Source: Saprospiraceae bacterium (GTDB lineage: Bacteria; Bacteroidota; Bacteroidia; Chitinophagales; Saprospiraceae). From it: a stretch of 64,000 nucleotides of DNA. The position numbers and the translations under genes were made by a program. Of the stretch, positions 1 to 64,000 are shown in pieces; within the stretch, counting starts at the first letter, position 1, and every line of letters begins with the position of its first letter. The DNA lies in contig JAZGFD010000085.1 in the NCBI GenBank assembly GCA_036479115.1, positions 11,218-75,217 on the forward strand. The letters are read 5' to 3'. The notes beneath the pieces are model-generated. The model was not told the DNA's origin. It was given only the letters and a program-made list of their open reading frames with translations, and searched no databases.

Positions 1-1986
1 ATTATAATTGAAAGGAGCATTGGGAAGAAGGTCTTTCCATTTGCTTTCCATCATTGATAATGTATGGGTCATATCTGTGGTGTTGATCTTAAAAGCCAAA
101 TATCTATAGGTGACAGTAGATCGCACATCAGCTATGACAATAGGCTTAATGTCATCATGCATAGAACCAAAATGAAAATCTTTAACTATGCCAATTATTC
201 GTGCTATACTACCTAAATCCCCAACATGGATCATCGTGTTAAGGGCTTCTTCGGGATGGTCAAAGCCCAGTGACGCCGAAGCCGTTTCGTTAATTACGAC
301 ATCATGAGAATGGTCGATTTCATAATGTGCCTTATTGAAAAACCGACCATGAGCTAAATGGATATCATAGGCTTCAATATAGTTTTCGTCTACTTGCATC
401 ATCGGGGCATAAAAGGCAGCTGATGAATCTTGTCCTTGCCTATAGATACTCGTATTATATCCCGCATTGCCATCTGGAATTTCGTAGGCAAGGCTGGCAT
501 TTGTGACATCAGCGAGGTTATTCATTTCATTTCTTACAGTTATCATTTTAGCAACTCCCTCTGACGACCATTGTCGTGGTGTACGGACATGAACAATCTG
601 ATCTTTGTTAAAGCCTAAGTCTTTATCAAAAAGAAAATTAATCTGCTGGCTTACTAAAAATGTGGCTGCTATTACAAACAATGATATTGCAAATTGCAAA
701 GTCATTAGGACTTGTCTAAATCTTACATTTTTCCTTACAGTTGTGAGTTTTCCTTTTAGAGAATCTACAGTAGGTAATGATGAAATGGACATAGCTGGAT
801 ACAATCCCGATAGCACCCCGACCAGAACTGCTAGTAACAATGTAAAAATTACAAAGACGGGAGAAAACTCCCAAATTGAAATCAACGGTTTGCCTAGAAT
901 ATCAGCAAAATAATCTTTAGACATTTCATAAATAAAAAGAGACATTGCCGTACTGATTATTGCCAACATGATGGATTCGATAAGAAATTGAATGATTATC
1001 TGCTTTCTCTTTCCCCCTAGTGTTTTTCTTACGCCCATTTCTCTTACCCTTTCGGTAGAATTTCCGATAGTGATATTTATGAAATTTATAATGGCCATAA
1101 ACAGTATAAACAAACCGATGAGAATCAAAGAATAAATGGTTTTTTGTACCAAACCGCCATTGAATGACAAATAAAATGAAGATAGTGGCTCTAGTCTGAC
1201 CTCTAGATTATTAACCACTTCGGTCTCAGCATTATCTTTTATTAATTGGCTGATAGCTTGAGAAAGTAACTGAGGCGATACGCCATCTTTTAATTCTATA
1301 AAACTGGCCACATAGGCATTGCTCCAGCTGTTATAGCTTTTATATCTATTAAAAAATTTAAGATTTTCATTTGACATCAAGATGGGTGTTTTTTTAAACG
1401 CCAGATGAGTGACAGAATTAAAGGGAAGGTCGTCCAAAATTCCAGTCACTACAAAATCTCGACGTTTACCAGAGAACGATTCTACCTCCAAAATTTCATT
1501 GAGAACATCGGTTTTGCCAAAATATTTCAATGCCATTTTTTTAGTAATAACCATCTTATCAGGAGCAAGAAGAGCAGTCTCCATATCACCATGTAATAGC
1601 GTAAAACCATACATTTCTAATACCGCAGGGTCACCAAGTTGGATGCCTTCATTAAACACTTTATCCCTTTTTTTTACAATGGCATTGATGGCATCTATTG
1701 AGTAGTTATTAGAGATCAAATCGGGGTATTTTTCCCTAAGAGCAGCCGCTAAAGGAGCCAATGTGGTCATTTCTATTCCCATATTTGGCTTTGCCCATTG
1801 ACTCGTCAATAGATAATGATTCTTTATGTTCTTTAATTTTCTATTTACCTGATATTCAGAACATACAAAACTGCCTATGATCAGACTAAATGCAAGTCCT
1901 ATTGCCAAGCCTACTATCATGATAGCCGTATATAGGCTTCGTTTAGATAGGTTTCGATAAGCTACTTTTATATAATTTTTCAGCAT
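1..1986 (-). CDS. MacB-type ABC transporter permease (double FtsX + MacB periplasmic domain); C-terminus runs off the window start
   Basis: Absent from the ORF track because it is open at the window edge. Reverse-strand translation from the ATG at 1986 gives MLKNYIKVAYRNLSKRSLYTAIMIVGLAIGLA..., the same N-terminal signature as the three paralogs that follow. It also contains the REMGVRKTLGG loop motif. Confidence 0.8.
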   Translation of the reverse strand, partial: MLKNYIKVAYRNLSKRSLYTAIMIVGLAIGLAFSLIIGSFVCSEYQVNRKLKNIKNHYLLTSQWAKPNMGIEMTTLAPLAAALREKYPDLISNNYSIDAINAIVKKRDKVFNEGIQLGDPAVLEMYGFTLLHGDMETALLAPDKMVITKKMALKYFGKTDVLNEILEVESFSGKRRDFVVTGILDDLPFNSVTHLAFKKTPILMSNENLKFFNRYKSYNSWSNAYVASFIELKDGVSPQLLSQAISQLIKDNAETEVVNNLEVRLEPLSSFYLSFNGGLVQKTIYSLILIGLFILFMAIINFINITIGNSTERVREMGVRKTLGGKRKQIIIQFLIESIMLAIISTAMSLFIYEMSKDYFADILGKPLISIWEFSPVFVIFTLLLAVLVGVLSGLYPAMSISSLPTVDSLKGKLTTVRKNVRFRQVLMTLQFAISLFVIAATFLVSQQINFLFDKDLGFNKDQIVHVRTPRQWSSEGVAKMITVRNEMNNLADVTNASLAYEIPDGNAGYNTSIYRQGQDSSAAFYAPMMQVDENYIEAYDIHLAHGRFFNKAHYEIDHSHDVVINETASASLGFDHPEEALNTMIHVGDLGSIARIIGIVKDFHFGSMHDDIKPIVIADVRSTVTYRYLAFKINTTDMTHTLSMMESKWKDLLPNAPFNYN

Positions 1987-2020
1987 GATTGTCATTTTCA
2001 ACGTTTAATGCTCCAAACCA

Positions 2021-4393
2021 CTACTCATTTCTCAAGCTCTCCACCGGATTAGCAACAGCTGCTCGCAATGCCTGAAAACCAACTGTCAGAGAAGCAATAA
2101 TAATAGCCAATGCAACGGGTGCTGCAAACATCCAAAACTGCAAGCCTACTCCATATTCAAAATTGGCCAACCATCCTTTGAGCAAATATGCTGACACCGG
2201 AATACCCACTAATAATCCTATTGATACCAAAACCAAAAACTGCTTAGAAAGCAATTGTATTAAGCTGATTACTGAAGCTCCTAAGACTTTTCTGATGCCA
2301 ATTTCTTTTTGTTTTTGCTCTGCAAAAAAAGTGGCCAATCCGAAGAGACCCAAACAAGATATAAGAATAGAAATAAGAGCAAAAAAATTGGCCAAAGTAG
2401 CCGTGAGGGTTTCGCTCTGGTACTGCTGTTGGTACTGCTCATCTACAAAATCGAAATGCAATGTTACATCAGGAAGAACTTTTTTAAACGTAGATTCTAA
2501 ACTTGCTATAGCACCCTTCATATTGCCTTCTTCTGCTTTGACAAATAGCCATCCTGCATCGTCTTGGTCTAAGAGTATTCCTGCAGGCTCTATCTTTTCA
2601 TAAAGTGATCTGTTGTGAAAATCTTTGACTACGCCGATAATCTGACGTGGTTTGCCCCACCACCTCACTGTTTTTCCGATGGGATTGGTTAAGCCCATAA
2701 TACCAATGGCGGTTTCATTAAATACAATATTGGTGGTATCGTACACCGAACCTTCTCTATAAAATCTTCCTGATACTAGTGGCACATCAAATACATCCAG
2801 AAAGTTACTCGCTGTCCATAACATGCTAAATTCTATATTCTCCTGATCTGGTCTTTTCTCAGACCAGCCTACTCCATTTGTGGAGGCTTGCATATTGAGC
2901 GGTGATGGTCCTGCTAATGTGATACCTGCTATGCCTTTTTGAGTGATTAGCTCATTGTAGAGCACATCATATTGTGCAGTTATTTTATCATCTTGATGTA
3001 TGACAAGCAGGTTGTTTTTAGCGATACCTAAATTTTTGTTTTTTATGTATTCTACTTGTTGGCGTACTACGAGGGCAGCTACGATAAGTAATAGAGCCAG
3101 TACAAATTGTACCACCACAAGACCTTTTCTTAGAGATATACTTTTGCCTCTTTGACTCGCAGTACCTTTCAATGCGGTAACAGGTCTAAACCGAGAAAGC
3201 ACAAAAGCTGGATAAGCTCCTGAAAGTAGTGTAGTCAGACCAAATATTCCTGCAAATCCTATCCAAAAAGCAGGCTGACTCAAGTCGAATACTAACATCT
3301 TACCAGTGATCATTCTTACTTGAGGAAGTAGTAGTTCTGCTAGAGCATATGCCAGCCCTATAGATATGAGTGTAATCACTCCAGCTTCTATCATAAACTG
3401 TGTAATGAGTGATTTCTTGCCAGCACCAATGGATTTTCTTACGCCTACTTCTTTTGCTCTTTTGGACGCCCTTGCAGTCGATAGATTGACAAAATTAATA
3501 CAAGAAATAAATAGCAATAGCAATGCTGCTATACCAAATGTACGTACGTATCCTATACGCCCACCATCGACTTCAGCCATTTCGTTATAATTGGCATATA
3601 GATAGTGATCGGCATATTTTTGCAAGAGTATTCCTTCTTTTCTATCCCCTTCCTGATGCTCGTGAAATAGTGTTTCTATCTTTGATGCTACAGTCTTAGG
3701 GTCAGCACCATCTGCCAGTAATAGACATCCCTGCATTCCAGCGTTGCCCCATTCCAACATCCATTCATTCTTTTTTAATGTTCTTTGAAAACTATAGACG
3801 AAGTCGTTCTGAATAGATGAAGACGGTGGAAAGTCTTCATATACAGCATCAATAGAAAATTCGCCCACGTTTTGGATTTCTATAACTTTTCCTAGTGTTG
3901 TGGATTGCCATATATTGCCAAATAACTTTTTTGCAAGCTTCCTTGATATGGCTAGTGATTCTACCTTATTGTCTAATTCTGTAATATCTCCTATGAGAAT
4001 AGGATAGGAGAACACTTCAAAATAGGATGCATTCCCGAAAGTGCCTTTCTCTCTGAATATCAGGTCTTTATATTGTATAGATTCATCAAAACTTCTACCC
4101 AGAGCTACATATTTTTCTACTTCTGGGAGTTCTTTTACTGCAGCAACCAGCACGGGATAAGGTATGCCATTGTATACATCTAGGCTGCTACCTTCAAGGG
4201 GAATAGTACGTTTGACACGAAAAATGTTGTTGCCATTTTCATGAAATTTGTCTATGTTCCATTCGTCATGTACCCAAAGTAACATCAATAATGTCACTGC
4301 CAGAGAGATGGACAATCCTGTAATATTTATCAGAGAATATCCCTTGTGATTAATTAAACTTCTGAATGCTATTTTAAGATAGTTTTTAATCAT
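2021..4393 (-). CDS. MacB-type ABC transporter permease (double FtsX domain, 790 aa)
   Basis: N-terminus MIKNYLKIAFRSL. Two FtsX loop motifs, RAKEVGVRKSIGAG and QKEIGIRKVLGAS. C-terminus ANPVESLRNE. TM helices are arranged in the 1+3 / 1+3 pattern typical of this family. Confidence 0.9.
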   Translation of the reverse strand: MIKNYLKIAFRSLINHKGYSLINITGLSISLAVTLLMLLWVHDEWNIDKFHENGNNIFRVKRTIPLEGSSLDVYNGIPYPVLVAAVKELPEVEKYVALGRSFDESIQYKDLIFREKGTFGNASYFEVFSYPILIGDITELDNKVESLAISRKLAKKLFGNIWQSTTLGKVIEIQNVGEFSIDAVYEDFPPSSSIQNDFVYSFQRTLKKNEWMLEWGNAGMQGCLLLADGADPKTVASKIETLFHEHQEGDRKEGILLQKYADHYLYANYNEMAEVDGGRIGYVRTFGIAALLLLFISCINFVNLSTARASKRAKEVGVRKSIGAGKKSLITQFMIEAGVITLISIGLAYALAELLLPQVRMITGKMLVFDLSQPAFWIGFAGIFGLTTLLSGAYPAFVLSRFRPVTALKGTASQRGKSISLRKGLVVVQFVLALLLIVAALVVRQQVEYIKNKNLGIAKNNLLVIHQDDKITAQYDVLYNELITQKGIAGITLAGPSPLNMQASTNGVGWSEKRPDQENIEFSMLWTASNFLDVFDVPLVSGRFYREGSVYDTTNIVFNETAIGIMGLTNPIGKTVRWWGKPRQIIGVVKDFHNRSLYEKIEPAGILLDQDDAGWLFVKAEEGNMKGAIASLESTFKKVLPDVTLHFDFVDEQYQQQYQSETLTATLANFFALISILISCLGLFGLATFFAEQKQKEIGIRKVLGASVISLIQLLSKQFLVLVSIGLLVGIPVSAYLLKGWLANFEYGVGLQFWMFAAPVALAIIIASLTVGFQALRAAVANPVESLRNE

Positions 4394-4440
4394 AATGTTT
4401 TATTGTTTTATTGTTCAATCTTCTGTGGCCCCAACTCCCT

Positions 4441-6876
4441 TTACTCACTCCTCAGCGACTCCACAGGATTAGCAACAGCTGCCTTTATACTCTGAAAACT
4501 TATAGTCACAAATGCAATAAGAAGAGCTATTAAGCCGCCGATCATAAAAGTAGAGAAGTCCATATCTATCCGGAATACGAAATTAGCCAGCCATTTATCC
4601 ATTAACCACCACGATATAGGGACGGCTAGGATTAGAGCTATAATTACAAGTTTTATAAAGTCTTTGGAAAGCAAGCCTACTACTTCTGTTACACTGGCTC
4701 CGAGTACTTTTCTTATTCCTATTTCCTTATATCTCTGTTCTGCCATATATGCTGATAATGCAAACAGGCCTAGACAAGCAACGAATATAGCGAGTAGTGC
4801 AAAAGTTGTAAATATGCTTCTGATACGGCTCACATTGTCATACATCTTGGCATATGACTCGTCCATAAATTTATATCGGAAAGCAAGATTAGGAGCAAAT
4901 TTATTCCACTGCTCTTCTATTGACCCAAGTAGTCGAGGTATGTTGTCAGTATTGATTTTGACAGATATGATGGAGGGACTTATCCCTTGAAAAAAGCATA
5001 GCGGGTATACTTTTTCTGTCAGAGATGTATAGTTAAAATTTTCAACGACTCCTATTACTTCATAAAGTGTACCATACCTTGATATGTTTTTACCAATTGG
5101 GTCTTCCAGATTAAGTCTCTCTACCATTTCTTCATTAATAATGGTAGTAAGATTATCAGAGGATTTATCTACATCAAAATTTCTGCCTTGCGTAAGTTTC
5201 ATTCCCAAGGTTTCGAGATAATCTTCATCAATGACCCATGACTGTGCACCAACTGTTTCATCCAGTTTTTCTCTGCCTTCATTTACAAATGAATTACCGT
5301 TTCTTTTAGTCCCTTCTAAAGGTAAGTAGTCACTTATAGTAGCATTCTTAACACCTGCCATTCCTTTAATTACATCTTTGAATGTCTGTACATCATCTGT
5401 GAGCATATTTGTGCCATATAATTGGATTACTTGCTCTTTTTCGAATCCTATTTTAGTATTTAGGATATAATTGAGTTGCTTGTTAATAAAGAATGTGCAT
5501 ACTATCAAAACAATAGAAATACCAAATTGAAATACTACTAATCCACTGCGTATGGAGCCAGATCGATTATGAGATGTCAATACACCTTTGAGTGTATTAA
5601 TAGGTCTGAATCCGGATAGATAGAAAGCTGGATACAACCCTGCAAGAACTCCTATAACAACAGCTGTCGAAATTAATCCGATGATAAAAAATGGCTCAGA
5701 AAAAGGAATCTCTAATTGTATACCTGTCATGCCCCTAAAAAAAGGAATCAACGCTTCTGATAACCCTACACCTGCAATAAATGCAATAAATGTGATAAAA
5801 ATAGATTCTGATAGAAACTGAATGATTAAGCCCTGCCTACTAGAGCCTATGACTTTCCTAAGTCCTACTTCTTTTGCTCTACTTGCAGATTTAGCTGTAG
5901 AGAGATTGATAAAATTGATACAGGCTATGACAAGTATGAATAAGGCAATTAGTCCAAATATCCAAATGATCTTGATATCATTTCTGGAACTATTCTGATG
6001 TGGAATATCAGCTGATCTAAGGTTAATATCTCTGATGGGTTGCATCATCAATTTGGCTGAATTTTCTATATTTTCTCCTTGTGTATAGCCTCCTGCTAAA
6101 AGTGCAGGCTTCATATATCCTAATATCAATTTATCTGATAATATAGGTTCAAAAGAAGTTATATCCGTTTTAGGAGACATAGCGAAATAGATGTAGTAAT
6201 TGTTCTGTAACCATCGGGTCTGTTCTCCTTCTCCAAACTCTACATCCGTAAGTGTGATCAAGAAGTCATAACCAAGATGAGAAGTACTTGGAAAATCTTC
6301 CATTACACCGCTTATTATAAATGGATCATCCATTCCTCCATTGAGGTACATGGTTTTGCCCATCGGGTTGTTGTCCTTAAAGTACTTTTTAGAAACCTTT
6401 TCAGATATGACTATTGTCTTAGGTGCTGTCAAGGCAGAGGAAGATTTCCCATATACCATAGGAATACTAAATATGTCTAATATAGACTGATCAGCATAGG
6501 TAAACCTTTCTTCGTGATGCTGTTCTGGGTCTCCTTCAAAACTTATCTCATTGCTCCCTGCTCTATAAAAAAGAGGATTGTCCATTAATCTGCCAGAAAT
6601 TTTTATCTCATCAAAATCCTTATCCAGGGTGGATGCTGTATTGGCTGAAAAATGGATGCTACGACCTGAAAAGTTATCATCATTGTATAGTGTTGTAAGC
6701 CTATATATGTTTTCACCATTAGGGACATGCTTATCGTAACTTATCTCATGTAGAATGTATACAGAGATTAGTATACAAGCTGCTATTCCTATACTGAGGC
6801 CTGTAAGATTGATAAAAGAAAAGATTTTATTCTTTTGTAGATTTCTTAATCCGACTTTTATGTAATTCTTTATCAT
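4441..6876 (-). CDS. MacB-type ABC transporter permease (double FtsX domain, 811 aa)
   Basis: N-terminus MIKNYIKVGLRNL. Loop motifs RAKEVGLRKVIGSS and YKEIGIRKVLGAS. C-terminus ANPVESLRSE. Confidence 0.9.
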   Translation of the reverse strand: MIKNYIKVGLRNLQKNKIFSFINLTGLSIGIAACILISVYILHEISYDKHVPNGENIYRLTTLYNDDNFSGRSIHFSANTASTLDKDFDEIKISGRLMDNPLFYRAGSNEISFEGDPEQHHEERFTYADQSILDIFSIPMVYGKSSSALTAPKTIVISEKVSKKYFKDNNPMGKTMYLNGGMDDPFIISGVMEDFPSTSHLGYDFLITLTDVEFGEGEQTRWLQNNYYIYFAMSPKTDITSFEPILSDKLILGYMKPALLAGGYTQGENIENSAKLMMQPIRDINLRSADIPHQNSSRNDIKIIWIFGLIALFILVIACINFINLSTAKSASRAKEVGLRKVIGSSRQGLIIQFLSESIFITFIAFIAGVGLSEALIPFFRGMTGIQLEIPFSEPFFIIGLISTAVVIGVLAGLYPAFYLSGFRPINTLKGVLTSHNRSGSIRSGLVVFQFGISIVLIVCTFFINKQLNYILNTKIGFEKEQVIQLYGTNMLTDDVQTFKDVIKGMAGVKNATISDYLPLEGTKRNGNSFVNEGREKLDETVGAQSWVIDEDYLETLGMKLTQGRNFDVDKSSDNLTTIINEEMVERLNLEDPIGKNISRYGTLYEVIGVVENFNYTSLTEKVYPLCFFQGISPSIISVKINTDNIPRLLGSIEEQWNKFAPNLAFRYKFMDESYAKMYDNVSRIRSIFTTFALLAIFVACLGLFALSAYMAEQRYKEIGIRKVLGASVTEVVGLLSKDFIKLVIIALILAVPISWWLMDKWLANFVFRIDMDFSTFMIGGLIALLIAFVTISFQSIKAAVANPVESLRSE

Positions 6877-6942
6877 GATGATTTATTTATCAATGTTCGT
6901 TTTATTGAGTTTGTGAGGCCAGAATCTAGTCTTCCCATTTCC

Positions 6943-9315
6943 TTACTCGCTCCTCAAACTCTCCACAGGATTGACCAAAGCTGTTTTCATACTCTGTAGG
7001 CCTACAGTCAGCAATCCTACAACTACTGTAATTAACCCACACAATGCAAATACCCACCACGCCAGATCAGTGCGATAAGCAAAATCTTCCATCCATATAC
7101 TGGAGATGTAGTAACCGATGGGCACGGCAATAACTAATGCTAGCCCTGACAGTTTTAAGAAATCAAAAGAAAGCATACCCATAATCTCAGTAATGCTAGC
7201 ACCCAGTACTTTTCTGATTCCGATCTCTCGTGCACGTCGTTCTACATTAAAAACAGTAAACCCAAAAAGCCCCATGAGCGATATAAAAAGTGTCAATATC
7301 GTGGCGTACATCAGGGTTGTACCCATTCGGTTTTGTTCTGCATATTGAGCGGCAAAATCTTCATCAAGAAAAGAAAATCGCATGGGATGTTGAGGCTCCA
7401 CTTGACTCCACAATTTTCTAATAGAGGCAATAGAAGCTGATATGTCTGTAGTCGAGAGTTTAATGCCTACATAATATGACCTTCGAGGGTAACCACCTAT
7501 GATGAGCGGTCTTATAGTTTTAGAAAGTCCTTTGAAATGGAAGTTTTTCATTACTCCTACTATTCTCCCATAACTGTCATCACTTGTGAATTTTATTCTG
7601 GCTTCTGTTGGGTTTTTAATGTTATTCAAGTTAATAAATTCTTCATTTACCACATAGTTATCTATAGTGTCTGCAGAAATCGAAGAAGACAGAAAACGTC
7701 CCTCTTTCATCTCAATATTGAGGGTTTTGATATAATCAGGGTCTGAGAAAATGACATTGGGAGATACAGACTCAGGTCTGCCTTCTATGAGCATGCCCCA
7801 ATCTGGAATAAAATGCCCGGGAAACCTTGAAGCTGTTGTCACGCTGCTTACGCCCGGAATATTCTCAAACCTAGACTTCATATTGACAATCTTACGTGTA
7901 GTTTCGTCTGTATTTATGGGTATTATTATTACTTGATCAGCATGAAATCCCAATTCGTGATCGGTCATAAAATTTACTTGTCGATAAATAAATGCCATTA
8001 CGATAAGCAGAATGATAGTTACTGAAAACTGACCAGTTACCAGTATTTTTCTAAATAGGCCCTTACCACCCTGGTTTAAATAATTAGATTTTATTGCAGT
8101 AGATGGGCTAAAAGCGGAAATTACTAGAGCTGGATATATACCTGCTAACAGCCCTGTACAAAGTGCTACGCCCAATATAGAAATCACTAATCCCAATGAA
8201 TGGGCATCAAATAAGATCAATTCTCGATCAATTATATTATTAAAAAATGGCATCAGAAGCATAGCTATTATAATGGCAAGTGCTGCCGCTAAAAATGACT
8301 GCAATAATGCCTCGGTGATAAACTGAATAGTCAATCCTAAACGGCCTTCTCCCATTACTTTCTTAATGCCGACTTCCTTAGCCCTTTGGCTGGCACGTGC
8401 TGTAGCTAGATTGATATAATTAATGATTGCGACTCCCAAAACTAAAATACCGATCAGAATAAATATGTATATACTACGCATACTACCCCCAGAAGAGGCC
8501 AGAAAGTTAATATTGGCAGATTGTAAATGTACCTCATTGAGTGGCTGAAATTTCCATTCTGCAAAGTCTTCTGATGTAGGCGTATAATTAATAGATAAAA
8601 ACTCTGCTGACATCAATGCCGAGATACTTTCAGTAAGTTTCTCTTCTAGATTGGGTATTGATATATTGGGCTTGAGACGTGCATAGGTAGCTCGATTATT
8701 ACCCGTCCATGAAGAAGAATACCATTGAAAACGAGTAAATATGTCAGAAACGATGTGGGTATTCTTCCCTTCTAAGTCAAAGACGCCGGAGATAGTATAA
8801 TCTTGATCTCCCTGAAATTGTACTACTTGACCTACAGAGTTGCTTGTTCCAAATAGGTTTTCTGACAGCTCTTTAGAAATGACCATACTATTGGGTTTAT
8901 TTAGCGCTATAGCTGGGCTGCCATGTAGGAAAGGTATGGTAAGCACTTGAAAAAAAGTACTGTCTACAGATGCTGTATTTTCTACATATAGTTTTTTACC
9001 TTGATGTTCTATGAGTTCTTCTCCACCTGGAGCAAACCCCGTGGCTACATCTACTTCTGGAAAGTCTGTGGACAATTTTTGGGCTAGTAATGAGGGTGTC
9101 CAGACAGTATTAGATTCTGCCGACCAGTGGCGATGTAAGCGGTATGTTCTCTCACTATCCTCCATCCAATTATCATAGCTTAACTCATTGTTGACAAAAG
9201 TAAAAACGAATATGGCCACGGCTATACCAAAAGATAAACCCAACAAATTAATAATAGAATAGACCTTATTATTGATCAATTGTCGATATCCGATTTTTAA
9301 ATTATTTAGTAACAT
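6943..9315 (-). CDS. MacB-type ABC transporter permease (double FtsX domain, 790 aa)
   Basis: N-terminus MLLNNLKIGYRQL. Loop motifs RAKEVGIKKVMGEG and AREIGIRKVLGAS. C-terminus VNPVESLRSE. Confidence 0.9.
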   Translation of the reverse strand: MLLNNLKIGYRQLINNKVYSIINLLGLSFGIAVAIFVFTFVNNELSYDNWMEDSERTYRLHRHWSAESNTVWTPSLLAQKLSTDFPEVDVATGFAPGGEELIEHQGKKLYVENTASVDSTFFQVLTIPFLHGSPAIALNKPNSMVISKELSENLFGTSNSVGQVVQFQGDQDYTISGVFDLEGKNTHIVSDIFTRFQWYSSSWTGNNRATYARLKPNISIPNLEEKLTESISALMSAEFLSINYTPTSEDFAEWKFQPLNEVHLQSANINFLASSGGSMRSIYIFILIGILVLGVAIINYINLATARASQRAKEVGIKKVMGEGRLGLTIQFITEALLQSFLAAALAIIIAMLLMPFFNNIIDRELILFDAHSLGLVISILGVALCTGLLAGIYPALVISAFSPSTAIKSNYLNQGGKGLFRKILVTGQFSVTIILLIVMAFIYRQVNFMTDHELGFHADQVIIIPINTDETTRKIVNMKSRFENIPGVSSVTTASRFPGHFIPDWGMLIEGRPESVSPNVIFSDPDYIKTLNIEMKEGRFLSSSISADTIDNYVVNEEFINLNNIKNPTEARIKFTSDDSYGRIVGVMKNFHFKGLSKTIRPLIIGGYPRRSYYVGIKLSTTDISASIASIRKLWSQVEPQHPMRFSFLDEDFAAQYAEQNRMGTTLMYATILTLFISLMGLFGFTVFNVERRAREIGIRKVLGASITEIMGMLSFDFLKLSGLALVIAVPIGYYISSIWMEDFAYRTDLAWWVFALCGLITVVVGLLTVGLQSMKTALVNPVESLRSE

Positions 9316-9324
9316 TTGTAAAAT

Positions 9325-9579
9325 TTAGTTTTTGAAGTTCTTTCACTATTTATTGCCAAGCACAATAAATGCAACACCATCTTTAATACGATCTGTTTTT
9401 ACTTTGTATATGTCTCATCATTTTCATAAAACTTGTCATACGATTTTTCTAATTGTGTATACTGTCAGATAAACATCACTGCGGTCATTCCTACAATCAA
9501 CCCTATTTATGTTGATTGCCGAAATAGACTTGTTTCGAACTAAATGTCTCCACGCTACTTTCAGATTGTTATAAAACAT
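9325..9579 (-). pseudogene. Decayed N-terminal fragment of a further FtsX/MacB permease paralog
   Basis: Reverse strand from the ATG at 9579 reads MFYNNLKVAWRHLVRNKSISAINI. The frame then shifts to GLIVGMTAVMFI*QYTQLEKSYDKFYENDETYTK*. This matches the permease N-terminus and first TM helix, broken by a frameshift and stops. Confidence 0.6.
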
Positions 9580-9600
9580 ATTATGCTATTTGTTATGTGG

Positions 9601-10278
9601 TTAATCTATTAGAGCATCGTCTTTCACAAATCCATCTTCTAGCTGGATAATACGTGTGCCATATTTTGCATTTTTATCTGAATGAGTCACTTGGATTATG
9701 GTCATTCCGTCGCGGTGCAGCGTCTGAAATAAGTCCATGATCATCTCTCCGTGCTTGGTATGTAGATTTCCCGTAGGTTCGTCTGCTAGTAGTAATTTTG
9801 GTTTGCCTATTATGGCTCTGGCAACGCCTACCATTTGCTGTTGTCCTCCTGAAAGCTGACTAGGGAATAAATCTTTTTTGGCAACTATATTAAACCTGTC
9901 GAGGATATCCGCCACCATAGCTTTACGCTCTTTGCTTTTCACTTTTCTATATAGCAGAGGTGTTTCTATGTTTTCGTATACTGTCAGTTCGTCGATGAGG
10001 TGATAGGCTTGGAATACAAACCCTATGTAGTGTTTGTACAGTTCTGTTCTTCTTTTTTCTTTGAATTTATGCACAGGCTCGTCCAAGAAATGGTACTCTC
10101 CACTTTTGGCTTCATCCAGCATGCCGATGATATTGAGCAAAGTTGTTTTCCCAGAGCCACTCGGCCCCATGATGGTTACAAATTCTCCTTCGTTGACTTC
10201 AAGAGAAATGTCCTTGAGCACCCATGATTTTTGGAGCCCTGAGCGGTAGTAGCGCTCTATGTTTTCTAGTTTTATCAT
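9601..10278 (-). CDS. ABC transporter ATP-binding protein (MacB/LolD-type ATPase)
   Basis: Walker A GPSGSGKTT, ABC signature LSGGQQQ, Walker [10 protein letters not shown]-loop VTHS. Confidence 0.92.
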   Translation of the reverse strand: MIKLENIERYYRSGLQKSWVLKDISLEVNEGEFVTIMGPSGSGKTTLLNIIGMLDEAKSGEYHFLDEPVHKFKEKRRTELYKHYIGFVFQAYHLIDELTVYENIETPLLYRKVKSKERKAMVADILDRFNIVAKKDLFPSQLSGGQQQMVGVARAIIGKPKLLLADEPTGNLHTKHGEMIMDLFQTLHRDGMTIIQVTHSDKNAKYGTRIIQLEDGFVKDDALID

Positions 10279-10290
10279 GATTTATTTGTG

Positions 10291-10371
10291 AGGTGAAAGG
10301 GGGAAAGTAAGCGAAGTAGGTGAAAAGGGCGATGTAGGTGATGTAAGTGAAAGGGGAGAATGGGGCAGATG
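10291..10371. repeat. Purine-rich imperfect tandem repeat, 3 x 27 bp (AGGTGAAAGGGG... units)
   Basis: Units start at 10291, 10318 and 10345, as AGGTGAAAGGGGG, AGGTGAAAAGGGC and AAGTGAAAGGGGA. The tract is G-rich in an otherwise AT-rich region. It lies directly 5' of the ATPase start codon on the opposite strand. Confidence 0.6.
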
Positions 10372-10407
10372 ATATTTTTTTTTGTTATTGAATCAAGCAA
10401 ACATACC

Positions 10408-10752
10408 ATGGAAAAATTCGAAGATTTATACGTTTGGAAAAAGAGAGTTGTAATTGTCAAAGATGTTTTTCTTTTATTTGAAAAATCAAAAATATTCTCT
10501 GTCAGAAACCAAATTGAGTGAGTTGCTGTTTCTATCTCCACCAATATTGCAGAAGGATACGAATTAAGAATAGATAAGTAATTTGTCAAATTTCTATATA
10601 TAGCATAATGTTCTTGTGGAGAAGTCGGATCGCTACTACTTTTATCAATCAGACTCAAACACTTGGATAAAGGCCAAGGGAGGCCGCTTATTAATAAATG
10701 CACTAAATTGTCTTTCATGATTTTTAAATTTAATAAAGCAAGAATGAAATAA
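10408..10752 (+). pseudogene. Four-helix-bundle protein (23S rRNA intervening-sequence protein / Avd-like family) inactivated by three in-frame stop codons
   Basis: One frame reads MEKFEDLYVWKKRVVIVKDVFLLFEKSKIFSVRNQIE*VAVSISTNIAEGYELRIDK*FVKFLYIA*CSCGEV...KARMK*. It carries the family motifs FEDL.VW, AVSI..NIAEG and F..FLYIA. Stops are TGA at 10519, TAA at 10579 and TAA at 10606. There is no frameshift over 114 codons. Confidence 0.7.
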
Positions 10753-10796
10753 ACTCAATTAGGCTAAACTCGTAAAAACAGCTATTCTCGCTTTAT

Positions 10797-11176
10797 TTAC
10801 TTCCCTTTTTTTCCTTTTAACCTTCCTTCAGACCTCAGGCTATTAACAGGATTTGCTAAGGCTGCTGTCAACGCCTGAAAACCAATAGTTAACAGTGTAA
10901 TTGTTAGAGTTATGGTTCCTTCTATTGCATAAATCCACCATTGTATATTGATATGGAAAGCAAAGTTTTCTAACCATCATTTGATTCCAATATAGTAATG
11001 CGATATATTTCATCGCTATTTTCATGGAAAACATCGTAGGCAAATTCATTATTGACATACAACATTATCATCAATCACCCTGTAATGCCCAAAGCCAACC
11101 CGAATATATTGACCATTGAATTTCCCATATGGTCGTAAATATGCCTCCATGCTATTTTAAAATAATTGTTTATCAT
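10797..11176 (-). pseudogene. FtsX/MacB permease remnant with a massive internal deletion (N-terminal ~70 codons joined to C-terminal ~50 codons)
   Basis: Reverse strand from the ATG at 11176 reads MINNYFKIAWRHIYDHMGNSMVNIFGLALGITG*LMIMLYVNNEFAYDVFHENSDEIYRI. It then jumps to the last TM helix and tail, ...TITLTITLLTIGFQALTAALANPVNSLRSEGRLKGKKGK*. The normal LRSE stop has been lost. Confidence 0.65.
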
Positions 11177-11280
11177 GATGATAGGTTTTATTGTTTAAAA
11201 CGGGTAAATCAAATTAAGTCGGCAAATCAGCCAAAGCCAGTATTCTTTTTCCTATTTCATATATTTCTCCTAATTTCCTT

Positions 11281-11967
11281 TCACAAATACTGCTTCACCA
11301 GATTTTCCGTGACTACCTGTCCGTCCAACATTCTAATAATTCTATTCCCAAATTCTGCACAATACTGGGAGTGAGTTACCATAATTATAGTTGTACCATC
11401 TTCATTTAGCTGGGTAAGTGTACGCATGACTTCATCACCATTAGAGCTATCTAGGTTTCCCGTGGGCTCATCAGCTAGAATGAGTTTTGGTTTGTTTACA
11501 ATCGCTCTTGCTACTGCTACACGCTGCTGTTGTCCACCAGAAAGTTGTTGTGGAAAATGATTCCTTCTGTGCATAATATTCATGCTTTCTAGTAGTTCTT
11601 CTGTACGTATTTTACGTTGTGCGGAGGGCACTTTGGTATAGAGCATAGGCAACTCTACATTCTCAAAAACTGTGAGCTCATCTATGAGATTAAAACTCTG
11701 AAATACAAACCCTAGGTTGTGCTTTCTTATATCTGATCTTCCTCTTTCTGAGAGGTGGCCGATTTCCTGTTCTCCAAAAAAATACTCTCCCGATGTAGGA
11801 CTATCTATCATGCCTAACACATTAAGAAGGGTAGACTTTCCGCATCCTGATGGGCCCATTATGGATACAAATTCACCTTCCTTTATTTCGAGATTCACTT
11901 CATTGAGAGCCATTGTTTCTACTTCGTCAGATTGATAGATTTTGACAAGATTTTTAGTTATTATCAT
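11281..11967 (-). CDS. ABC transporter ATP-binding protein (MacB/LolD-type ATPase), paralog of 9601-10278
   Basis: Walker A GPSGCGKST, signature LSGGQQQRVAVARA, Walker [14 protein letters not shown]-loop VTHS. Confidence 0.92.
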   Translation of the reverse strand: MIITKNLVKIYQSDEVETMALNEVNLEIKEGEFVSIMGPSGCGKSTLLNVLGMIDSPTSGEYFFGEQEIGHLSERGRSDIRKHNLGFVFQSFNLIDELTVFENVELPMLYTKVPSAQRKIRTEELLESMNIMHRRNHFPQQLSGGQQQRVAVARAIVNKPKLILADEPTGNLDSSNGDEVMRTLTQLNEDGTTIIMVTHSQYCAEFGNRIIRMLDGQVVTENLVKQYL

Positions 11968-11991
11968 AGTATATAGTTTTTTATTTTTTTT

Positions 11992-12198
11992 TTAACAAAT
12001 GTTGCTGAATATGATGACTCCTATGGCCGCGGCTATTCCTACAGCTGCCGCCAATAAAGAGCTTACGATAATAGGTAGCCAGCTATAATGTGTGTTCTCA
12101 TCATTTGAGATGGTGGTAAGTCCAAGGCCCACTTTTTCTCTTTTTTGTAATAAAGAAAATTGATATCCAGATAATTTAAAATGACGTTTTTGCCTCAT
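11992..12198 (-). CDS. Small (68 aa) basic protein with one C-terminal TM helix, translationally coupled to the adaptor gene
   Basis: Its ATG overlaps the adaptor TGA (ATGA at 12195-12198). The C-terminus LPIIVSSLLAAAVGIAAAIGVIIFS is a clear hydrophobic helix. I recognise no family. Confidence 0.45.
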   Translation of the reverse strand: MRQKRHFKLSGYQFSLLQKREKVGLGLTTISNDENTHYSWLPIIVSSLLAAAVGIAAAIGVIIFSNIC

Positions 12199-13445
12199 TG
12201 TAATATCAATTCATCTTTATCACCATAATTTTCGTAGCTGCTTGTAATTACGATTTCCCCGGGAGTAAGTCCATCTAGTATTTCATAATAATTGGGATTT
12301 TGTCTCCCTACTCTTATTTCTCTTTTTCTTGCGATATTGGTAGTTGGATCTAGTACGTATACCCAATTGCCACCAGTAGTCTGATAGAAACTTCCACGTT
12401 GTACTATCAGGGCTTCTTCTTGTGCACTCAGCTCTAATTTGACTGATACAGTCTGCCCTCTTTTTATTCCTTCGGGAGCTTTTTTGGTAAATGACATATC
12501 GGCTTCAAATGTTCCATTGGTAACCTGGGGGAATATTTTTTGGATATACAGTTCATAGTTCTCTCCTGCAAAATTGAATGATCCTTTGAGTTGAGTATAA
12601 ATTCTACTAATGTAAAATTCATCTATACGTACTCTTATTTTAAATTTTGTGAGATCGTCTATCTGTGCGATTTGTGAGCCTTCTATGATAAGCTCACCCA
12701 GCTCAGCCCCGAGTCCTGATAACTGCCCATCTATTGGAGCTTTAATACTAAGATTATCTAAGCTTTGCTGTGCTATCTTAAGATTCCTTTGCATAAGATC
12801 TAGAGAGATTTCCATCTGTTTTTGTTGAATCTCTGATGACATTCTATCTTTTTCGATCAGGCCTGTTAACAGTTTTTTGCGTGCTAGTAGGCTTTCGTGC
12901 TCTGCTTTGGTTTCTGTATAATCCACATTTGATATTACGCCCTCTGCATATAGCTTCTTATTGCGTTGTAGTCGTGCTGTTACAATAGTAAGTTGGTAAT
13001 TTACATTGATGGCATTCTCTTGCATATTGAGACTCTGCTGCTCCATCATCAGACTCGTATTTCTGATTTGATTGATTTGAGACACTATATTGGCTTCTTG
13101 ATTGAGGTAATTGAGTTGAAGATCGGGGTTGCTGAGTCGCAGTATAGATTGTCCTGCCTTAACCATGGTGCCATCTTCTACAAACCGCTCTTCCACCCGA
13201 CCTCCTTCTATGGCTCCAAGTTGTACATTTCTGATGGGCAATACCACTCCAGTAACGGGTATAAAATCTTGAAAATTTCCTCGTTTTACAACATCTGTGA
13301 GTAACCTATCTTTCTGTACATTGAGCTTAGATGTGCCTCGTGAAATATAAAAACCATTTCCTATATAACTCAGTAATAACAGAGGAATGGCAATCATTAG
13401 AATTTTTTGCCAAGTCCACTTTTTCTTTTCTATTTTTCTATCCAT
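12195..13445 (-). CDS. HlyD/MacA-family periplasmic adaptor (efflux membrane fusion protein)
   Basis: N-terminal TM helix WQKILMIAIPLLLLSYIGNGF, a long coiled-coil region, then a barrel/MP domain. I place the start at the MDRKIEKKK methionine (13445). The track ORF start at 13517 lies inside a repeat element. Confidence 0.85.
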   Translation of the reverse strand: MDRKIEKKKWTWQKILMIAIPLLLLSYIGNGFYISRGTSKLNVQKDRLLTDVVKRGNFQDFIPVTGVVLPIRNVQLGAIEGGRVEERFVEDGTMVKAGQSILRLSNPDLQLNYLNQEANIVSQINQIRNTSLMMEQQSLNMQENAINVNYQLTIVTARLQRNKKLYAEGVISNVDYTETKAEHESLLARKKLLTGLIEKDRMSSEIQQKQMEISLDLMQRNLKIAQQSLDNLSIKAPIDGQLSGLGAELGELIIEGSQIAQIDDLTKFKIRVRIDEFYISRIYTQLKGSFNFAGENYELYIQKIFPQVTNGTFEADMSFTKKAPEGIKRGQTVSVKLELSAQEEALIVQRGSFYQTTGGNWVYVLDPTTNIARKREIRVGRQNPNYYEILDGLTPGEIVITSSYENYGDKDELILQ

Positions 13446-13463
13446 ATATAAGTTTAAGTTATT

Positions 13464-13623
13464 GTAACTACTCAGGTGGAGCCAATTTTGGTTTAAAACA
13501 AATTCCTTTTCGACCACATTTCAGCTTTTTTTTCGGCAGCACTCTGAGATGCTTCAAAAAATGATCTCTATCCGAAAAAAAATAACAATTTTTAATCTCA
13601 ATAGCGCCCACCTGAGCGGTTAC
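13464..13623 (+). mobile_element. Family-1 MITE-like element (subtype 1a)
   Basis: Runs from GTAACTACTCAGGTGGAGCCAATTTTGG to GCGCCCACCTGAGCGGTTAC, with terminal inverted repeats. It sits 19 bp upstream of the adaptor start codon. Confidence 0.8.
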
Positions 13624-13745
13624 AGTTTTTTCTATTAATAAACATTACTAACATTATATCTACAGCCATGCCAAAAACTACAAACGCTTAGTATCTGTGA
13701 TATACGCATATAGTTATTTTATATGTGTTAAATATATGTACGATT

Positions 13746-13773
13746 ATGAACACTAACTGTTCATAAATGAACA
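13746..13773. promoter_or_regulatory. Perfect inverted repeat ATGAACA-N5-TGTTCAT followed by a third ATGAACA half-site
   Basis: Read directly: atgaaca ctaac tgttcat aa atgaaca. It lies in the divergent spacer between the efflux operon and the toxin-antitoxin cassette. It is a candidate dimeric regulator binding site. Confidence 0.3.
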
Positions 13774-14140
13774 ATTTTGTTTGGCTTAGCTTGACTTGAA
13801 TTTGAAAATTGAATATTACACATTGTACGATATTTCCCAAATTTCAAATCGACAGTTTGGATTGCCCACTTATAGCTGATGTTTATCAGATACGGAGTAA
13901 CGCGGCATGAGTTATTACTTTCGGGGAATTGCGGTAAGTTTTTTTATGAATGGATTTTGTTCGATGGGATGCCGTTTGTCCTTAGCCTTTTTTGTGCATT
14001 TAGTCATTTACAAGAACAATAAAAATGGATAAAATAATTGCAGCAATAAGAAAACCCCAAGTTGAAATAGGTGTAATTCAATATGTGGATATATCTAAGT
14101 TTTGTCCATTTATTATTATTGTAAAATTAGGGGTAGATAA

Positions 14141-14190
14141 TTGACAATATCGCAAAATGGCGGTATATTTGTGACAATTGGCGCAAAATG
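14141..14190 (+). promoter_or_regulatory. Candidate promoter and operator of the Xre-RES operon
   Basis: TTGACA (14141-46), 17 nt, then TATATT (14164-69). The latter also fits the Bacteroidota -7 motif TAnnTTTG (TATATTTG). Two direct repeats, TGACAAT..CGCAAAATG at 14142-14159 and 14172-14190, are spaced ~30 bp apart, 36 bp upstream of the ATG. Confidence 0.45.
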
Positions 14191-14225
14191 ATGAAATTTT
14201 AGCCTTAATCAAAGAGTAACAAGAA

Positions 14226-14696
14226 ATGACAAAAAAATCCTATAAAAAAGATGACGATAAAAGTGACATTCGTACTCGTCTTGCTGAGCCTTTAGTAGCA
14301 TATAATGCCAGTACTGGCACATCATTCGATCCTTTAGAAATGATAAAGTCTACAAGGGCTGGTATCGAGATGTCAACAATTCTAGGGTTATCAAAAAAAC
14401 TTTTACTTACTACAACAGAATTATCGAAAATCCTACACATTTCCTTAAGAACATTGCAGAGGTATTCATCTTCTACGGTTTTAAATTCTGATATTTCGTC
14501 CAAAGCTTTGCAGTTAGAAAAGTTGCACAATTTTGGCTTTGATGTATTTGGTGATTCAACTTCTTTTGGAGAGTGGTTACATATCAAGGTGCCAGCTTTG
14601 GGAGGTGAGCGCCCTCTTGATTATTTGGATACTCCATTTGGTTTCCTTCTTATAGAGCAGATGTTAGGTCGCATTGAGCACGGCATTTTTGCATAA
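14226..14696 (+). CDS. Xre-family antitoxin with C-terminal DUF2384/MbcA-ParS-type domain
   Basis: HTH segment ELSKILHISLRTLQRY. C-terminal FGEWLHIKVPALGGERPLDYLDTPFGFLLIEQMLGRIEHGIFA is typical of antitoxins paired with RES toxins. It sits 12-18 bp upstream of the RES gene. Confidence 0.8.
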   Translation: MTKKSYKKDDDKSDIRTRLAEPLVAYNASTGTSFDPLEMIKSTRAGIEMSTILGLSKKLLLTTTELSKILHISLRTLQRYSSSTVLNSDISSKALQLEKLHNFGFDVFGDSTSFGEWLHIKVPALGGERPLDYLDTPFGFLLIEQMLGRIEHGIFA

Positions 14697-14714
14697 TGAT
14701 CTACAGTATTGTCT

Positions 14715-15176
14715 ATGAATGTTTTTAGAATTTCCAGATCAAAATACATTGAGGATTTATCAGGATATGGTGCCAAAATCTATGGTGGTAGATGGAATCG
14801 GCCCGGTGTACCAGTCCTGTATACAAGTCAGGCAAGGTCACTGGCAATGCTCGAATTAATAGTTCATTTTACTTCAAAAGAGGCTTTTCGACGGCAATAT
14901 AAATTTGCATGTCTGTGGATAGATCCCAAATTTATTGTTGATGTAGAAGAAGATATTCATTCGGTGGATTTACGACTCCCCAACAATGAACATTTATGGA
15001 AAATAACTGACAAGTTCTTTATCGATAAAAAAGAATTATGTATAAAAGTGCCGAGTGTATTAATCCCTAATGAGTTCAATTATTTAATCAATCCGATTCA
15101 TCCTTATTTTCAAAATGTGAAACTTCAAGGATTAGAAAATGCTATTGTTGATAAGAGGTATTTTGCGGTTAATTAA
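14715..15176 (+). CDS. RES-domain toxin (MbcT/ParT-like NAD+-targeting enzyme family)
   Basis: GGRWNRPGVPVLYTS supplies the R, SLAMLE the E, and KVPSVLIPNEFNYLINP the S of the RES signature. The start is taken at the ATG at 14715; the track ORF begins at a TTG at 14709. Confidence 0.8.
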   Translation: MNVFRISRSKYIEDLSGYGAKIYGGRWNRPGVPVLYTSQARSLAMLELIVHFTSKEAFRRQYKFACLWIDPKFIVDVEEDIHSVDLRLPNNEHLWKITDKFFIDKKELCIKVPSVLIPNEFNYLINPIHPYFQNVKLQGLENAIVDKRYFAVN

Positions 15177-15182
15177 TAAACA

Positions 15183-15340
15183 GTAACTACTCAAGTGGAG
15201 TCAATTTTGGATAAAAAAATATTTTTTCTACTATTTTTCACCTATTTTTTTTACAATAGCTCTGCTATGCCATAAAAATGAGCTTTATCTGGCAAAATAA
15301 TAACAAATTTTTATCGCAAAAGCGATCACCTGTGTATTAC
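15183..15340 (+). mobile_element. Family-1 MITE-like element (subtype 1a) with 8-bp duplication AATAAACA
   Basis: Termini GTAACTACTCAAGTGGAG and GATCACCTGTGTATTAC. AATAAACA occurs at 15175-82 and again at 15342-49. Confidence 0.8.
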
Positions 15341-15366
15341 CAATAAACATTTGGAATTAAATTTGT

Positions 15367-15607
15367 GGTAAATATTCAGATAGTTTCAAATTAGGCTAAG
15401 AAAAAATGCTCTTATATCACTATACTATGTCAAAGTATGTCTGAAATTGAATATGTGGCACCATAATCGAGATTCACTAACACATATAATGAGTTGGTAA
15501 TAGCGCTGCTATGAATACAAAAAAAAATATGTCAAGCAATAAGATAGCAATTTTTTACCTTCCTGTTTGGCAGACAGATTTCAAAAGCACACCACCGAAG
15601 TAGTTAC
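15367..15607 (+). mobile_element. Family-1 MITE-like element (subtype 1b) carrying one 55-bp module
   Basis: Degenerate left end GTAAATATTCAGATAGTTTCAAATTAGG. Right end GCACACCACCGAAGTAGTTAC. The interior is collinear with the copies at 42983 and 46859. Confidence 0.7.
15444..15498 (+). repeat. 55-bp module (single copy) inside a family-1b element
   Basis: AAATTGAATATGTGGCACCATAATCGAGATTCACTAACACATATAATGAGTTGGT matches the consensus AAATCGAAGATGTGGCGACAYAATCGAGATTCACTAACCAATAA. Confidence 0.7.
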
Positions 15608-15639
15608 AATTTGTGAAAACCTAAAATGAACATTGGGCA

Positions 15640-17019
15640 ATGAAAACCGAAGGAACAATACTAATAGTAGATGATGATGAAGACATTTCGTTTTCGTTAA
15701 AGTTATTATTAGACCAACATTTCTCATCCGTATTCACTGAAAATAACCCTTATCATATACCAAGATTACTGAGGCAGTATTCCCCTGATGTCATTCTGTT
15801 GGATATGAATTTCAAAAAAGGAAACACTGATGGAGAAGAAGGAATTCATTGGCTAAAAAAAATAAGAGAGCTGGATTCTACAGTGCAAGTACTCATGATC
15901 ACTGCCTATAGTGAAGTGGAAGTAGCAGTAAAAACATTAAAATTTGGGGCAGCGGATTTTTTAGAAAAACCTTGGAGAAATGAAAAACTACTGGCTACAG
16001 TTAAAAGTGCATTCACCATTACAAAATCTCTGGCTCAGGTAGACGAATTAGAGTCCCATAAAAAGGTGCTCGCTATGGCTTTGGATGAACCTTTTGCACG
16101 AATTATTGGGACATCTTCCGAGATGGATAAAATCTATAACACTATCTCAAAAGTGGCTAATACCGATGCTCATGTCCTGATTATGGGAGAAAATGGATCG
16201 GGTAAAGAATTGGTGGCCAGAGCCATACATCGCCAATCAAAAAGACACAAAGAGGTATTCATTCCTATCGACTTGGGAGCGATACCTGAGTCTCTGTTCG
16301 AATCAGAATTATTTGGTCATAAAAAAGGAGCATTTACTGATGCGTACGAAGACCGGATAGGAAGATTTGAAGTGTCACATAAGGGCACTATTTTTTTGGA
16401 TGAAATAGGTAATCTATCCACGGGGATGCAAGCAAAATTACTGCAAGTTTTACAAAATAAAGTGATTTATAGAATAGGTGACCCTTCTCCCATCCAGGTG
16501 AACATAAGAGTAATATGTGCCACTAATATGCCACTATACCAGATGGTAGAAGACAAGACATTCCGCCAAGACTTACTCTATAGGATCAATACAATAGAAA
16601 TCAATGTACCTCCCCTGAGAGTAAGAAAAGGCGATTTACCCCTGCTGTGCGATCATTTTTTATCACAATTAAAAAAGAACTACAATCGCCCCGATTTGAC
16701 TATCAATTCTGATAGTTATAAGGCTATGGAGTCTTATGGGTGGCCTGGCAATGTGAGAGAACTCCGACATTTACTAGAAAGAGCCATGATATTATCTGAC
16801 GGAGACGAGATAAAGCCAGAGGGTTTTATTCCTTCCAGAATAAATGGAGATTCTTCTTCAGAATCTTTAAATCTTGACGCACTAGAAAAAAAATATATCC
16901 TCAAAGCATTAGAGATAAATAGGGGAAATATAACTAAAGCATCACGTGACTTAGGCATTACCAGAGCTGCTTTGTACAGAAGATTAGAAAAATATGGCAT
17001 TAACCAAAATGAAGAATAA
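15640..17019 (+). CDS. Sigma-54-dependent response regulator (NtrC/AtoC family: receiver + AAA+ + Fis-type HTH)
   Basis: Receiver domain with DVILLDMNF. Walker A GENGSGKE. GAFTDA (GAFTGA variant), ESELFGH and R-finger region. C-terminal HTH ASRDLGITRAALYRRLEKYG. Confidence 0.9.
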   Translation: MKTEGTILIVDDDEDISFSLKLLLDQHFSSVFTENNPYHIPRLLRQYSPDVILLDMNFKKGNTDGEEGIHWLKKIRELDSTVQVLMITAYSEVEVAVKTLKFGAADFLEKPWRNEKLLATVKSAFTITKSLAQVDELESHKKVLAMALDEPFARIIGTSSEMDKIYNTISKVANTDAHVLIMGENGSGKELVARAIHRQSKRHKEVFIPIDLGAIPESLFESELFGHKKGAFTDAYEDRIGRFEVSHKGTIFLDEIGNLSTGMQAKLLQVLQNKVIYRIGDPSPIQVNIRVICATNMPLYQMVEDKTFRQDLLYRINTIEINVPPLRVRKGDLPLLCDHFLSQLKKNYNRPDLTINSDSYKAMESYGWPGNVRELRHLLERAMILSDGDEIKPEGFIPSRINGDSSSESLNLDALEKKYILKALEINRGNITKASRDLGITRAALYRRLEKYGINQNEE

Positions 17020-17024
17020 TAGAA

Positions 17025-18377
17025 ATGCCATCATCGAAAACTTACATTTTAGACAAATTCCGAACCAAGATTATCATTCATATTTTGATTATGGTATTCT
17101 TGGCTTTGTTTGGTTTTTATCTCACCTATATTAAGGCATCAGTATCGGGTCTTCTGGTGACTGCTTTGATATTTTTTTATACTGTAATAACTCTTTTTAA
17201 GTTAGTCAATAAAACAAACCGTGATCTTGCCCATTTTCTCATGAGTATTAGATTTGATGATTTTGAAACATCTTTTAGCCGCCAAAGTACGTCCAATGGT
17301 AATGATGAAAACTTGCACGAGGTATTTAATCTGATCACCGGAAAATTCAGGGATCTCAGATCGCAAAAAGAATCCCAGCATCAGTTTTTACTATCTCTGG
17401 TAGAGCAAGTGGAAACGGGATTAATATGTTTTGACGATCAATGGCAGACCGTAATGATGAATCGAGCAATGAAAGACATGCTTAGAAAATCATACGTGCC
17501 TTCTCTAAAATCTATTCTAAAAATAGACAAAGGCCTTCATGATACAATGCTTACGCTGTCTCCTGGAGATAAAAAACTATTGGATGTCAATGTTCAAAAT
17601 ACCAGATTACAATTGGCATTGCTGGGCTCTCAGATTAAAATGAATGACGAATTGATCAGGATTTTTGTCATTCAAAATATCAGTACAGAACTGGACAATC
17701 AGGAAATCCGGTCATGGCAAAAACTAATACGAATCTTAACCCATGAGATAATGAATTCTGTAAGTCCCGTGGTTTCACTGGCATCTACAACAGATGATAT
17801 GCTCAAACAGGCCAAAGAACTGGACAAAGAAACTATTTCAAAAATGCACAAAGCCATTCAAGCTATAAAACATAGGGGTGAGGCACTTCTCAGTTTTACA
17901 GAAAGGTACAGAGCTCTTACCAGAGTGCCGCCACCCGTAATGGAGAATGTTGATTTTATTAACCTTGTTGATCAGATTATTGTATTATATGATGCGGAAA
18001 TGAATTCGAAGAATATAGAATTATTAAAGAAGTATCCCAATCACAAATTACAAATCAGTGCTGACCCAGGCCTTCTAGAACAAACGATTATCAACCTTCT
18101 TAAAAACGCAATGGAGGCCGTTAAAGATCAAGATAATGGAAAAATAGAAATACAAATATTTCGAGATAGTCGGAATACAATATTTCAAATTGCAGACAAT
18201 GGAAATGGTATAGAAGAAAGTATGATTGACCAAATATTTATCCCATTTTTTACCACCAAAGATCAAGGGTCAGGTATCGGTTTAAGCCTTAGTAGGCAGA
18301 TTATTCTTATGCATAATGGCACTATTGACGTACAGTCAGAAGTAGAAAAAGGGAGTGTTTTTATAATTAGACTGTAA
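17025..18377 (+). CDS. Sensor histidine kinase (two N-terminal TM helices, HisKA + HATPase_c)
   Basis: H-box LTHEIMNSVSP, N-box LLKNAMEA, G1 DNGNGI, G2 GSGIGLSLS. It starts 5 bp after the regulator gene. Confidence 0.88.
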   Translation: MPSSKTYILDKFRTKIIIHILIMVFLALFGFYLTYIKASVSGLLVTALIFFYTVITLFKLVNKTNRDLAHFLMSIRFDDFETSFSRQSTSNGNDENLHEVFNLITGKFRDLRSQKESQHQFLLSLVEQVETGLICFDDQWQTVMMNRAMKDMLRKSYVPSLKSILKIDKGLHDTMLTLSPGDKKLLDVNVQNTRLQLALLGSQIKMNDELIRIFVIQNISTELDNQEIRSWQKLIRILTHEIMNSVSPVVSLASTTDDMLKQAKELDKETISKMHKAIQAIKHRGEALLSFTERYRALTRVPPPVMENVDFINLVDQIIVLYDAEMNSKNIELLKKYPNHKLQISADPGLLEQTIINLLKNAMEAVKDQDNGKIEIQIFRDSRNTIFQIADNGNGIEESMIDQIFIPFFTTKDQGSGIGLSLSRQIILMHNGTIDVQSEVEKGSVFIIRL

Positions 18378-18538
18378 TGAATATGGGCAATAAAGGTAAT
18401 AACTCAGCAAGTATCAATTTTGATAAAAATGCTCTTTTATAACCTTGAATCGAAAATTTGTGTAAAGGGCGGTTATCAAGTAGTTTTTTTTACAAAAAAA
18501 ATTACTGTAAACTATTATTTTACAACTGTTTAATTATT

Positions 18539-18701
18539 GGGAATTACTGAGGAACAGTCAATTTTAGATGAAAAAAGTTCTTTTTCTACCATATTTCAGC
18601 TATTTTTTTCGGCACAACTTTACTATGCCTCAAAAAATGAACATTACCAGAAAAAAAAATAACAAATTTTTATCTCAAAGGCGCCCATCTGGAGTTGTTA
18701 C
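18539..18701 (+). mobile_element. Family-1 MITE-like element (subtype 1a), flanked by TAATTATT / TTATTATT
   Basis: Termini GGGAATTACTGAGGAACAGTCAATTTTAG and GCGCCCATCTGGAGTTGTTAC. The flanking 8-mers at 18531-38 and 18702-09 match 7/8. Confidence 0.75.
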
Positions 18702-18768
18702 TTATTATTTAGTAAGTATCAGTAATTTATGAGTTGTCTCTAAATTATTGATGTATATTGAGTCCACT

Positions 18769-18943
18769 CGAAAAACTCGCAAAATCAACAAAGTTGACTT
18801 CGACAAGATCTGCATAAAACTTTTGGCGAACTTTACATTTTTCTCAAACCGCTGATACTAAGGGATCACCGAATCTCAAAAAATGCAAATTTGATCCGAA
18901 GCGATTCTTTTTCTGAAAAATGTTAGTTTCCAGCGTAGATTTA
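18769..18943 (+). mobile_element. Family-2 MITE-like element with 4-bp duplication ATAT
   Basis: Termini TGAGTCCACTCGAAAA and degenerate CCAGCGTAGATTTA. Conserved core TTTTGGCGAACTTTACATTTTTCTCAAACCGCTGATACT..ATCACCGAATCTCAAAAAATGCAAATT. ATAT occurs at 18765-68 and 18944-47. Confidence 0.75.
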
Positions 18944-18990
18944 ATATTCAATTATTAGATATTTTTATTAAATGTTAAAAATTCTTTATC

Positions 18991-20250
18991 ATGTTGATTA
19001 GAACAAGTGTATTCAGAAGTTATGTCACCATATTAATCTCTTTATTAGTTTGTAATATAAATTTTGGTCAAGCCGATAAATTCTCTAAAGGGTACATTAT
19101 CTTGACAAATGGGATACTCTCAAAGGTCAGATTAAAAACCTTAGTGCACTTAGCCTTTTTGAATACGTAGTATTTAAAAAAAATAAAAATACTGCACCTA
19201 AAAATTATCACCCTGATGAAATTTCGCATTATTACTTTGGTAATTCAAATTATTATGAGTCAGATTCTGTGGCCTTTAGACATCCTTCATCGGGTATTTA
19301 TTACAAGAAGTTATTTCTAAAAAAAACTTGTAAGAGGAAATATTGAATTATTTCGATTAGATTACCAGATCACTGACAACCCCACAATTCTTTATGAATA
19401 TAACATGAAGTACTATTTTATTCGACAAAAAAAGAATAGCATAATGGTTGATTTACTGGAAAGTAACTTTAAAAGTAATTTGAATAAAATATTGAATAAT
19501 GGGAAATGTATCATAGGTAAAGATTATAAGTACAATGATGATGATCTATCCAATGTAATTTTGAAATATTCAAAATGTACAAATACTCAAAGCGAGAAGG
19601 TATATTCTAAAAGGCCAAAAAGAAAACTAAAAAAAGGTGTTAGTATTGGCATTGCCTCATCAAAATTTACAACCTGAAATAAGGCATTTGAAAACTTTGT
19701 GTCAAACCAAGGATTAGGTTATGACCTCAACTTTTTTATTAACCCACAACTGCTAAGTTGGCTATCATTGAAAGGAGGAATTAATTATAAATTTAGAAAT
19801 TTTAAAAGTTCCAAAGATTTTATTGTTTCTGAGTTTTACGTTAACAAGGGGGAGTCTCTTAAACTAGAATCAAATATTAAAATAAATCAGATAGGCACAT
19901 CTATACAACTCCAATCGTTTTATCAGGTTAATGATTTTTGAACTTATGTGATTTTGGGTGGCTATATGGGGTTTAATTTAAAAAACACAGCATATCTCGA
20001 TAAAACTAAATTTGTACAAACAGACCAGGGAAGCGTATTAGTAACTGATAGAATAGACCCATTTTTATCCAATGTAAATGAATTTGAAATAGGGTGGTCT
20101 ATCGGAGGAGGTCTCGAGTATGCTTTAAATGGCAATCACAGTATGTTTCTTGAAATTCAATATACCAAAGGAGCCAACAGTAATCAAAAAAGCAGTAAGT
20201 TTTATATCTCACAGAAAGCTGTTGTGCTATTGATTGGAGTTTCTTTTTAA
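18991..20250 (+). pseudogene. Outer-membrane beta-barrel (porin-family-like) protein gene broken by several frameshifts and stops
   Basis: It starts with the signal peptide MLIRTSVFRSYVTILISLLVCNINFGQA. Reading continues across at least four frame changes or stops through track ORFs 19405-19677, 19699-19941 and 19948-20250. It ends with the beta-barrel-like tail GWSIGGGLEYALNGNHSMFLEIQYTKG...LLIGVSF. Confidence 0.6.
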
Positions 20251-20293
20251 TATCGCTCATTCCCCTCAAAGGCTATTAAATTGTGTCTGAACG

Positions 20294-20453
20294 GTAACTA
20301 CTCAGGTGGAGCCAATTTTGGACACTAAAAGTTCTTTTTCTACTATTGGAGCTTTTTTTCGCGGTTGCTCTGCTATACCTCAAAAAATGAGCTTTATCTG
20401 GTAAAAAATATCACTTTTTTTACATCAAAAGTGCCCCCCTCCTGTGTAGTTAG
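20294..20453 (+). mobile_element. Family-1 MITE-like element (subtype 1a) nested in the left end of a family-2 element
   Basis: Termini GTAACTACTCAGGTGGAGCCAATTTTGG and GTGCCCCCCTCCTGTGTAGTTAG. It is flanked by TGTCTGAACG (20284-93) and TGTCTGATCG (20454-63). Confidence 0.75.
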
Positions 20454-20612
20454 TGTCTGATCGAAAACTCATCAAAATTAGAAATAGTTTTTTTGGCGAT
20501 ATTTAATTTTTTTTCAACTCGCTGATACTCCGGCATCACAGAATATTAAAAAATGATAATATCATCTAAAATAATTAATTTTTGAAAATTATCTGTTTTC
20601 AGAGCGGACTCA
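20454..20612 (+). mobile_element. Family-2 MITE-like element (divergent copy)
   Basis: Degenerate left end TGTCTGATCGAAAACTC. Core TTTTTGGCGATATTTAATTTTTTTTCAACTCGCTGATACTCCGGCATCAC. Right end CAGAGCGGACTCA. Confidence 0.65.
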
Positions 20613-20832
20613 AAGTTCAACAAAAGTCTTTTTTCATTTTAAGATATTTCGGAGTCAAATTAAAATTATTCATTCACTTAAAATCACTATAGAGTCATCA
20701 AAGAGTATCCTTTAAATAATATTTGTGTGATACAAAATCAAGTCTTTTTTACCCCCTCTAATTAAAAAGCCAATCTATATTTGGCTTATTCTCAATTAAG
20801 TGTAATATTTAGCCGAATAAAAGGTAAAATAC

Positions 20833-22632
20833 ATGAAGCCTACTGATACCAAAGACCCCGAATATTTTCATAAAGTAGTAGATTGCCAGCTTGCTTGCCC
20901 TGCTCATACTCCAGTACCTGAATATATACGACTTATAGCCCAAGAGAAATATACCGAAGCATACATGATCAATTGGGAATCAAATGTATTCCCCGGTATC
21001 CTCGGGAGAACGTGTGATCGCCCATGTGAACCTGCATGTCGAAGAGGCAGAATAGAAGAAGACCCTGTAGCAATTTGTAGATTGAAAAGAGTAGCAGCAG
21101 ATAATAAAGGGGAGGTGAAAAGCCTAATGCCTAAAATCCCTAAAATTAAAAATGGAAAGAAAATAGCCCTTATCGGGGGTGGCCCTGCTTCACTAACGGT
21201 AGCTAGAGATTTGGCTCCTTTGGGTTATGAGATTGATCTGTATGATCAATGGAGTGGTGGTGGCGGAATGATGCGTACTCAAATACCTTCATTTAGGTTG
21301 CCAATAGAAGTGTTGGATGAAGAAGTGAATTATATCCTGGACATGAATATCAATACTCACTTTAACCACTTTGTAGATAGCATGAAGAGTATATTAGACA
21401 AAGATTACGATGCTATTTTAGTAGGAACAGGTGCGCCAAAAGGTAGAAATTTGAATATTGCTGGCAGAGAAGAAGCCGATGCTCATATCCATATTGGAAT
21501 AGAATGGCTAGCAGGTGTAGCTTTTGAGCATATTAAAAAAATAGGTGAAAAAGTAATCGTTTTGGGGGGAGGAAATACAGCAATGGATTGTTGCCGTACT
21601 TCTAAAAGAATAGGAGGGAAAGAAGTAAATGTAGTGGTGAGAAGTGAATTTGAAAGAATGAAGGCATCATCGTGGGAAATAGAAGATGCCATGCATGAAG
21701 AAATAGTAATAACGAATAATAGGCCCCCTAAAGAATTTGTCATGGACAATGGTAAACTAAAGGGTGTCTTATTCGACAAAGTAAATGCAGAATATGATGA
21801 AAATGGAAAACGTACTCTTGTACCCACAGGGGAAGAAGAGTTTATTGAAGCCGATGATGTATTAATAGCAATAGGGCAAGACAATTCATTTCCTTGGATA
21901 GAAAGAGATTTGGGTATAGAGTTTGGCAAATGGAATTTACCTGAACTTGATAAAGTAACGTATCAGTCTACTAATCCGAAAGTGTTTTTTGCAGGTGATG
22001 CTGCATTTGGACCTGAAAATGTGATTACAGCAGTAGCTCAAGGCCATCAAGCAGCCATCTCAATTGACCTGTTTTTGAAAGGAGAAGATGTAAATAAGAG
22101 ACCCGCACCTAGAACTACTTTAAAAAGCCAAAAAATGGGCATCCACGAATGGATGTATGACAGCCCAGTAGTAGATGATATTAGGTATAAAGTGCCTCAT
22201 GCTGATAAAAAGAAGGCGCTCACAGATAGAAAGGTGGAAGTTGAACTTGGTTTCGATGGTTTGATAGGATTTAAGGAAGCCCAAAGATGCCTTAATTGTG
22301 ATGTACAGACAGTTTTTAATACTGATAGATGCATTGAGTGCGATGCTTGCATGGACATTTGCCCTACCAGTTGTATCACTTTTACAGAAAATGGTGAAGA
22401 AGGAGAATTAAGAACAAGGCTCAAAGCTCCTGCGGAAAACCTTTCTCAAGATCTTTATGTATCTGATGTGTTGCCTACAAAAAGAGTGATGGTAAAGGAT
22501 GAAGATGTGTGTGTGCATTGTGGATTATGCGCAGAGCGTTGCCCTACGGCAGCATGGGATATGCAGATGTTTTTTTATAATGTCACAAAATCATGTAGTG
22601 ATGAACTGACCGAAGCGGCTATGGTGGTCTAA
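20833..22632 (+). CDS. GltD-like NAD(P)H-dependent FAD oxidoreductase fused to a C-terminal 2x[4Fe-4S] ferredoxin domain
   Basis: N-terminal Cys cluster CQLACPAHT...CDRPCEPACRRG. Two Rossmann motifs, GGGPAS and GGGNTAMD. C-terminus CLNCD...CIECDACMDICP and CVHCGLCAERCP. Confidence 0.8.
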   Translation: MKPTDTKDPEYFHKVVDCQLACPAHTPVPEYIRLIAQEKYTEAYMINWESNVFPGILGRTCDRPCEPACRRGRIEEDPVAICRLKRVAADNKGEVKSLMPKIPKIKNGKKIALIGGGPASLTVARDLAPLGYEIDLYDQWSGGGGMMRTQIPSFRLPIEVLDEEVNYILDMNINTHFNHFVDSMKSILDKDYDAILVGTGAPKGRNLNIAGREEADAHIHIGIEWLAGVAFEHIKKIGEKVIVLGGGNTAMDCCRTSKRIGGKEVNVVVRSEFERMKASSWEIEDAMHEEIVITNNRPPKEFVMDNGKLKGVLFDKVNAEYDENGKRTLVPTGEEEFIEADDVLIAIGQDNSFPWIERDLGIEFGKWNLPELDKVTYQSTNPKVFFAGDAAFGPENVITAVAQGHQAAISIDLFLKGEDVNKRPAPRTTLKSQKMGIHEWMYDSPVVDDIRYKVPHADKKKALTDRKVEVELGFDGLIGFKEAQRCLNCDVQTVFNTDRCIECDACMDICPTSCITFTENGEEGELRTRLKAPAENLSQDLYVSDVLPTKRVMVKDEDVCVHCGLCAERCPTAAWDMQMFFYNVTKSCSDELTEAAMVV

Positions 22633-22690
22633 GAAGAAGTGAATTTACCGCAAAAATAGAATTTGATTCAAATAATAGAAGTACAATACA

Positions 22691-24523
22691 ATGAGGAGTA
22701 AGGATACTCAAATCTTGGTGAATGATTTCGTAATTCGTTTTGCTAATGTAAACGGCACAGGATCGGCTAGTGCGAATGGGCTTTTCGCAAAAGCAATCTT
22801 CAGAAGTGGAGTGCCTATGGCTCCTAAGAATATTTTTCCATCAAATATACAAGGACTACCTACTTGGTATGAAGTGAGAGTAAGTGAAAAAGGATATCTG
22901 GGCAGGAGAGAAAATATAGACATAATGGTAGGAGTAAACCCTCAAAGTTTTAGAGAAGATGTAGAAAATATAGTTAGTGGTGGGTATTTAGTTTATGATA
23001 ATTCGAGACAGCTCCACTCGGAGTTTTTACGAGATGATATCCAAATGTTGGCCATTCCTATGATGCAATTGAGTATGGATCATTTTGAGGAGCCAAGGCT
23101 TCAACAGCTATTTAAAAATATTATTTACCTAGGAGCTGTGGTTGCACTTTTAAATATAGATATCGAGATAGTGAGGACATTGATAGAAGAACAATTCTCC
23201 AATAAACCCAAGCTAATACCTCCTAATTTCAAGGCTCTTGCAGTAGGGTACGATTTTGCAAAAGAAAATCTAAATTGCCCTCTTAATATTAGGGTGCAAA
23301 AGAGAGATTTAATAGGAGATAAAATCTTAATAGAAGGCAATGAAGCTACTGGTCTTGGTGCTGTATATGGAGGGGCTACTATGATGGCTTGGTATCCTAT
23401 TACGCCTTCCACATCAGTGGCAAAAGCCTATGAAAAACATGGTAACATCCTATTAATAGAAAAAGAAACAGGCAAAAAGAAATTTGCTTTTGTACAAGCA
23501 GAGGATGAACTCGCAGCTATAGGCATGGTAATAGGAGCGGCATGGAATGGAGTAAGGGCATTTACTTCTACCAGTGGGGCTGGTGTGTCTCTTATGAATG
23601 AATTTATTGGTTTGGCATACTTTGCCGAAATACCAGTTTTTTTGGTCAATGTACAGAGAGGCGGCCCTTCTACAGGGATGCCTACTCGTACCCAACAAGG
23701 AGACATGATGTCTACAGCATATGCCTCTCATGGAGATACAAAACACATATTGTTAATACCAAGTACTCCCAATGAGTGTTTTGAAATGTCGTCATTGGGA
23801 TTAGATTTGGCTGATCGTTTTCAAACTCCAGTTATGCTTATGTCAGATTTGGACTTGGGTATGAATGAACATATTACAGAGCCCCTTAAATGGGATAAAA
23901 ACCGTAAATACGATAGAGGCAAAGTGCTGAGTGCTAATGATTTAGAACAGCCTAACTTAGATTGGGGCAGATACCTCGATGTGGATGGTGATGGGATATG
24001 CTACCGTACGATACCTGGGACTCACCCATCTAAAGGGGGATATTTTACCAGAGGCACATCTAGAGATGAATATGCTAAATATTCAGAGAAAGGCGAAGTG
24101 TATCAACGCAATGTAGATCGACTTACATTAAAGTGGAAAACAGCGAAAGAAAAGGTGCCAAAACCAGAATTTTACCAAAAAACCAATGAAGGGAAACATG
24201 GCCTAATTTTTTATGGCACCACAGCCTATCCAGCTGCAGAGGTTATGGACATATTTATTGCAGCGGGTATAACTATGGATTCTATGCGATTGAGAGCATT
24301 TCCGTTTGGATCAGAAGTGGAAAGTTTTATTGATGACCATGAAGAGCTTTTCGTTATAGAGCAAAATAAAGACGGTCAAATGCGTTCGATGATTATCAAT
24401 GAGCTTGATATTAACCCAAAAAAGTTGATACCCATTCTGAATTACGATGGGTATCCTATTACTGCCGGCTATATTTTTGATAAGATCAATGAACATTTGA
24501 GTATCAACGAATTAGTGAAATGA
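22691..24523 (+). CDS. korA: 2-oxoglutarate/2-oxoacid:ferredoxin oxidoreductase subunit alpha
   Basis: 610 aa with the gamma-like N-terminal domain fused to the alpha domain (GNEATGLGAVYGGA...YPITPST...AEDELAA). Followed by the beta subunit gene. Confidence 0.85.
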   Translation: MRSKDTQILVNDFVIRFANVNGTGSASANGLFAKAIFRSGVPMAPKNIFPSNIQGLPTWYEVRVSEKGYLGRRENIDIMVGVNPQSFREDVENIVSGGYLVYDNSRQLHSEFLRDDIQMLAIPMMQLSMDHFEEPRLQQLFKNIIYLGAVVALLNIDIEIVRTLIEEQFSNKPKLIPPNFKALAVGYDFAKENLNCPLNIRVQKRDLIGDKILIEGNEATGLGAVYGGATMMAWYPITPSTSVAKAYEKHGNILLIEKETGKKKFAFVQAEDELAAIGMVIGAAWNGVRAFTSTSGAGVSLMNEFIGLAYFAEIPVFLVNVQRGGPSTGMPTRTQQGDMMSTAYASHGDTKHILLIPSTPNECFEMSSLGLDLADRFQTPVMLMSDLDLGMNEHITEPLKWDKNRKYDRGKVLSANDLEQPNLDWGRYLDVDGDGICYRTIPGTHPSKGGYFTRGTSRDEYAKYSEKGEVYQRNVDRLTLKWKTAKEKVPKPEFYQKTNEGKHGLIFYGTTAYPAAEVMDIFIAAGITMDSMRLRAFPFGSEVESFIDDHEELFVIEQNKDGQMRSMIINELDINPKKLIPILNYDGYPITAGYIFDKINEHLSINELVK

Positions 24524-24577
24524 ACAACGCATCGATACTATGTTTATCAATTAACAAATCACCAAACATCTGAAAAA

Positions 24578-25636
24578 ATGAGTTTTTTAAAACCATCATT
24601 CGTCCATCCAGCATCACCTCGCAATGACGTGGGTTTTCTAAAAAGGGATTATGAAGGAGCCATTTCTACTCTGTGTGCAGGATGTGGCCATGATTCTATC
24701 AGCGCTTCTATTGTAGAGGCATGTTTTGAGCTCAATATTGAGCCTCATCTTTTGGCCAAATTGTCGGGGATAGGATGCTCCAGTAAGACACCTACTTATT
24801 TTATGAGTAATTCTCATGGCTTTAATACCGTGCATGGGAGAATGCCTAGTGTTGCGACTGGGGCTAACTTAGGAAATAAAGAATTAATCTATTTGGGTGT
24901 TTCTGGTGATGGTGATACTGCTTCTATTGGTATGGGGCAGTTTGTACATGTGATACGTCGCAACCTTAATATGACTTACATTGTCATGAATAATGGCTGT
25001 TATGGTCTCACCAAAGGTCAAGACAGCGCCACTGCTGATTTTGGATCAATGAGTAAATCGGGTGGGGGAGTAAGCACGCCATATCAGGCTATTGACTTAG
25101 TAGGGATGGCTTTAGAGCTAAATGCTAGTTTTGTGGCCCGGAGTTTTAGTGGTGATAAGCAGCAATTGGTACCATTGCTTAAAGCCGCCCTGTCACACCA
25201 GGGTTTTTCATTTATTGATATCATTTCTCCTTGTGTCACTTTTAATAATAACAAAGGATCAACTAAGGCATACGATTATGTAAGAGATCACATAGAAGTA
25301 ACTGGGAAGATGGATTTTGTGCCTGTGGAAAAAGAGATTACTGTGGATTACAATGCCGGTACTAATAAAGTGGTAGAATTATTTGACAATACAAAATTGA
25401 GCCTCCAAAAACTTGCTGAAGATTGGGATCCAACGGATATTTTTTCTGCAAAAGCCAAATTAGAAGAGACTAAAAAGCAAGGAAATTACCTTACTGGATT
25501 AATCTATATTAATCCTGAATCGAAAGATTTTCATAATATTCTTAATACGGTAGACAAGCCATTGAATAAACTAGATGAAAATGATTTGTACCCTGGCGAT
25601 GGGGTTTTGAATGAGATAAATCAAAGATTTAGATAG
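24578..25636 (+). CDS. korB: 2-oxoglutarate/2-oxoacid:ferredoxin oxidoreductase subunit beta (TPP-binding)
   Basis: CAGCGH Cys motif. TPP-binding GDGD...MNNGCYGLTKGQ. Confidence 0.85.
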   Translation: MSFLKPSFVHPASPRNDVGFLKRDYEGAISTLCAGCGHDSISASIVEACFELNIEPHLLAKLSGIGCSSKTPTYFMSNSHGFNTVHGRMPSVATGANLGNKELIYLGVSGDGDTASIGMGQFVHVIRRNLNMTYIVMNNGCYGLTKGQDSATADFGSMSKSGGGVSTPYQAIDLVGMALELNASFVARSFSGDKQQLVPLLKAALSHQGFSFIDIISPCVTFNNNKGSTKAYDYVRDHIEVTGKMDFVPVEKEITVDYNAGTNKVVELFDNTKLSLQKLAEDWDPTDIFSAKAKLEETKKQGNYLTGLIYINPESKDFHNILNTVDKPLNKLDENDLYPGDGVLNEINQRFR

Positions 25637-25641
25637 CACTC

Positions 25642-27180
25642 TTACAGAGGAATATTGCCATGTTTTTTCTTAGGGATGCTTACCGCTTTATTTTCTAACA
25701 TAGCAAACGCTTTGATAAGTTTTCTTCTGGTATCCTTGGGCATGATGACCTCATCAATGAAGCCCCTCTCGGCAGCTGTATATGGATTGGCAAATTTATC
25801 AGCGTAATCTTGTTCCTTTTGCTTTAATGTCTCTTCTGGTTTCTTTGAGGCTCTGATCTCTTTGCTAAAAATTATCTCACTGGCTCCTTTGGCGCCCATT
25901 ACTGCGATTTCTGCTGATGGCCATGCAAAATTCATATCTGATCCGATGTGTTTACTATTCATGACATCATATGCTCCGCCATAAGCCTTCCTTGTTATTA
26001 CTGATACACGTGGTACTGTTGCTTCGCTCAAAGCATATAGCAATTTTGCTCCATTTGTAATGATGGCATTCCATTCTTGATCGGTTCCAGGTAAAAATCC
26101 TGGCACATCTACCAATACCAGTAACGGAATATTAAAGCAATCACAAAATCGCGTAAACCTAGCCGCTTTTTTTGAGCTATTCACATCAAGGCATCCTGCT
26201 AAATTCATTGGCTGATTGGCCACGATACCAATACTCCTTCCTGCTAACCTTGAGAAGCCAACCACAATATTTTGAGCATAATCTTTATGTATTTCAAAGA
26301 AAGAATCAGTATCGGATATCCCTGCTATGACCGCCCTCATATCATAAGGTTGATTGGCACTTTCTGGTACTATATCCTCTAGTTCTATTCTTATTTCCTC
26401 TTTTATCTCAAAAGGAATTTTCATAGGACTTTCCTCACAATTTTGGGGCATAAAACTCAATAATCTTTTCACCTTAGTGATACAATCTATATCATTAGAA
26501 GAAGTAAGATGGGCCACTCCTGATTTAGTAGTATGTGCTGATGCTCCTCCTAACTCTTCTGAGGTTACCTCTTCATTTGTTACAGTTTTGACCACATTTG
26601 GCCCTGTTACAAACATGTAACTAGAACCTTCTACCATTATGGTAAAATCAGTCATTGCTGGAGAATAAACGGCTCCCCCCGCACATGGCCCCATAATGGC
26701 GCTGATCTGAGGTATAACTCCAGAAGCCATTACGTTTTTATAAAATATATCAGCATACCCTCCCAGCGATCTTACCCCTTCTTGTATACGTGCTCCACCA
26801 CTATCATTAAGACCTATTAAAGGCGCTCCTACCTTCATCGCTAAGTCCATTATTTTACATATTTTTTCGGCATGGGTTTCTGATAATGAGCCACCGAAGA
26901 CTGTAAAGTCTTGAGCAAAAACATAAACCAATCTGCTATCCACAGTGCCATATCCTGTTACTACTCCATCTCCATAATACTTCTGGTCGGCCATGCCAAA
27001 GTCAGTGGTTCTGTGCGTAACAAGAATCCCAATTTCTTCAAAAGAGCCTTCGTCCATAAGAAAATGAATACGTTCTCTGGCCGTGAGTTTTCCCTTATTA
27101 TGTTGCTTTTCTATTCTTGCCTTACCTCCTCCTAGTTTAGCGAGCTTTATCTTATCATTTAATATATTAATGTTGCTCAT
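25642..27180 (-). CDS. pccB: Propionyl-CoA carboxylase beta chain / methylmalonyl-CoA carboxyltransferase
   Basis: Carboxyltransferase motifs [21 protein letters not shown] and [12 protein letters not shown] place the start at [10 protein letters not shown] (27180), overlapping the upstream stop as TAATG. The track start at 27252 adds an unlikely 24-aa extension. Confidence 0.88.
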
Positions 27181-27596
27181 TATTTCTTTATACTTTGGCA
27201 TAATTCTACTAATACTCCATTTGCTGTTTTGGGATGTACAAAACAAACCCATTTGTTGTCAGCGCCTCTTTTAGGTTCAATATTTAAAAGCTCAAAACCT
27301 TCTTTTTTCAGCCTCTTCATCTCCGCTCTGATGTCTTCCACTTCAAAGGCGATGTGATGTATTCCTTCTCCTCTTTTTTCAATAAAATTGTCAATAGCAC
27401 TGCCTTCTTTTATAGATTGTACCAATTCTACTTTTGATTCTCCTGTCTGAAAAAAACTTGTAATTACACCTTCTGATTCTACCTCTTCTATTTTGTAATG
27501 TGCTTTTCCTAAAAGATGGTAAAACAAGTTATTGCTTGTATTTACATCCTTTACAGCGATTCCTATATGATCTATTTTTAATGTTTTCTTACCCAA
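27180..27596 (-). CDS. mce: Methylmalonyl-CoA epimerase (VOC/glyoxalase fold)
   Basis: [10 protein letters not shown]...[11 protein letters not shown]...VCFVHPK. 138 aa, located between the mutase and carboxyltransferase genes. Confidence 0.85.
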
Positions 27597-29718
27597 ATCT
27601 TTTCATCAATTGTTCTAAAATATTAATTGCAGCCTCTGATACTACAGTACCAGGCCCGAATACTCCTATCACCCCAAGGTCAAGTAAAAACTGATGATCA
27701 TTAGGTGGGATGACACCCCCTGCTATGACAAAAATGTCTTCTCTTCCTAGTTTTTTTAATTCTTTGATAGTTTGTGGCACCAGTGTCTTGTGGCCTGCCG
27801 CTAATGATGATATTCCCAACACATGCACATCATTTTCAGCTGCCTGTAATGCCACCTCAGATGGTGTTTGAAACAAGGGGCTTATATCCACATCAAAACC
27901 CAAATCGGCAAAACTAGATGCGATGACTTTGGCTCCTCTGTCGTGCCCATCTTGACCCAATTTGGCAATCATAATACGAGGTCTCCTTCCATCATGTGCG
28001 GCAAATTCATTAGCTAAATTGAGTGCTTTGTCAAATGTTTTATCCATACCAATCTCGCTTTTGTAAGCCCCTGATACTGTTCTAGTTGTTGCTACAAATC
28101 TACCAAATTCTTGTTCCATAGCCATGGATATTTCCCCTAATGTAGCGCGACCTTTAGCAGCATTAATAGCCAATGCTAAGAGGTTACCAGCATTTCCAGC
28201 AGCACATTGATGCAATGCCTTTAAAGAATTTTCAACCGCTATATTGTTTCTGCTTTTTTTGGTCTCGATTATTTTTTTGATCTGCGCTTCTCTCACAGCA
28301 GTATTTTCCACTTCAAGTAAATCCAGCTCAGTATTTTCTTCTATTTCAAATACATTCACACCTATGATTTGATCTGTCCCCTTGTCTATTCTGGCCTGCT
28401 TTTTTGCGGCGGTCTCTTCTATTCTGATTTTTGGCAAACCGTTTTCTATTGCTTTGGCCATGCCCCCTAAATCTTCAATCTCTTGAATCAATGACCATGC
28501 TTTTGTAGCTATTTCTTGCGTGAGATATTCTATATAATGTGAACCAGCCCAGGGGTCTACCACTTTGGTAATGCCAGTATCTTCTAAAAGATATTTTTGT
28601 GTATCTCTAGCTATTTTAGCAGAGAAGTCAGTAGGCAGTGCAATTGCTTCATCCAAACTATTGGTATGTAGTGATTGAGTTCCCCCAAATACTGCTGCTA
28701 GACCTTCTATAGTTGTCCTTCCTATATTATTGAAAGGATCTTGTGCGGTGAGACTCCACCCTGATGTCTGGCAGTGGGTACGTAGCGCCATAGATTTTGG
28801 TTTTTTTGGATTGAAGGATTTTACAATTTTTGCCCAAAGTATTCTTGCGGCCCGCATCTTCGCTATTTCCATAAAATGATTCATACCAATACCCCAAAAG
28901 AAGGACAATCTTGGAGCAAAATCATCAATATCAAGCCCTGCTTTTATTCCAGTACGAATGTATTCTAATCCATCGGCAAGAGTATATGCCAGTTCTATAT
29001 CAGCACTAGCTCCAGCTTCATGCATGTGATACCCACTGATAGAAATGGAATTAAATTTTGGGATATTTTGAGAAATATATTTAAAAATATCACCAATGAT
29101 TCTCATAGAATGTTTGGGAGGATAGATATAGGTATTCCGTACCATGAATTCCTTTAATATGTCATTCTGAATAGTACCTTTCAGATTTTTTATATCCACG
29201 CCCTGTTCTTCAGCAGCTACAATATAGAATGCCATTATTGGTATCACGGCACCATTCATAGTCATGCTCACTGACATTTGATCCAAAGGAATTTTGTCAA
29301 AAAGAATTTTCATATCCTCCACAGTGTCAATTGCCACACCAGCCATACCTACATCACCCGCTACTCGGGGGTGATCAGAATCATAGCCTCTATGAGTGGC
29401 CAAATCAAAAGCTACGGATAGCCCTTTTTGCCCTTGTTCTAAATTTCTTCTGTAAAAAGCATTGCTCTTTTCAGCTGTTGAAAATCCTGCATATTGCCGT
29501 ATAGTCCATGGTCGCACAGCATACATAGAGCTATATGGCCCTCTAAGATATGGAGGGCGACCTGCAATAAAATCCAAATGTTCTGAATATTCTATGTCTT
29601 TTTTGTCATATGATGATTTGATATCAATACCTTCTGCAGTATCCCAACTTTTAGTTTCTGACGTTGTGGTCTTAATATTTTTATTAAATGATATTTTCGA
29701 AAAATCTAGTTTGTGCAT
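27589..29718 (-). CDS. mutB: Methylmalonyl-CoA mutase large subunit (with C-terminal B12-binding domain)
   Basis: [23 protein letters not shown] and TMNGAV in the TIM-barrel part. C-terminal cobalamin domain [11 protein letters not shown]. Confidence 0.9.
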
Positions 29719-29721
29719 TCT

Positions 29722-31194
29722 TTATATTCTCGTCTTTTTCCAACTATTGGCTTTCAAATCTCCTCCTACCAATGTTTTCTTATTTTCAATATGTTTTTTC
29801 AATGCTACTCTTCCTGCTATGACTGCTTCGTTCTTTTGAGTCTCTTTTAATTTATCTGACGAATAGTAGTTTTTAACAAAATGTGTATTAAAATCACCAC
29901 CAATAAATTTGTCATGTTCAAGTACAAATTTACCAAAAGGCAATGTAGTTTTTATTCCTTCAATTTTATAGTCAGCAATAGCTTGTTTCATTCTTTCGAT
30001 TGCCTCATTTCTACTGGCTCCATATGTGATTAATTTAGCAATCATAGGGTCGTAATATATTGGTATTTCCATCCCTTTTTCATACCCATCGTCCACTCTC
30101 ACTCCTTTTCCTTTTGGGATGTCGTAAGTAGTCAGTGTACCAACGTTAGGAGAAAAATTATCAAAGGAATCTTCTGCATACACCCTCAGTTCTAGTGCGT
30201 GACCATTTATCTTAAGATCATCTTGTGCAAACGAAAGTTTTTCGCCTCTCGCTACTTTAATTTGTTCTTCTACCAAGTCAATGTTGGTGATCAGTTCTGT
30301 CACGGGATGCTCCACTTGTAGACGTGTATTCATCTCTAAAAAATAGAAGTTATTATCTTCATCTAGTAAAAATTCTACTGTCCCTGCTCCCACATAGTCA
30401 CATGCTTTTGCCACTCTTATGGCTGCTGCTCCCATTTCCTTTCTGAGATAAGAAGTAAGCACTACAGAAGGCGCTTCTTCTACTACTTTTTGGTGCCTTC
30501 GTTGTATGCTGCATTCTCTTTCGAATAAGTGTACAAAATTGCCATGAGTATCAGCCAGAATTTGAATTTCAATATGCCGTGGCGAGCTGATGTATTTTTC
30601 GATAAAAACAGATCCATCGCCGAAGGCAGACAGTGCTTCACTTGTGGCCCTTTGCATTTGTTCGGGTAGAGAATCTACGTCGTTCACTACTCTCATTCCT
30701 TTGCCACCTCCTCCTGCTGAAGCTTTTATTAAAATGGGAAACCCTATTTCTTTAGCAATTTGAATGGCTTCATTTTCATCACTTATTGCATTATCTGTGC
30801 CAGGCACCATCGGTATATCATACTTACTTACGGCATCCTTTGCTGCGAGCTTACTACCCATTATTTCAATAGCATGAGACTTTGGCCCAATAAAAGTAAT
30901 ACCAGCTTTTTCTATCATTTTTGCGAAAGTGGAATTTTCACTTAAAAATCCATATCCTGGGTGAATTCCTTCTGCTCCTGTCAATTGAGCTGCTTTCAAT
31001 ATTTTATCCATGACTAAGTAGGACTCAGAAGAAGGTGGTGCCCCTATTAAAACTGCTTCATCAGCAAATCTCACATGAAGAGCGTTTCGGTCAGCTTCTG
31101 AAAACACAGCCACAGTCTTGATGCCCATTTTTCGACAACTGCGCATTACTCTTAATGCTATTTCCCCTCTATTTGCTATTAATATTTTTTTCAT
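29722..31194 (-). CDS. Biotin carboxylase subunit of acetyl/propionyl-CoA carboxylase (no fused BCCP domain)
   Basis: MKKILIANRGEIA, GGGGKGMRVV, EMNTRLQVEHPVTE. At 490 aa it ends before any biotinyl domain. Confidence 0.9.
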   Translation of the reverse strand: MKKILIANRGEIALRVMRSCRKMGIKTVAVFSEADRNALHVRFADEAVLIGAPPSSESYLVMDKILKAAQLTGAEGIHPGYGFLSENSTFAKMIEKAGITFIGPKSHAIEIMGSKLAAKDAVSKYDIPMVPGTDNAISDENEAIQIAKEIGFPILIKASAGGGGKGMRVVNDVDSLPEQMQRATSEALSAFGDGSVFIEKYISSPRHIEIQILADTHGNFVHLFERECSIQRRHQKVVEEAPSVVLTSYLRKEMGAAAIRVAKACDYVGAGTVEFLLDEDNNFYFLEMNTRLQVEHPVTELITNIDLVEEQIKVARGEKLSFAQDDLKINGHALELRVYAEDSFDNFSPNVGTLTTYDIPKGKGVRVDDGYEKGMEIPIYYDPMIAKLITYGASRNEAIERMKQAIADYKIEGIKTTLPFGKFVLEHDKFIGGDFNTHFVKNYYSSDKLKETQKNEAVIAGRVALKKHIENKKTLVGGDLKANSWKKTRI

Positions 31195-31220
31195 TTCTAA
31201 GCTTATTCAATGAGTATTTG

Positions 31221-32285
31221 TTATTGAAACTTCTTCCATGCTTTTTCACATATTGAATCTGTCAAAGTTTCAATAAAATAACTGCCCGCAGAGGGATCTT
31301 TAACCCTGCTCAAATGGCTTTCCAAATCAAGTATATGACTAATATTTCGAGCTATTCTGTTCGAAAACGATATACCATTAGTATGAAGACCAAATGTGAT
31401 TTTAAGCAAATCCACACCTCCAATCACTGCTGCAATTGACTGGGTATTGGCTCTTATTATATTGCTATTTTCGCCTCTATTTGGATCAGATGTATTTATT
31501 GTTACCGAGATAAAGGGTACATAATCTGAGATATTGTATGCATGAAAAAGATTTTGTAACAGTAATCTAAAAGCTCTTATTTTGGCAATATTTCCAAAGT
31601 AAAAATCATCCATACTCAATTGGAAAATCATCGCTTCTCCTAATGCTTTTTTGTCTGAATGTCGTTTTAAATGATTTTTAGTCTTTGTTAGCATTTTGGC
31701 TAAATCCTCCGTAGTGGATGACGTAAGAGATGACGCTATTTTTATCATTTTCATGTTGGGAAATAGGCCTCTTCTTACATCTAGAATATCCATATCCTTT
31801 ACAGGTTTTTCCTCATATAAAGCGCCTCTTATTTTTTCTGTGTCAAACCCTTGACCTTCGACATATATAAGAAATTTTTCAGTAAACACCAGAGAGTCAA
31901 CTCCCTTGAGTACAAATTCAGTAAATATCAATTCTAGTTGTATACCTTTTAGGACTTTCCCAAAATCAAATACAATTTCTTTATCAACTATAAATGTCAA
32001 CGCAGTACAGCCCCCATTAAGAGCTTCTAGTGCCTTTCTGTTTGCTTCTTTCGGATTCTTATCTCGAATAGATTCGCTAATTTCCCATGAATTTTGAATG
32101 CTTTCAGAGGTGTTAATTTGTGCAATATTTGGATTGTCTTCAGAGTGATAAAAAGGAGAGAAATCCATGCCATCAAAGTTCCAATTGAGGTCATCAATGG
32201 GTTTCCCTTTCAGGTCTTTTTCTACTTGTTTAAGCCAATCTTCTTTTGAAGACTTAGAAAATTCATTGAAATTATTTGCCATCAT
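31221..32285 (-). CDS. Methylmalonyl-CoA mutase small-subunit-like protein (short, 354 aa, no B12 domain)
   Basis: Weak mutase-fold similarity (DPSAGSYFIETLT near the C-terminus). The start overlaps the upstream stop as ATGA. Its position inside the mutase/carboxylase operon supports the call. Confidence 0.6.
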   Translation of the reverse strand: MMANNFNEFSKSSKEDWLKQVEKDLKGKPIDDLNWNFDGMDFSPFYHSEDNPNIAQINTSESIQNSWEISESIRDKNPKEANRKALEALNGGCTALTFIVDKEIVFDFGKVLKGIQLELIFTEFVLKGVDSLVFTEKFLIYVEGQGFDTEKIRGALYEEKPVKDMDILDVRRGLFPNMKMIKIASSLTSSTTEDLAKMLTKTKNHLKRHSDKKALGEAMIFQLSMDDFYFGNIAKIRAFRLLLQNLFHAYNISDYVPFISVTINTSDPNRGENSNIIRANTQSIAAVIGGVDLLKITFGLHTNGISFSNRIARNISHILDLESHLSRVKDPSAGSYFIETLTDSICEKAWKKFQ

Positions 32286-32779
32286 TTCTCCATTTCAATT
32301 ATTATCTGCCCTTTGTTCACGGCTTCTCCTTTTTGGCTTATTATTTTTTTTATCACACCATCACCCACAGCCTTTATTACATTCTCCATTTTCATGGCTT
32401 CCAATATTAACAAAGGGCTTCCTTTTGTAATCTGATCGCCATCATTCACCATGATATCAAGGATGAGTCCAGGCATCGGTGCCGTGATATCCGCCACTTT
32501 TTGATCATTGGTTGAATTGAGCCCCATTTGGGATATAAGTTGATCATATTCATCTTGGATGGTAATTTTATAGTAATTTCCATTTACAGTGATCCCATAG
32601 TATTTTGTTGCCCTGTTTTCATTCTCTATTCTCACATCATAGGATGTTGCTGATTCAAGCACATGGTATTGATCCGCATTAATTTTATGAATATCAAGAG
32701 CTTTGATGTCAGCAATATCTATATTTTCTTCGTGATGGTCGCTTATTATTTTATACATATTGTCAGAAGTGTAATTCAA
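32282..32779 (-). CDS. Biotin carboxyl carrier protein (biotinyl/lipoyl domain)
   Basis: C-terminal PMPGLILDI...LLILEAMKMENVIKA...GQIIIEME, with the EAMKM biotinylation motif. Confidence 0.85.
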   Translation of the reverse strand: MNYTSDNMYKIISDHHEENIDIADIKALDIHKINADQYHVLESATSYDVRIENENRATKYYGITVNGNYYKITIQDEYDQLISQMGLNSTNDQKVADITAPMPGLILDIMVNDGDQITKGSPLLILEAMKMENVIKAVGDGVIKKIISQKGEAVNKGQIIIEMEK

Positions 32780-32897
32780 TTTGATTGTGAAAGATAGCTA
32801 TTCAGTCAGTAATGTCAATATTAACTAATAAACGATCTTTTACTTCATCCTTTTGATTAATTTTTTGGTTTTAGTGAATAAGGAAGCGATAATTACA

Positions 32898-33064
32898 GTA
32901 ATAGTAAGTGGGATAACATTTTTAGAAATTTTCTTACCTATCATTTTTCGTAAATACTTAGGTGAGGCCCATTTTGGGCAAAAAATTATTTTTCTATCAT
33001 ATTTCATCTACATTTTTCGCTTTGGCTCTGCGATATCTCAAAAGGGACCCACTTGAGTAGTTAC
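32898..33064 (+). repeat. Composite of one partial and one internally deleted family-1 element
   Basis: GTAATAGTAAGTGGGATAACATTTTTAG (partial left arm), then GTAAATACTTAGGTGAGGCCCATTTTGGG...GGGACCCACTTGAGTAGTTAC. The central ~45 bp is missing. Confidence 0.6.
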
Positions 33065-33146
33065 TCTTTTTTATTAGCAAATTGCTATTGACTTTTTTTT
33101 CACTAAAAATGCAATTAGTTTTGTAGCTCATTTAAATTAAAATGAT

Positions 33147-34292
33147 ATGATGCAATCACACCTTATGACCGAAGAACATCACATGTTTAGAGATGCTGTA
33201 AAGGCTTTTGTTCAAAAAGAGTTAGCGCCAAGAGAAGAAGAATGGTGTAAGAATGGTATTGTTTCTCGTGATGTGTGGCTCAAAGCTGGGGAACAAGGGA
33301 TGCTTTGCATGGATTTTCCAGAAAAATATGGAGGGATGGGTATAAAGGATTTTAGGTATAATGCTATATTGGTAGAGGAGATCATAAAGGCGAATGTTAC
33401 ATCAGTCGGGTTCTTCTTGCAAAATGATATAATGGCTCCATATTTCACACAATTTTGCAATGATGAACAAAAGGCAAGATGGATGCCAAAAGTAGCTTCT
33501 GGGGAGTATATTACTGCACTTTGCATGACTGAGCCAAGTGTAGGAAGTGATGTGGCTAATGTGAGCACATCAGCTGTAAAAAAAGGTGATAAATATGTTA
33601 TCAATGGTCAGAAGACTTTCATTACGAATGGAATCAATTGTGACCTAGCTATAGTAGTGGCAAAAACCGACCCATCGGCTGGCCATAAAGGGATTACTTT
33701 ATTTATGGTAGAAGAAGGGATGAAGGGTTTTATAAAAGGTAAAAACCTTGACAAAATTGGGCTTCATGGGCAAGACACTTCTGAACTTTTTTTTGAAGAT
33801 GTAGAAGTGCCTGAAGAAAATATATTGGCAGAAGTAGGCAAAGGCTTCTATTACCTCATGCACAATTTGCCCCAAGAGAGATTAAGTATTGCTGTATCTG
33901 CAGTAGCATCATGTGAAGTCGCTTTGGAATGGACAATTCAGTATTGCAAGGATAGAAAAGCATTTGGGCAATCTATTGGTTCATTTCAAAATTCTAAGTT
34001 CAAATTGGCTGAAATGCGAACTGAGATTACAATAGCCAGAACATTCGTTGATCAATGTATTTTGGAATTGAATGCTAAAAAACTTTCACCAGAAAAAGCG
34101 GCAATGGCAAAATATTGGACAACTGAACTACAGATAAAAGTAGTTAATCAATGTTTGCAACTACATGGAGGCTATGGCTATATGAATGAATTTCCAATTG
34201 CAAAAATGTATGTGGATTGTCGAATTCAGACGATATATGGAGGTACCAATGAGATCATGCGGGAAATTATTGGAAGGTCTATGGGCTTTTGA
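33147..34292 (+). CDS. Acyl-CoA dehydrogenase
   Basis: 381 aa with CMTEPSVGSD, ITNG and the C-terminal YGGTNEIMREIIGR motif. Confidence 0.9.
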   Translation: MMQSHLMTEEHHMFRDAVKAFVQKELAPREEEWCKNGIVSRDVWLKAGEQGMLCMDFPEKYGGMGIKDFRYNAILVEEIIKANVTSVGFFLQNDIMAPYFTQFCNDEQKARWMPKVASGEYITALCMTEPSVGSDVANVSTSAVKKGDKYVINGQKTFITNGINCDLAIVVAKTDPSAGHKGITLFMVEEGMKGFIKGKNLDKIGLHGQDTSELFFEDVEVPEENILAEVGKGFYYLMHNLPQERLSIAVSAVASCEVALEWTIQYCKDRKAFGQSIGSFQNSKFKLAEMRTEITIARTFVDQCILELNAKKLSPEKAAMAKYWTTELQIKVVNQCLQLHGGYGYMNEFPIAKMYVDCRIQTIYGGTNEIMREIIGRSMGF

Positions 34293-34371
34293 ATTGATAA
34301 TTAATATCTACAATAGTCACGAGGCTTTACGTATTTATAAATGACCTCATTTTTATATGATCTTGTAACAT

Positions 34372-34578
34372 TGAGTCCACTCCGAAAATTTACAAAATCA
34401 AAAAGTTAACTTTTACAAGCTCTGTATAAATACTTCGACAATCTCTGCAGAAAGCTTTTGGAGAACTTTACATTTTTCTCAATTCGCTGATACTCCGTCA
34501 TCACCGAATCTCCAAAAATGCAAATTCCACCCAAAACGATTCTTTTTCTGAAAAATGTTAGATCCCTGAGTAGACTCA
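34372..34578 (+). mobile_element. Family-2 MITE-like element (with ~23-bp internal duplication)
   Basis: Termini TGAGTCCACTCCGAAAA and CTGAGTAGACTCA. The core is identical in layout to the copies at 18769 and 38554. Confidence 0.75.
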
Positions 34579-34600
34579 GTATTTTAATTGTAAAACTCGG

Positions 34601-34759
34601 AAGTACTCAATATTGTATCCATCAAAGAAAGGAGGAAGGCTTTTAGCAGAATAGGAAATGGCAACGCCCTAGGTAAGAGAAGTGATTGTTGTGATTTGGC
34701 GACATTTTTGATTAAAAATGATGACATACCTTTCGGGTTACACAAGATATTGAGTACTT
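34601..34759. repeat. 159-bp segment bounded by a perfect 13-bp inverted repeat AAGTACTCAATAT
   Basis: The arms are at 34601-34613 and, reverse-complemented, at 34747-34759. The interior shares the TTGGCGACATTTTT core motif with family 2. It may be a third MITE-like type. Confidence 0.4.
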
Positions 34760-34858
34760 ATTGAAACTCTGCATAACTGCAATACATGTCACTTTATAAC
34801 ACAAAAATACACGTGCTTTGTAGCCAAAGATGATTACAACGCTATTGTTACAAATATT

Positions 34859-35018
34859 GTAACTACTGGGCTGTAGCCAATTTTGGATAAAAAAGTATTT
34901 TTTTACGATGATTTCAGCTATTTTTTTTGCCTTAACTTTGCTATGCTTTTAAAAATGAGCTTTATCTGTTAAAAAAATAACAAATTTTTATATCAAAGGC
35001 GCCCACCTGGGTAGTTAC
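34859..35018 (+). mobile_element. Family-1 MITE-like element (subtype 1a) with perfect 8-bp duplication CAAATATT
   Basis: Termini GTAACTACTGGGCTGTAGCCAATTTTGG and GCGCCCACCTGGGTAGTTAC. CAAATATT occurs at 34851-58 and 35019-26. Confidence 0.85.
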
Positions 35019-35092
35019 CAAATATTAAATGAATGAGAATAAACTGAACGTAATGATAGTGAATGAAATATTATTGTATTAACTTGTAATCA

Positions 35093-35941
35093 ATGTCCAA
35101 AGCCAATTTTTCATTGAAAATAAAATTCTATGGAACCCGTGGGTCAATTCCTGTTTGTGCACGTAATTTCCAAGATTTTGGAGGTAATACCACATGTATA
35201 TTGATAACCACACCAGATAATGATGCTGTAAGTATTATTGATGCAGGCTCAGGCATTAGAAAATTAGGACAAGATCTTATAGACAGAATAGAAGGAATGC
35301 CTAAGGAAATCACTATTGGGTTTACACATTTTCATTGGGATCACATTCAAGGATTCCCTTTTTTTAAACCTGCTTACAACCCAAAAGTCAAAATTAATAT
35401 TCTCATGATGGGAAGTGATTGGACTTTAGAAAGACTGAAACAAATTATGGTAGATCAAATGGGAGGCGCTTTTTTCCCTATTGATGTGAAGGACATGGGC
35501 GCTCAGTTTAACTATATGATATATGGAAGCAAAGTTTTTTCGCAAAAGAGGGGAATTAGCGTAAAAGCTCGACAACATAATCACCCTGGTGCTGCTTATA
35601 GTTTTAGAATAGAAAGAGAAGGAAAAGTGGCAGTGTTTATTTATGATATAGAACATGGCGAAAAAATAGACCCAGGAGCAGTAGAACTTGCAAAAGATGC
35701 AGACCTTTTAGTACATGAAGCTCAATATACAAATCAAGAGTTAAAATCTAGGAAAGGATGGGGCCACAGTAGCTACGACCAAGCAATAGAAGTAGCCAAA
35801 CGTGCCGGTGTTAAGGAATTAATACTGACTCATCATGATCCAGAACATGATGACAATTTTCTCTTAAAAATGGAAAAGAAATGCCAAAAGATATTTTCTA
35901 ATTGTAGATTGGCTAGAGAAGGAATGGAAATCATTTTATAG
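35093..35941 (+). CDS. MBL-fold metallo-hydrolase
   Basis: HFHWDH metal-binding motif, and HHD near the C-terminus. Confidence 0.8.
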   Translation: MSKANFSLKIKFYGTRGSIPVCARNFQDFGGNTTCILITTPDNDAVSIIDAGSGIRKLGQDLIDRIEGMPKEITIGFTHFHWDHIQGFPFFKPAYNPKVKINILMMGSDWTLERLKQIMVDQMGGAFFPIDVKDMGAQFNYMIYGSKVFSQKRGISVKARQHNHPGAAYSFRIEREGKVAVFIYDIEHGEKIDPGAVELAKDADLLVHEAQYTNQELKSRKGWGHSSYDQAIEVAKRAGVKELILTHHDPEHDDNFLLKMEKKCQKIFSNCRLAREGMEIIL

Positions 35942-36019
35942 AGCCAATCGCTTTCACTATAAATAACTGCACAAAGGGCGGTTTTAACTATAAAAAAATG
36001 GGCTCATCAGAGTAGTTAC
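35941..36019 (+). repeat. Truncated family-1 remnant (right arm only)
   Basis: GAGCCAATCG...AAAGGGCGGTTTTAAC...GGGCTCATCAGAGTAGTTAC. It abuts the MBL gene stop codon. Confidence 0.5.
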
Positions 36020-36037
36020 CTACAATAATAAGTATAT

Positions 36038-37045
36038 ATGATAGAAGATTATATTACCCGAATACCTAAGGCTGAACTTCACATTCACATAGAAGGTGCA
36101 TTAGAGCCAGAACTGGCTTTTCATTTTGCAAGGAGAAACAATGTAGAATTGAGTTATAACTCAGTAAAAGAATTGAGAGAAGCATATAATTTTAATAATC
36201 TCCAAGAGTTTCTCAACCTCTATCATGAAGTATCAAAAGTGCTGGTAACTGAGGCTGATTTTTATGAGTTTACATGGGCATATCTTGAAAAACTTCATGA
36301 TCAAAATGTAAGGCATGTAGAGTTGTTTTATGATTCTCAATCACATACCGAACGAGGAGTTTCATTTGAAACTGTCACTAATGGCATACATAAAGCGCTA
36401 CAAGATGGAAAAGAAAAATTTGGAATTAGCTCGTACCTTATTCTTTGTTTTCTAAGACATTTATCAGAAGAAGAGGCGTTGCTTACTTTAGACAAGGCGA
36501 TAGAACATAAGGATAAAATCATTGGTATAGGTTTGGCGTCTTCTGAGTTAGGACACCCCCCTTCTAAGTTTGATAACGCTTTTAACAAGGCACGGGCAGA
36601 AGGCTTTAGAATAGTGGCCCATGCTGGTGAAGAGGGGCCAGTAGAGTATATATGGGAAGCGCTTAATATTCTCAAAGTTGAACGGATAGATCATGGCAAT
36701 AGGGCTATGGAAGATCCTAAGCTTTTAGATTTATTGTCAAAAAACAAAATCCCATTGACGCTATGCCCAGTGTCTAATTTAGAATTGTGTGTAATTGAAT
36801 CTCTTGAAAATCATCCCGTAAAAAAAATGTTAGATTTGGGTATTTTAGCTACTATTCATTCTGATGACCCAGCATATTTTAAAGGAAGTTTAGTAGATAA
36901 TTATGTAAGAACGGCAGAGGCATTAAGCCTTGATAAAATGGACATTTATCAATTGGCAAAGAATTCTTTTGAAGCCAGCTTTTTACCTCAAAATGAAAAA
37001 AACAATCTACTCAGAGAATTGAGAGAATTTAAAGACAATAACTAA
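36038..37045 (+). CDS. add: Adenosine/adenine deaminase
   Basis: PKAELHIHIEG, HAGE and TIHSDDPAYF motifs of the adenosine deaminase family. Confidence 0.88.
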   Translation: MIEDYITRIPKAELHIHIEGALEPELAFHFARRNNVELSYNSVKELREAYNFNNLQEFLNLYHEVSKVLVTEADFYEFTWAYLEKLHDQNVRHVELFYDSQSHTERGVSFETVTNGIHKALQDGKEKFGISSYLILCFLRHLSEEEALLTLDKAIEHKDKIIGIGLASSELGHPPSKFDNAFNKARAEGFRIVAHAGEEGPVEYIWEALNILKVERIDHGNRAMEDPKLLDLLSKNKIPLTLCPVSNLELCVIESLENHPVKKMLDLGILATIHSDDPAYFKGSLVDNYVRTAEALSLDKMDIYQLAKNSFEASFLPQNEKNNLLRELREFKDNN

Positions 37046-37087
37046 ATTTTGGCTTGCTTAATTAGAGAAGTTGAAACATACCTCAAA

Positions 37088-37663
37088 ATGGAATTGCTCC
37101 GTAAAAAATTATTATCGTATTGTTACTTGTCTGATGACGAGTTAGATCAATTAATGGGTTCTTTTGTGAAGGTGAATTTACAGCCAGGAGAAAGGTTGTT
37201 TTCTGAAGGCGATGTGGTGAAGTCACTTTATTTCATTTTGTCTGGAGTATTGGTCTATACTAGTGTTGTAGATGGTGAAACATCGATTATTGAATTTTAT
37301 TCGGATGGCGAAATGCATACTGATTTTTACAGTTACTCTAAAGAAAAACCTACTGTATGTTCTGCCCAATCAGAAAAGGCGACTTTAGTAATGGCTGTCT
37401 CAAAAGAAAAGCTCGAAATGCTGTATGATTCTTCAATGTCGTTCCAAAGGTTTGGCAGAAAATTGGCAGAAAATTATCTTCTTCATATTCTTAGAAGGAA
37501 TTATGAAAAACAAATTTTTAGCAATGAAGAACGATATAGAAGATTCCTTGACAAACGGTACAAACTAAGCCAGAGGGTACCACAATATAAAATAGCTTCT
37601 TACCTTAACATCACACCTGTAGGACTTTCAAAAATTAGAAAGAGAATGTTTAATAAAAGGTGA
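37088..37663 (+). CDS. Crp/Fnr-family transcriptional regulator (cNMP-binding domain + C-terminal HTH)
   Basis: Beta-roll segment GERLFSEGDVVKSLYFILSGVL. C-terminal QYKIASYLNITPVGLSKIRKR. The start is taken at the ATG at 37088; the track ORF begins at a TTG at 37049. Confidence 0.75.
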   Translation: MELLRKKLLSYCYLSDDELDQLMGSFVKVNLQPGERLFSEGDVVKSLYFILSGVLVYTSVVDGETSIIEFYSDGEMHTDFYSYSKEKPTVCSAQSEKATLVMAVSKEKLEMLYDSSMSFQRFGRKLAENYLLHILRRNYEKQIFSNEERYRRFLDKRYKLSQRVPQYKIASYLNITPVGLSKIRKRMFNKR

Positions 37664-37785
37664 CGTTCTTTTGGCGACATTTTTTATTCAACTCGCTGAA
37701 ACTCAGGCATCACTAAATATCAAAAAACTAAATTCTCAGCCAAAATATTTTATTTCATAAACTTTGACAGTTTCCGTTCAGACAC
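37664..37785 (+). repeat. 5'-truncated family-2 element
   Basis: It begins in the core, TTCTTTTGGCGACATTTTTTATTCAACTCGCTGAAACTCAGGCATCAC, and ends with a degenerate right terminus, GTTTCCGTTCAGACAC. It abuts the Crp gene stop codon. Confidence 0.6.
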
Positions 37786-37941
37786 TACGTAAATAATTCT
37801 TGATTTTACTTTATATCTTGCTTACCAATTTTATGCAAAAAAAATGTTTTTGCCGCGATCAGGTAATTTGCCTAGAACAAACGGAAATGCGAAGGTTATA
37901 AGCATATTTATAGGATATTTTTTATACTAAAATCAATGTGA

Positions 37942-38463
37942 ATGAGTAACAAAGTGACATACAATTCTGACTTACATTGTGTCATGAAAAATGAGGATGT
38001 TAAATTATCACCACTGAAAGAGAATTACAGAGCGGTATTATATGTAGCCGCATCAGACCCTAATATATGGGAGCAACATCCCGTTCGTGACAGGTGGAAG
38101 AAAGATGTTTATGACCTATTTTTTGACACTGCTTTAGATTGTAATTTAGCTTTTGTTGTTCATGATACCATAACTGGTGCGTGTATAGGATCATCTCGCT
38201 ATAGATTCCATAATACTGAGGATTATGCCATAGAAATAGGATGGACATTTTTAGTAGTGAGTCATTGGGGTGGAAAATATAATCGAGCAATAAAGCAATT
38301 GATGATAGATAATGCACATAGGTATTACACTGATGTAATGCTGTATATTGATGCGAATAATATTCGATCTATAAGGGCTGCTGAGAAAATAGGTGCTGTT
38401 CGGTTAACAGATCAGGACGATCCATTATATGATACAAGAACCAATTATTTATCATTTTTATAA
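37942..38463 (+). CDS. GNAT-family N-acetyltransferase
   Basis: 173 aa. The IGWTFLVVSHWGGKYNRA segment resembles the acetyl-CoA binding motif A region. Confidence 0.6.
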   Translation: MSNKVTYNSDLHCVMKNEDVKLSPLKENYRAVLYVAASDPNIWEQHPVRDRWKKDVYDLFFDTALDCNLAFVVHDTITGACIGSSRYRFHNTEDYAIEIGWTFLVVSHWGGKYNRAIKQLMIDNAHRYYTDVMLYIDANNIRSIRAAEKIGAVRLTDQDDPLYDTRTNYLSFL

Positions 38464-38553
38464 AAAAATGACGCTTTTACCAAACCGTATCTATGTGCGG
38501 TATTCTTTAACAATGAGCGGATTGAAAACAGCAAGAATAGAAGATGCCAAACT

Positions 38554-38738
38554 TGAGTTCACTCCAAAAGGTAACAAAACCAAAAAAAGTTACTTCGTCA
38601 AGCTCTGCATAAAGCTTTTGGCGCACTTAATATTTTTCTCAACTCGCTGATAATCAGGTATCACCGAGTCTCCAAAAATGCAAATTTCATCCGAAACAAT
38701 TCTTTTGCAGAAAAATGTTAGTTTTCTGAGTAGACTCA
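38554..38738 (+). mobile_element. Family-2 MITE-like element with perfect 4-bp duplication AACT
   Basis: Termini TGAGTTCACTCCAAAAGG and TTTTCTGAGTAGACTCA. AACT occurs at 38550-53 and 38739-42. Confidence 0.8.
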
Positions 38739-38748
38739 AACTTGATCT

Positions 38749-38901
38749 TTAGCCACAGCCAATTACTTTTCCCATTCCATAAAAAATAGCTATCCAAACC
38801 AGCCCTTTAATGAAAAAGAAAGCAAATGCTCCCCAGCCTAATCTCTTGAACCAAGTTTTTTTAGACTCTTTTTCAGGATGTTGATTTTCTAATCCTTCCA
38901 T
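38749..38901 (-). CDS. Possible 50-aa small membrane protein (below the ORF-track cutoff)
   Basis: Reverse strand reads MEGLENQHPEKESKKTWFKRLGWGAFAFFFIKGLVWIAIFYGMGKVIGCG*. The ATG at 38901 overlaps the last 13 nt of the upstream gene. It contains one clear hydrophobic helix. Confidence 0.35.
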   Translation of the reverse strand: MEGLENQHPEKESKKTWFKRLGWGAFAFFFIKGLVWIAIFYGMGKVIGCG

Positions 38902-40019
38902 TCTGCTATAAAAACATTTGTAGCTCTAGTGCCGCCATTATTCCTGTTGGAAGAGAAGGCTAAATATTTTCCATCATAAGAAAACATGGCAAAAGAATCA
39001 AATGCGGTATCAAATGTAATTTGCTCAAGGCCAGATCCATCTATGTTAATCATGAACAAGTTAAATGGAAATCCACGTTCACTTTTGTGATTGGAGGAAA
39101 ATATAATTTTCTTACCAGAAGGGTGGAAATAAGGGGCCCAATTGGCTTTCCCAAGTTGGGTAATTTGTTTCATATTACTACCATCTATATTACATACAAA
39201 AAGCTCCATCTGAGTAGGTTGTACAAGGCCTTTCATGAGTAAGTCTTGGTATTGTTTTTTTGCTTCATCTGTAGAAGGCCTGGACGCTCTAAATATTAAT
39301 TTGGTTCCATCTGGCGAGAAAAAAGCACCCCCATCATACCCCAATTCATCAGTGACTTGCTGTACATTACTTCCATCAATATCCATTGTATAAAGCTCCA
39401 AATCTCCTGATCTCATGGAAGTAAAAACTATCTTGTCACCTGAAGGAGAGAGTGTAGCTTCGGCATCATATCCTGGATGGTCAGTGAGCTGGCTTATAAT
39501 ATTTCCATCAAGGTCACTAACAAAAATATCAAAGGATTCGTATATAGGCCATACATACAATCCTGATTTACGCTCGGGTACAGGAGGGCACGCAGAATCA
39601 GCAAGATGAGTAGAAGCATAGAGGAAATGTTTGCCTCCTGGCATAAAGAAACTGCATGTGGTTCTGCCTTTTCCTGTACTTACAAGTGGTGGCTTAAAGT
39701 TAATATCACGTTTTTCTTTAAGATCATAAATAAAAATCTGATCACAGTCGGCTCCCCAATCTTCATTAGATGCTTGAAACACCAATTTGCTATCGTCAAA
39801 TGACCAATATGCCTCGGCATTATCACCTCCATTTGTAAGTTGCTGCATGTGTTTGAAATGTATTTCTTTTTCAAAGATCAGGGAGTCGTGATCAAAGGCT
39901 AAGATTGAAGATTCCAGATTTTCAGAAGATATGGAAGAGGGAGTGGGATTCTCCTTGCAGGATATGATAAATGTAATCATAGTAAAAATAATCAGAGAAT
40001 TGTTTAGTCCTAGTGTCAT
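38889..40019 (-). CDS. TolB-like beta-propeller lipoprotein (PD40/WD40-like repeats)
   Basis: Lipoprotein signal ...TFIISC. Repeated PD40 motifs are present (SPDGTKLIF, SPSGDKIVFTS, HPSGKKIIFSSN, SYDGKYLAFSSNR). Confidence 0.8.
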   Translation of the reverse strand: MTLGLNNSLIIFTMITFIISCKENPTPSSISSENLESSILAFDHDSLIFEKEIHFKHMQQLTNGGDNAEAYWSFDDSKLVFQASNEDWGADCDQIFIYDLKEKRDINFKPPLVSTGKGRTTCSFFMPGGKHFLYASTHLADSACPPVPERKSGLYVWPIYESFDIFVSDLDGNIISQLTDHPGYDAEATLSPSGDKIVFTSMRSGDLELYTMDIDGSNVQQVTDELGYDGGAFFSPDGTKLIFRASRPSTDEAKKQYQDLLMKGLVQPTQMELFVCNIDGSNMKQITQLGKANWAPYFHPSGKKIIFSSNHKSERGFPFNLFMINIDGSGLEQITFDTAFDSFAMFSYDGKYLAFSSNRNNGGTRATNVFIAEWKD

Positions 40020-40066
40020 AGTATGTACATTTGGAGAGCAAAAATACTCATTATAATCCTTTAATT

Positions 40067-41344
40067 ATGAATACAAAAAGACTTGTTATTATACAATACA
40101 CAATCAAAGTTACGATCATCGCAATATCTATATTCACATTGAGTAATTGCGCTACTTTAAATATCCCTGAAATCACCAAAATCACACATGATACTACTAT
40201 AGAAAAGGATATAGAATATTTGGCTTCCGATGAATTGAAAGGGCGAGAAACGGGAAGTGAAGGAGAGCAGTTGGCAGCTGATTATATTAAGAAAAGGTTT
40301 AAATCTTTGGGGGTTTCACCTAAAGGAACAGATGGGTACTACCAGGATTTTGCAGTAAAAGATAAAGACAATCCACATGGTGCTGAGTTTTCAGATATAG
40401 GCGATATCACTGTAAGGAATGTAGTGGGTTATATTGATAATGGCGCGCAAAATACAGTGGTGATAGGAGCTCATTATGACCATCTTGGCTTAGGAAGTTT
40501 TGGTTCATTGTACACTGAAGGGCCAGCCATCCACAACGGTGCTGATGATAATGCTAGTGGCGTAGCAGGAATGCTTCATCTTGCTAAAGTATTGAGAGGC
40601 AAGCACACAAGCAACAACTATCTTTTTATTGCATTTTCAGGCGAAGAGCACGGCCTTTGGGGTTCTAATTATTATACTAAAAATCCTACAATAGATTTGA
40701 AGAAAGCTACTTATATGTTTAACATGGATATGATAGGCAGGCTCAATGCTGAAGGTGTACTTTCTGTTAATGGCGTAGGGACATCGCCATCATGGAATAA
40801 AGTCATGAAAAAGGCCAAAGTAAAAGGACTATCTATTGTTACCACTGAGGGCGGCATGGGGGCATCAGACCACACTTCGTTTTATCTTTCAGAAGTACCG
40901 GCTCTTCATTTTTTCACAGGACAACATATGGACTACCACAAGCCATCTGATGATGAAGAAAAAATCAATTATAATGGTATTGAGTTGGTTATGGAATATA
41001 TGTTGGTTTTGATAGAAAAATTAGATAATAAAGGAGACCTAGTATGGACTGAGACAAAATCTTCAAATATAACGAGAAGAAGAAGTTTTAAAGTAACACT
41101 TGGTGTGATGCCAGATTATCTGTTTGCAGGTGAGGGTATGCGTATAGATGGTGTCAAATCAGATCGGCCTGCAGGAATTGCAGGAATTGAAAAAGGTGAC
41201 ATTGTTATACAAATGGCTGAGCACAAAGTGGGTGGGATGGAGTCATATATGGATTTATTGGCCAAATTTGGGCCTGGTGACACAATAATTGTCAAAGTAA
41301 AAAGAGGGAAGAAGATAGTAGAAAAGAAGGTTGTTTTTGATTGA
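40067..41344 (+). CDS. M28-family aminopeptidase with C-terminal PDZ domain
   Basis: HYDHLG, GADDNASG, SGEEHGLWGS, NMDMIG and SDHTSF zinc/active-site motifs. PDZ-like segment GIAGIEKGDIVIQM. The start is taken at the ATG at 40067. Confidence 0.85.
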   Translation: MNTKRLVIIQYTIKVTIIAISIFTLSNCATLNIPEITKITHDTTIEKDIEYLASDELKGRETGSEGEQLAADYIKKRFKSLGVSPKGTDGYYQDFAVKDKDNPHGAEFSDIGDITVRNVVGYIDNGAQNTVVIGAHYDHLGLGSFGSLYTEGPAIHNGADDNASGVAGMLHLAKVLRGKHTSNNYLFIAFSGEEHGLWGSNYYTKNPTIDLKKATYMFNMDMIGRLNAEGVLSVNGVGTSPSWNKVMKKAKVKGLSIVTTEGGMGASDHTSFYLSEVPALHFFTGQHMDYHKPSDDEEKINYNGIELVMEYMLVLIEKLDNKGDLVWTETKSSNITRRRSFKVTLGVMPDYLFAGEGMRIDGVKSDRPAGIAGIEKGDIVIQMAEHKVGGMESYMDLLAKFGPGDTIIVKVKRGKKIVEKKVVFD

Positions 41345-41379
41345 CATCAATTCAATAATCACTCTGATTGACCTTTTTG

Positions 41380-41768
41380 GTTCTCAGCAATTCAGAGCGA
41401 AATCAATTAAAAATTGGGCGAAACGTGTAGTTATATCTTAGCATAAGAGTACCTGGCTAGGTGAAGGCAGGTCATTTTACTTTTGAAATATCTGTATAAT
41501 GAATATTTCATAGGATTCTGGACACTATTGTCACAGGTTCCACTATCATATGTCTTAGTATCTCAGGTTATATTTTTTAAGCAAAGGGGGGGGGGCTGAT
41601 AATCTGGCATTATTCTAAGTCTTTTAATTGATTAACATCAATTTATCTTCTTAAACCAACCTGAGTAGTTACCAAATATTTAATTAACTGTAAACTAGCT
41701 TTTTATAGTTTATTATAGTTTGCTCTTTTTCAATACTTTATGCATTCACTCTGAATTGCTGGATAGAA
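41380..41768. repeat. ~390-bp intergenic segment bounded by a long imperfect inverted repeat (perfect 13-bp core CAGCAATTCAGAG)
   Basis: The core is at 41385-41397 and, reverse-complemented, at 41748-41760. Pairing extends to ~23 nt (GTTCT..CAGCAATTCAGAG.GAA). The interior holds a G10 tract and a solo family-1 terminus at 41656-41672. Confidence 0.5.
41586..41595. repeat. Homopolymeric G10 tract
   Basis: Read directly as aaaGGGGGGGGGGctg. This is exceptional in an AT-rich spacer between convergent genes. Confidence 0.9.
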
Positions 41769-41856
41769 CACTGGTTTTTTTACAAAACCATTTTTTTTGT
41801 AACTTTTCAAGCAAAACCAAATTTGGTTAAAAAATGCAGTTATTATGGGGATAACC

Positions 41857-42912
41857 CTAACGAATACCTTGATAATTGTCAATAGATACGGTGAATGAGC
41901 CACATTGTTCTCTAGGAGCGGTGAGATCGGCTTCGTATTTATAGTTTGACATGGCATCTAATGCTTTCCTTAACGTGGTCATATCTTTAATGGTAGTGCC
42001 TGCTTCATCAATTTGTACTACAGATACTTTTCCCGATCTACTAATACATACCTTAAATACAATCTTGCCTGACTGGCCACTCACATAAGCGATCATGCTA
42101 GGATCACGAAATAATACTTTTCTCCCAAAAATACCATCTCCAGAAGCATCAAATTCTCCTGCACCGCTGTCTCCTGTACCAATGCCACTGTCATTATCAT
42201 TTCCTCCTTCATCATTTCCTTTGCCTGATCCTTCATTCCCTTTTCCTGTACCACCAGATTCTCCATCTTTAAGTGAGGGATCGCTATCTCCAGTACCGTC
42301 AGTAGTAGAATCAGTGTCATTGGTGCCAGGCTCTTCGGTTGGGATGTCCACTGTTGTGGTTTCCTCTGGATCATCAGCTACATCTATATCATCTAGCACA
42401 TCTTCAATACTAGGGAAGTCTGGATTGCTCACAAAAACTTCTTCCTCCGTAGGTTCTGGGTCAGGATCAGATTCAGGAATGTACTCTGGTTCTGGTTCGT
42501 CCACAATGATTTCTTCTTCTATTGCTTCTATCTCACTTTCTTCCATTGTAGTTTCGCTATATACAGGATCAGTTGGTTCTGGTTTGGGCGCTTCTGTAGG
42601 TTTTGGTGTAGGTTTAGTAGTTGGTTTCGGTACCGGAACTTTAATCGGTGTAGGTTTCTCTATTTTCTTTACTTCTCGCTCTTTTGGTCTTTGCTTGCCC
42701 TCACTAGCAGAAGATTTAGTGCTATTAGAACTCTTGGTATTTTTAAGCTCAATTTCTTGAAAACTTACAGTTACAGCGTATTGTGTATCAATGGTTTTAT
42801 CTGGGTCTTGATTCAATGTGACTTGCCATGATATGAGAATAAGAAGTAAGTGGGCAGCAATAGATATCCTCATTGCTTTGCTCCATCTTCTTGGGTCTAT
42901 CGAATTTTCCAT
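41857..42912 (-). CDS. TonB-like protein: N-terminal TM anchor, Pro/Lys-rich then highly acidic linker, C-terminal TonB_C-like domain
   Basis: TM helix MRISIAAHLLLILISW. Linker KPTPIKVPVPKPTTKPTPKPTEAPKPEPTDP followed by D/E/T/G-rich low complexity. C-terminus GKIVFKVCISRSGKVSVVQIDEAGTT. The start is taken at MENSIDPRRW (42912). Confidence 0.55.
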   Translation of the reverse strand: MENSIDPRRWSKAMRISIAAHLLLILISWQVTLNQDPDKTIDTQYAVTVSFQEIELKNTKSSNSTKSSASEGKQRPKEREVKKIEKPTPIKVPVPKPTTKPTPKPTEAPKPEPTDPVYSETTMEESEIEAIEEEIIVDEPEPEYIPESDPDPEPTEEEVFVSNPDFPSIEDVLDDIDVADDPEETTTVDIPTEEPGTNDTDSTTDGTGDSDPSLKDGESGGTGKGNEGSGKGNDEGGNDNDSGIGTGDSGAGEFDASGDGIFGRKVLFRDPSMIAYVSGQSGKIVFKVCISRSGKVSVVQIDEAGTTIKDMTTLRKALDAMSNYKYEADLTAPREQCGSFTVSIDNYQGIR

Positions 42913-42982
42913 AGTTAAGATTTCTATAAAGACGTAAATATGTGTCATTCTACCTATTCAAAGGTAGATTTTAACATTAGTT

Positions 42983-43200
42983 GTAACTACTCAGGTGATA
43001 TCAAATTTGGTTAAAAAAACTCTTTTATCACTATACTTCGGCAATTTATGTCTCTAATTCGAAGATGTGGTGATATAAGTCGATATTCACTAACAAATAA
43101 AATACATTATTTATAGCGCTGCTATTAATACAAAAATAGCCTGTGTTTAGCAATAAAATAGCACCTTTTTATCTCAAAAGCACACCACTTGAATAGTTGA
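42983..43200 (+). mobile_element. Family-1 MITE-like element (subtype 1b, one 55-bp module) with perfect 8-bp duplication CATTAGTT
   Basis: Termini GTAACTACTCAGGTGATATCAAATTTGG and GCACACCACTTGAATAGTTGA. CATTAGTT occurs at 42975-82 and 43201-08. Confidence 0.8.
43066..43120 (+). repeat. 55-bp module (single, divergent copy)
   Basis: AATTCGAAGATGTGGTGATATAAGTCGATATTCACTAACAAATAAAATACATTA. Confidence 0.6.
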
Positions 43201-43345
43201 CATTAGTTAAATTCTTAGAAAATGTGGCTTTTTTGAAAATACTTATCCTTTCTCATCGCTTTTGAGTTTTAAGCTATTTAAACAATATTTTTTTTTAATC
43301 AAGAGAAAATTTTAGTTCTTAGGAGTGTTATGGTTTGAAAAATCC

Positions 43346-43636
43346 GTAACCACTCAGGTGGATCATTTTGAGGCCTGACTGTCAATGAGGTTGGCACAAA
43401 ATTGTTATTTTTTACCAGATAAAATTCATTTGAGATGCAATAACAGCGCTATTCCTATCCTGTTTTATTGATTTGTGAATCTCGATTATGTCGCCATATC
43501 TTCGATTTACTAACTCATTTTATTGGTTAGTGAATCTCGATTATGTCGCCATATCTTCGATTTACATCGAGAAAAGCTGAAATACGGTAGAAAAAGAACT
43601 TTTTTTAGCTAAAACTGGCTCCTTCTGAGCAACAAC
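43346..43636 (-). mobile_element. Family-1 MITE-like element (subtype 1b, two tandem 55-bp modules), inverted relative to 42983-43200
   Basis: Termini GTAACCACTCAGGTGGATCATTTTGAGG and GGCTCCTTCTGAGCAACAAC. The flanking 8-mers AAAAATCC (43338-45) and AAAATTCC (43637-44) match 7/8. Confidence 0.8.
43454..43563 (-). repeat. Two tandem 55-bp modules
   Basis: GTGAATCTCGATTATGTCGCCATATCTTCGATTTA occurs at 43475 and again at 43530, an exact 55-bp period. The two copies are identical over this core. Confidence 0.85.
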
Positions 43637-43893
43637 AAAATTCCACTCCTGATATTAAGGAAAGGAGCAGATAAAAAACCGCTAATTCAGAAGATCAATG
43701 GCTTTCAAATAAATTAACTACATGTTTTTAAACAACTTCTGATTTCAAAACACTTGCTCCAAGCCTAAGAACTCTTTTTATTTTCAGCATATTGTATGGA
43801 CTAAAATTAATATAGCCTTTTTACACCCAATTGCTTCCTACTGCGTTATTAAGATGTAAACGAAATTTTTGGAAGTAAGAAATATATTTAGTT

Positions 43894-46161
43894 GTGAATA
43901 TTGATATCAGAAGGAAAGTCCGATTTATTTGTTTCATCTTAATGTACCTCACTACTATTGATACCCAAGCTCAAGTGTTTGACTTGTCAAATGTTATTTT
44001 TAAAAACGAAAATTCCGAAATCTATAAAAACCCTTATACAGGAGGGATTAGAGCACCCCAACTCAATAAAGTGGATCTCAATTTTGATGGGATAGAAGAC
44101 CTTTTATTATTTGATAGGGCAGGGGATGTATATGTCTCTTTTCTAGCCGCTGAAAGAAACAGTATAGAATATCTTCATGATCAAAAATGGATAAAAAATT
44201 TCCCTAAAACTATCATTTGGATGACAATGGTAGATTATGATAAAGATGGGATAAAAGACATTTTTTCCTTTCCTGATTCATCAGGAATACCTGGAGTAGA
44301 AGTATGGAAAGGAAAGATTACAAATGGATTTTATGATTTTGATAAGGTGAGGTTTCCCGAAGAAAGAAAAGATATTCTATATTATCCCGTACGCAATGGA
44401 AAAACCCAAGTCTATGTTGGCGTTATCGATATCCCTGCCATCAAGGATGTGGATGGAGATGGAGATGTTGATATTCTTTCTTTTGATCCTGGAGCCTCTA
44501 CTGTAGATTTTTACAAAAATATAGCTATGGAGGGCGGACAAGACTTGTCAGTATTAAAATTTGTGCAAGAAGACGGCTGCTATGGCCGATTTGTAGAGAA
44601 TGGGTTAAATCAAGACGTAATATTGAGCAAAGATGGCTTGGGATGTGGTAACAATCTTACGGATGGGCCTTCTCCTATGACCCGTCATGCAGGATCTACT
44701 TTGGAAGTGCTTGATCAAAATGGAGATGGTAAATTAGACCTTTTAATTGGAGATGCATCTTTTAATGGCTTGAATTTATTAGTAAATGGAGGGGATAATA
44801 TTGCATGGATGACCGAGTCTGAATTGGGATACCCCAGTTCAGAACCAGTGGCTTTTGAATTGTTTTTAACGCCCTGTTATTTAGATATAGATAATGATGG
44901 AACCGATGAATTGATGGTGACTTCCAATGATAAAATTACATCTCAGACCAAAGAAAACTTTTGGTATTATGAAAATACTTTAGCAAAAGGACTTGATCCT
45001 GTCTTGATTACTAAGCGTTTTTTATCGGAGACTATGATAGATCACGGGGAGAGCGCTATACCTTCATTTGTTGATTATAATGCAGATGGTTTGATTGATT
45101 TGGTCATTGGCACCAGTGGATCTTTTATCCTAACTTCTGAAAAAGAACCGAGTCTATTTCTGTATGAAAATACAGGCACAAAAAATCAACCAGAATTCAC
45201 ATTAGTCAATGATAATTATAACGATTTCAATCAGTTTAAGGAAACGTCCTCTTTCTTTGCTCCAAGCTTTGGAGATATAGATGGTGATGGAGATATTGAT
45301 ATGATAGTAGGAGACAATAGAGGTCGTTTATATTATGCAGAAAATACTGCTGGACCAGGCCTTCCACTGCAGTTTTCTCAAACCATCTATGGTTTTCAGA
45401 ATATTCAAGTAAGTGGTTTCGCTAGGCCACATATTTTTGATCTTAATCAAGATGGGCTGGGGGATTTAATTATAGGAGAGCGTAATTTTAATTCTACTGA
45501 TGAAGTACCCATAGCAAGCATTAATTATTTTGAAAACATTGGAAAAGAAGGAATACCACTATTTGAGAATAATGTCACATTAGTGCCCAATTCTCCAGCA
45601 CTTGGAGGAATCAATCTCAAGCATCGAAATTCTATTAACAACAATAGTGCTTTAACAATTTGGGATAATCAAGATCATTTTGTTATGATCACAGGGAGTG
45701 AGGCAGGGGACATTCGCCAATTTGAAATAAATAAAAATGACATCAGAGGAATCTATGAAGAAATATTATCTTCAAACATAAAAGGTTTAGACCTAGGGGA
45801 AGAGTCAGCTCCTGCACTTTGGGACATCGATGGGGATAATTTATTAGAATTAGTAGTCGGAAATTTTAGAGGCGGAATAGGCCTTTATGAGACCGATATT
45901 GTGAATGATCAAACCAGTATAACAAAAGAGGAAGAAGTCGGCAATACTATTGTGATCTATCCCAATCCAGCGCTCACTGGAATTTTTGTAAGTGGCATTG
46001 AAGAGAATATGAAAATAGAAGTGATTGATATTAGTGGAAAAATTAGATTGTCATCTTTTGAACCCTTAATAAATATTAAGAGTTTAGAATCAGGCATTTT
46101 CTTCATTAGGGTTCAAACAAAAGAGGGGATAGGGATTCAGCAATTTGTAAAAATTGAATAG
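43894..46161 (+). CDS. FG-GAP/VCBS-repeat protein with T9SS C-terminal sorting domain
   Basis: Repeated DxDGDGDxD Ca-binding/FG-GAP motifs (DVDGDGDVDIL, DIDGDGDIDMIVGD, DIDNDGTDEL, DYNADGLIDLVIG). C-terminus IYPNPALTGIFVSG...IEVIDISGK...GIFFIRVQ is a typical Por secretion tail. It has a GTG start, so the N-terminus is uncertain. Confidence 0.8.
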   Translation: MNIDIRRKVRFICFILMYLTTIDTQAQVFDLSNVIFKNENSEIYKNPYTGGIRAPQLNKVDLNFDGIEDLLLFDRAGDVYVSFLAAERNSIEYLHDQKWIKNFPKTIIWMTMVDYDKDGIKDIFSFPDSSGIPGVEVWKGKITNGFYDFDKVRFPEERKDILYYPVRNGKTQVYVGVIDIPAIKDVDGDGDVDILSFDPGASTVDFYKNIAMEGGQDLSVLKFVQEDGCYGRFVENGLNQDVILSKDGLGCGNNLTDGPSPMTRHAGSTLEVLDQNGDGKLDLLIGDASFNGLNLLVNGGDNIAWMTESELGYPSSEPVAFELFLTPCYLDIDNDGTDELMVTSNDKITSQTKENFWYYENTLAKGLDPVLITKRFLSETMIDHGESAIPSFVDYNADGLIDLVIGTSGSFILTSEKEPSLFLYENTGTKNQPEFTLVNDNYNDFNQFKETSSFFAPSFGDIDGDGDIDMIVGDNRGRLYYAENTAGPGLPLQFSQTIYGFQNIQVSGFARPHIFDLNQDGLGDLIIGERNFNSTDEVPIASINYFENIGKEGIPLFENNVTLVPNSPALGGINLKHRNSINNNSALTIWDNQDHFVMITGSEAGDIRQFEINKNDIRGIYEEILSSNIKGLDLGEESAPALWDIDGDNLLELVVGNFRGGIGLYETDIVNDQTSITKEEEVGNTIVIYPNPALTGIFVSGIEENMKIEVIDISGKIRLSSFEPLINIKSLESGIFFIRVQTKEGIGIQQFVKIE

Positions 46162-46167
46162 AAAATA

Positions 46168-46824
46168 TCACTTTCTTTTTCCGAATACCAAGCTGCCGAC
46201 TCTCACCATATTGCTGCCACATTCTATAGCCAATTTGTAGTCACTAGACATACCCATTGATAGGGTATCAAATGCCTCCAAACCTTTGTTGTTACTTTTT
46301 TTTATTTTATGAAATATTATTTTAGCCGAGGTAAACTCTTGGCTGATGATCTCCATATCCGACACAAAAGAAGCCATAGCCATAAGGCCTCTTATTCTAA
46401 TATACGGCGAATTTAGAGAAGCTATTTTTTGAACAGTATCGTATACATTTGAAATATTGATACCCTGTTTGGTGTCTTCTAAAGCCACTTTTACTTGAAT
46501 CAATATATCAATACAACGATCTAAATTCTTGCCTTCTTTAATAATGGAAAGTGCCAGTTTTTCAGAATCTACAGAATGGATAAGATGAACAAAAGGAGCT
46601 ATATATTTTACCTTGTTGGTCTGTAACCTGCCTATTTGATGCCAATAGACATCTTTTGGAAGTTCTCGGTATTTTTCTACCATTTCTTGTACTCTGTTTT
46701 CCCCAAAATGCCGCTGCCCTTTTCTATACAAATCACTAATGGCGGAAACAGGCTTGGTTTTACTCACTGCGACAAGTGTTACATTTGCTGCAGCCGTAGT
46801 ATCTTTTACCCTGTTGAATGACAT
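46168..46824 (-). CDS. YggS-family pyridoxal-phosphate homeostasis protein
   Basis: LVAVSKTKP (PLP lysine), FGENRVQE, SMGMSSDY. Confidence 0.88.
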   Translation of the reverse strand: MSFNRVKDTTAAANVTLVAVSKTKPVSAISDLYRKGQRHFGENRVQEMVEKYRELPKDVYWHQIGRLQTNKVKYIAPFVHLIHSVDSEKLALSIIKEGKNLDRCIDILIQVKVALEDTKQGINISNVYDTVQKIASLNSPYIRIRGLMAMASFVSDMEIISQEFTSAKIIFHKIKKSNNKGLEAFDTLSMGMSSDYKLAIECGSNMVRVGSLVFGKRK

Positions 46825-46858
46825 GAATTAATAAGCTATAAAACCGAATGAAATAAAA

Positions 46859-47021
46859 GGGACTACTTCAGGTGGTATCAATTCTGGATAAAAAAAGCTC
46901 TTTTAGCACTATACTGCTGCTATTTGTATTTTAATACTGCTGCTATTAAGACATAAATGAGCCTTGTCTAGCAATAAAATAGCAATTTTTCATCTCAAAA
47001 GCACACCACCTGAGTAATTAC
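46859..47021 (+). mobile_element. Family-1 MITE-like element (subtype 1b, no 55-bp module) with perfect 8-bp duplication AAATAAAA
   Basis: Termini GGGACTACTTCAGGTGGTATCAATTCTGG and GCACACCACCTGAGTAATTAC. AAATAAAA occurs at 46851-58 and 47022-29. It fills the whole spacer between two gene ends. Confidence 0.8.
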
Positions 47022-47029
47022 AAATAAAA

Positions 47030-47680
47030 CTATGTTTCCATATTACTAAACAACCCATAAAGATTAGCATCCATCTGTTCGATAATTTTGGCTAAATCTT
47101 CTCTACTGGCTTTAAAATCTAAATCATCTACGGTGATGATTAATTTTGGCCCTTCTTTATAATTGTTGATCCAATTTTCATACCTCTCATTCAGTTTTTT
47201 CAAATAATCCAAACTCATATTGCCTTCATATTCTCTGCCTCTATTTTGGATATGAGCCACTAGAGTAGAGATGTTCGCTTTGAGATATATAAGTAAATCT
47301 GGCGGTGATACTTGAGAAGACATTGTTTTAAAAAGAGAGATGTAGTTGTTAAAATCCCTTTTATCCATCAGTCCCATTTCATATAAGTTAGGAGCAAAAA
47401 TATAGGCATCTTCATATATAGTCCTGTCTTGTACTACCGTGTTATCACCATTGTGGATTTCAAGTAATTGTTTGTATCTACTATTTAAAAAATAGATCTG
47501 AAGATTAAATGACCATCTCTTCATATCGTGATAAAAGTCATTTAGATAAGGGTTAGTTCTGGTCTCTTCGTACATCACATCCCATCCGTAATGTTTGGAT
47601 ACCAGAGTGGAAAGTGTCGTTTTTCCAACACCAATATTTCCAGTGATTGCCACATGTTTTATACCCGAGGCTTTGATCAT
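47030..47680 (-). CDS. Deoxynucleoside kinase
   Basis: P-loop ITGNIGVGKTT, DRTIYED, and an arginine-rich lid region. The start is taken at MIKASGIKH (47680). Confidence 0.85.
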   Translation of the reverse strand: MIKASGIKHVAITGNIGVGKTTLSTLVSKHYGWDVMYEETRTNPYLNDFYHDMKRWSFNLQIYFLNSRYKQLLEIHNGDNTVVQDRTIYEDAYIFAPNLYEMGLMDKRDFNNYISLFKTMSSQVSPPDLLIYLKANISTLVAHIQNRGREYEGNMSLDYLKKLNERYENWINNYKEGPKLIITVDDLDFKASREDLAKIIEQMDANLYGLFSNMET

Positions 47681-47829
47681 GACACAATAATATGAAAATG
47701 TGATGATAGAGTGACAGAAGATCAAATCAAATTAGCCTCAAAGCGGAGAAATATTAAATTGAATCATATATAATCTGCTCTAATGGTATATTCGCCGATA
47801 ATTTTATAGTTCACATCTAAAAGAATCTT

Positions 47830-48123
47830 ATGATCATCGATGATAAACTAATTTCAAAACTTGAAAAATTGTCTCGCCTTAAGTTAAGAGATGAAGAAAA
47901 GGCCAAGGTGAAAGAAGATTTGAATAATATGCTGAGCATGTTTGAAAAACTGAATGAGATTAATACAGAAAATGTTGAGCCTCTTAGGTATGTGCTGGAT
48001 GAACAGAAAAATACATTGAGAGATGATATTGTAGGTGAAGAATTATCAAATGAACAAGCTTTAAAAAACGCTAAAAAAGTGATAAAACCTTTTTTTATTG
48101 TTCCTAAATTTTTGAAAAAATAA
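47830..48123 (+). CDS. gatC: Asp-tRNA(Asn)/Glu-tRNA(Gln) amidotransferase subunit C
   Basis: 97 aa. The segment KLEKLSRLKLRDEEKAKVKEDLNNMLSMFEKLNEINTENVEP is typical of GatC. Confidence 0.85.
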   Translation: MIIDDKLISKLEKLSRLKLRDEEKAKVKEDLNNMLSMFEKLNEINTENVEPLRYVLDEQKNTLRDDIVGEELSNEQALKNAKKVIKPFFIVPKFLKK

Positions 48124-48132
48124 ATTTGCAAA

Positions 48133-48873
48133 ATGAATAAAGCCGTTATTTTCACTGACAATCTGAAAAAGACCTATGATATGGGAGAAATTCAAGTGCA
48201 TGCTTTAAAAGGAATTAATATTACTATTAATAAAAGTGAATATGTTGCACTAATGGGTTCTTCAGGATCTGGTAAGTCTACCCTCATGAACCTTCTGGGT
48301 TGTCTTGATACTCCTAGTGAAGGCAAATATTTTCTCAATGGAGAAGATGTTTCTTTATTAGATGATAATGAACTTGCTGAAATCAGAAATAAAGAAATAG
48401 GATTTGTATTTCAAACTTTTAACTTGTTACCGCGTCTTAGTGCATTAGATAATGTGGCATTGCCGCTTATTTACTCTGGAATGTCAAGGGGAAAAAGAGA
48501 AGAAAAGGCGGAGATTGCTTTGGAAAAAGTAGGACTCGCTGATAGAATGGATCACAAACCTAACGAATTGTCAGGAGGTCAACGGCAAAGAGTAGCAATA
48601 GCAAGAGGCTTGGTCAATAACCCAGCTCTTTTACTTGCTGATGAACCAACAGGAAACTTGGATACGAAAACATCCATGGAGATTATGGCTATTTTAGAAA
48701 AACTTCATGACGAAGGCCACACTATTGTAGTTGTAACGCATGAACCCGACATCGCTGCGCACTCGTCTCGTATAATAAGACTCAAAGATGGGCTCATGGA
48801 GTATGACAAAGTGAATGAAAATGTGATGAAGGCTTCTGACCCTTCTCATCATTATAATATGCATCTTTCGTAA
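48133..48873 (+). CDS. ABC transporter ATP-binding protein (MacB/LolD-type ATPase)
   Basis: Walker [10 protein letters not shown], signature [14 protein letters not shown], Walker [13 protein letters not shown]. Confidence 0.9.
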
Positions 48874-49207
48874 GGTAAAACGTAAGTATAACCAAGAAGA
48901 AATCTTAATATTATTGATGAATTTCCGTTCAGCCACTAAATAGTCGAACTTGAATTCAGAAAAAAAAACGTTTATCCACAATAAATCATAGTTTTTACAC
49001 TTTTTCAGCATCTCCTTTTTCATCAAGAATTTCTCCTTTTAGGGAAGCAGGATTCTCAATAGATGGAGTGTAGAATTGACCTATTTGATGTTGAATATTT
49101 AGGCTCTTTTAAATTCAATTCTTTTCATTCAATTGAAATCTTAAATGTTATATTAAAACCTCAGCCTCCCTATTTGATTAAGAGAAAACATTTTCCACAT
49201 TTTCCAC

Positions 49208-50347
49208 CTATTTGTAAGCCGAGCCGGTATTTAATAACACGACAGATTCATGTGATTTAATCCAATCAGAAGCTCGAAGTTTTTTGTATGCTTCCCATAC
49301 AGCGGCACCTTCTGGAGCTAGAAATATACCTTCAGACATTGCAAATTCGGAAAGCCCATCTAACATTTCTTTTTCTGTGACATCTAGTGCACAACCATTA
49401 CTTTCTTTGAGAGTTTTAAGTATCAACTTATGGCCAAAAGCATGAGGCACCCTCAATCCATTGGCTATTGTTTCTTCTGGATTTTCGAAAGGGGCAGCGT
49501 CCATTTTACCTTTTTTCCAAGCTTCCACAATCGGGTTACAACCTGCTGTTTGTACTACTACCATTCTTGTATTTACAGAATGGAGCCATCCCATTTCTTT
49601 CATTTCTTGAAATGCCTTCCAAATACCGATCAAACCCGTACCTCCTCCTGTAGGATATATACAAACATCAGGTACCTTCCATCCCATTTGCTCTGCTATC
49701 TCATATCCCATTGTCTTTTTTCCTTCTAATCTGAAAGGCTCTTTGAGTGTGGTAATATCAAACCATGATCCATCATTTTTAGCCCTCATCATAGCCCCTG
49801 CATCTGATATAGAGCCCGGTACGGTGGTAACTTTTGCTCCCATCACATTACAATCCACTTTGAATACTTTAGGTGTTGCTTCGGGCATGAAAATATGAGC
49901 GTCAATATCAGCTTTAGCGCAGTAGGCACTAAGAGCTGACCCTGCATTTCCAGCTGTTGGGATGGATGTTGCTTTTATTCCTAATTCTTTTGCTTTAGAT
50001 ATAGCCATTGAAATCCCCCGCGCTTTGAAAGATCCTGACGGATTGAAACCTTCATCTTTGAGAAGTAAATGGTCAGAATTGTATTTTTTACCTAGTTTTA
50101 ACAATGGTATTAGTGGTGTGCCGCCTTCTCCCAATTGTAATTGATTACTATGGTCTTCTACTGGTAATAAGGCACTATAACGCCACATGTCAGTACGGTC
50201 ATTGAGGGTTTCTTTCGGGGTCGATTTACTCAAATCATATCTTGCTACCAAAGGCTGATTATCATCAGAACAAAAAGTCTGGATTTTGTTTTTATCATAT
50301 TTTTTGCCACATTCATGACATTCAAGATGGGTGTATCTATTTTTCAT
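49208..50347 (-). CDS. thrC: Threonine synthase (short form with N-terminal Zn-ribbon)
   Basis: N-terminus CHECGKKY...FC. PLP lysine motif GSFKARG. GNAG and YPTGGGTG loops. Confidence 0.8.
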   Translation of the reverse strand: MKNRYTHLECHECGKKYDKNKIQTFCSDDNQPLVARYDLSKSTPKETLNDRTDMWRYSALLPVEDHSNQLQLGEGGTPLIPLLKLGKKYNSDHLLLKDEGFNPSGSFKARGISMAISKAKELGIKATSIPTAGNAGSALSAYCAKADIDAHIFMPEATPKVFKVDCNVMGAKVTTVPGSISDAGAMMRAKNDGSWFDITTLKEPFRLEGKKTMGYEIAEQMGWKVPDVCIYPTGGGTGLIGIWKAFQEMKEMGWLHSVNTRMVVVQTAGCNPIVEAWKKGKMDAAPFENPEETIANGLRVPHAFGHKLILKTLKESNGCALDVTEKEMLDGLSEFAMSEGIFLAPEGAAVWEAYKKLRASDWIKSHESVVLLNTGSAYK

Positions 50348-50543
50348 TCCACAAAACTAATTTTTTTATGAATGGCCAATAATAAAAGAGCAATTTTTCT
50401 CTAATGAGTGACCGATGATAAACTGGGTGTCATTCTAAATGTAGAATAAAGCCATTGATGGTATGATATGTTGCAAAATACCACCTGACTTCTTTGCGAA
50501 AACGACAAATTGAAGTACACCCGATAAACTTAATAATTAAGCA

Positions 50544-50874
50544 TGAGTCCTACTCTGGAAACCTACATTATTCATAAAAAGAGTTGTTTTGGATGAAATT
50601 TGCATTTTTGGAGATTGGGTGATGCCTGAGTATCAGCGAGTTGAACAAATCGAAGATGTGGGGACACAATCGAGATTCACTAACCAATAAGGTAATTTAG
50701 TAAATCGAAGATGTGGCGACACAATCGAGATTCACTAACCAATAAGATAAGTTAGTAAATTGAAGATGCGGCGACGCAATCGAGATTCATCAATGCATTG
50801 CAATGAGTTGATAAAAATATAAAGTTCGCCAAAAGATTTTTTTTTGGAATTTGTAAGTTTTCGGAATAGACACA
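50544..50874 (-). mobile_element. Family-2 MITE-like element (reverse orientation) expanded by three tandem 55-bp modules
   Basis: Left terminus TGAGTCCTACTCTGGAAACC. Core in reverse complement: AATTTGCATTTTTGGAGATTGGGTGATGCCTGAGTATCAGCGAGTTGA. Three modules follow, then AAAGTTCGCCAAAAG...CGGAATAGACACA. The flanking tetramers AGCA and AGTA match 3/4. Confidence 0.75.
50647..50811 (+). repeat. Three tandem 55-bp modules
   Basis: AAATCGAAGATG starts at 50647 and 50702, and AAATTGAAGATG at 50757, an exact 55-bp period. Copies 1 and 2 are nearly identical. Copy 3 diverges in its 3' half. Confidence 0.85.
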
Positions 50875-51063
50875 AGTATATCTTCAGGATTAATTTAGCT
50901 TTATTGTATCTTAGGAATGGTAAAAAAATAACATACCGTTTTTAGCCTGATTTTTTACTTTCATTCAGCGTTTCTAAAATCCTCATTATGCTAAGGCATA
51001 ACTCCAGTTTTAGCGCCTTATCTAAAGTCAAAATCTCTAGCCTAAAATTCGAAACTTATTTAT

Positions 51064-51248
51064 TTACCATTCCTTAGGTGGAGCCAATTTTGAGTAAAAA
51101 AGTTCTTTCACTACTATATTTCAATTATTTTTTTTTATCATAGTTCTGCTATGTCTCAAAAAATGAGCTTTTTTTGACAAATAACTATCATTATTTTTAC
51201 CTGCTTGATTGTCAGGCAAACCTCAAAAGCACCCATCTGAGTGGTTTT
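51064..51248 (+). mobile_element. Family-1 MITE-like element with degenerate termini and a small internal hairpin insertion
   Basis: TACCATTCCTTAGGTGGAGCCAATTTTGAG...CTCAAAAAATGAGC...CCTGCTTGATTGTCAGGCAAACCTCAAAAGCACCCATCTGAGTGGTTTT. It creates a spurious 21-codon N-terminal extension on the next ORF. Confidence 0.65.
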
Positions 51249-51271
51249 TCTTCAATTTAAAATTTCATAAC

Positions 51272-52120
51272 ATGGAAACTTTTTTAACCTTTTTTGAGAA
51301 TTTGGAATCTTGGCAAAAGTTAGTTTGGATTCTTTTTGTCCTCAATTTAACGTTGATAATTGAGGCATTTGACCCCCTCATTAAATTTGATTATAAGAAA
51401 TGGAGACATGCTGGTGTTAATATAGTGTTTCTTGCCTTTACCATGATAATTAATACTCTTTTTGGCCTTGCTACAGTAGGCGTTTTTACCTGGACTGCAG
51501 AAAATTCCTTTGGCCTACTAAATATGATTAACCTTCCAATATGGGCAGAGTTACTACTAGCTGTCATGGCCTTAGATTTTATCGCTCAGTATATAGCACA
51601 TGTTATGCTACATAAAGTTGGTTTTATGTGGAGGTTTCATATGGTGCATCACAGTGATACTCATGTGGATGCGACCACAGGTACAAGACATCATCCAGGC
51701 GATTACTTGATAAGGGAAATGTTTTCCTTATTGGCGATTATAATAATGGGTATGCCATTGGCTTTTTATCTGTTTTATCGTATTTGCACTATATTTTTTA
51801 CTTATTTAACACATGGCAACATCAAGGTGCCAATTTGGCTAGATAAGACTCTAAACTTGATTTTTGTGACTCCTAATATGCATAAGTTTCATCATCATTT
51901 TGAAAGACCTTGGACCGATACAAATTTTGGAAATATCTTTTCTATCTGGGATCGATTGTTTGGAACTTTGGTTTATGATGACCCAAAAAAGGTAGTGTAT
52001 GGATTAGATGTTTTAGATGGCATGAAGGACGAAAACATTGGATATCAACTTGGCGTTCCATTTAATAAAGACATTAAAACTGACTATATGTTTTTCAAAC
52101 CTAGAAGTAAGAAAGATTAA
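51272..52120 (+). CDS. Fatty acid hydroxylase / sterol desaturase-family membrane protein
   Basis: Histidine boxes HVMLHK, FHMVHHSD and MHKFHHH, with several TM helices. The start is taken at METFLTFF (51272). Confidence 0.8.
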   Translation: METFLTFFENLESWQKLVWILFVLNLTLIIEAFDPLIKFDYKKWRHAGVNIVFLAFTMIINTLFGLATVGVFTWTAENSFGLLNMINLPIWAELLLAVMALDFIAQYIAHVMLHKVGFMWRFHMVHHSDTHVDATTGTRHHPGDYLIREMFSLLAIIIMGMPLAFYLFYRICTIFFTYLTHGNIKVPIWLDKTLNLIFVTPNMHKFHHHFERPWTDTNFGNIFSIWDRLFGTLVYDDPKKVVYGLDVLDGMKDENIGYQLGVPFNKDIKTDYMFFKPRSKKD

Positions 52121-52139
52121 AATTTAAAGCGTTTAAAGG

Positions 52140-52440
52140 TTTTTAGAGCTCTGTCAAGGATAAGTTGAGTGGCACATTTTGGCATTTTTCGAGTCTGCAC
52201 TTCGATAAAAATATTTGCAATAGCTTTGCTACAGAGCGTTTAGGTGCATTTTAAATTGTCGCTTTTCTTACTCATTCCCATGTGTAAGAGAACCTCGATT
52301 GTGTTGCCACATCTTCGCTTTGTCACAATTTTTGTTGACAAAAATTTCGCCAAAGCTAGCTGTATCTCAATATTTAGCTAACGTATTGTTACCTCTCTGA
52401 GGAAATTAACGTCAATCTGAAATGCACCCGATCGTTTTTA
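52140..52440. repeat. Mosaic of degenerate repeat fragments including one reverse-oriented 55-bp module core
   Basis: GAACCTCGATTGTGTTGCCACATCTTCGCTTT (about 52290-52321) is the module core in reverse complement. Family-2-like fragments are present (TTGAGTGGCAC, TTTTTCGAGTCTGCAC, TTTCGCCAAAG). There is a 9-bp inverted pair GGTGCATTT at 52243-51 and 52420-28. Confidence 0.4.
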
Positions 52441-52470
52441 TATCTCGTTCGGTCTAGATATTCACATAAT

Positions 52471-54141
52471 TTATATGACTCTCACCATTTCCATTAGCTC
52501 TTTAGCATTTGTAATGGCCGATGGAGTAGGAGGATTGCCACTTAGCATTTGTGCTATCTCGTTTATGCGTCCATCTCTGTCTAGTTTCTTCACTCTAGTG
52601 TATGACCTTTGAGCGCTGTCTTCTTTGTAGATAAAGAAGTGCTCGTCTCCATAAGCCGCCACTTGAGGGGAATGAGTGATGGCAATAATTTGGTATTTTT
52701 CAGAAAGATCTCCTATTAATGCACCCATAATGAGAGCCACTTGACCAGATACTCCAGAATCTACTTCATCAAATATCATTGTAGGGAGATTGGTTTTATC
52801 AGCAATTATAGATTTGATACACAATGCCAGTCGTGACATTTCTCCTCCCGAAGCTATACTCGTAATGGGGTTTAAAGGAATACCTTTATTTGCACTAAAG
52901 TGATACGCTATGTTGTCTTTGCCATTATCTTCATAATTGAGCAAAGGTTCTATAATTACTTCAAACCTTGCATTTGGCATAGAGAGTTTCTGCAAAATTA
53001 CTTCTATCGCTTTGCCAAATTCTGAGGATACATCTTTCCTTGATTTTGTTAGCTTATTGGCTGCATTTTCCAGATTTTCTTCATGCAATTTTAACTTTCT
53101 TTCTAGTGCAATAATATGTTCGTCAAGGTTATCGTTACGCTCTATTCTTACTCTTAAATTTTCTCTTATTTTAATTAATACGTTGATATCCGATTCTTTA
53201 TGTTTTTTTTGAAGTGAATAAATGAGATCTAATTTATCTTTTAGCTCTAAAATTTTATTTTCATCGTATTCAATCTCTTCGGCCAGTGATTCACTTTGAC
53301 GTTGAATATCGAGAAGTTCATCATTTACATCGTCCAAACGCTCTTTGATCGAGGCCATGGTAGGATTGATTTTCGAAAGTTGTAGCATGTCTTTAGAAAG
53401 ATCGGACAGTTGTTCTGAGATATTGGGGTCGCTATTGGTGATTACTTGTGAGAAGTTATTTAGTACATGTTTTATTTCTTCTGCATTATTTAGTGTTTGA
53501 TATTCGGATTCTGCATTTGACAAATTTAGCTCATCTAAGTCTGCCTGATCCAATTCATTAAGCTGAAAATTGAGATATTCTAATTCTTGTTCTGATTGTT
53601 TGCCTTTGTTTTTAAGTGCATTAAGTTCACTAAGAGTGGATTTGTAATCTTGAAAGTATTTTGCATAATTTGTTCTCACTTTTTCATTTCCTGCCATTGC
53701 ATCTACATAATCTCTTTGCTTATTGGCATCATTGATATCCATTGTGTCAAATTGTTGATGTAAGTCAATGAGAATTGCTCCTGTTTTTCTCAATGTATTT
53801 AATGTAACAGGTGTATCATTAATAAATGATCTTGATTTTCCTTTATTATTAATCTCTCTTCTGATCAATATCTGGTCATTTTCTATGTCAAAATCATCTT
53901 CATGATAGATTCGTCTTTTTACAGCTTCAGAAATAGTAAAGTCAGCTTCTACCACACATTTTCTGCTTTCATCATATAGCACTTTAGTATCAGCTCTTGC
54001 ACCTAGTACCATATTTAATGCGCCAAGTATGATGGATTTACCTGCACCCGTCTCCCCTGTAATAATATTGAGATTGATGTTGAAGTCAAATCGAACTTCT
54101 TCAATGATGGCATAATTTTTTATGGATAGACTTTTCAGCAT
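52471..54141 (-). CDS. recN: DNA repair protein RecN
   Basis: N-terminus MLKSLSIKNYAIIEE...ITGETGAGKSI, a long coiled-coil, and C-terminal ASGGEMSRLAL...MIFDEVDSGVSG. Confidence 0.92.
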   Translation of the reverse strand: MLKSLSIKNYAIIEEVRFDFNINLNIITGETGAGKSIILGALNMVLGARADTKVLYDESRKCVVEADFTISEAVKRRIYHEDDFDIENDQILIRREINNKGKSRSFINDTPVTLNTLRKTGAILIDLHQQFDTMDINDANKQRDYVDAMAGNEKVRTNYAKYFQDYKSTLSELNALKNKGKQSEQELEYLNFQLNELDQADLDELNLSNAESEYQTLNNAEEIKHVLNNFSQVITNSDPNISEQLSDLSKDMLQLSKINPTMASIKERLDDVNDELLDIQRQSESLAEEIEYDENKILELKDKLDLIYSLQKKHKESDINVLIKIRENLRVRIERNDNLDEHIIALERKLKLHEENLENAANKLTKSRKDVSSEFGKAIEVILQKLSMPNARFEVIIEPLLNYEDNGKDNIAYHFSANKGIPLNPITSIASGGEMSRLALCIKSIIADKTNLPTMIFDEVDSGVSGQVALIMGALIGDLSEKYQIIAITHSPQVAAYGDEHFFIYKEDSAQRSYTRVKKLDRDGRINEIAQMLSGNPPTPSAITNAKELMEMVRVI

Positions 54142-54153
54142 TTTTCTTTTCTG

Positions 54154-56094
54154 TTATCTTAGTAAGTCATTATAAGCAGCGACCCCTTTATATCCTCTTT
54201 GTTGCGCATTTCTGAGGTCAGCCTTTGCATTATTAATATTGCCAGAGTCGTAGAAGGCTTTTGACCTTTCGTAGTAATATATGCCTTTATTGGCATTGTA
54301 TTGTATGGCTTTGTTAAAATCTACAAGAGCCTCAACAGGCCTTCCTAATATACGCCTTAACCTGCCGGCCTCATACCACAAATCAGAGTTGTATGGATTA
54401 AATCCCAGATAAGTTTGAATGTCGGATAATGCATCATTAGGCCTGTTTACAAGCTGATAAATAATTGATCTGTTTAGATATGCTACAGCGTGGTTTGGGT
54501 TGGTTTTAATGGCATCAGAAAAATATCTTAGGGCGTTACTTCGATCCTCCATTTTGGCAAATATTGCACCTAAATTGGTCATGTATTCTGCGTTATCAGG
54601 TTCTATGCTTAATGCTTTTTTATAATCTTTAAGTGCATTGGGCCAATCTCTTCTCGCTGAAGAATTAAAGTACAATTTCCCTCTGCTATTATATGCAGCG
54701 GCTTTTTCTGGGACCAATTCTATTACTTGAGAATAGTCATTGAGGGCTTTTTGAGTCTGTCCGTTATCACGGTAATAATTTGCTCTATTCCCCCATGCCA
54801 CGGTGATATTTCTGTGATATTTTAATACATGAGTCCACAAAGTGTCGGAGTCTTTCCAAATTTTATTTTGTTGGAAAGAAAGAAAAGAATATCCTAATAT
54901 AACGACTACTCCCACTCCATAAAAGGCATTTCGATATTGACTATATTTATTTGAAAAATAATTAAAATAATAGGCTATAATAAAAAACAAACCTATAAAA
55001 GCAATGTAGGTAAATCTATCTGCTAAAAAGCCTTGTCCGGCTCCTAGTATTTGTAATAAAAAGAAGATATTGAAACTAAAAAATGCCAAACCGAAAACAA
55101 CAGCTTTGTTACCATTTATCCAAGCCTTATAAAACCCATAGAGATATAAAGGCACCAGAGCCATTGAGGCGTAGATGTACCAAGGCATCGTTTCAGGATA
55201 TGGATAAAGTGGCAATGTTTCATAAGGCACGAGGCTCTTAATGAGATACACCATATAAGAGTAACTGCCTACAAATAACCGCTGAAACAAGGAATAAGTA
55301 GAACTGGTTTCCAGTGACCCCTGTTGGCCCAAAACAAAAATCCCAATAATTCCCATGGCCAATGACATGGCGAAAAAAGGTATTTTTTCGATAATAAGGC
55401 TCCATCCAATTTTTCTATTTCTCCAATAGTCTATGGCTAACATGCTGAGAGGGAGAGTTACTGCTTGGATCTTAGAAAAAAGCGACAATGTGAATAAGAC
55501 AAATACCCAAATCAGGTATTTTCTCTCTTTTTTACTTCGGTGATATTTTACGTAATTGATTAAAGCTCCAAGGTAAAATGCTCCAAATAGTACGTCTTTT
55601 CTTTCTGTCACCCAAGCTACTGACTCTACCCTAAGAGGATGTACAGCAAAGAGCAAAGTAACTCCTAAAGCTACCACATGATTTACTTTTAAAAGTAGCA
55701 TTAACCGAAAAAGAAGCAAAGAACATATGATATGTAATAAGATATTATTCAAATGCCAGGGCATTGGATTTTCAAACCCGAAAAACAATTTTTCAAATGC
55801 AAAGGTGGCTATGGGAATAGGGTTGTAATTCCCTATTACTCCCGAAGTGAATATTTTGCCCAATTGAATGCCAATGTTCTCCGCTCTGACATCCATTATA
55901 TTCTTATTTTCTAAGAAGTTGCGATCATCATCCCAGTTAACAAATCCATTCTGAAGGCTGGGAGAAAATACAGCAAAAGTTAGAACAGAAATTAAGAAGA
56001 TGAATTTCCAGTTGGCAGTATCTCTCCAAAACCGAAATGTCAGTTTTGAGTTAATTCCTTTTTTTTTCTTTTTAGTCTTTTTTTCGATACTCAT
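54154..56094 (-). CDS. Membrane protein with N-terminal PMT_2/GT39-like polytopic domain and C-terminal TPR repeats
   Basis: There are ~10 TM helices in the first ~420 aa, then TPR units (AWGNRANYY, AYNSRGKLY, MTNLGAIF, AYLNRSIIY, WYEAGRL, YYERSKAF). The start is taken at MSIEKKTKKKKKG (56094). Confidence 0.75.
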   Translation of the reverse strand: MSIEKKTKKKKKGINSKLTFRFWRDTANWKFIFLISVLTFAVFSPSLQNGFVNWDDDRNFLENKNIMDVRAENIGIQLGKIFTSGVIGNYNPIPIATFAFEKLFFGFENPMPWHLNNILLHIICSLLLFRLMLLLKVNHVVALGVTLLFAVHPLRVESVAWVTERKDVLFGAFYLGALINYVKYHRSKKERKYLIWVFVLFTLSLFSKIQAVTLPLSMLAIDYWRNRKIGWSLIIEKIPFFAMSLAMGIIGIFVLGQQGSLETSSTYSLFQRLFVGSYSYMVYLIKSLVPYETLPLYPYPETMPWYIYASMALVPLYLYGFYKAWINGNKAVVFGLAFFSFNIFFLLQILGAGQGFLADRFTYIAFIGLFFIIAYYFNYFSNKYSQYRNAFYGVGVVVILGYSFLSFQQNKIWKDSDTLWTHVLKYHRNITVAWGNRANYYRDNGQTQKALNDYSQVIELVPEKAAAYNSRGKLYFNSSARRDWPNALKDYKKALSIEPDNAEYMTNLGAIFAKMEDRSNALRYFSDAIKTNPNHAVAYLNRSIIYQLVNRPNDALSDIQTYLGFNPYNSDLWYEAGRLRRILGRPVEALVDFNKAIQYNANKGIYYYERSKAFYDSGNINNAKADLRNAQQRGYKGVAAYNDLLR

Positions 56095-56131
56095 AATGTG
56101 AGGTATATCATACAAATTTATCCAATTCTTA

Positions 56132-56824
56132 TTAGAAATTATTAAGATATGTCTGAACTTCCTTAGCCATTGCTTTTTCTGTGGGTTCAGAAGCCATTTT
56201 GTTGTTGGTTTTTCCAATTTTTTTTAAACCTTGAAGCGTGGTTGGCCCAATGGCAATGTTAAAATGTTCTCGACTAGAAAATTTTTTATAATAAGTACTT
56301 ACTGCCATAGGGCTTGTAAATACGGCTATGTCTGGAATCGGTACATTGAAATCAGTCTTGGGGACATTATTATATACGATTATTTCTTTATTACATTTAT
56401 TTTTTAGAAGAATTTGAATACTGCGAATGGAATTTTTACCCACTATATACAAACAAGTAGAATCCCCAATTATAGCTTTGAATTTTTTGGCAACGTTTTG
56501 TCTTTCACCAGTGCCAATAAAGTTAACTGTAATGGCGTATTTATCACTGAGGTATTTTGCCGTGGCAGCCCCAAAGGTTGCTACTTTTCTGGCTTTAATT
56601 TCCCCATTTTGTTCTAAAAAATATTTGACAGCAGTCTTAGAATAAAAGAAAATCCAATCAGCTTTTAAGTCGTTATAAGGAAGAGGAGAAAACTTTATCA
56701 AAGACATATTATAAATCTCTATGGCATTAGAAGTTAACATGTTTTTAAAAACACTAGTTTCTTCTAAATACCTGGATATGAATATTTTATACTTCTTCAC
56801 TAAAAAAAATATCTTCGAATGCAC
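56132..56824 (-). CDS. hemD: Uroporphyrinogen-III synthase
   Basis: 230 aa. It lies downstream of hemC in the same orientation. The two-lobed HEM4-like pattern is present (KIFISR...IYNMSLIKFSP...WIFFYSKTAVKYF...VATFGAATAKYL...IAVFTSPMAV...AIGPTT). Confidence 0.65.
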   Translation of the reverse strand: MHSKIFFLVKKYKIFISRYLEETSVFKNMLTSNAIEIYNMSLIKFSPLPYNDLKADWIFFYSKTAVKYFLEQNGEIKARKVATFGAATAKYLSDKYAITVNFIGTGERQNVAKKFKAIIGDSTCLYIVGKNSIRSIQILLKNKCNKEIIVYNNVPKTDFNVPIPDIAVFTSPMAVSTYYKKFSSREHFNIAIGPTTLQGLKKIGKTNNKMASEPTEKAMAKEVQTYLNNF

Positions 56825-57386
56825 CTGCTTTTTTAAGTGCTATGAAACAGCGTGATGCTGCTATAACATCAGCTCTGGCGTTACCAGAGGGGGAGAATCC
56901 TTGTTTGAAAATAGTCGTATGCATCTCCTGAAGTGAGGGCCATTTGTATCCACCTCTTTTACCTTCTAATTTGCAATAGAAGGTAGCCTCATGCATAAGG
57001 CAATAAGATTCTTTATGTGCTAAAAAATTACCCATGGCATTGCGATAACATTCTGCGCCTACTATTGATCCATTTAGCTTAAGATTATGAGCAAATATAT
57101 ATTGTGCTTTATCACTAGAAGCCATTAATTTTTCTAGGACTTTTGGTAGCTCATTTCCATTGTTATTGAATTCATCCGTTTCTACATGGATATTTTTTAT
57201 CAGCTTTTCATTGATAGTATAGTCATCTGGAGTAATTAAATAATTGTGATCTTCTATAGGTTTAAGATCTTCTCCTAAAAGTATCCAGCTGATGTGCATA
57301 ATTCTTGGCCAGTTTGATACTTTTGAGATATCCGCTTTATATGTCTTTGGTTTTCCTGCTGTTGATGTGTCAAATATTAAGTACAT
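56787..57386 (-). CDS. DEDDh exonuclease-like protein with substituted catalytic residues
   Basis: Layout follows DnaQ-like ExoI/II/III. ExoI reads IFDTSTAG (DxE becomes DxS). ExoII reads AHNLKLNGS (D becomes N). ExoIII reads SGNARADV (Hx4D becomes Gx4D). It sits between hemC and hemD and overlaps hemD by 38 nt. Confidence 0.55.
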   Translation of the reverse strand: MYLIFDTSTAGKPKTYKADISKVSNWPRIMHISWILLGEDLKPIEDHNYLITPDDYTINEKLIKNIHVETDEFNNNGNELPKVLEKLMASSDKAQYIFAHNLKLNGSIVGAECYRNAMGNFLAHKESYCLMHEATFYCKLEGKRGGYKWPSLQEMHTTIFKQGFSPSGNARADVIAASRCFIALKKAGAFEDIFFSEEV

Positions 57387-57395
57387 GTGTCAAAA

Positions 57396-58304
57396 TTATG
57401 TGGTCATTTTTAATTTTGTCGCTACTCTCTCTGCGAGATTTGATACCGTAGATTGTGATATTTTGACTGAGAGCAATGGCACATCAGCCCCATTAGAAAA
57501 GGCGGCATGACAATGATAATTAAGCGCGATATCTCTGTAGCAATATACCCCTAAAGGGACTTGGCAACCACCATCCATTAATTTGAGCACTTTACGCTCC
57601 ACGTTTATACTAGGCAGAAGGTGAGTACAATGCATTGTTTTTAACAGCCGCCTCATTTTTAAATCATCCTTTCTACATTGATAAGCCAATACGCCTTGGG
57701 CGGGTGCAGAAGGAAATTCTGTAGGGTCTAATTCGATTACCATATGGGCTGAAAGGTCAATTCCTAAACGTTCTACCCCTGCAGCAGCCAGTACAATGGC
57801 GTCTAGTTCAGCATCATTTTCAAGTTTTAATATTCGAGTAGGCACATTGCCTCTTATGTCCTTAAAAAATACATCCTGCTGAAAATTACGAAGTAGTACT
57901 TTGCGCCTAATTGAAGATGTTCCTATTTTCCCATTGCTTTTAATTTTCAAAGGATTAGATAAGTCAATGCTTTTATTTTGAATGATAAGGATGTCTGCTG
58001 GATTAGCACGTTCTGATATGCCTCCTATTACTAAACCAGATGGCTGTGTAGTAGGTAAATCCTTCATAGAATGAATGGCTACATCTACACTATTGGTAAT
58101 AAGTGCATCCTCTATTTCTTTTGTAAAAAAACCTTTCCCTTCTAGTTTGTCAAAACCCACATTTTGAATTAAATCACCTTTGGTTTTAATGATTTTTATT
58201 TCAGACTCGATTCCTTTATTTACCAAAAGAGATTGAAAAAAATTTGCTTGCCATAGTGCCAACTTGCTCCCTCTTGATCCTATTCTTACTATTTCTTTTC
58301 TCAT
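57396..58304 (-). CDS. hemC: Hydroxymethylbilane synthase (porphobilinogen deaminase)
   Basis: RIGSRGSKLALWQA, IKTKGD, HSMKDLP and RGNVPTR motifs. Confidence 0.92.
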   Translation of the reverse strand: MRKEIVRIGSRGSKLALWQANFFQSLLVNKGIESEIKIIKTKGDLIQNVGFDKLEGKGFFTKEIEDALITNSVDVAIHSMKDLPTTQPSGLVIGGISERANPADILIIQNKSIDLSNPLKIKSNGKIGTSSIRRKVLLRNFQQDVFFKDIRGNVPTRILKLENDAELDAIVLAAAGVERLGIDLSAHMVIELDPTEFPSAPAQGVLAYQCRKDDLKMRRLLKTMHCTHLLPSINVERKVLKLMDGGCQVPLGVYCYRDIALNYHCHAAFSNGADVPLLSVKISQSTVSNLAERVATKLKMTT

Positions 58305-58449
58305 TGCTGCAAAAGTCTGTTTTTATTTGAACTAAAGAAAGTAGAATTTTTTATTCTTTCTTTTAAAGGCCAAATTGTGTGGAATATATCAATCTCTGCT
58401 ATTAACGAAAAATAAAATAAACATTTGAAGATAAAGTTATCTTTAACTT

Positions 58450-59517
58450 ATGAAAATTGTTGCCCAAAGCGCCTCTGATATTGCACTTCTAACCAATGGT
58501 AGAATAGAAGGGGATTCGGATAGAAAAATATGTAATATTTGTAAAATTAATGAACCACAGCCCAATTCTCTATGCTTTTTAGCGAATCTTAAGTATGAAA
58601 AATTCCTCTATTCTAATCATTCGATGACAGTATTAGTGGAAGAAGGATTTATTCCAAAATTAACATCCAAGAATACATTGATATATGTCAATGATGTTTA
58701 TGCGAAATTTTCAAAAGTTTTAAAATTGTATTCAAAAAATGAAAATTTAGTATTTGAAATTGATAAACTTTCTGCTGTATCTAAAAATACTGTGATAGGC
58801 AAACGTGTAAATATTGGAAAGTTTACCGTCGTGCAAGAAGGCTCAGAAATAGGTGACGGGAGTAATATTATGGATCAAGTCTATATAGGGAAAAATGTAA
58901 TAATTGGGAATAATGTACTTATTTATCCTGGTGTGAAAATCTATGATCTAACGGTCATAGGAGATGATGTAGTTATTCATTCCAATGCTGTGATAGGAAG
59001 TGACGGTTTTGGATTTTCTGTCAAAGAAAAGGAATATGATAAAATTCCACAAATAGGAAATGTCATTATAGAAGGCAAAGTAGAAATTGGTAGCTGTACT
59101 ACTATTGATAGGGCCACCATTGGTTCCACATTAATAAAAAAAGGCGCTAAACTTGATAATCTTATCCAAATAGGACACAATGTAGTGATAGGAGAACATG
59201 CTGTTATTGCTGCCCAGACTGGGATTGCAGGCAGTACTGAGATTGGGGCTGGGAGTATGCTCGGAGGACAAGTAGGCATAGCTGGCCACTTAAAAATTGC
59301 TCCTTATTCTCAGATACAAGCAAAATCTGGAGTAGCATCCTCTATTGTAGATTCTGGTAAAAAATGGTATGGATATCCTATTCTTCCATATACAGATTAT
59401 CTAAAGTCATATTCTGTTTTTAAAATACTACCCAGGCTACTAAAAAGAATAGTAGAGATAGAAGAAAAACTAAAGAATGTATCTTTTAAAAATGAAAGAA
59501 ATAATAGTGATTTCTGA
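58450..59517 (+). CDS. lpxD: UDP-3-O-acylglucosamine N-acyltransferase
   Basis: N-terminal LpxD domain, then a long left-handed beta-helix with hexapeptide repeats (IGDGSNI, IGKNVIIGNNVLI, IGDDVVIHSNAVIGSDGFGF, IGHNVVIGEHAVIAAQTGIAGS). Confidence 0.9.
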   Translation: MKIVAQSASDIALLTNGRIEGDSDRKICNICKINEPQPNSLCFLANLKYEKFLYSNHSMTVLVEEGFIPKLTSKNTLIYVNDVYAKFSKVLKLYSKNENLVFEIDKLSAVSKNTVIGKRVNIGKFTVVQEGSEIGDGSNIMDQVYIGKNVIIGNNVLIYPGVKIYDLTVIGDDVVIHSNAVIGSDGFGFSVKEKEYDKIPQIGNVIIEGKVEIGSCTTIDRATIGSTLIKKGAKLDNLIQIGHNVVIGEHAVIAAQTGIAGSTEIGAGSMLGGQVGIAGHLKIAPYSQIQAKSGVASSIVDSGKKWYGYPILPYTDYLKSYSVFKILPRLLKRIVEIEEKLKNVSFKNERNNSDF

Positions 59518-59659
59518 AGTAGTGTGATTTTGAGAAGAAAAATGCTATTATTATTTTAATAAGCACATTTATTAATTGCAGGGTTATTAAAATTAATAAC
59601 AGAAGTATAGCGAGAAAAGAGCTTTTTCAATCCAAAATTGATACCATCTGAGGAGTTAT
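59508..59659 (-). mobile_element. Family-1 MITE-like element (subtype 1b, reverse orientation, degenerate end overlapping the lpxD stop)
   Basis: GTGATTTCTGAAGTAGTGTGATTTTGAGAAG...CCAAAATTGATACCATCTGAGGAGTTAT. It is collinear with the reverse complement of 46859-47021. Confidence 0.65.
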
Positions 59660-59672
59660 AATAATATATTAT

Positions 59673-59834
59673 TGAGCCCACTCCGGAAACACACAAAATT
59701 AAAAAAGTTTCTTTTGGCGATCTTTATATTTTTTTCAATTAGCTGATACTCAGGCATCACCGAATCTCAATAAATGTAAATCACATCCAAAACAACTCAT
59801 TTTGTGAAAAATGTCTGTTACCGGAGTGGACTCA
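59673..59834 (+). mobile_element. Family-2 MITE-like element with perfect 4-bp duplication TTAT and the best-preserved termini
   Basis: Termini TGAGCCCACTCCGGAAAC and TTACCGGAGTGGACTCA, matching 16 of 18 nt as inverted repeats (positions 1-4 and 6-15 form uninterrupted perfect runs). TTAT occurs at 59669-72 and 59835-38. Confidence 0.85.
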
Positions 59835-59870
59835 TTATTGAAAAATAATATGCTGATGCAAGGAGAAAAA

Positions 59871-60887
59871 TTAAAATAGAAGCCACTTTTTTGCATTTTC
59901 AACCCAATCATTTTTATTGTCTAATGTAGCCGACAATGGAAGTTGAGCAACTCCTAGAATCCGCCTTAATATTTCCACCCCTCCAAATGAAAAAACCAAA
60001 TCACTGTTGATCAATTTGTTTTTTTCAATTTGTGCAATAAAGTATTTCAAAATATTTTCTTGTTGTTTGGACATAAATAGATGAGCCAATAAAACGCCCC
60101 AATCAAATTCGGCTGGTCCAATAAAGGAAAATTCGGCATCAATTACCTTTAGACCAAACTCAGTTTTCATAAAACTCCCTGGGTAAAAATCTCCATGAAT
60201 TAATACAGAATGTTTTGAGTATAGATAATAAGCACCCAGTGCCTTAATTTTATTTACCAGTTTTTCATCGCTTATTACAGATTCAGCAAGAGAAGAAAGG
60301 CCAGATTGGATTTCATCAAGTGAAAGGCCATTATCGGGTTTAAATGGAAGGTCAAAAATGTGTTCATGATTGAGATGTCTCATTGCATAATTGTCGGGAT
60401 ATGACTGAATAGTAATACCGTGTAGATTGTTTAAATAGTTACAGAGTGTAGCTATTTCAAACGTACTTATACTTTTCCCTGAATACAAATGAGAATAATC
60501 AGAATTATCTCCTAAGTCACTCATTATCAGCATGTAGTGATGTGGGAAATGGCCTAGTAGGAGAGGAGAATGAGCTGATAATATCGGATCATGATTGGTT
60601 ATTTTAATAAATTTAGCTTCTACATTTATTCGACCTATCGGAGCTGCAATATGAGGATATTTTTCAACCCAAGGCCTCGATTGTTTTATAATAATAGATC
60701 GATTGGTGGTTACAGCTCTGATCACACAATTCATATTCCCATCACCTGCCTTTGAAAGTGTCTTTAGCATTTCTTTTGACCCAAGTATGCCTTTGGATTG
60801 TAATAATGATTGTAATTTTAGTTTATGGTTTTTGGATAAGAAAATACTGTTAGGATGAAGTTTTAAAAACTGTCTTTCTCCACTCAT
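59871..60887 (-). CDS. Aminoglycoside-phosphotransferase-fold kinase resembling S-methyl-5-thioribose kinase
   Basis: AGDGNMNCVIRAV...IIKQSRPWV (nucleotide-binding lobe). LIHGDFYPGS catalytic loop. VIDAEFSFIGPAEFDWG (DxE/F activation segment). Confidence 0.6.
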   Translation of the reverse strand: MSGERQFLKLHPNSIFLSKNHKLKLQSLLQSKGILGSKEMLKTLSKAGDGNMNCVIRAVTTNRSIIIKQSRPWVEKYPHIAAPIGRINVEAKFIKITNHDPILSAHSPLLLGHFPHHYMLIMSDLGDNSDYSHLYSGKSISTFEIATLCNYLNNLHGITIQSYPDNYAMRHLNHEHIFDLPFKPDNGLSLDEIQSGLSSLAESVISDEKLVNKIKALGAYYLYSKHSVLIHGDFYPGSFMKTEFGLKVIDAEFSFIGPAEFDWGVLLAHLFMSKQQENILKYFIAQIEKNKLINSDLVFSFGGVEILRRILGVAQLPLSATLDNKNDWVENAKKWLLF

Positions 60888-60976
60888 TTGCCATTAATTT
60901 TTTCGATTTCCACTTAACAATTGGGAAAATTACGAGAAAATTAGAAAATTGTGGTTCATTTTAAAATTACACTCTC

Positions 60977-63217
60977 ATGATGCGGATATTATTTCTATTT
61001 CTGTTTTTATTCAGTGCCCACTATTCAGTATCTTCTCAAGGTGAAAATGCCAAGAGTATTTCTGTAATAATTGATGCCGATACCGCAAATGAAATTGATG
61101 ATATATACGCTATTGTCAGAGCGCTGTCAGCTCCAGAAATAAATGTAGTCGGCATTACTTCTGCTCATTTTGTTAATAGTCCTTTAGCTTCTAACAATTC
61201 TGTTTTGGAAAGTCAAAAAGTCAACGAAGCCATTTTAGATTTAATGAATATCAAAGATATTGATTTGCCTTTAGGCAGCAATCTCCCATTGCAAAATGAA
61301 TCGACTCCTCAAATATCTCAGGCAGCAGAATATATAGTGGTTAAGGCAAATGAAATGAAAGATGGGGAGAGATTACAAGTTGTAGTCCTCGGCCCTTGTA
61401 CTAATGTGGCCAGTGCAATTCTTATAGATTCATCTATTGTTGACAAAATAGAAGTGTCATACATTGGATTTTGGCACGATAGGGAGAAAGAAACATGGAG
61501 CAAGCTTGAGTTTAATTCTGGCAATGACATCAAGGCTGTAAATGTAATTATGAACACTCCAAGAATAAAGTTTAATTCAATGACAGCTACTACCTCAGGT
61601 AAGTTAATATTTGAGATGGAGAATGCCAGAAATCATCTTTTTGGTAGAGGAGGTATCAAGTCGTTTATGTTTAACAGATGGCTGAATCACAAACGATGGT
61701 GGAGCAAAGATGATCCTAAAAAGAGCCAATGGAATATGTGGGATTTAGCGATTATAGAAGCTCTCATAGACCCAAATAAAGCCAGTATTGAGATACTAGA
61801 TGGGCCACTTCCTAATAATGGCGAAAAGATCAATGTATATACTGCGATTGATGTGGGTGCCATGAAAAAGTCATTTTGGGAAGCGATTGATAAAATGCAA
61901 AATCAGAACGAGCAAAAGTACCTAATCAAATCAGTAAATATTGTTGATCCATCTTCTGGGACGATAACTTATAATAAAGATGTGGTTGTGGAATATGGTA
62001 GAATAAAGTCATTTTCTGCCCCAGATAATATGAATGAGAACGAAGAATGTATTACCATCAATGGATCTGGCAATTTCTTGATGCCAGGGTTAAGTGAAAT
62101 GCATGCTCATATACCTGTCCCTGATGAAGATTTGGGAGAAGATTATGTGCAAGATGTTATGCACTTATACCTTGCAAATGGAGTCACCGTAATTAGAGGA
62201 ATGCTAGGAAATCCATATCATATAGAACTAAAAAAGAAACTGCTTAGTGGTGAGATCATAGGCCCACGGATGTACACATCCAGTCCGTCAATGAATGGGA
62301 ATAGTATTCCTGATAGTGTTGTGGCCCGAGAGAAAGTAAAAAGTGCGTCATTGAAAGGCTATGATTTTTTAAAAATTCATCCTGGTATCAAAGCTGATGT
62401 GATGGCCACTTTGGTAGACGAAGCAAATAATGTCGGGATAGGGTTTTCTGGTCATGTACCTTTTGATGTGGGGATCAGAAACGCATTAAAATACAAATAC
62501 AGTACAGTGGATCATGTAGATGGATACATCAGAGGGATGGTGCCAGATGATGAAAATATCACAAGTGAAGATGTTGGTTTTTTCGGATATGGTCTTATTA
62601 AAAAAGTGAGATTGAGCAAAAGATTTGAATTAGCAAAACTGGCAAAAGCACAGCAAGTTTGGCAAGTACCTACTCAAAGTCTTTTTGCTAGATGGTTTTC
62701 GCCTACTTCAGCAGCTGAAATGATGGCTGCCCAAGAATTTTCATACATACCGGCTAAAATTCGCTTTACATGGCGTACCAATAAGGACAGAATGATAGCT
62801 GAGAAATCTTATACAAAAAGAGGGCATAAGAGATTTATGAGAATACGAAAAAAAATGATACAGGCTTTGCATCAATCTGGAGTACAGTTTCTATTGGGAT
62901 CAGATTCACCACAGGTTATGAATGTCCCAGGCTATTCTATTCATCATGAGATAGATGCTTTGAAAGATTGTGGCCTTTCATCTTTTGATATTATAAAAAT
63001 GGGAACTATTAATCCAGCTATATTCTTCGACGAAATTGATCGGTTTGGTTCAATAAAAATAGGAGCGGATGCGGATTTTATAATCGTAGAGCAAAACCCA
63101 TTTGATCGATTAGAAACCATGCGATTGCCATTGGGCACTATGATACAAGGGAGATGGTTGGATCGTGAATATTTTAATAAAACGCTTGAAAAAATAGAGA
63201 CTAAATTTAAAGAATAG
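60977..63217 (+). CDS. Secreted fusion protein: N-terminal inosine-uridine-preferring nucleoside hydrolase-like domain + C-terminal metal-dependent amidohydrolase domain
   Basis: Signal peptide MMRILFLFLFLFSAHYSVSSQ. IUNH aspartate cluster VIIDADTANEIDDIYAI. From ~residue 330 an amidohydrolase follows, with MPGLSEMHAHIP (HxH), GHVP, DHVDG, LGSDSP and C-terminal GADADFIIVEQNPF. Confidence 0.7.
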   Translation: MMRILFLFLFLFSAHYSVSSQGENAKSISVIIDADTANEIDDIYAIVRALSAPEINVVGITSAHFVNSPLASNNSVLESQKVNEAILDLMNIKDIDLPLGSNLPLQNESTPQISQAAEYIVVKANEMKDGERLQVVVLGPCTNVASAILIDSSIVDKIEVSYIGFWHDREKETWSKLEFNSGNDIKAVNVIMNTPRIKFNSMTATTSGKLIFEMENARNHLFGRGGIKSFMFNRWLNHKRWWSKDDPKKSQWNMWDLAIIEALIDPNKASIEILDGPLPNNGEKINVYTAIDVGAMKKSFWEAIDKMQNQNEQKYLIKSVNIVDPSSGTITYNKDVVVEYGRIKSFSAPDNMNENEECITINGSGNFLMPGLSEMHAHIPVPDEDLGEDYVQDVMHLYLANGVTVIRGMLGNPYHIELKKKLLSGEIIGPRMYTSSPSMNGNSIPDSVVAREKVKSASLKGYDFLKIHPGIKADVMATLVDEANNVGIGFSGHVPFDVGIRNALKYKYSTVDHVDGYIRGMVPDDENITSEDVGFFGYGLIKKVRLSKRFELAKLAKAQQVWQVPTQSLFARWFSPTSAAEMMAAQEFSYIPAKIRFTWRTNKDRMIAEKSYTKRGHKRFMRIRKKMIQALHQSGVQFLLGSDSPQVMNVPGYSIHHEIDALKDCGLSSFDIIKMGTINPAIFFDEIDRFGSIKIGADADFIIVEQNPFDRLETMRLPLGTMIQGRWLDREYFNKTLEKIETKFKE

Positions 63218-63528
63218 TAGAATTTGGTGTGACTACAATAGTGTGCGCTTATACGGTAAAAAATTGTAATATGTTTATCAGTTAAATCTCATTAGAGATG
63301 GAAAATGAAGATATGAAGACATAAATTGTATGTACAGCAATGTAAAGTAGATTCGATTATAAATGAACGAATAAATGAGTGGTCAATTAAGATGCATTAA
63401 CACATGAAATAAGTTAATAATAGCAGGGTAAATGCATTGATAATAGCTGACATATGGTAGAAAAATTTTTTACAAAAAATAGGCCTCTAAGGGTCGTTAC
63501 GAAAATGATAAAAAACAATTTTGACACT

Positions 63529-64000
63529 TCATCTCAAAGCTGCGAGTAACGCTTTTTTTACAACATCAGAAGGTGCAGCTCCTTTTGATTTTCGCATGGC
63601 CTGCCCTATTAAAAAACCCAACACCTTTTTCTTACCATTGCGATACTCCTCAGCTTGTGCTGTGTTTTCACTGAGTACTTCGGCTATGATTTTTTTTATA
63701 GCATTGTTGTCTTTGATGTGAATTATTCCTATTGATTTTGCTATCTCTAGAGGTGCAGCCTTAGGGTTTTTTATCATTTTAGACCAAAGCTTTTGATAAG
63801 CTACAGAAGCACTTACTGTATTGGTCTTAATAAGATTTAGAAAAGAAACAATAGTATCATTTGAAACTGGAATCTTATTTAACCCAATATTACCAAAACT
63901 AGGAATTATTTTATTAATAATTAAGTTAGCCATGAGTTTCGGATCAGCTCCTTCTTCTACTAATTTGAAGAAGTAATCAGCCACTTCCTTATCTGCTGAC
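63529..64000 (-). CDS. gatB: Asp-tRNA(Asn)/Glu-tRNA(Gln) amidotransferase subunit B, C-terminal part (N-terminus beyond window end)
   Basis: GatB/YqeY tail domain: ADYFFKLVEEGADPKLMANLIIN...AEEYRNGKKKVLGFLIGQAMRKSKGAAPSDVVKKAL. The ORF is open at position 64000. Confidence 0.85.
   Translation of the reverse strand, partial: SADKEVADYFFKLVEEGADPKLMANLIINKIIPSFGNIGLNKIPVSNDTIVSFLNLIKTNTVSASVAYQKLWSKMIKNPKAAPLEIAKSIGIIHIKDNNAIKKIIAEVLSENTAQAEEYRNGKKKVLGFLIGQAMRKSKGAAPSDVVKKALLAALR

Follow-up and report, generated by a model that had tools for sequence, protein, structure and literature searches.

The feature at the center of this analysis is a 160-bp, non-coding element that lies in intergenic DNA near an MBL-fold gene in a Saprospiraceae metagenome-assembled genome (MAG). 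As a first-pass annotation had described, the element is bounded on each side by the same 8-bp sequence, CAAATATT. We refer to the whole stretch of DNA analyzed, which is 64,000 nucleotides long, as the window. A protein encoded nearby has a T9SS sorting domain, which fits Bacteroidota. The element belongs to a repeat family (family 1) that was said to recur throughout the window, and it does so: the terminal 16-mer GTAACTACTCAGGTGG has 15 matches with up to 3 mismatches, compared with 0.25 expected from dinucleotide-preserving shuffles, and none of 100 shuffles reached that number. An unsupervised repeat search of the window found the same family independently (repeats D4-D8, D11, D13, and D16-D19).

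We built an nhmmer profile on the five copies of subtype 1a and ran it over the window. The profile search recovered 11 substantial family-1 copies plus remnants, amounting to ~3.7% of the window (Table 1). The five subtype 1a copies scored E values of 1e-40 to 1e-43, and a second weak fragment, at 63420-63485, was matched in addition to the one tabulated. Most entries of the earlier list of copies were recovered, but two stretches on that list, 32898-32949 and 18464-18490, had no profile match. On average, the window holds one substantial copy in every ~6 kb. The earlier statement that nearly every spacer longer than ~150 bp holds a copy was too strong, since a family-1 copy or remnant is present in 12 of the 19 spacers of at least 150 bp, or in 14 of them if a second repeat family, family 2, is counted as well.

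Family-1 copies are 115 to 291 bp long and intergenic. No ORF of at least 100 amino acids (aa) lies within any copy; hence, the family has no coding capacity, in agreement with its earlier description as non-autonomous. Six of the 11 copies lie 19 to 83 bp from a start codon. The copy at 13464 is 19 bp from the start of an HlyD-like gene, the one beginning at 15368 ends 32 bp upstream of a sigma-54 activator gene, the one at 46859 fills the spacer between two minus-strand genes, and the one at 59508 overlaps the final 10 bp of an ORF (58450-59517). The consensus termini are a perfect inverted match over 16 nt (GTAACTACTCAGGTGG); the ~27 nt of terminal pairing that had been reported extends beyond this point only imperfectly, with indels. 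Two subtypes are distinguished by the sequences adjoining the ends, which are GGTGGAGCC...GGCGCCCACC in subtype 1a and GGTGGTATC...GCACACCACC in subtype 1b. In three of the 1b copies, the interior also contains a 55-bp module, always at one position and in one or two units. A degenerate stretch resembling a left end occurs at 41799-41834, near the solo right terminus.

Table 1. Family-1 copies, remnants, and focal target-site duplications in the window
Feature	Position	Strand	nhmmer match	Evidence
Subtype 1a copy, 160 bp, left end a perfect consensus	13464..13623	+	13464-13622	nhmmer E 1.9e-43
Subtype 1a copy, 159 bp; AATAAACA on each side, 8/8	15183..15341	+	15183-15338	nhmmer E 1.4e-40
Subtype 1b copy, one 55-bp module; AATTTGTG on each side, exact	15368..15607	+		Module in repeat search (D9, D19)
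Subtype 1a copy, 163 bp, degenerate termini; flanks TAATTATT / TTATTATT, 7/8	18539..18701	+	18540-18701	nhmmer E 3.4e-43
Subtype 1a copy, 160 bp; flanks TGTCTGAACG / TGTCTGATCG offset, without clean abutting 8-bp duplication	20294..20453	+	20294-20452	nhmmer E 7e-41
Internally deleted copy, 115 bp, both termini kept	32950..33064	+	32950-33044	nhmmer model positions 1-98, E 6e-14; terminal matches
Left 8-bp target-site duplication CAAATATT of focal copy	34851..34858	.		8/8 match with 35019-35026
Focal MITE copy, subtype 1a, 160 bp; ends GTAACTACTGGGCTGT... / ...ACCTGGGTAGTTAC	34859..35018	+	34859-35018	nhmmer E 2.9e-43
Right 8-bp target-site duplication CAAATATT of focal copy	35019..35026	.		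8/8 match
5'-truncated remnant, right terminus kept, adjoins stop codon of MBL-fold gene	35941..36019	+		Terminal match
Solo right terminus CCAACCTGAGTAGTTAC	41656..41672	+		Terminal match; repeat search D11
Subtype 1b copy, one 55-bp module; CATTAGTT on each side	42983..43200	+	42983-43189	nhmmer; flank comparison
Subtype 1b copy, two tandem 55-bp modules; flanks AAAAATCC / AAAATTCC, 7/8	43346..43636	-	43347-43630	Repeat search D14; nhmmer
Subtype 1b copy, 163 bp; AAATAAAA on each side, 8/8	46859..47021	+	46862-47020	nhmmer E 5.5e-18
Degenerate copy, 22-nt internal insertion	51064..51248	+	51072-51246	nhmmer E 1.9e-22; alignment
Subtype 1b copy; flanks 7/8	59508..59659	-	59528-59658	nhmmer E 5e-8
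Weak fragment resembling right half of element, tentative	63231..63293	-	63231-63293	nhmmer E 2.6e-4

We compared the flanks of 35 short elements bounded by inverted termini; the window contributed 11 of them, and related contigs contributed the other 24. The abutting 8-bp flanks were identical in 17 of the 35 elements and matched at 7 or more of the 8 positions in 24. As a control, right flanks were permuted among the elements, which gave means of 0.55 exact matches and 1.06 matches at 7 or more positions. As a control for register, the right flank was slid by 1 to 3 nt; at most 2 matches were then observed. Exact duplications never reached 9 bp, and the duplicated 8-mers are 81% A+T. Among the 11 window copies, five have a perfect 8-bp duplication and eight have flanks that match at 7 or more positions. 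No clean 8-bp duplication was seen at the copies starting at 13464, 20294, and 51064; the flanks of the first agree at only 5 of 8 positions, indicating that its duplication has decayed. All six duplications listed in the first-pass annotation were confirmed when the flanks were read again. Placing the end of one copy at 15341 rather than 15340 makes AATAAACA abut the element, and placing the start of another at 15368 rather than 15367 reveals a seventh, exact duplication (AATTTGTG/AATTTGTG).

A nested insertion provides separate evidence of movement. In contig L004 (positions 3327-3657), which belongs to another Bacteroidota MAG, Dive96_bin3.134, one family-1 copy lies within another; the inner copy has CTTCAAAA on each side, and the outer copy has GTAATTTT on each side. 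Uninterrupted members of the family have exactly one CTTCAAAA at the position of the inner insertion and thereby permit a comparison of filled and empty sites within the family. The nested unit is also found at the ends of four more contigs of the same MAG. We conclude that family-1 elements transpose, as had been proposed in preference to REP-type behavior.

An independent ENA assembly, which divides the window DNA between two contigs, contains these copies as well. Window positions 10979-23837, with five family-1 copies, are spanned by neither contig. Of three Logan contigs with 100% identity to the window, two (L054 and L056) have both of their ends within family-1 copies. Contigs of a second read set, SRR17063066, match the window at 100% identity, stop within copies, and therefore carry no polymorphism information; as the only other contigs were 100% identical, no strain-level empty site was found in the host. 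Together, the presence of the copies in an independent assembly and the contig ends that fall within them indicate that these are real repeats that break assemblies rather than artifacts.

The family is also found outside this genome. The copies in Dive96_bin3.134 are of subtype 1b, and those in the metagenome Ga0256832 are 93% alike, which indicates a recent burst there. Between different host organisms, the interior of the element is 73% conserved. When contigs were scanned with a longer left end of the MITE, only MITEs were recovered, and a 28-nt left-end pattern found nothing in an initial scan of metagenomes. When the consensus was compared with 72,556 plasmids by BLASTN, a 26-nt match attributable to chance was the only one. 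A scan of viral contigs with the 16-mer gave 31 matches, none of them paired with an inverted partner, which is consistent with chance.

Comparison with relatives of the host was informative at the level of presence and absence. The two nearest relatives (71 to 73% aa identity in the flanking MBL-fold gene) have no copy within ~10 kb of the orthologue. In one of them (L042, 73% identical), an unrelated spacer of 52 bp lies between the MBL-fold and adenosine deaminase genes, where the remnant at 35941..36019 sits in the window. A comparison of orthologous empty sites had been suggested: the relatives do lack the element, synteny with them is partial, and the spacers cannot be aligned at the nucleotide level. 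The pattern named beforehand as evidence against transposition, repeats at the same positions in all relatives, was not seen in these two.

The first-pass annotation had predicted an autonomous, IS66-like partner elsewhere in the genome and had suggested a search for a full-length insertion sequence (IS) with the same termini. We scanned public metagenome contigs for the terminus and obtained 34 loci. Inverted termini 1.45 to 1.74 kb apart were found at L013, L022, and L027 (1453 bp), L024 (1470 bp), L034 (1606 bp), and L015 (1737 bp); the first three are one element in three contexts. A pair of termini 1581 bp apart at L041 was rejected as an IS, being two unrelated fragments. Each IS has one ORF, of 452 to 496 aa, and no other ORF of at least 100 aa (L013, L015, L024, and L034). 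The ORFs match the Pfam domain DDE_Tnp_IS66 (PF03050) at E values of 1e-32 to 3e-36, and also DUF6444. They match the NCBIfam equivalog NF033517, "IS66 family transposase," with 244 to 251 bits, against a curated cutoff of 180.

Because these loci had been picked through one terminus, an independent test was started from the transposase protein. A protein search with the L015 transposase yielded two homologues (55 to 56% identity) on long contigs. One belongs to a 1805-bp IS on a 166-kb contig (L044), and the other belongs to a 1697-bp IS on a 1.36-Mb contig (L048). Both ISs have GTAACTACTCAGGT at both ends and an exact 8-bp duplication, AAAGTATA in L044 and ATTTTTTT in L048. The ISs with MITE-like ends span 1453 to 1805 bp, with ends GTAACTACTCAGGT(GG), and the terminal 14 to 16 nt of the MITE are identical to the ends of six distinct ISs. 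Six transposases are 32 to 55% identical to that of L015, and aligned residues D237, D288, E405, and K412, a D, D, E(+7 K) pattern, are invariant, as is a CxxC...CxC zinc finger.

Some relatives of these ISs have different ends. The IS at L092, on a long contig named Salinivirgaceae, has an exact 8-bp duplication, TTGTTAGG, on each side, and its ends have diverged to GTTACTACTCAAC and GTTACAGCTCAGC; the counterparts at L088 and L090 are GTAACTACTCAAC and GTTACACCTCAGC. The diverged ends occur in a subclade that is 56 to 57% identical (L088 and L092), which indicates that the end sequence is not universal in the clade. A contig labeled "Thiomicrorhabdus" from the same sample carries nearly the same IS as the Salinivirgaceae contig. 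Since near-identical ISs occur under discordant MAG labels, these labels look unreliable, and we treat claims that cross phyla cautiously.

No 8-bp duplication flanks the ISs that lie on metagenomic contigs of short or medium length (L013, L022, L027, L024, L015, L034, L046, and L047). On our assumption, this plausibly reflects chimeric assembly across a multicopy repeat. No recovered IS matches the MITE past the terminal 14 to 16 nt (at best, 36 identities over 45 nt in the L034 IRL), and hence, none is established as its direct parent. Neither the window nor ~8 further kb of its 76-kb contig (JAZHCG011083970.1, GCA_044240345.1) holds a transposase gene, of the IS66 family or otherwise. ISs with the same ends and an IS66-family transposase were found in metagenomic contigs, and in this sense the predicted IS66-like partner was borne out; judging from the ends, the 8-bp repeat, and the single-ORF architecture, it can be putatively assigned more narrowly to the ISBst12-type branch of IS66. 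Family-1 elements are short and non-coding and have inverted ends, duplications, evidence of insertion, and ends shared with ISs, which are all the properties of a MITE that we tested. We conclude that the ~160-bp repeat is a genuine family of non-coding MITEs that very probably use an IS66/ISBst12-type transposase.

These data suggest the following model. The element would be a non-coding DNA of 150 to 165 bp, or up to 291 bp with 55-bp modules, whose inverted ends of ~16 nt (GTAACTACTCAGGTGG) would serve as binding and cleavage sites for a DDE transposase belonging to the ISBst12-like branch of IS66, which has a single ORF. An autonomous IS elsewhere in the cell, with predicted ends GTAACTACTCAGGTGGAGCC... 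and ...GGCGCCCACCTGAGTAGTTAC, would supply the transposase, which would act in trans on both ends. Insertion into AT-rich intergenic DNA would proceed through an 8-bp staggered cut, the repair of which would generate the 8-bp direct duplications. We infer the mobilization in trans in this genome, the identity of the helper IS, and any effects on neighboring genes.

The window copies are 60 to 79% identical in pairwise comparisons (mean, 69 to 74%), which bears on whether the family still moves. The helper IS may have been lost from the lineage, leaving the copies as immobile relics that are decaying or have been co-opted. The low identity of the copies is in keeping with such a loss, as are the several copies that are truncated, internally deleted, or reduced to solo ends and the lack of an IS in the window and ~8 further kb of contig. 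However, insertions as old as the divergence between copies would, by our estimate, leave only about one in ten duplications perfect ((0.87)^16), and the proportions observed in the window (5 of 11 perfect; 8 of 11 with 7 or more matches) are above this expectation. In addition, the same family is 93% homogeneous, and recently active, in another organism. Weighing these points, we consider loss of the helper possible but doubtful. It concerns present activity only and is compatible with an origin of the MITEs from IS66. That approximately half of the copies have perfect duplications despite a copy identity as low as ~74% suggests, as a rough inference, that several already-diverged source copies inserted over a long period, rather than in one recent burst.

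We also considered whether the repeats are structured non-coding RNAs or regulatory hairpins, such as terminators, attenuators, or REP/BIME elements spread by RAYT, that are kept by selection. Their intergenic position, with 6 of 11 copies at 19 to 83 bp from a start codon, and the 73% conservation of the interior across different hosts would fit such a role. Single copies also fold into long hairpins relative to shuffles, with z scores of -2.5 (the focal copy, which folds through its termini) and -4.95, but this is simply pairing of the inverted ends. For 17 copies from three organisms, the consensus fold has an energy of only -2.07 kcal/mol and gains no stabilization from covariation (term, +0.98), and an Rfam search found no family at threshold. 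Around the focal copy, predicted promoters and terminators were at chance level. Visual inspection of the ends for the -7 motif of Bacteroidota (TAnnTTTG) showed only a 7/8 match (CAATTTTG). Membership in REP/BIME, which are imperfect palindromes of 20 to 40 nt without target duplications, was rejected, as the units here are 160 bp long with 8-bp duplications. Moreover, spread of REP by RAYT yields neither abutting 8-bp duplications nor a nested insertion, and the element is absent from syntenic sites in relatives. Maintenance as an RNA or regulatory element is therefore very unlikely.

Several IS families produce 8-bp duplications, and no helper IS was found in the window and ~8 further kb of contig, but it is scarcely credible that another such family (ISL3, IS1595, IS6, or IS256) moves the MITE and that its likeness to IS66 ends is coincidental: ends of those families start with GG rather than GTAA, at least six distinct ISs whose sole ORF is an IS66-family transposase share the terminal 14 to 16 nt exactly, two ISs were selected by protein similarity alone, independently of their ends, and ISDge4, a characterized element discussed below, independently supports the IS66 link.

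Through the assignment to IS66, a MITE family becomes connected with the ISBst12 branch, a little-studied group of single-ORF elements. It offers a compact natural substrate for studying ISBst12-type transposases, consisting of two 16-nt ends and an 8-bp duplication. For annotation, it accounts for a repeat at which assemblies of this Saprospiraceae MAG and of related MAGs break up. With about one element per 6 kb, often 20 to 80 bp from start codons, the family may influence the transcription of many genes.

The ends themselves have a wide distribution. Transposases that are just 32 to 55% identical keep the GTAACTACTCAG... end. Several short elements that are unrelated to one another have these ends as well: the 160-bp family described here; a ~195-bp family in Ga0256832; a 72-bp element (L011); and a GC-rich element of 182 bp with a 7/8 duplication (L002), on a contig of 51% GC binned as Nitrospirota. 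The hosts appear to include Deinococcus, Bacteroidota, and the GC-rich contig binned as Nitrospirota, the bin labels of MAGs being uncertain. As a tentative extension, which we regard as rather less than probable, the ISBst12 branch of IS66 might use the GTAACTACTCAG... end as a near-universal "address." Any ISBst12-type IS that enters a cell could then reawaken resident MITEs, which would account for the persistence of a diverged and very dense family in a genome that possibly lacks a helper of its own. Under the same reading, these elements would form a MITE superfamily linked to IS66, the first to be described.

IS66 elements proper (IS66, IS679, and ISRm14) have three ORFs, tnpA, tnpB, and tnpC. 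They share with the autonomous elements described here the DDE transposase recognized by the same Pfam and NCBIfam models, GTAA ends, and an 8-bp duplication. In contrast, neither tnpA nor tnpB is present in the elements described here, which have GTAACTAC... ends; ends of classical IS66 elements read GTAAGCG.... The closer likeness is to the ISBst12 group, which includes ISBst12 of Geobacillus stearothermophilus and ISDge4 of Deinococcus geothermalis and has GTAAC ends that, in ISDge4, are nearly identical to GTAACTACTCAGGT, in addition to the common 8-bp repeat. The autonomous ISs also share the architecture of that group: they are 1.45 to 1.8 kb long and have one ORF of ~450 to 500 aa, with tnpA and tnpB absent. 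ISDge4, which belongs to the ISBst12 group of the IS66 family, has the ends GTGACTACTCAGCA/GTAACTGCTCAGCA, and its single ORF encodes a transposase of 449 aa; it has a direct repeat of 8 bp, and its transposition has been observed (PMC12898284, 2026). Unlike members of the group, the window element has no transposase and is a 160-bp derivative rather than an IS; the hosts also differ, being Bacteroidota MAGs here and Deinococcus or Bacillota for the ISBst12-group examples.

In the literature searched, we found no IS66-derived MITE and no paper that contains the terminus. IS66 and Bacteroidota are both absent from a 2024 review of MITEs in prokaryotes, and the only paper found on a MITE in Bacteroidota concerns an IS982 derivative in Cardinium. 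In other respects, family 1 resembles classical MITEs (Correia/NEMIS of Neisseria, ERIC, RUP, Nezha, MITEAba12, and the IS982-derived MITE of Cardinium), which are likewise short, non-coding, intergenic, and multicopy. Both have inverted repeats, target-site duplications, and hairpin folds, and both break short-read assemblies (PMC10969869, PMC9769881). ERIC is present at 30 to 711 copies per genome (PMC10969869); if the window is representative, the density of family 1 lies at the upper end of reported bacterial values, an extrapolation that is unsafe from one contig. The difference from classical MITEs lies in the helper family, which here is IS66/ISBst12. We conclude that the biology of family 1 is that of conventional, well-understood selfish DNA, with a helper family that is unusual for a MITE.

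The window holds a second repeat family, family 2, with a unit of ~200 bp and inverted ends (TTGAGTCCACTCC...GGAGTRGACTCA) that bear no relation to those of the family-1 MITEs. Family-2 copies often adjoin family-1 copies within shared spacers. Family 2 is probably another MITE, with a helper different from that of family 1.

A 55-bp module (AAATCGAAGATGTGGCGACACAATCGAGATTCACTAACCAATAAGATAAGTTAGT) is found in both families and once on its own (see the table). Three family-1b copies carry it, as one or two units and always at the same internal position. Small hairpins are present within the module, and an Rfam search with its sequence gave no match. Possibly the module is a very small insertion element in its own right, the third after families 1 and 2; alternatively, it may have been captured a single time and then dispersed by the MITEs.

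Family-2 copies, 55-bp modules, and elements with family-1 ends outside the window (L numbers denote related metagenomic contigs; all other coordinates refer to the window)
Feature	Position	Orientation or context
Family-2 copy	18757-18960	
Family-2 copy	34370-34595	
Family-2 copy	38552-38755	
Family-2 copy	59671-59851	
Family-2 copy	about 50570-50870	reverse
Family-2 partial copy	20491-20582	
Family-2 partial copy	37665-37756	
55-bp module	15429-15483	inside family-1b copy
55-bp module	43080-43136	inside family-1b copy
55-bp module	43452-43561	inside family-1b copy
55-bp module, tandem array of 2.6 units	50647-50789	inside reverse-oriented family-2 copy
55-bp module, lone occurrence	52265-52319	
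Nested composite	L004 3327-3657; contig ends of L003, L005, L006 (both ends), and L007	Dive96_bin3.134
GC-rich 182-bp element with family-1 termini	L002 2852-3033	

Among the genes of the window, a tandem array at 2021-9315, which continues leftwards on the contig (L051), comprises six or more paralogous genes for MacB/FtsX-type ABC permeases (about 790 to 817 aa each). Genes for ABC ATPases and HlyD-like proteins adjoin it, and the array, whose genes are tightly packed, is free of family-1 copies. Two adjacent family-1 copies lie directly downstream of a toxin-antitoxin pair (14226-15176) made up of a RES-domain toxin and an Xre-like antitoxin. The last 10 bp of an LpxD-like ORF (58450-59517) are overlapped by the reverse 1b copy at 59508-59659, and the element may therefore supply its present stop codon.

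Contigs assigned to Thiomicrorhabdus sp. and to Salinivirgaceae (L088-L092) share a near-identical IS66-type element. Both sets come from one sample series and have a GC content of 34-38%. This case suggests that IS-bearing contigs are mis-binned in MAGs.

In the Bacteroidota MAG Dive96_bin3.134, a 1b copy lies within another copy, inserted at CTTCAAAA, and this nested composite seems to have multiplied as one unit. The 182-bp element lies on a contig of 51% GC binned as Nitrospirota, where it overlaps mechanically listed ORFs; its 8-bp duplication matches at 7 of 8 positions (CCAACGAG versus CCCACGAG). This element shows that family-1 ends serve an unrelated interior in a host that, as binned, is very different.

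Follow-up and report, generated by a model that had tools for sequence, protein, structure and literature searches.

A family of short palindromic intergenic repeats as probable MITEs of a divergent IS1182-like insertion sequence clade in Bacteroidota

The repeat at positions 38550–38742 of the 64-kb stretch of DNA analysed here (the window) belongs to a family of short interspersed elements, family 2, that is best explained (probability of about 0.9) as a MITE, the non-autonomous partner of a divergent clade of IS1182-like insertion sequences (IS). According to this explanation, the element is non-coding, almost fully palindromic DNA that would be unable to move by itself, and its ends (TGAGTCCACTCCGAAAAC..., ~18–24 nt) would be recognised by the DDE transposase of an IS1182-like/IS5-related family of IS of 1.8–1.9 kb. 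This enzyme would cut the two strands of AT-rich targets (often ANNT) with a 4-bp stagger, and a 4-bp direct repeat would be left once the cuts are repaired. From the shared sequence features we infer that a transposase of the partner family moves this MITE, while the copies in the window are probably now immobile fossils, given their pairwise identity of 75%, their decayed termini, and the lack of a transposase gene in the 64 kb.

Searches of the window with two nhmmer profiles, the first built from the five full copies proposed in an earlier, sequence-only reading of this DNA and the second from 22 copies, returned the same seven matches, establishing that the repeat family is real. All seven copies are located between ORFs, and the adjoining genes are ordinary housekeeping genes. 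The copies and their flanking duplications are:

18759..18943, plus strand: family-2 copy of the long subfamily with the 22-nt left-arm insertion (nhmmer E 6e−39), flanked by a 4-bp duplication, ATAT, at 18755–18758 and 18944–18947
20452..20612, plus strand: family-2 copy, short form (nhmmer E 1.5e−33)
34372..34578, plus strand: family-2 copy, at 207 bp the longest (nhmmer E 1.3e−39)
37665..37776, plus strand: family-2 copy, 5'-truncated and degenerate, covering profile positions 36–151 (nhmmer E 7.9e−18)
38550..38553, no strand: left copy of the AACT target-site duplication, read from the sequence
38554..38738, plus strand: family-2 copy (185 bp, long subfamily) bounded by the termini TGAGTTCACTCC...GAGTAGACTCA
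38739..38742, no strand: right copy of the AACT target-site duplication, read from the sequence
50544..50874, minus strand: family-2 copy with a split nhmmer match, its core interrupted by a 55-nt tandem repeat
59673..59834, plus strand: best preserved family-2 copy, of the canonical 162 bp (nhmmer E 5e−49), flanked by a 4-bp duplication, TTAT, at 59669–59672 and 59835–59838

The element measures 162 bp; a local variant, lengthened by an insertion in its left arm, measures 185–207 bp. Alignment showed that a 22-nt left-arm insertion is common to three window copies, which indicates that this variant was amplified within this lineage; the copy at 34372..34578 belongs to the same long subfamily and carries a further 22-nt insertion. 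Pairwise identity among the window copies averages 75% (range 68–83%), so the copies are old rather than recent, contrary to the suggestion of very recent spread in the sequence-only reading. Across the wider set, 27 of 28 family-2 copies are intergenic. The only recurrent short ORF (MPEYQ..., minus strand) was rejected as a gene, as it contains a stop codon in one window copy and its frame is shifted by indels of 1, 5, and 22 nt; the element is therefore non-coding.

Individual copies differ in their state of preservation. The sequence at 38550–38742 reads AACT, TGAGTTCACTCC...GAGTAGACTCA, AACT, and the termini of the copy at 59673..59834 agree at 16 of 18 positions, both as originally described. 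The same holds for the flanking repeats TTAT, ATAT, and AGCA/AGTA, except that the left ATAT lies at 18755–18758, rather than at 18765–18768; correspondingly, terminus matching and alignment placed the start of the first copy at 18759, 10 nt away from the proposed 18769. The right terminus of this copy is decayed (GCGTAGATTTA). The copy at 20452..20612 has a degenerate left terminus, a right terminus (20595–20612) with 2 mismatches, and no unambiguous duplication, with AGTT recurring at a 1-nt offset, and the 4-mers flanking 34372..34578 are now unmatched (ACAT/GTAT). The truncated copy at 37665..37776 begins directly after the stop codon of a cNMP-binding gene (gene end 37663). The copy at 50544..50874, whose flanking 4-mers match at 3 of 4 positions (AGCA/AGTA), is indeed in reverse orientation; rather than being expanded, it is otherwise normal, its sequence being broken up by 2.6 units of a 55-nt tandem repeat (50647–50789, TRF) from another, unrelated repeat family. 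The fragments proposed near 48930–48960 and 52140–52230 gave no nhmmer match at E ≤ 10, even when those 421 nt were searched alone.

The window contains other repeats besides family 2. Family 1 is a second palindromic repeat and, as had been recognised, a separate element with termini of its own (GTAACTACTCAGGTGG...CCACCTGAGTAGTTAC) that often occupies the same spacers as family 2. Its copies are:

13460–13623, family-1 copy
15179–15341, family-1 copy
18539–18700, family-1 copy
20290–20442, family-1 copy
32946–33075, family-1 copy
34855–35018, family-1 copy
42979–43211, family-1 copy
46859–47032, family-1 copy
51088–51184, family-1 copy

These copies often lie within a few hundred bases of family-2 copies, with that at 20290–20442 only 10 bp from 20452..20612. 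The 55-nt repeat unit (…GATGTGGCGACACAATCGAGATTCAC…) forms short tandem arrays at 50647–50789, 43452–43561, 52265–52319, and 15429–15483, the first of which is nested in the family-2 copy at 50544–50874.

The terminus of family 2 is well defined. The 18-nt sequence TGAGTCCACTCCGAAAAC/GTTTTCGGAGTGGACTCA produced 7 matches in the window at ≤3 mismatches versus 0.01 expected from shuffled sequence. Outside the window, inverted termini were recovered in every genome, with terminal inverted repeats of 18–24 nt that were perfect or near perfect. A scan with the core, using one genome per species, found full-length copies in Roseivirgaceae, Cyclobacteriaceae, Saprospiraceae, and other Bacteroidia MAGs, and the family-2 interior was found in at least six lineages; a scan with the terminus returned 114 loci, nearly all of them in Bacteroidota. 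Duplications were counted with element boundaries fixed by rule at TGAG...CTCA. A perfect 4-bp flanking repeat was present in 39 of 75 terminus-bounded elements from dozens of genomes, with a 3/4 match in 17 more, versus 1.8% perfect matches in a control that paired the left flank of one copy with the right flank of another. At repeat lengths of k = 2, 3, 5, and 6, merely 6, 4, 1, and 1 of the 75 elements matched, respectively. The 4-bp matches hence persist as more copies are included, and the earlier description of a non-autonomous MITE with TGAGTCCACTCC... inverted termini and 4-bp duplications is supported by the duplication counts, the recovered termini, and the partner IS described below.

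The exact 18-nt terminus was also seen outside Bacteroidota, namely in MAGs of Acidobacteriota (L015, L027, L080, L091, and L119), Treponema (L058), Cloacimonadota (L064), Neomarinimicrobiota (L095), and Peribacteria (L123), which could be due to horizontal transfer or to binning contamination. At one locus (L105:2243–2813), three MITEs with these termini (144, 201, and 202 bp) are arranged head to tail, each flanked by ATTT; this array could be the outcome of repeated insertion into a duplicated target or of tandem duplication. A literature search for the terminal sequence returned only matches to unrelated eukaryotic primers, and a plasmid collection contained no DNA match to the family-2 MITE.

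The search for an autonomous IS, as proposed in the sequence-only reading, was successful: the IS that was found agrees with the MITE in its ends and in the length of its duplication. In one Saprospiraceae chromosome, three pairs of termini are spaced 1,874 bp apart, and each of these units is filled by a single ORF of 589 aa with Pfam matches to DUF772 (2e−10) and DDE_Tnp_1 (3e−4). The ends of the 1,874-bp IS read TTAA, TGAGTCCACTCCGAAAAC...ATCGGAGTGGACTCA, TTAA. More generally, the partner family comprises IS of 1.76–1.99 kb that encode one DDE transposase of 550–600 aa and have the same termini as the MITE; the IS and the MITE also share the motif GAAAA(A)TG, which is subterminal at the right end. 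We identified 267 relatives of the transposase at E < 1e−10, mostly on contigs of 1.8–2.0 kb; members whose transposases are only 36–51% identical retain both the termini and the GAAAA(A)TG motif. Perfect 4-bp duplications, mostly ANNT, flank 55 of 71 full-length IS copies (77%). The clade is concentrated in Saprospiraceae, and in one Saprospiraceae MAG (CAJQNM01) the IS (L196) and a family-2 MITE (L008) occur together, agreeing at 17 of 18 terminal nucleotides. In the sampled IS copies, similarity to the MITE is confined to the terminal 20–35 nt, and a derivation of the MITE core from the IS interior was accordingly rejected for these copies.

No transposase of this family was detected in the 64-kb window by tblastn or by Pfam annotation of its ORFs. 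Lone termini were considered as possible sites of a parent IS and rejected as such, the ten large ORFs beside unpaired termini all being ordinary cellular genes. In the plasmid collection, the sole relatives of the transposase were haloarchaeal proteins at 22–25% identity, and a profile search of the PDB with the transposase alignment found no relative.

Several of the IS loci have features of their own. The Saprospiraceae chromosome OZ252053.1 (7 Mb) carries ~50 near-identical copies of the 1,874-bp IS (L139–L188), two of which have reciprocal flanks (ATAT...GTTT at L142 and GTTT...ATAT at L148), as expected after an inversion via recombination between two IS copies. A longer variant of ~3.1 kb (L128:112–3209) has two extra ORFs of 62 and 309 aa, neither with a Pfam match, situated between the left end and the transposase gene. 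At L129, another IS of this family comes immediately after a ~3.1-kb variant.

Among curated models, the transposase was matched best by that of the IS1182 family (NF033551), with the alignment extending over positions 27–486 of 488. Eleven of 12 members matched (best E 6.6e−32), with scores of 96–111 bits that fall far below the cut-off of 270, so that the assignment to IS1182 is approximate. The IS5 models were likewise under their cut-offs (NF033578, 45–55 bits versus 275; NF033581, 37–53 bits versus 140), and the ISNCY model scored lower than the IS1182 model. One public source labels a clade member as an 'IS5 family transposase'. Judged by its sequence, the partner is best placed as a divergent, IS5-related clade of the IS1182-like type that makes a regular 4-bp duplication. 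This agrees with the earlier expectation of a transposase different from that of family 1 and of the IS5, IS1380, or IS701 kind, as the DUF772 and DDE_Tnp_1 enzyme of the partner falls into the IS5-related IS1182-like group.

We then considered the interior of the element, scoring conservation on subsets that avoid selection bias. The termini were the best conserved part (0.93–0.94) in copies selected via the core. Copies chosen by their termini showed conservation of 0.875 in the core and 0.83 in the arms, and the window copies 0.885 and 0.835–0.862, respectively. Mean pairwise identity of core versus arms was 0.80 versus 0.74 among the five full window copies (p = 0.10) and 0.795 versus 0.727 among eight outside copies chosen by termini (p = 0.04). 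The core is thus better conserved than the arms, as had been noticed, but only marginally so, not to the much greater degree that had been described. The 69 short elements with these termini fell into 20 interior clusters, the family-2 core being found in one cluster of 22 elements and unrelated interiors in the other 47, which indicates that mobility depends on the termini and that the core marks one subfamily. The simplest view of the core is that all copies inherited it as the interior of a single founder, and that it does not serve as a functional module.

Some family-2 copies outside the window have unusual interiors. In two Roseivirgaceae MAGs, a GC-rich hairpin of 21–22 nt (CCTGyCTGCCGrCAwAGGCAGG) lies inside the MITE core (L004:~480–501 and L006:~655–675) and may be a tiny nested repeat of its own. 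In the second of these MAGs, a 6.2-kb unit (L006:569–6737) has the left 100 nt and right 50 nt of family 2 at its ends and a perfect ATGT/ATGT flanking repeat. Its interior lacks a transposase and encodes PorP/SprF-OmpA, a 905-aa CHU_C/FG-GAP T9SS protein, TonB_C, and an ECF sigma factor; the unit either represents a single MITE copy with cargo DNA in it or was joined from two copies, by recombination or in the assembly.

The host appears to be a member of the Bacteroidota near Saprospiraceae, the clade richest in the partner IS. A T9SS sorting domain is present in one protein encoded in the window, and the window's RecN and adenosine deaminase have marine relatives at 72–84% identity, one of them labelled Saprospiraceae, versus ~45% for named Bacteroidota; a scan of GTDB genomes with the adenosine deaminase found no close relative. 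Six loci (111 kb) from the 72–84% identical relatives were reached via RecN and adenosine deaminase. Gene order is rearranged in these loci, and they contain no family-2 copy. They also yielded no orthologous empty site: intergenic homology stops before the insertion points, in one case 54 nt upstream of gene 20833.

A role in transcription initiation or termination was rejected on the basis of a null sigma-70 scan, terminator hairpins outside the element, and random orientation outside the window. The sigma-70 promoter scan gave no signal above shuffled sequence, with the caveat that a sigma-70 model is ill-suited to Bacteroidota. Around the copy at 38554–38738, each of the two convergent genes is followed by a terminator-like hairpin with a T tail, at 38484–38501 (plus strand) and 38834–38817 (minus strand), and the copy sits between both hairpins, in the untranscribed gap.

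Three other explanations for the repeat family were weighed against the MITE. According to the first, which we regard as quite unlikely, the repeat would act primarily in regulation or as a structured RNA, for example as a protein-binding site, a small RNA, or a hairpin for RNase III or for stability, its core being under selection and its copies domesticated by the host. In its favour, the consensus folds far better on the minus strand than on the plus strand (−78.5 versus −56.4 kcal/mol), the palindrome has six wobble pairs that are all G:U when read on the minus strand, as opposed to zero on the plus strand (p ~0.03), at least one compensatory change is seen in 15 of the 50 pairs predicted, and conservation is slightly higher in the centre than in the arms. 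Nonetheless, the covariation term of the consensus fold is merely −0.79 kcal/mol, the excess conservation of the core is marginal (p 0.04–0.10), and the 6-to-0 G:U asymmetry may merely reflect the history of the founder copy. Rfam 15 gave no match at gathering thresholds in the whole window, nor at E ≤ 1 for the copy at 59673–59834. Six of the seven window copies are co-directional with the upstream gene, but orientation is random outside the window (8 same, 11 opposite). The core is absent from 47 of 69 elements with the same ends, both convergent genes at 38554 have terminator-like hairpins of their own outside the element, and the lack of any copy in 111 kb of the host's close relatives implies that the element is dispensable. 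The marginal conservation, unrelated interiors, random outside orientation, weak covariation, and null Rfam result also tell against the earlier proposal of selection on the core as a protein-binding site or small RNA.

Alternatively, each copy could be the in-place remnant of a full-length IS that lost its transposase gene by internal deletion and was never mobile as a short element. Such remnants would have the termini and duplications of full-length IS, as is the case here, and decayed copies are common in the window. This origin is very unlikely: independent deletions would give differing breakpoints and leave bits of the transposase gene, whereas all copies have one ~120-nt interior and its junctions in common, that interior is absent from every sampled IS and recurs in at least six lineages, and a shared 22-nt insertion variant occurs three times in the window. 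It is scarcely credible that the repeat is a REP/BIME-like or IS200/IS605-derived palindromic element (PATE) moved via a hairpin by an HUH single-strand transposase, even though the element is a long imperfect palindrome and its strand asymmetry could suit a single-strand intermediate. Insertion of HUH elements creates no target duplication, and these elements have no terminal inverted repeats, whereas a regular 4-bp duplication and terminal repeats of 18–24 nt are the strongest features here; moreover, the ends are identical to those of an IS with a DDE transposase, and no Y1/HUH gene was seen adjoining any copy.

The MITE explanation itself leaves some observations to one side: the interior is absent from the sampled IS, and the 6:0 G:U asymmetry is unaccounted for by pure 'selfish DNA'. 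There is a small chance that the central palindrome was exapted as a strand-specific RNA or single-strand DNA hairpin, which might act as a signal for processing or stability, as antisense RNA, or as a one-strand structure that the transposase needs. Such a hairpin would explain why the G:U wobbles lie on one strand, why several of them are conserved across bacterial families, and why the centre is slightly better conserved; if this were true, the family-2 subfamily would be the vehicle of a functional module that has spread horizontally among Bacteroidota.

For annotation, the preferred MITE reading means that the seven stretches should be recorded as mobile-element relics, and not as regulatory RNAs or unexplained conserved intergenic DNA. 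On a broader scale, it ties MITEs that are widespread in Bacteroidota, with one terminus and at least 20 types of interior, to a largely unnamed, divergent IS1182-like clade whose duplications are regularly 4 bp (ANNT) and whose activity is high in some Saprospiraceae, with ~50 near-identical copies in one chromosome. These results can be used in IS and MITE catalogues, help in understanding the poor assembly of such MAGs, and provide a contrast with the duplication-free members of the IS1272 type. Family 2 is a genuine but ordinary MITE, and no concept is changed by it.

Compared with known systems, the partner IS resembles the IS1182 family (NF033551; includes IS1272) in its single ORF, the combination of an N-terminal DUF772 with a DDE_Tnp_1-type catalytic domain, and its terminal inverted repeats, and its length of 1.76–1.99 kb is included in the range of that family. 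It shares the DUF772 and DDE_Tnp_1 architecture and the 4-bp target duplication with the IS5 group of the IS5 family, for which a 4-bp duplication is typical; unlike the typical IS5 group, the clade has larger transposases (550–600 aa) and larger elements (~1.8 kb). The IS1182 family has been described as heterogeneous, and IS1272 replaces target stem-loops and leaves no duplication (PMC5678879), in contrast to the regular 4-bp duplication made by the present clade in 77% of copies.

Family 2 itself is like other bacterial MITEs in being shorter than 300 bp, non-coding, multi-copy, and intergenic, in its capacity to fold as a whole into a long hairpin, and in having terminal repeats and a duplication length that match those of the parental IS. 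Correia, ERIC, and RUP elements are bacterial MITEs derived from DDE insertion sequences. MITECca01 of Cardinium is an IS982-derived MITE (PMC9769881), and a P. gingivalis MITE contains a minisatellite (PMC4596501), much as the window copy at 50544..50874 carries a nested one. Unlike those MITEs, family 2 has a putative parent of the IS1182-like type, as opposed to IS982, IS5 proper, or IS630-like elements, and its interior is not recognisably derived from the sampled parents. Finally, these termini enclose at least 20 mutually unrelated interiors in Bacteroidota and so delimit a MITE superfamily, as opposed to a single lineage-specific element.

Follow-up and report, generated by a model that had tools for sequence, protein, structure and literature searches.

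A 55-bp unit in the DNA of an uncultured marine Saprospiraceae bacterium is probably an optional internal cassette of modular MITEs, which spread with its hosts, was captured once by a second host family, and now varies in number within tandem arrays. On this reading, the hosts of the cassette are non-autonomous transposons. We call the unit the module, and the whole 64,000-nt stretch of DNA analyzed the window; the census of module copies covers ~108 kb of Saprospiraceae DNA, from a genome that probably spans several Mb.

The module occupies one site in each of two MITE families

Tandem Repeats Finder (TRF) located a direct repeat at 50647-50789 (period 55, 2.6 copies, 93% matches, score 244), and reading the sequence past the end of this call extends the third copy to 50811. 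A 44-nt consensus pattern gave four matches in the window versus zero expected, and a looser, degenerate 28-nt pattern gave six versus zero expected, catching 6 of the 8 window copies. A covariance model added a degenerate pair at 63323-63418 that was absent from the original prediction. Overall, the ~108 kb contain 11 module loci, nine in family 1 (F1) and two in family 2 (F2), and none of them is free-standing. Within each family the site and orientation of the module are constant (nine F1 hosts, two F2 hosts), and in F1 it always lies just 5' of the motif AATAGYGCTGCT. Because the census is confined to ~108 kb, the rest of the genome could hold a module outside any MITE, a third host family or a larger parent element.

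These results bear out most of the copies listed in the original prediction: the threefold array at 50647-50811 with its exact 55-bp period (TRF and sequence), the minus-strand pair at 43454-43563 (pattern match and sequence), the single copy at 15444-15498, and the F1 element without a module, given there as 46859-47021 and here as 46856-47023. A copy placed at 43066-43120 is present, but its true coordinates are 43056-43111, and what was listed as a core fragment at 52290-52321 belongs to a copy at 52266-52321 that is diverged but of full length. The host of the pair, assigned there to family 1b, has 1a-type arms by alignment. Moreover, the idea that the module "inserts into" MITEs gave way to one homologous site and orientation in 9 of 9 F1 hosts and one site in 2 of 2 F2 hosts, and the proposed check for free-standing occurrences came back empty in ~108 kb.

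The window contains 13 F1 and 7 F2 copies of 160-330 bp, all intergenic and with short ORFs only, and each family matches its own HMM on both strands. Both have the properties of MITEs: they are small, non-coding, multi-copy and intergenic, end in terminal inverted repeats and are flanked by target-site duplications. The annotated genes of the sampled DNA do not include a transposase. F1 ends in GTAACTACTCAGGTGG...CCACCTGAGTAGTTAC and has duplications of ~8 bp (CAAATATT at 34856, AAATAAAA at 46856, ATTAGTT at 42980, TATTATT at 59504), of which ATTAGTT is intact around the element at 42980-43203. F2 ends in TGAGTCYACTCNGGAAAC...GTTTYCGGAGTGGACTCA (consensus TGAGTCYACTC.GG/CC.GAGTRGACTCA) and has duplications of ~4 bp (AGTT at 38532, ATAA at 59651); in both families the duplications were read from alignments and are imperfect in some copies. 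Judged by these different termini and duplication lengths, the two families are truly unrelated, as originally proposed. Both also carry other optional small hairpin segments, which assort independently and one of which is partly duplicated in tandem.

The F2 element forms a long hairpin (z = -5.8). The F2 host of the threefold array lies in reverse orientation to the other F2 copies of the window, and its array is flanked by ...CAGCGAGTTGA and TAAAAATATAAAGTTCGCC. GAGTTGA stands on both sides of this array (50639-50645 and 50805-50811), as the original prediction had noted.

Table 1. Module copies and MITE hosts in the window.
Feature	Position	Strand	Basis or context
Module array x3	A 50647-50701; B 50702-50756; C 50757-50811	+	TRF; covariance model, 73-83 bits
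Module pair	D 43509-43563; E 43454-43508	-	Sequence; covariance model
Single module F	15444-15498	+	Inside F1 (1b) element ~15385-15615
Single diverged module G	43056-43111	+	Inside F1 (1b) element 42980-43203
Full-length diverged module H	52266-52321	-	Inside decayed F1 element ~52150-52440
Old degenerate module	63323-63380	+	Covariance model, 28.9 and 24.2 bits (63323-63418 pair)
Partial module	63385-63418	+	Followed by F1 motif AATAGC
F2 host of x3 array	50544-50874	+	nhmmer; alignment with six empty F2 copies; fold
F1 host with 1a-type arms	43343-43639	-	nhmmer and alignment; x2 array at center
Empty F1 (1b) copy	46856-47023	+	AAATAAAA target-site duplication
Other empty F1 copies (starts)	13461; 15180; 18537; 20291; 32947; 34856; 51061; 59504		
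Empty F2 copy	59651-59856	-	...CAGCTAATTGA/AAAAAATATAAAG (site at the slash), without module
Other empty F2 copies (nhmmer envelopes)	18737-18965; 20440-20625; 34350-34600; 37613-37811; 38532-38757		

Two covarying hairpins

The module comprises a conserved 34-nt head and a 21-nt tail with one hairpin each, spanning positions 2-31 and 33-55. Over the 14 copies compared, pairing holds in 94.2% of cells, and six pairs have substitutions on both sides; neither value was reached in any of 500 shuffles, and slid controls are 18-34% paired. The stem of the first hairpin occurs as GUG/CAC, AUG/CAU, GCG/CGC and ACA/UGU, with G.U intermediates. In the 63323 copy all three pairs of its upper stem are double-changed (ACA/UGU) and the loop is still GCAA; of the 15 loops read, 12 are GNRA-type tetraloops. 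Copy H carries compensatory changes in the second hairpin (UCUUAC/GUAAGA). Mismatches comprise 14 G.U cells versus 3 A.C cells, and the folds themselves are weak (-9 to -14 kcal/mol, z between -1 and -3).

For the F2 copy that has a single module, the centroid fold pairs the F2 arms and sets the module apart as apical stem-loops. As modeled, both hairpins form apart from the long terminal stem of the host, which would allow the host to tolerate zero, one or several copies. The compensatory changes suggest that something maintains the hairpins, which a purely passive cassette would leave unexplained; templated correction in quasi-palindromes is an alternative source of such changes that does not need selection.

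All reading frames of the module contain stops, no ORF exceeds 46 aa, and scans found no promoter-like or terminator-like site inside it. Rfam 15 gave no family at gathering thresholds over the whole window, and noise only at E<=5 around both arrays. The 28-nt pattern had no match in ~185,000 reference genomes, JGI metagenomes or IMG/VR. We rejected several known identities for the module: a CRISPR array, because the units abut without spacers and all 55 bp recur in each; REP/BIME (REP/RAYT), because it lacks a GTAG/CGTC tag, has AT-rich stems and is repeated in direct orientation; an IS200/IS605-type element, because left flanks differ between contexts and the hairpins are not set back from the ends; and group II intron domain V or small ribozymes, whose defining features or Rfam matches are lacking. 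Derivation from F2's own arms, with which the module has the 7-mers GAGATTC and TCGCCA in common, was dropped when nhmmer similarity proved not significant.

Gain of the module in F2 and variation of its arrays

An F2 core pattern matched 30 loci in MAGs of Saprospiraceae, Cyclobacteriaceae, Roseivirgaceae, Prolixibacteraceae and Lewinellaceae; one of them (L036) looks like a chance match, leaving ~29 F2 copies. The module is absent from all 30 loci, and its site is empty in all ~29 elements, so the module is a derived state in F2. The F2 pattern had no match in viral contigs. The two module-bearing F2 copies share identical junctions (TTGA-AC-AAATCG and GTTGA-TAAAAAT) and are mutual closest relatives, with 76% identity versus at most 73% to other F2 copies; their modules are roughly 91% identical (5 differences over ~59 columns) versus 76% for the arms. 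For F1, the RecN-region contigs of the nearest relatives found (marine/Tara; RecN 76-77% identical) contain no F1, F2 or module and thus give no F1 outgroup, and an F1 terminus pattern had no match in metagenome contigs. Empty F1 copies could be deletion derivatives, since several module-bearing F1 copies are among the most decayed. The original view of the module as an addition holds for F2; in F1 the module may have been either gained or lost.

One site and one orientation per family fit a single acquisition in each, after which the module would have spread along with its host. In the mechanism that we propose, the cassette would long have been part of an F1 subfamily and have spread with F1 by ordinary MITE transposition. 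F2 would have acquired it once, through illegitimate recombination or a template switch on short homology: F2's ...GCGAGTTGA resembles the 3' end of the cassette, ...AATGAGTTAGT, giving a GAGTT microhomology. The module-bearing F2 variant may then have transposed to give two loci, and arrays would gain and lose units as neighboring copies mispair on slipped strands or cross over unequally.

The threefold array differs in copy number between assemblies. The window reads A-B-C, while ENA NODE_625 and NCBI JAZHCG011083970.1 (L001 and L049) read A-B-C'-C, where C' joins the head of C to the tail of B and lies between B and C. This is exactly the product expected of one out-of-register (unequal) crossover. 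Head-to-tail direct units with a period of exactly 55 and a copy number of 3 versus 4 mark the array as a minisatellite (VNTR). The window and L001 otherwise differ by only 2 SNPs over 21.6 kb; compared with the public records, indels are confined to tandem repeats (the 55-bp unit and a 9-bp repeat near 13640), and the remaining differences are two or three point differences. The thrC gene of the window ends early because of a TAT-to-TAG change. Since all assemblies are short-read metagenomes at ~8-10x coverage, the 3-versus-4 difference could reflect an assembler decision rather than a population polymorphism.

In the pair at 43454-43563, D and E have identical heads and tails that differ at 7 positions. 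Between arrays in different families, internal tails differ at 2-4 positions, and each array's terminal tail at 7-14. Simple local slippage does not predict this pattern, nor a module more conserved than the arms around it; together they hint at inter-array exchange, constraint or independent movement. Copies E, G, M and the one at 63385 are visibly decaying.

Several earlier ideas about these arrays can be revisited here. The predicted minisatellite behavior is seen in the 3 copies of the window versus 4 in two public assemblies of the same locus, so the suggested comparison of copy number between short-read assemblies did reveal a difference at 50647-50811; at 43454-43563 it revealed none, the pair being identical in L001. 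Expansion driven by the GAGTT short homology is plausible. The variant GATATGG...CATAATC, taken to be confined to the 43454 array, is also present in an unlinked copy elsewhere in this genome (L045, 3939-3996). With that variant found elsewhere, internal tails near-identical between arrays and terminal copies that differ, the case for purely local amplification is weakened.

We weighed the cassette against three other readings. It is unlikely that the module is itself a tiny hairpin mobile element, one that a trans-acting enzyme (single-strand, HUH/Y1-type, or other) mobilizes, that targets MITE centers and that builds head-to-tail arrays by inserting beside resident copies. Such an element would fit discrete boundaries that stay the same in all three host contexts (F2, and F1 with either 1a or 1b arms), a module more conserved than the surrounding F2 arms, and the order of both arrays, in which an older, diverged copy stands at the end and the near-identical copies that look newest precede it on the 5' side. 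F2's GAGTTGA also resembles the module's own 3' end, so a rule of inserting 3' of its own end would yield both the tandem arrays and the F2 site. The two covarying hairpins reach the ends of the unit, which is suggestive of an element, but being flush with the ends they leave no room for guide and cleavage sequences of the IS200/IS605 type. Further points count against movement: each host family has just one site, the ~108 kb hold no free-standing copy, the left flanks (GATGT, GTCTG, TCTCT, ATCTC, TTGAAC) have no target motif in common, the module has neither terminal inverted repeats nor an unambiguous target-site duplication, and the annotated genes of the sampled DNA include no transposase, RAYT or TnpA gene. 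Plain unequal crossover, moreover, explains C'.

Equally improbable in our view is a MITE-borne functional structured RNA, or a cis-acting RNA- or protein-binding signal under selection, whose copy number would tune the expression or stability of neighboring transcripts. Covariation in both hairpins, the predominance of GNRA-type loops in the first, a mismatch asymmetry that favors the given strand, the stem that the highly diverged 63323 copy keeps through three double changes, and the reported modulation of downstream gene expression by boxB modules (PMC3049150) all speak for it. However, the gene context is inconsistent (divergent, convergent and co-directional intergenic regions), several copies are decaying, the folds are weak, the module contains no promoter-like or terminator-like site, Rfam gives no match even at E<=5, and the pattern is absent from the reference genomes, JGI metagenomes, IMG/VR and the nearest relatives' RecN-region contigs. 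A bolder idea joins these two readings in a two-hairpin RNA or ssDNA element with structure under selection, self-moving or converting between MITE families, which would be a "parasite of parasites" with an enzyme or a dosage-tuned functional RNA; this too we think unlikely. Finally, the arrays might be real and the 3-versus-4 difference an artefact of short-read assembly, in which a cycle in the de Bruijn graph is traversed a different number of times. The contig's coverage is just ~8.5-9.5x, the indels against public records sit in tandem repeats, and the path of the four-copy allele runs through a graph cycle, from the head of C by way of the tail of B back to the head of C. Against this, C' requires junction k-mers (GACGCAATCGAGATTCACT) that are found in none of the other copies and so must have been present in reads; ENA NODE_625 and NCBI JAZHCG01 both give four copies; and the copies carry distinguishing variants, by which 150-nt reads can separate three- from four-copy paths. 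We regard an artefact as unlikely.

Comparison with known repeat systems

On the cassette reading, this uncultured marine Bacteroidota lineage provides a clear example, at the level of sequence, of MITEs that are modular and hold a hypervariable internal cassette common to two unrelated families; in one of these, F2, outgroup copies settle the direction of change. Such cassettes are fast-evolving markers, and also a source of metagenome assembly breaks and errors. If the compensatory changes reflect selection, the cassette is a candidate structured RNA or DNA signal; otherwise, this is ordinary though tidy repeat-in-repeat evolution.

Among known repeats, REP/BIME-RAYT and IS200/IS605-derived elements are likewise short intergenic hairpin units that form mosaics and conserve structure over sequence. 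The module differs in being direct rather than alternating, in lacking the GTAG/CGTC tag and a conserved target tetranucleotide, in having hairpins flush with the unit ends, and in that no RAYT/TnpA gene was seen. Enterobacterial ERIC/IRU is a palindromic intergenic repeat with short and long forms set by a discrete ~70 bp internal insertion at fixed sites, and so resembles our hosts with their optional segment; that insertion is not known to be amplified in tandem or to occur in a second repeat family. The MIRU-VNTR loci of M. tuberculosis (Supply et al.) consist of units of 46-101 bp, dispersed between genes and arrayed as direct tandem repeats with strain-polymorphic number. MIRUs are not known to lie within MITEs and often carry small ORFs translationally coupled to flanking genes. 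The likeness lies in the polymorphic direct tandem arrays (bacterial minisatellites), and the difference in a module that is MITE-embedded and has stop codons in all frames.

By analogy, the module closely parallels two other known repeats, BrickBuilt and BOX, so the original statement that it belongs to no known class did not survive comparison with P. gingivalis MITE minisatellites (PMC4596501) and S. suis boxB (PMC3049150). BrickBuilt and MITE464/PgRS are P. gingivalis MITEs with internal minisatellites of 23-nt and 41-nt units (Klein et al. 2015, PMC4596501). Like our elements, they are intergenic, species-restricted repeats of Bacteroidota with strain-variable copy number, and two MITE types of one genome both hold tandem repeats (PMC4596501). 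Their two minisatellites are mutually unrelated, whereas here one unit is common to both families; moreover, their units are shorter, their arrays form the bulk of the element, and promoter activity has been demonstrated in Porphyromonas (PMC4596501).

BOX of S. pneumoniae and the BOX-type repeats of S. suis have the layout boxA-boxB(n)-boxC (Croucher et al. 2011, PMC3049150). The comparison concerns a way of working and makes no claim of homology. BOX belongs to Bacillota rather than Bacteroidota; here, the hosts are independent MITE families with their own terminal repeats and duplication lengths, host F2 is widespread in Bacteroidota and everywhere else without the module, and arrays are short (1-4 copies). 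In other respects the likeness is close: BOX elements are intergenic repeats of composite, MITE-like build, with end modules that pair together; they cluster and nest in each other, and their internal module of ~45-55 nt is absent, single or head-to-tail in numbers that vary by strain (PMC3049150). Here, 0, 1, 2, 3 or 4 modules occur at the same F1 or F2 site, and one orthologous locus has 3 copies in the window versus 4 in L001 and L049, all short-read assemblies. The internal module of BOX folds on itself, leaving the overall structure undisturbed by copy number (PMC3049150), and ours is predicted by the centroid fold to fold apart from the end modules. In S. suis, finally, the same boxB occurs in A/C- and E/F-bounded families as variable tandem arrays (PMC3049150), much as one module is found here in F1 and F2.

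The module and its host elements

The original prediction placed three tandem 55-bp modules at 50647-50811, and this array was recovered: Tandem Repeats Finder reported 2.6 copies of period 55 at 50647-50789 (93% matches, score 244), and by sequence reading the more diverged third copy reaches 50811. The array is bracketed by GAGTTGA as described, and the module also occurs as a minus-strand pair at 43454-43563 and singly at 15444 and ~43056. A consensus pattern matched the window four times and a looser pattern six times, with zero matches expected for either. The supposed core fragment near 52300 is indeed module sequence, but it is a full-length diverged copy, and a covariance model of the full set of copies detected an old degenerate copy and a partial copy at 63323-63418 that had been missed. 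The original observation of the module was therefore correct and is extended here.

The hosts, F1 and F2, are two genuine MITE families unrelated to each other. F1 elements (13 copies in the window) are ~165 bp long, with terminal inverted repeats GTAACTACTCAGGTGG / CCACCTGAGTAGTTAC and AT-rich target-site duplications of ~8 bp (CAAATATT, AAATAAAA, ATTAGTT). F2 elements (7 copies) are ~185-230 bp long, with terminal inverted repeats TGAGTCYACTC.GGAAAC / GTTTYCGGAGTGGACTCA and target-site duplications of ~4 bp, and fold as a single long hairpin (z = -5.8). Both families are mosaic, with further optional hairpin segments that assort independently of the module. Near their right end, some F1 copies carry a ~21-nt CTGCC...GGCAG hairpin (e.g. 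TCTGCCTGTATGGCAGACAG); because it occurs independently of the module, F1 elements are mosaics of several optional cassettes. Three F2 copies carry a ~27-nt segment (GCTTTATGCAGAGCTTGTCGAAGTAAC) after CGCCAAAAG, replaced in a Lewinellaceae F2 copy by a GC-rich palindromic insert. Part of this segment is tandemly duplicated in the F2 copy at 34350 (CAGAGATTGTCGAAGTA... / CAGAGCTTGTAAAAGTTA...), the second instance of tandem duplication inside these MITEs. F1 and F2 very often lie side by side, with an F1 element at most ~300 bp from five of the seven window F2 copies and three elements consecutive in locus L045, and their clusters occupy long intergenic regions.

Locations of modules, optional segments and neighboring features (window coordinates unless a fetched locus, L, is named)
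Feature	Location	Remark
Module copies A, B, C	50647-50701, 50702-50756, 50757-50811	F2 array
Module copies D, E	43509-43563, 43454-43508	minus-strand pair
Module copy H	52266-52321	full-length, diverged
Single F2 module	L045 4191-4246	
Decayed module-bearing F1 copies	52150-52440, 63250-63500, L046 248-400	
F1 ~21-nt hairpin segment	51180-51205, 15565-15585, 43365-43385; L046 2405-2430; L045 ~3865-3885, ~4430-4450	
F2 ~27-nt segment	34390-34450, 18780-18810, 38575-38605	first in minus-strand reading
GC-rich palindromic insert	L022 ~4160-4190	F2 copy
F1/F2 adjacency	18537-18965, 20291-20625, 34350-35020, 50523-51250, 59504-59856; L045 3830-4524	
F2 copies compared with L011-L040	18737-18965, 20440-20625, 34350-34600, 37613-37811, 38532-38757, 59651-59856	
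9-bp repeat	13634-13660; L041 720-760	36-bp difference
ABC transporter permease genes	2021-9315; L041 12399-19880	six consecutive
Xre/RES gene pair	14226-15176	
F1 MITEs behind Xre/RES pair	15180-15343, ~15385-15615	second has module
M20-peptidase locus	L044 1-9597; L045 1-7041	two assemblies
330-bp repeat	L044 20924-21248; L045 935-1264	92% identity

By gene content the window is ordinary chromosome, with housekeeping genes (RecN, threonine synthase, heme biosynthesis, methylmalonyl-CoA mutase), MacB-like ABC transporter genes in a row and one protein bearing a T9SS sorting domain. The window RecN shares 100% identity with a protein whose annotation assigns it to a Saprospiraceae MAG, and the next-nearest RecN sequences, from marine (Tara) contigs, are only 77% identical. 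The locus is also found in NCBI GCA_044240345.1 (contig JAZHCG011083970.1, 75,968 bp), in ENA ERZ25083849 and in Logan contigs of SRR17063066. The transporter genes include paralogs for MacB_PCD/FtsX-type permeases of ~800 aa, adjoined by ABC ATPase genes, and an Xre-like antitoxin/RES-domain toxin pair is directly followed by two F1 MITEs. At 49208, within the threonine synthase gene, one base differs so that a TAT (Tyr) codon becomes TAG (stop), and the protein has 379 aa in the window versus 389 aa in both public assemblies. Two assemblies of an M20-peptidase locus, which share a 330-bp repeat, agree at 99.93% downstream and diverge fully upstream of the peptidase gene, where neighboring genes differ, reflecting either a rearrangement or a chimeric join.

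Distribution and predicted structure of the module

Using orthologs of relatives' proteins and extensions of the window contig, we fetched ~44 kb of additional DNA from the same organism. The resulting ~108 kb contains 11 module loci and no free-standing module. Nine lie in F1 elements with 1a- or 1b-type arms, at one place (just 5' of AATAGYGCTGCT) and in one orientation relative to the element. The other two, the window array and a single copy in L045, lie in F2 at exactly the same site, with junctions ...TTGA-AC-AAATCG and ...GTTGA-TAAAAAT. Overall, ~9 of ~20 recognizable F1 copies and 2 of 13 F2 copies carry the module. Module variants track host subfamily: an AUG/CAU stem variant, proposed as private to the 43454 array, also occurs at L045 3939, the other 1a-armed host, and is thus a lineage marker. 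This distribution is consistent with a single acquisition in each family and later spread along with the host, and does not require repeated insertion.

The module is predicted to form two hairpins. Hairpin 1 (positions 2-31) comprises a lower stem AAUC/GAUU, an internal loop, an upper stem GAUGUG/CAC-A-AUC and a tetraloop; hairpin 2 (33-55) has a stem ACUAAC/GUUAGU and an 11-14-nt loop. Single-sequence folding recovered both in most copies, weakly (-9 to -14 kcal/mol), and inside an F2 host they are predicted as apical stem-loops of their own, with the F2 arms paired to each other. Across 14 copies, 94.2% of cells are paired, versus 18-34% with partners slid by 1-3 columns, and six pairs are changed on both sides, a count reached by 0 of 500 shuffles; the sequences behind these statistics are related, and the same copies served to derive the structure. 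The hairpin 1 upper stem varies as GUG/CAC, AUG/CAU and GCG/CGC with G.U intermediates, and all three pairs are changed in the old copy at 63323 (ACA/UGU). For hairpin 2, the two F2-type copies have AUCAA/UUGAU, and copy H has UCUUAC/GUAAGA. GNRA tetraloops (GCGA, GGGA, GCAA, GUGA) occupy 12 of 15 first-hairpin loops read. The excess of G.U over A.C cells (14 versus 3) favors structure on the strand as written. Together these data are suggestive evidence, rather than proof, that pairing is maintained across copies; templated correction within quasi-palindromes could mimic such selection.

The same covariation is what speaks for a functional RNA, which the module may be; against this stand the lack of an Rfam match, restriction to one lineage, inconsistent position relative to genes and visible decay of some copies. 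An autonomous hairpin element is disfavored, since each MITE family offers a single site, the flanks share no target motif, and the sampled DNA contained neither free-standing copies nor a candidate enzyme gene.

Gain of the module in F2 and probable change in array length

The F2 core pattern matched at least 30 loci in MAGs labeled Saprospiraceae, Cyclobacteriaceae, Roseivirgaceae, Prolixibacteraceae, Lewinellaceae, Bacteroidia and Bacteroidetes; one of these loci (L036) appears to match by chance and not to be an element. Among the matches listed, all F2 elements have the empty site TTGA-RAAAAT, and neither an HMM nor the covariance model found a module at any of these loci. Since these F2 elements are all empty, the module is a derived state in F2. 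For F1 we found no outgroup: its terminus pattern was not found in metagenome_contigs, it was not recognizable in the other MAG loci except for one weak match (L028), and it was not found in RecN-relative contigs. The most decayed F1 copies include several that bear the module. The proposal that the module is an addition thus holds for F2, but is not established for F1.

F2 itself is not lineage-specific. Full-length copies scoring up to ~140 bits against the window's HMM occur in other Bacteroidota MAGs of several orders (Cyclobacteriaceae, Roseivirgaceae, Prolixibacteraceae, Lewinellaceae and other Saprospiraceae), and some are nearer to window copies than are those of other Saprospiraceae. 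This pattern suggests that F2 or its parent IS has spread horizontally among marine Bacteroidota; IMG/VR viral contigs gave no match to the F2 pattern.

Where the window array reads A-B-C, the ENA and NCBI contigs both carry four copies, A-B-C'-C, and the window differs from the ENA contig at only 2 other positions in 21.6 kb. C' joins the head (conserved 34-nt part) of C (GCG...CGC) to the tail (21-nt part) of B, just what a single out-of-register crossover or slippage event within the shared AATCGAGATTCA produces; the window allele could equally have arisen from the four-copy allele by deletion. Directly beside the F1 element at 13461-13625, a 9-bp unit (AACATTACT) is tandemly repeated ~1.5 times in the window versus ~5.5 times in the NCBI contig, so the window is identical to neither public record, and the indel differences between these versions are in tandem repeats. 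The three-versus-four comparison rests on short-read assemblies at ~8-10x coverage and could be an assembly artefact, which would not account for the arrays themselves; the C' junction needs reads that no other module copy can supply.

The native F2 sequence ...CAGCGAGTTGAAAAA resembles the module's own 3' end followed by the beginning of the adjacent copy (...AATGAGTTAGTAAATCG). A clean target-site duplication as the source of the flanking GAGTTGA is ruled out, because the right-hand GAGTTGA corresponds by homology to the tail of modules in F1 (AATAAGTTGAT in copy I; cf. AATAAGTTAGT in copy J). We infer instead that a template switch or illegitimate recombination on 5-7 bp of homology would have inserted whole modules with GAGTTGA on both sides, and such GAGTTGA-flanked whole modules are observed in F2. 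Both F2 hosts share a terminal tail with 3' arm UUGAU and a matching 5' arm change (ACUAAC to AUCAAC). Internal copies A, B and C' differ from D by 2-4 positions in their tails; within single arrays, tails differ by 7 positions between D and E, whose heads are identical, and by 12-14 between C and A or B. On the simplest account, F2 captured at least two module copies; contraction, always retaining the first head and last tail, would yield the single F2-type copy in L045, and arrays would re-expand afterwards. We keep as a rival that arrays exchanged sequence, or that new copies inserted 5' of resident ones.

Comparison with known systems

The module draws modest interest from three features: its presence in two unrelated MITE families, a direction of change set in one of them, and hairpin covariation. 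MIRU-VNTRs and ERIC variants with insertions are among its analogs. In BOX elements, a variable tandem array of boxB, which folds on its own, is enclosed by boxA and boxC; array length differs between strains, larger arrays being more variable, and in S. suis the same boxB lies within two BOX-type families with end modules A/C and E/F (PMC3049150). The module matches this behavior in its tandem internal array, its independent folding and its occurrence as one unit in two families. A bacteroidotal example is P. gingivalis, which harbors both BrickBuilt, where a MITE contains a 23-nt minisatellite, and MITE464/PgRS, whose tandem repeats are 41 nt long (PMC4596501). Given these precedents, the suggestion of an unknown class is not upheld. 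The likeness is one of functional resemblance, with no claim of homology, and the module's hosts belong to a known kind, the modular MITE with a hypervariable internal cassette.
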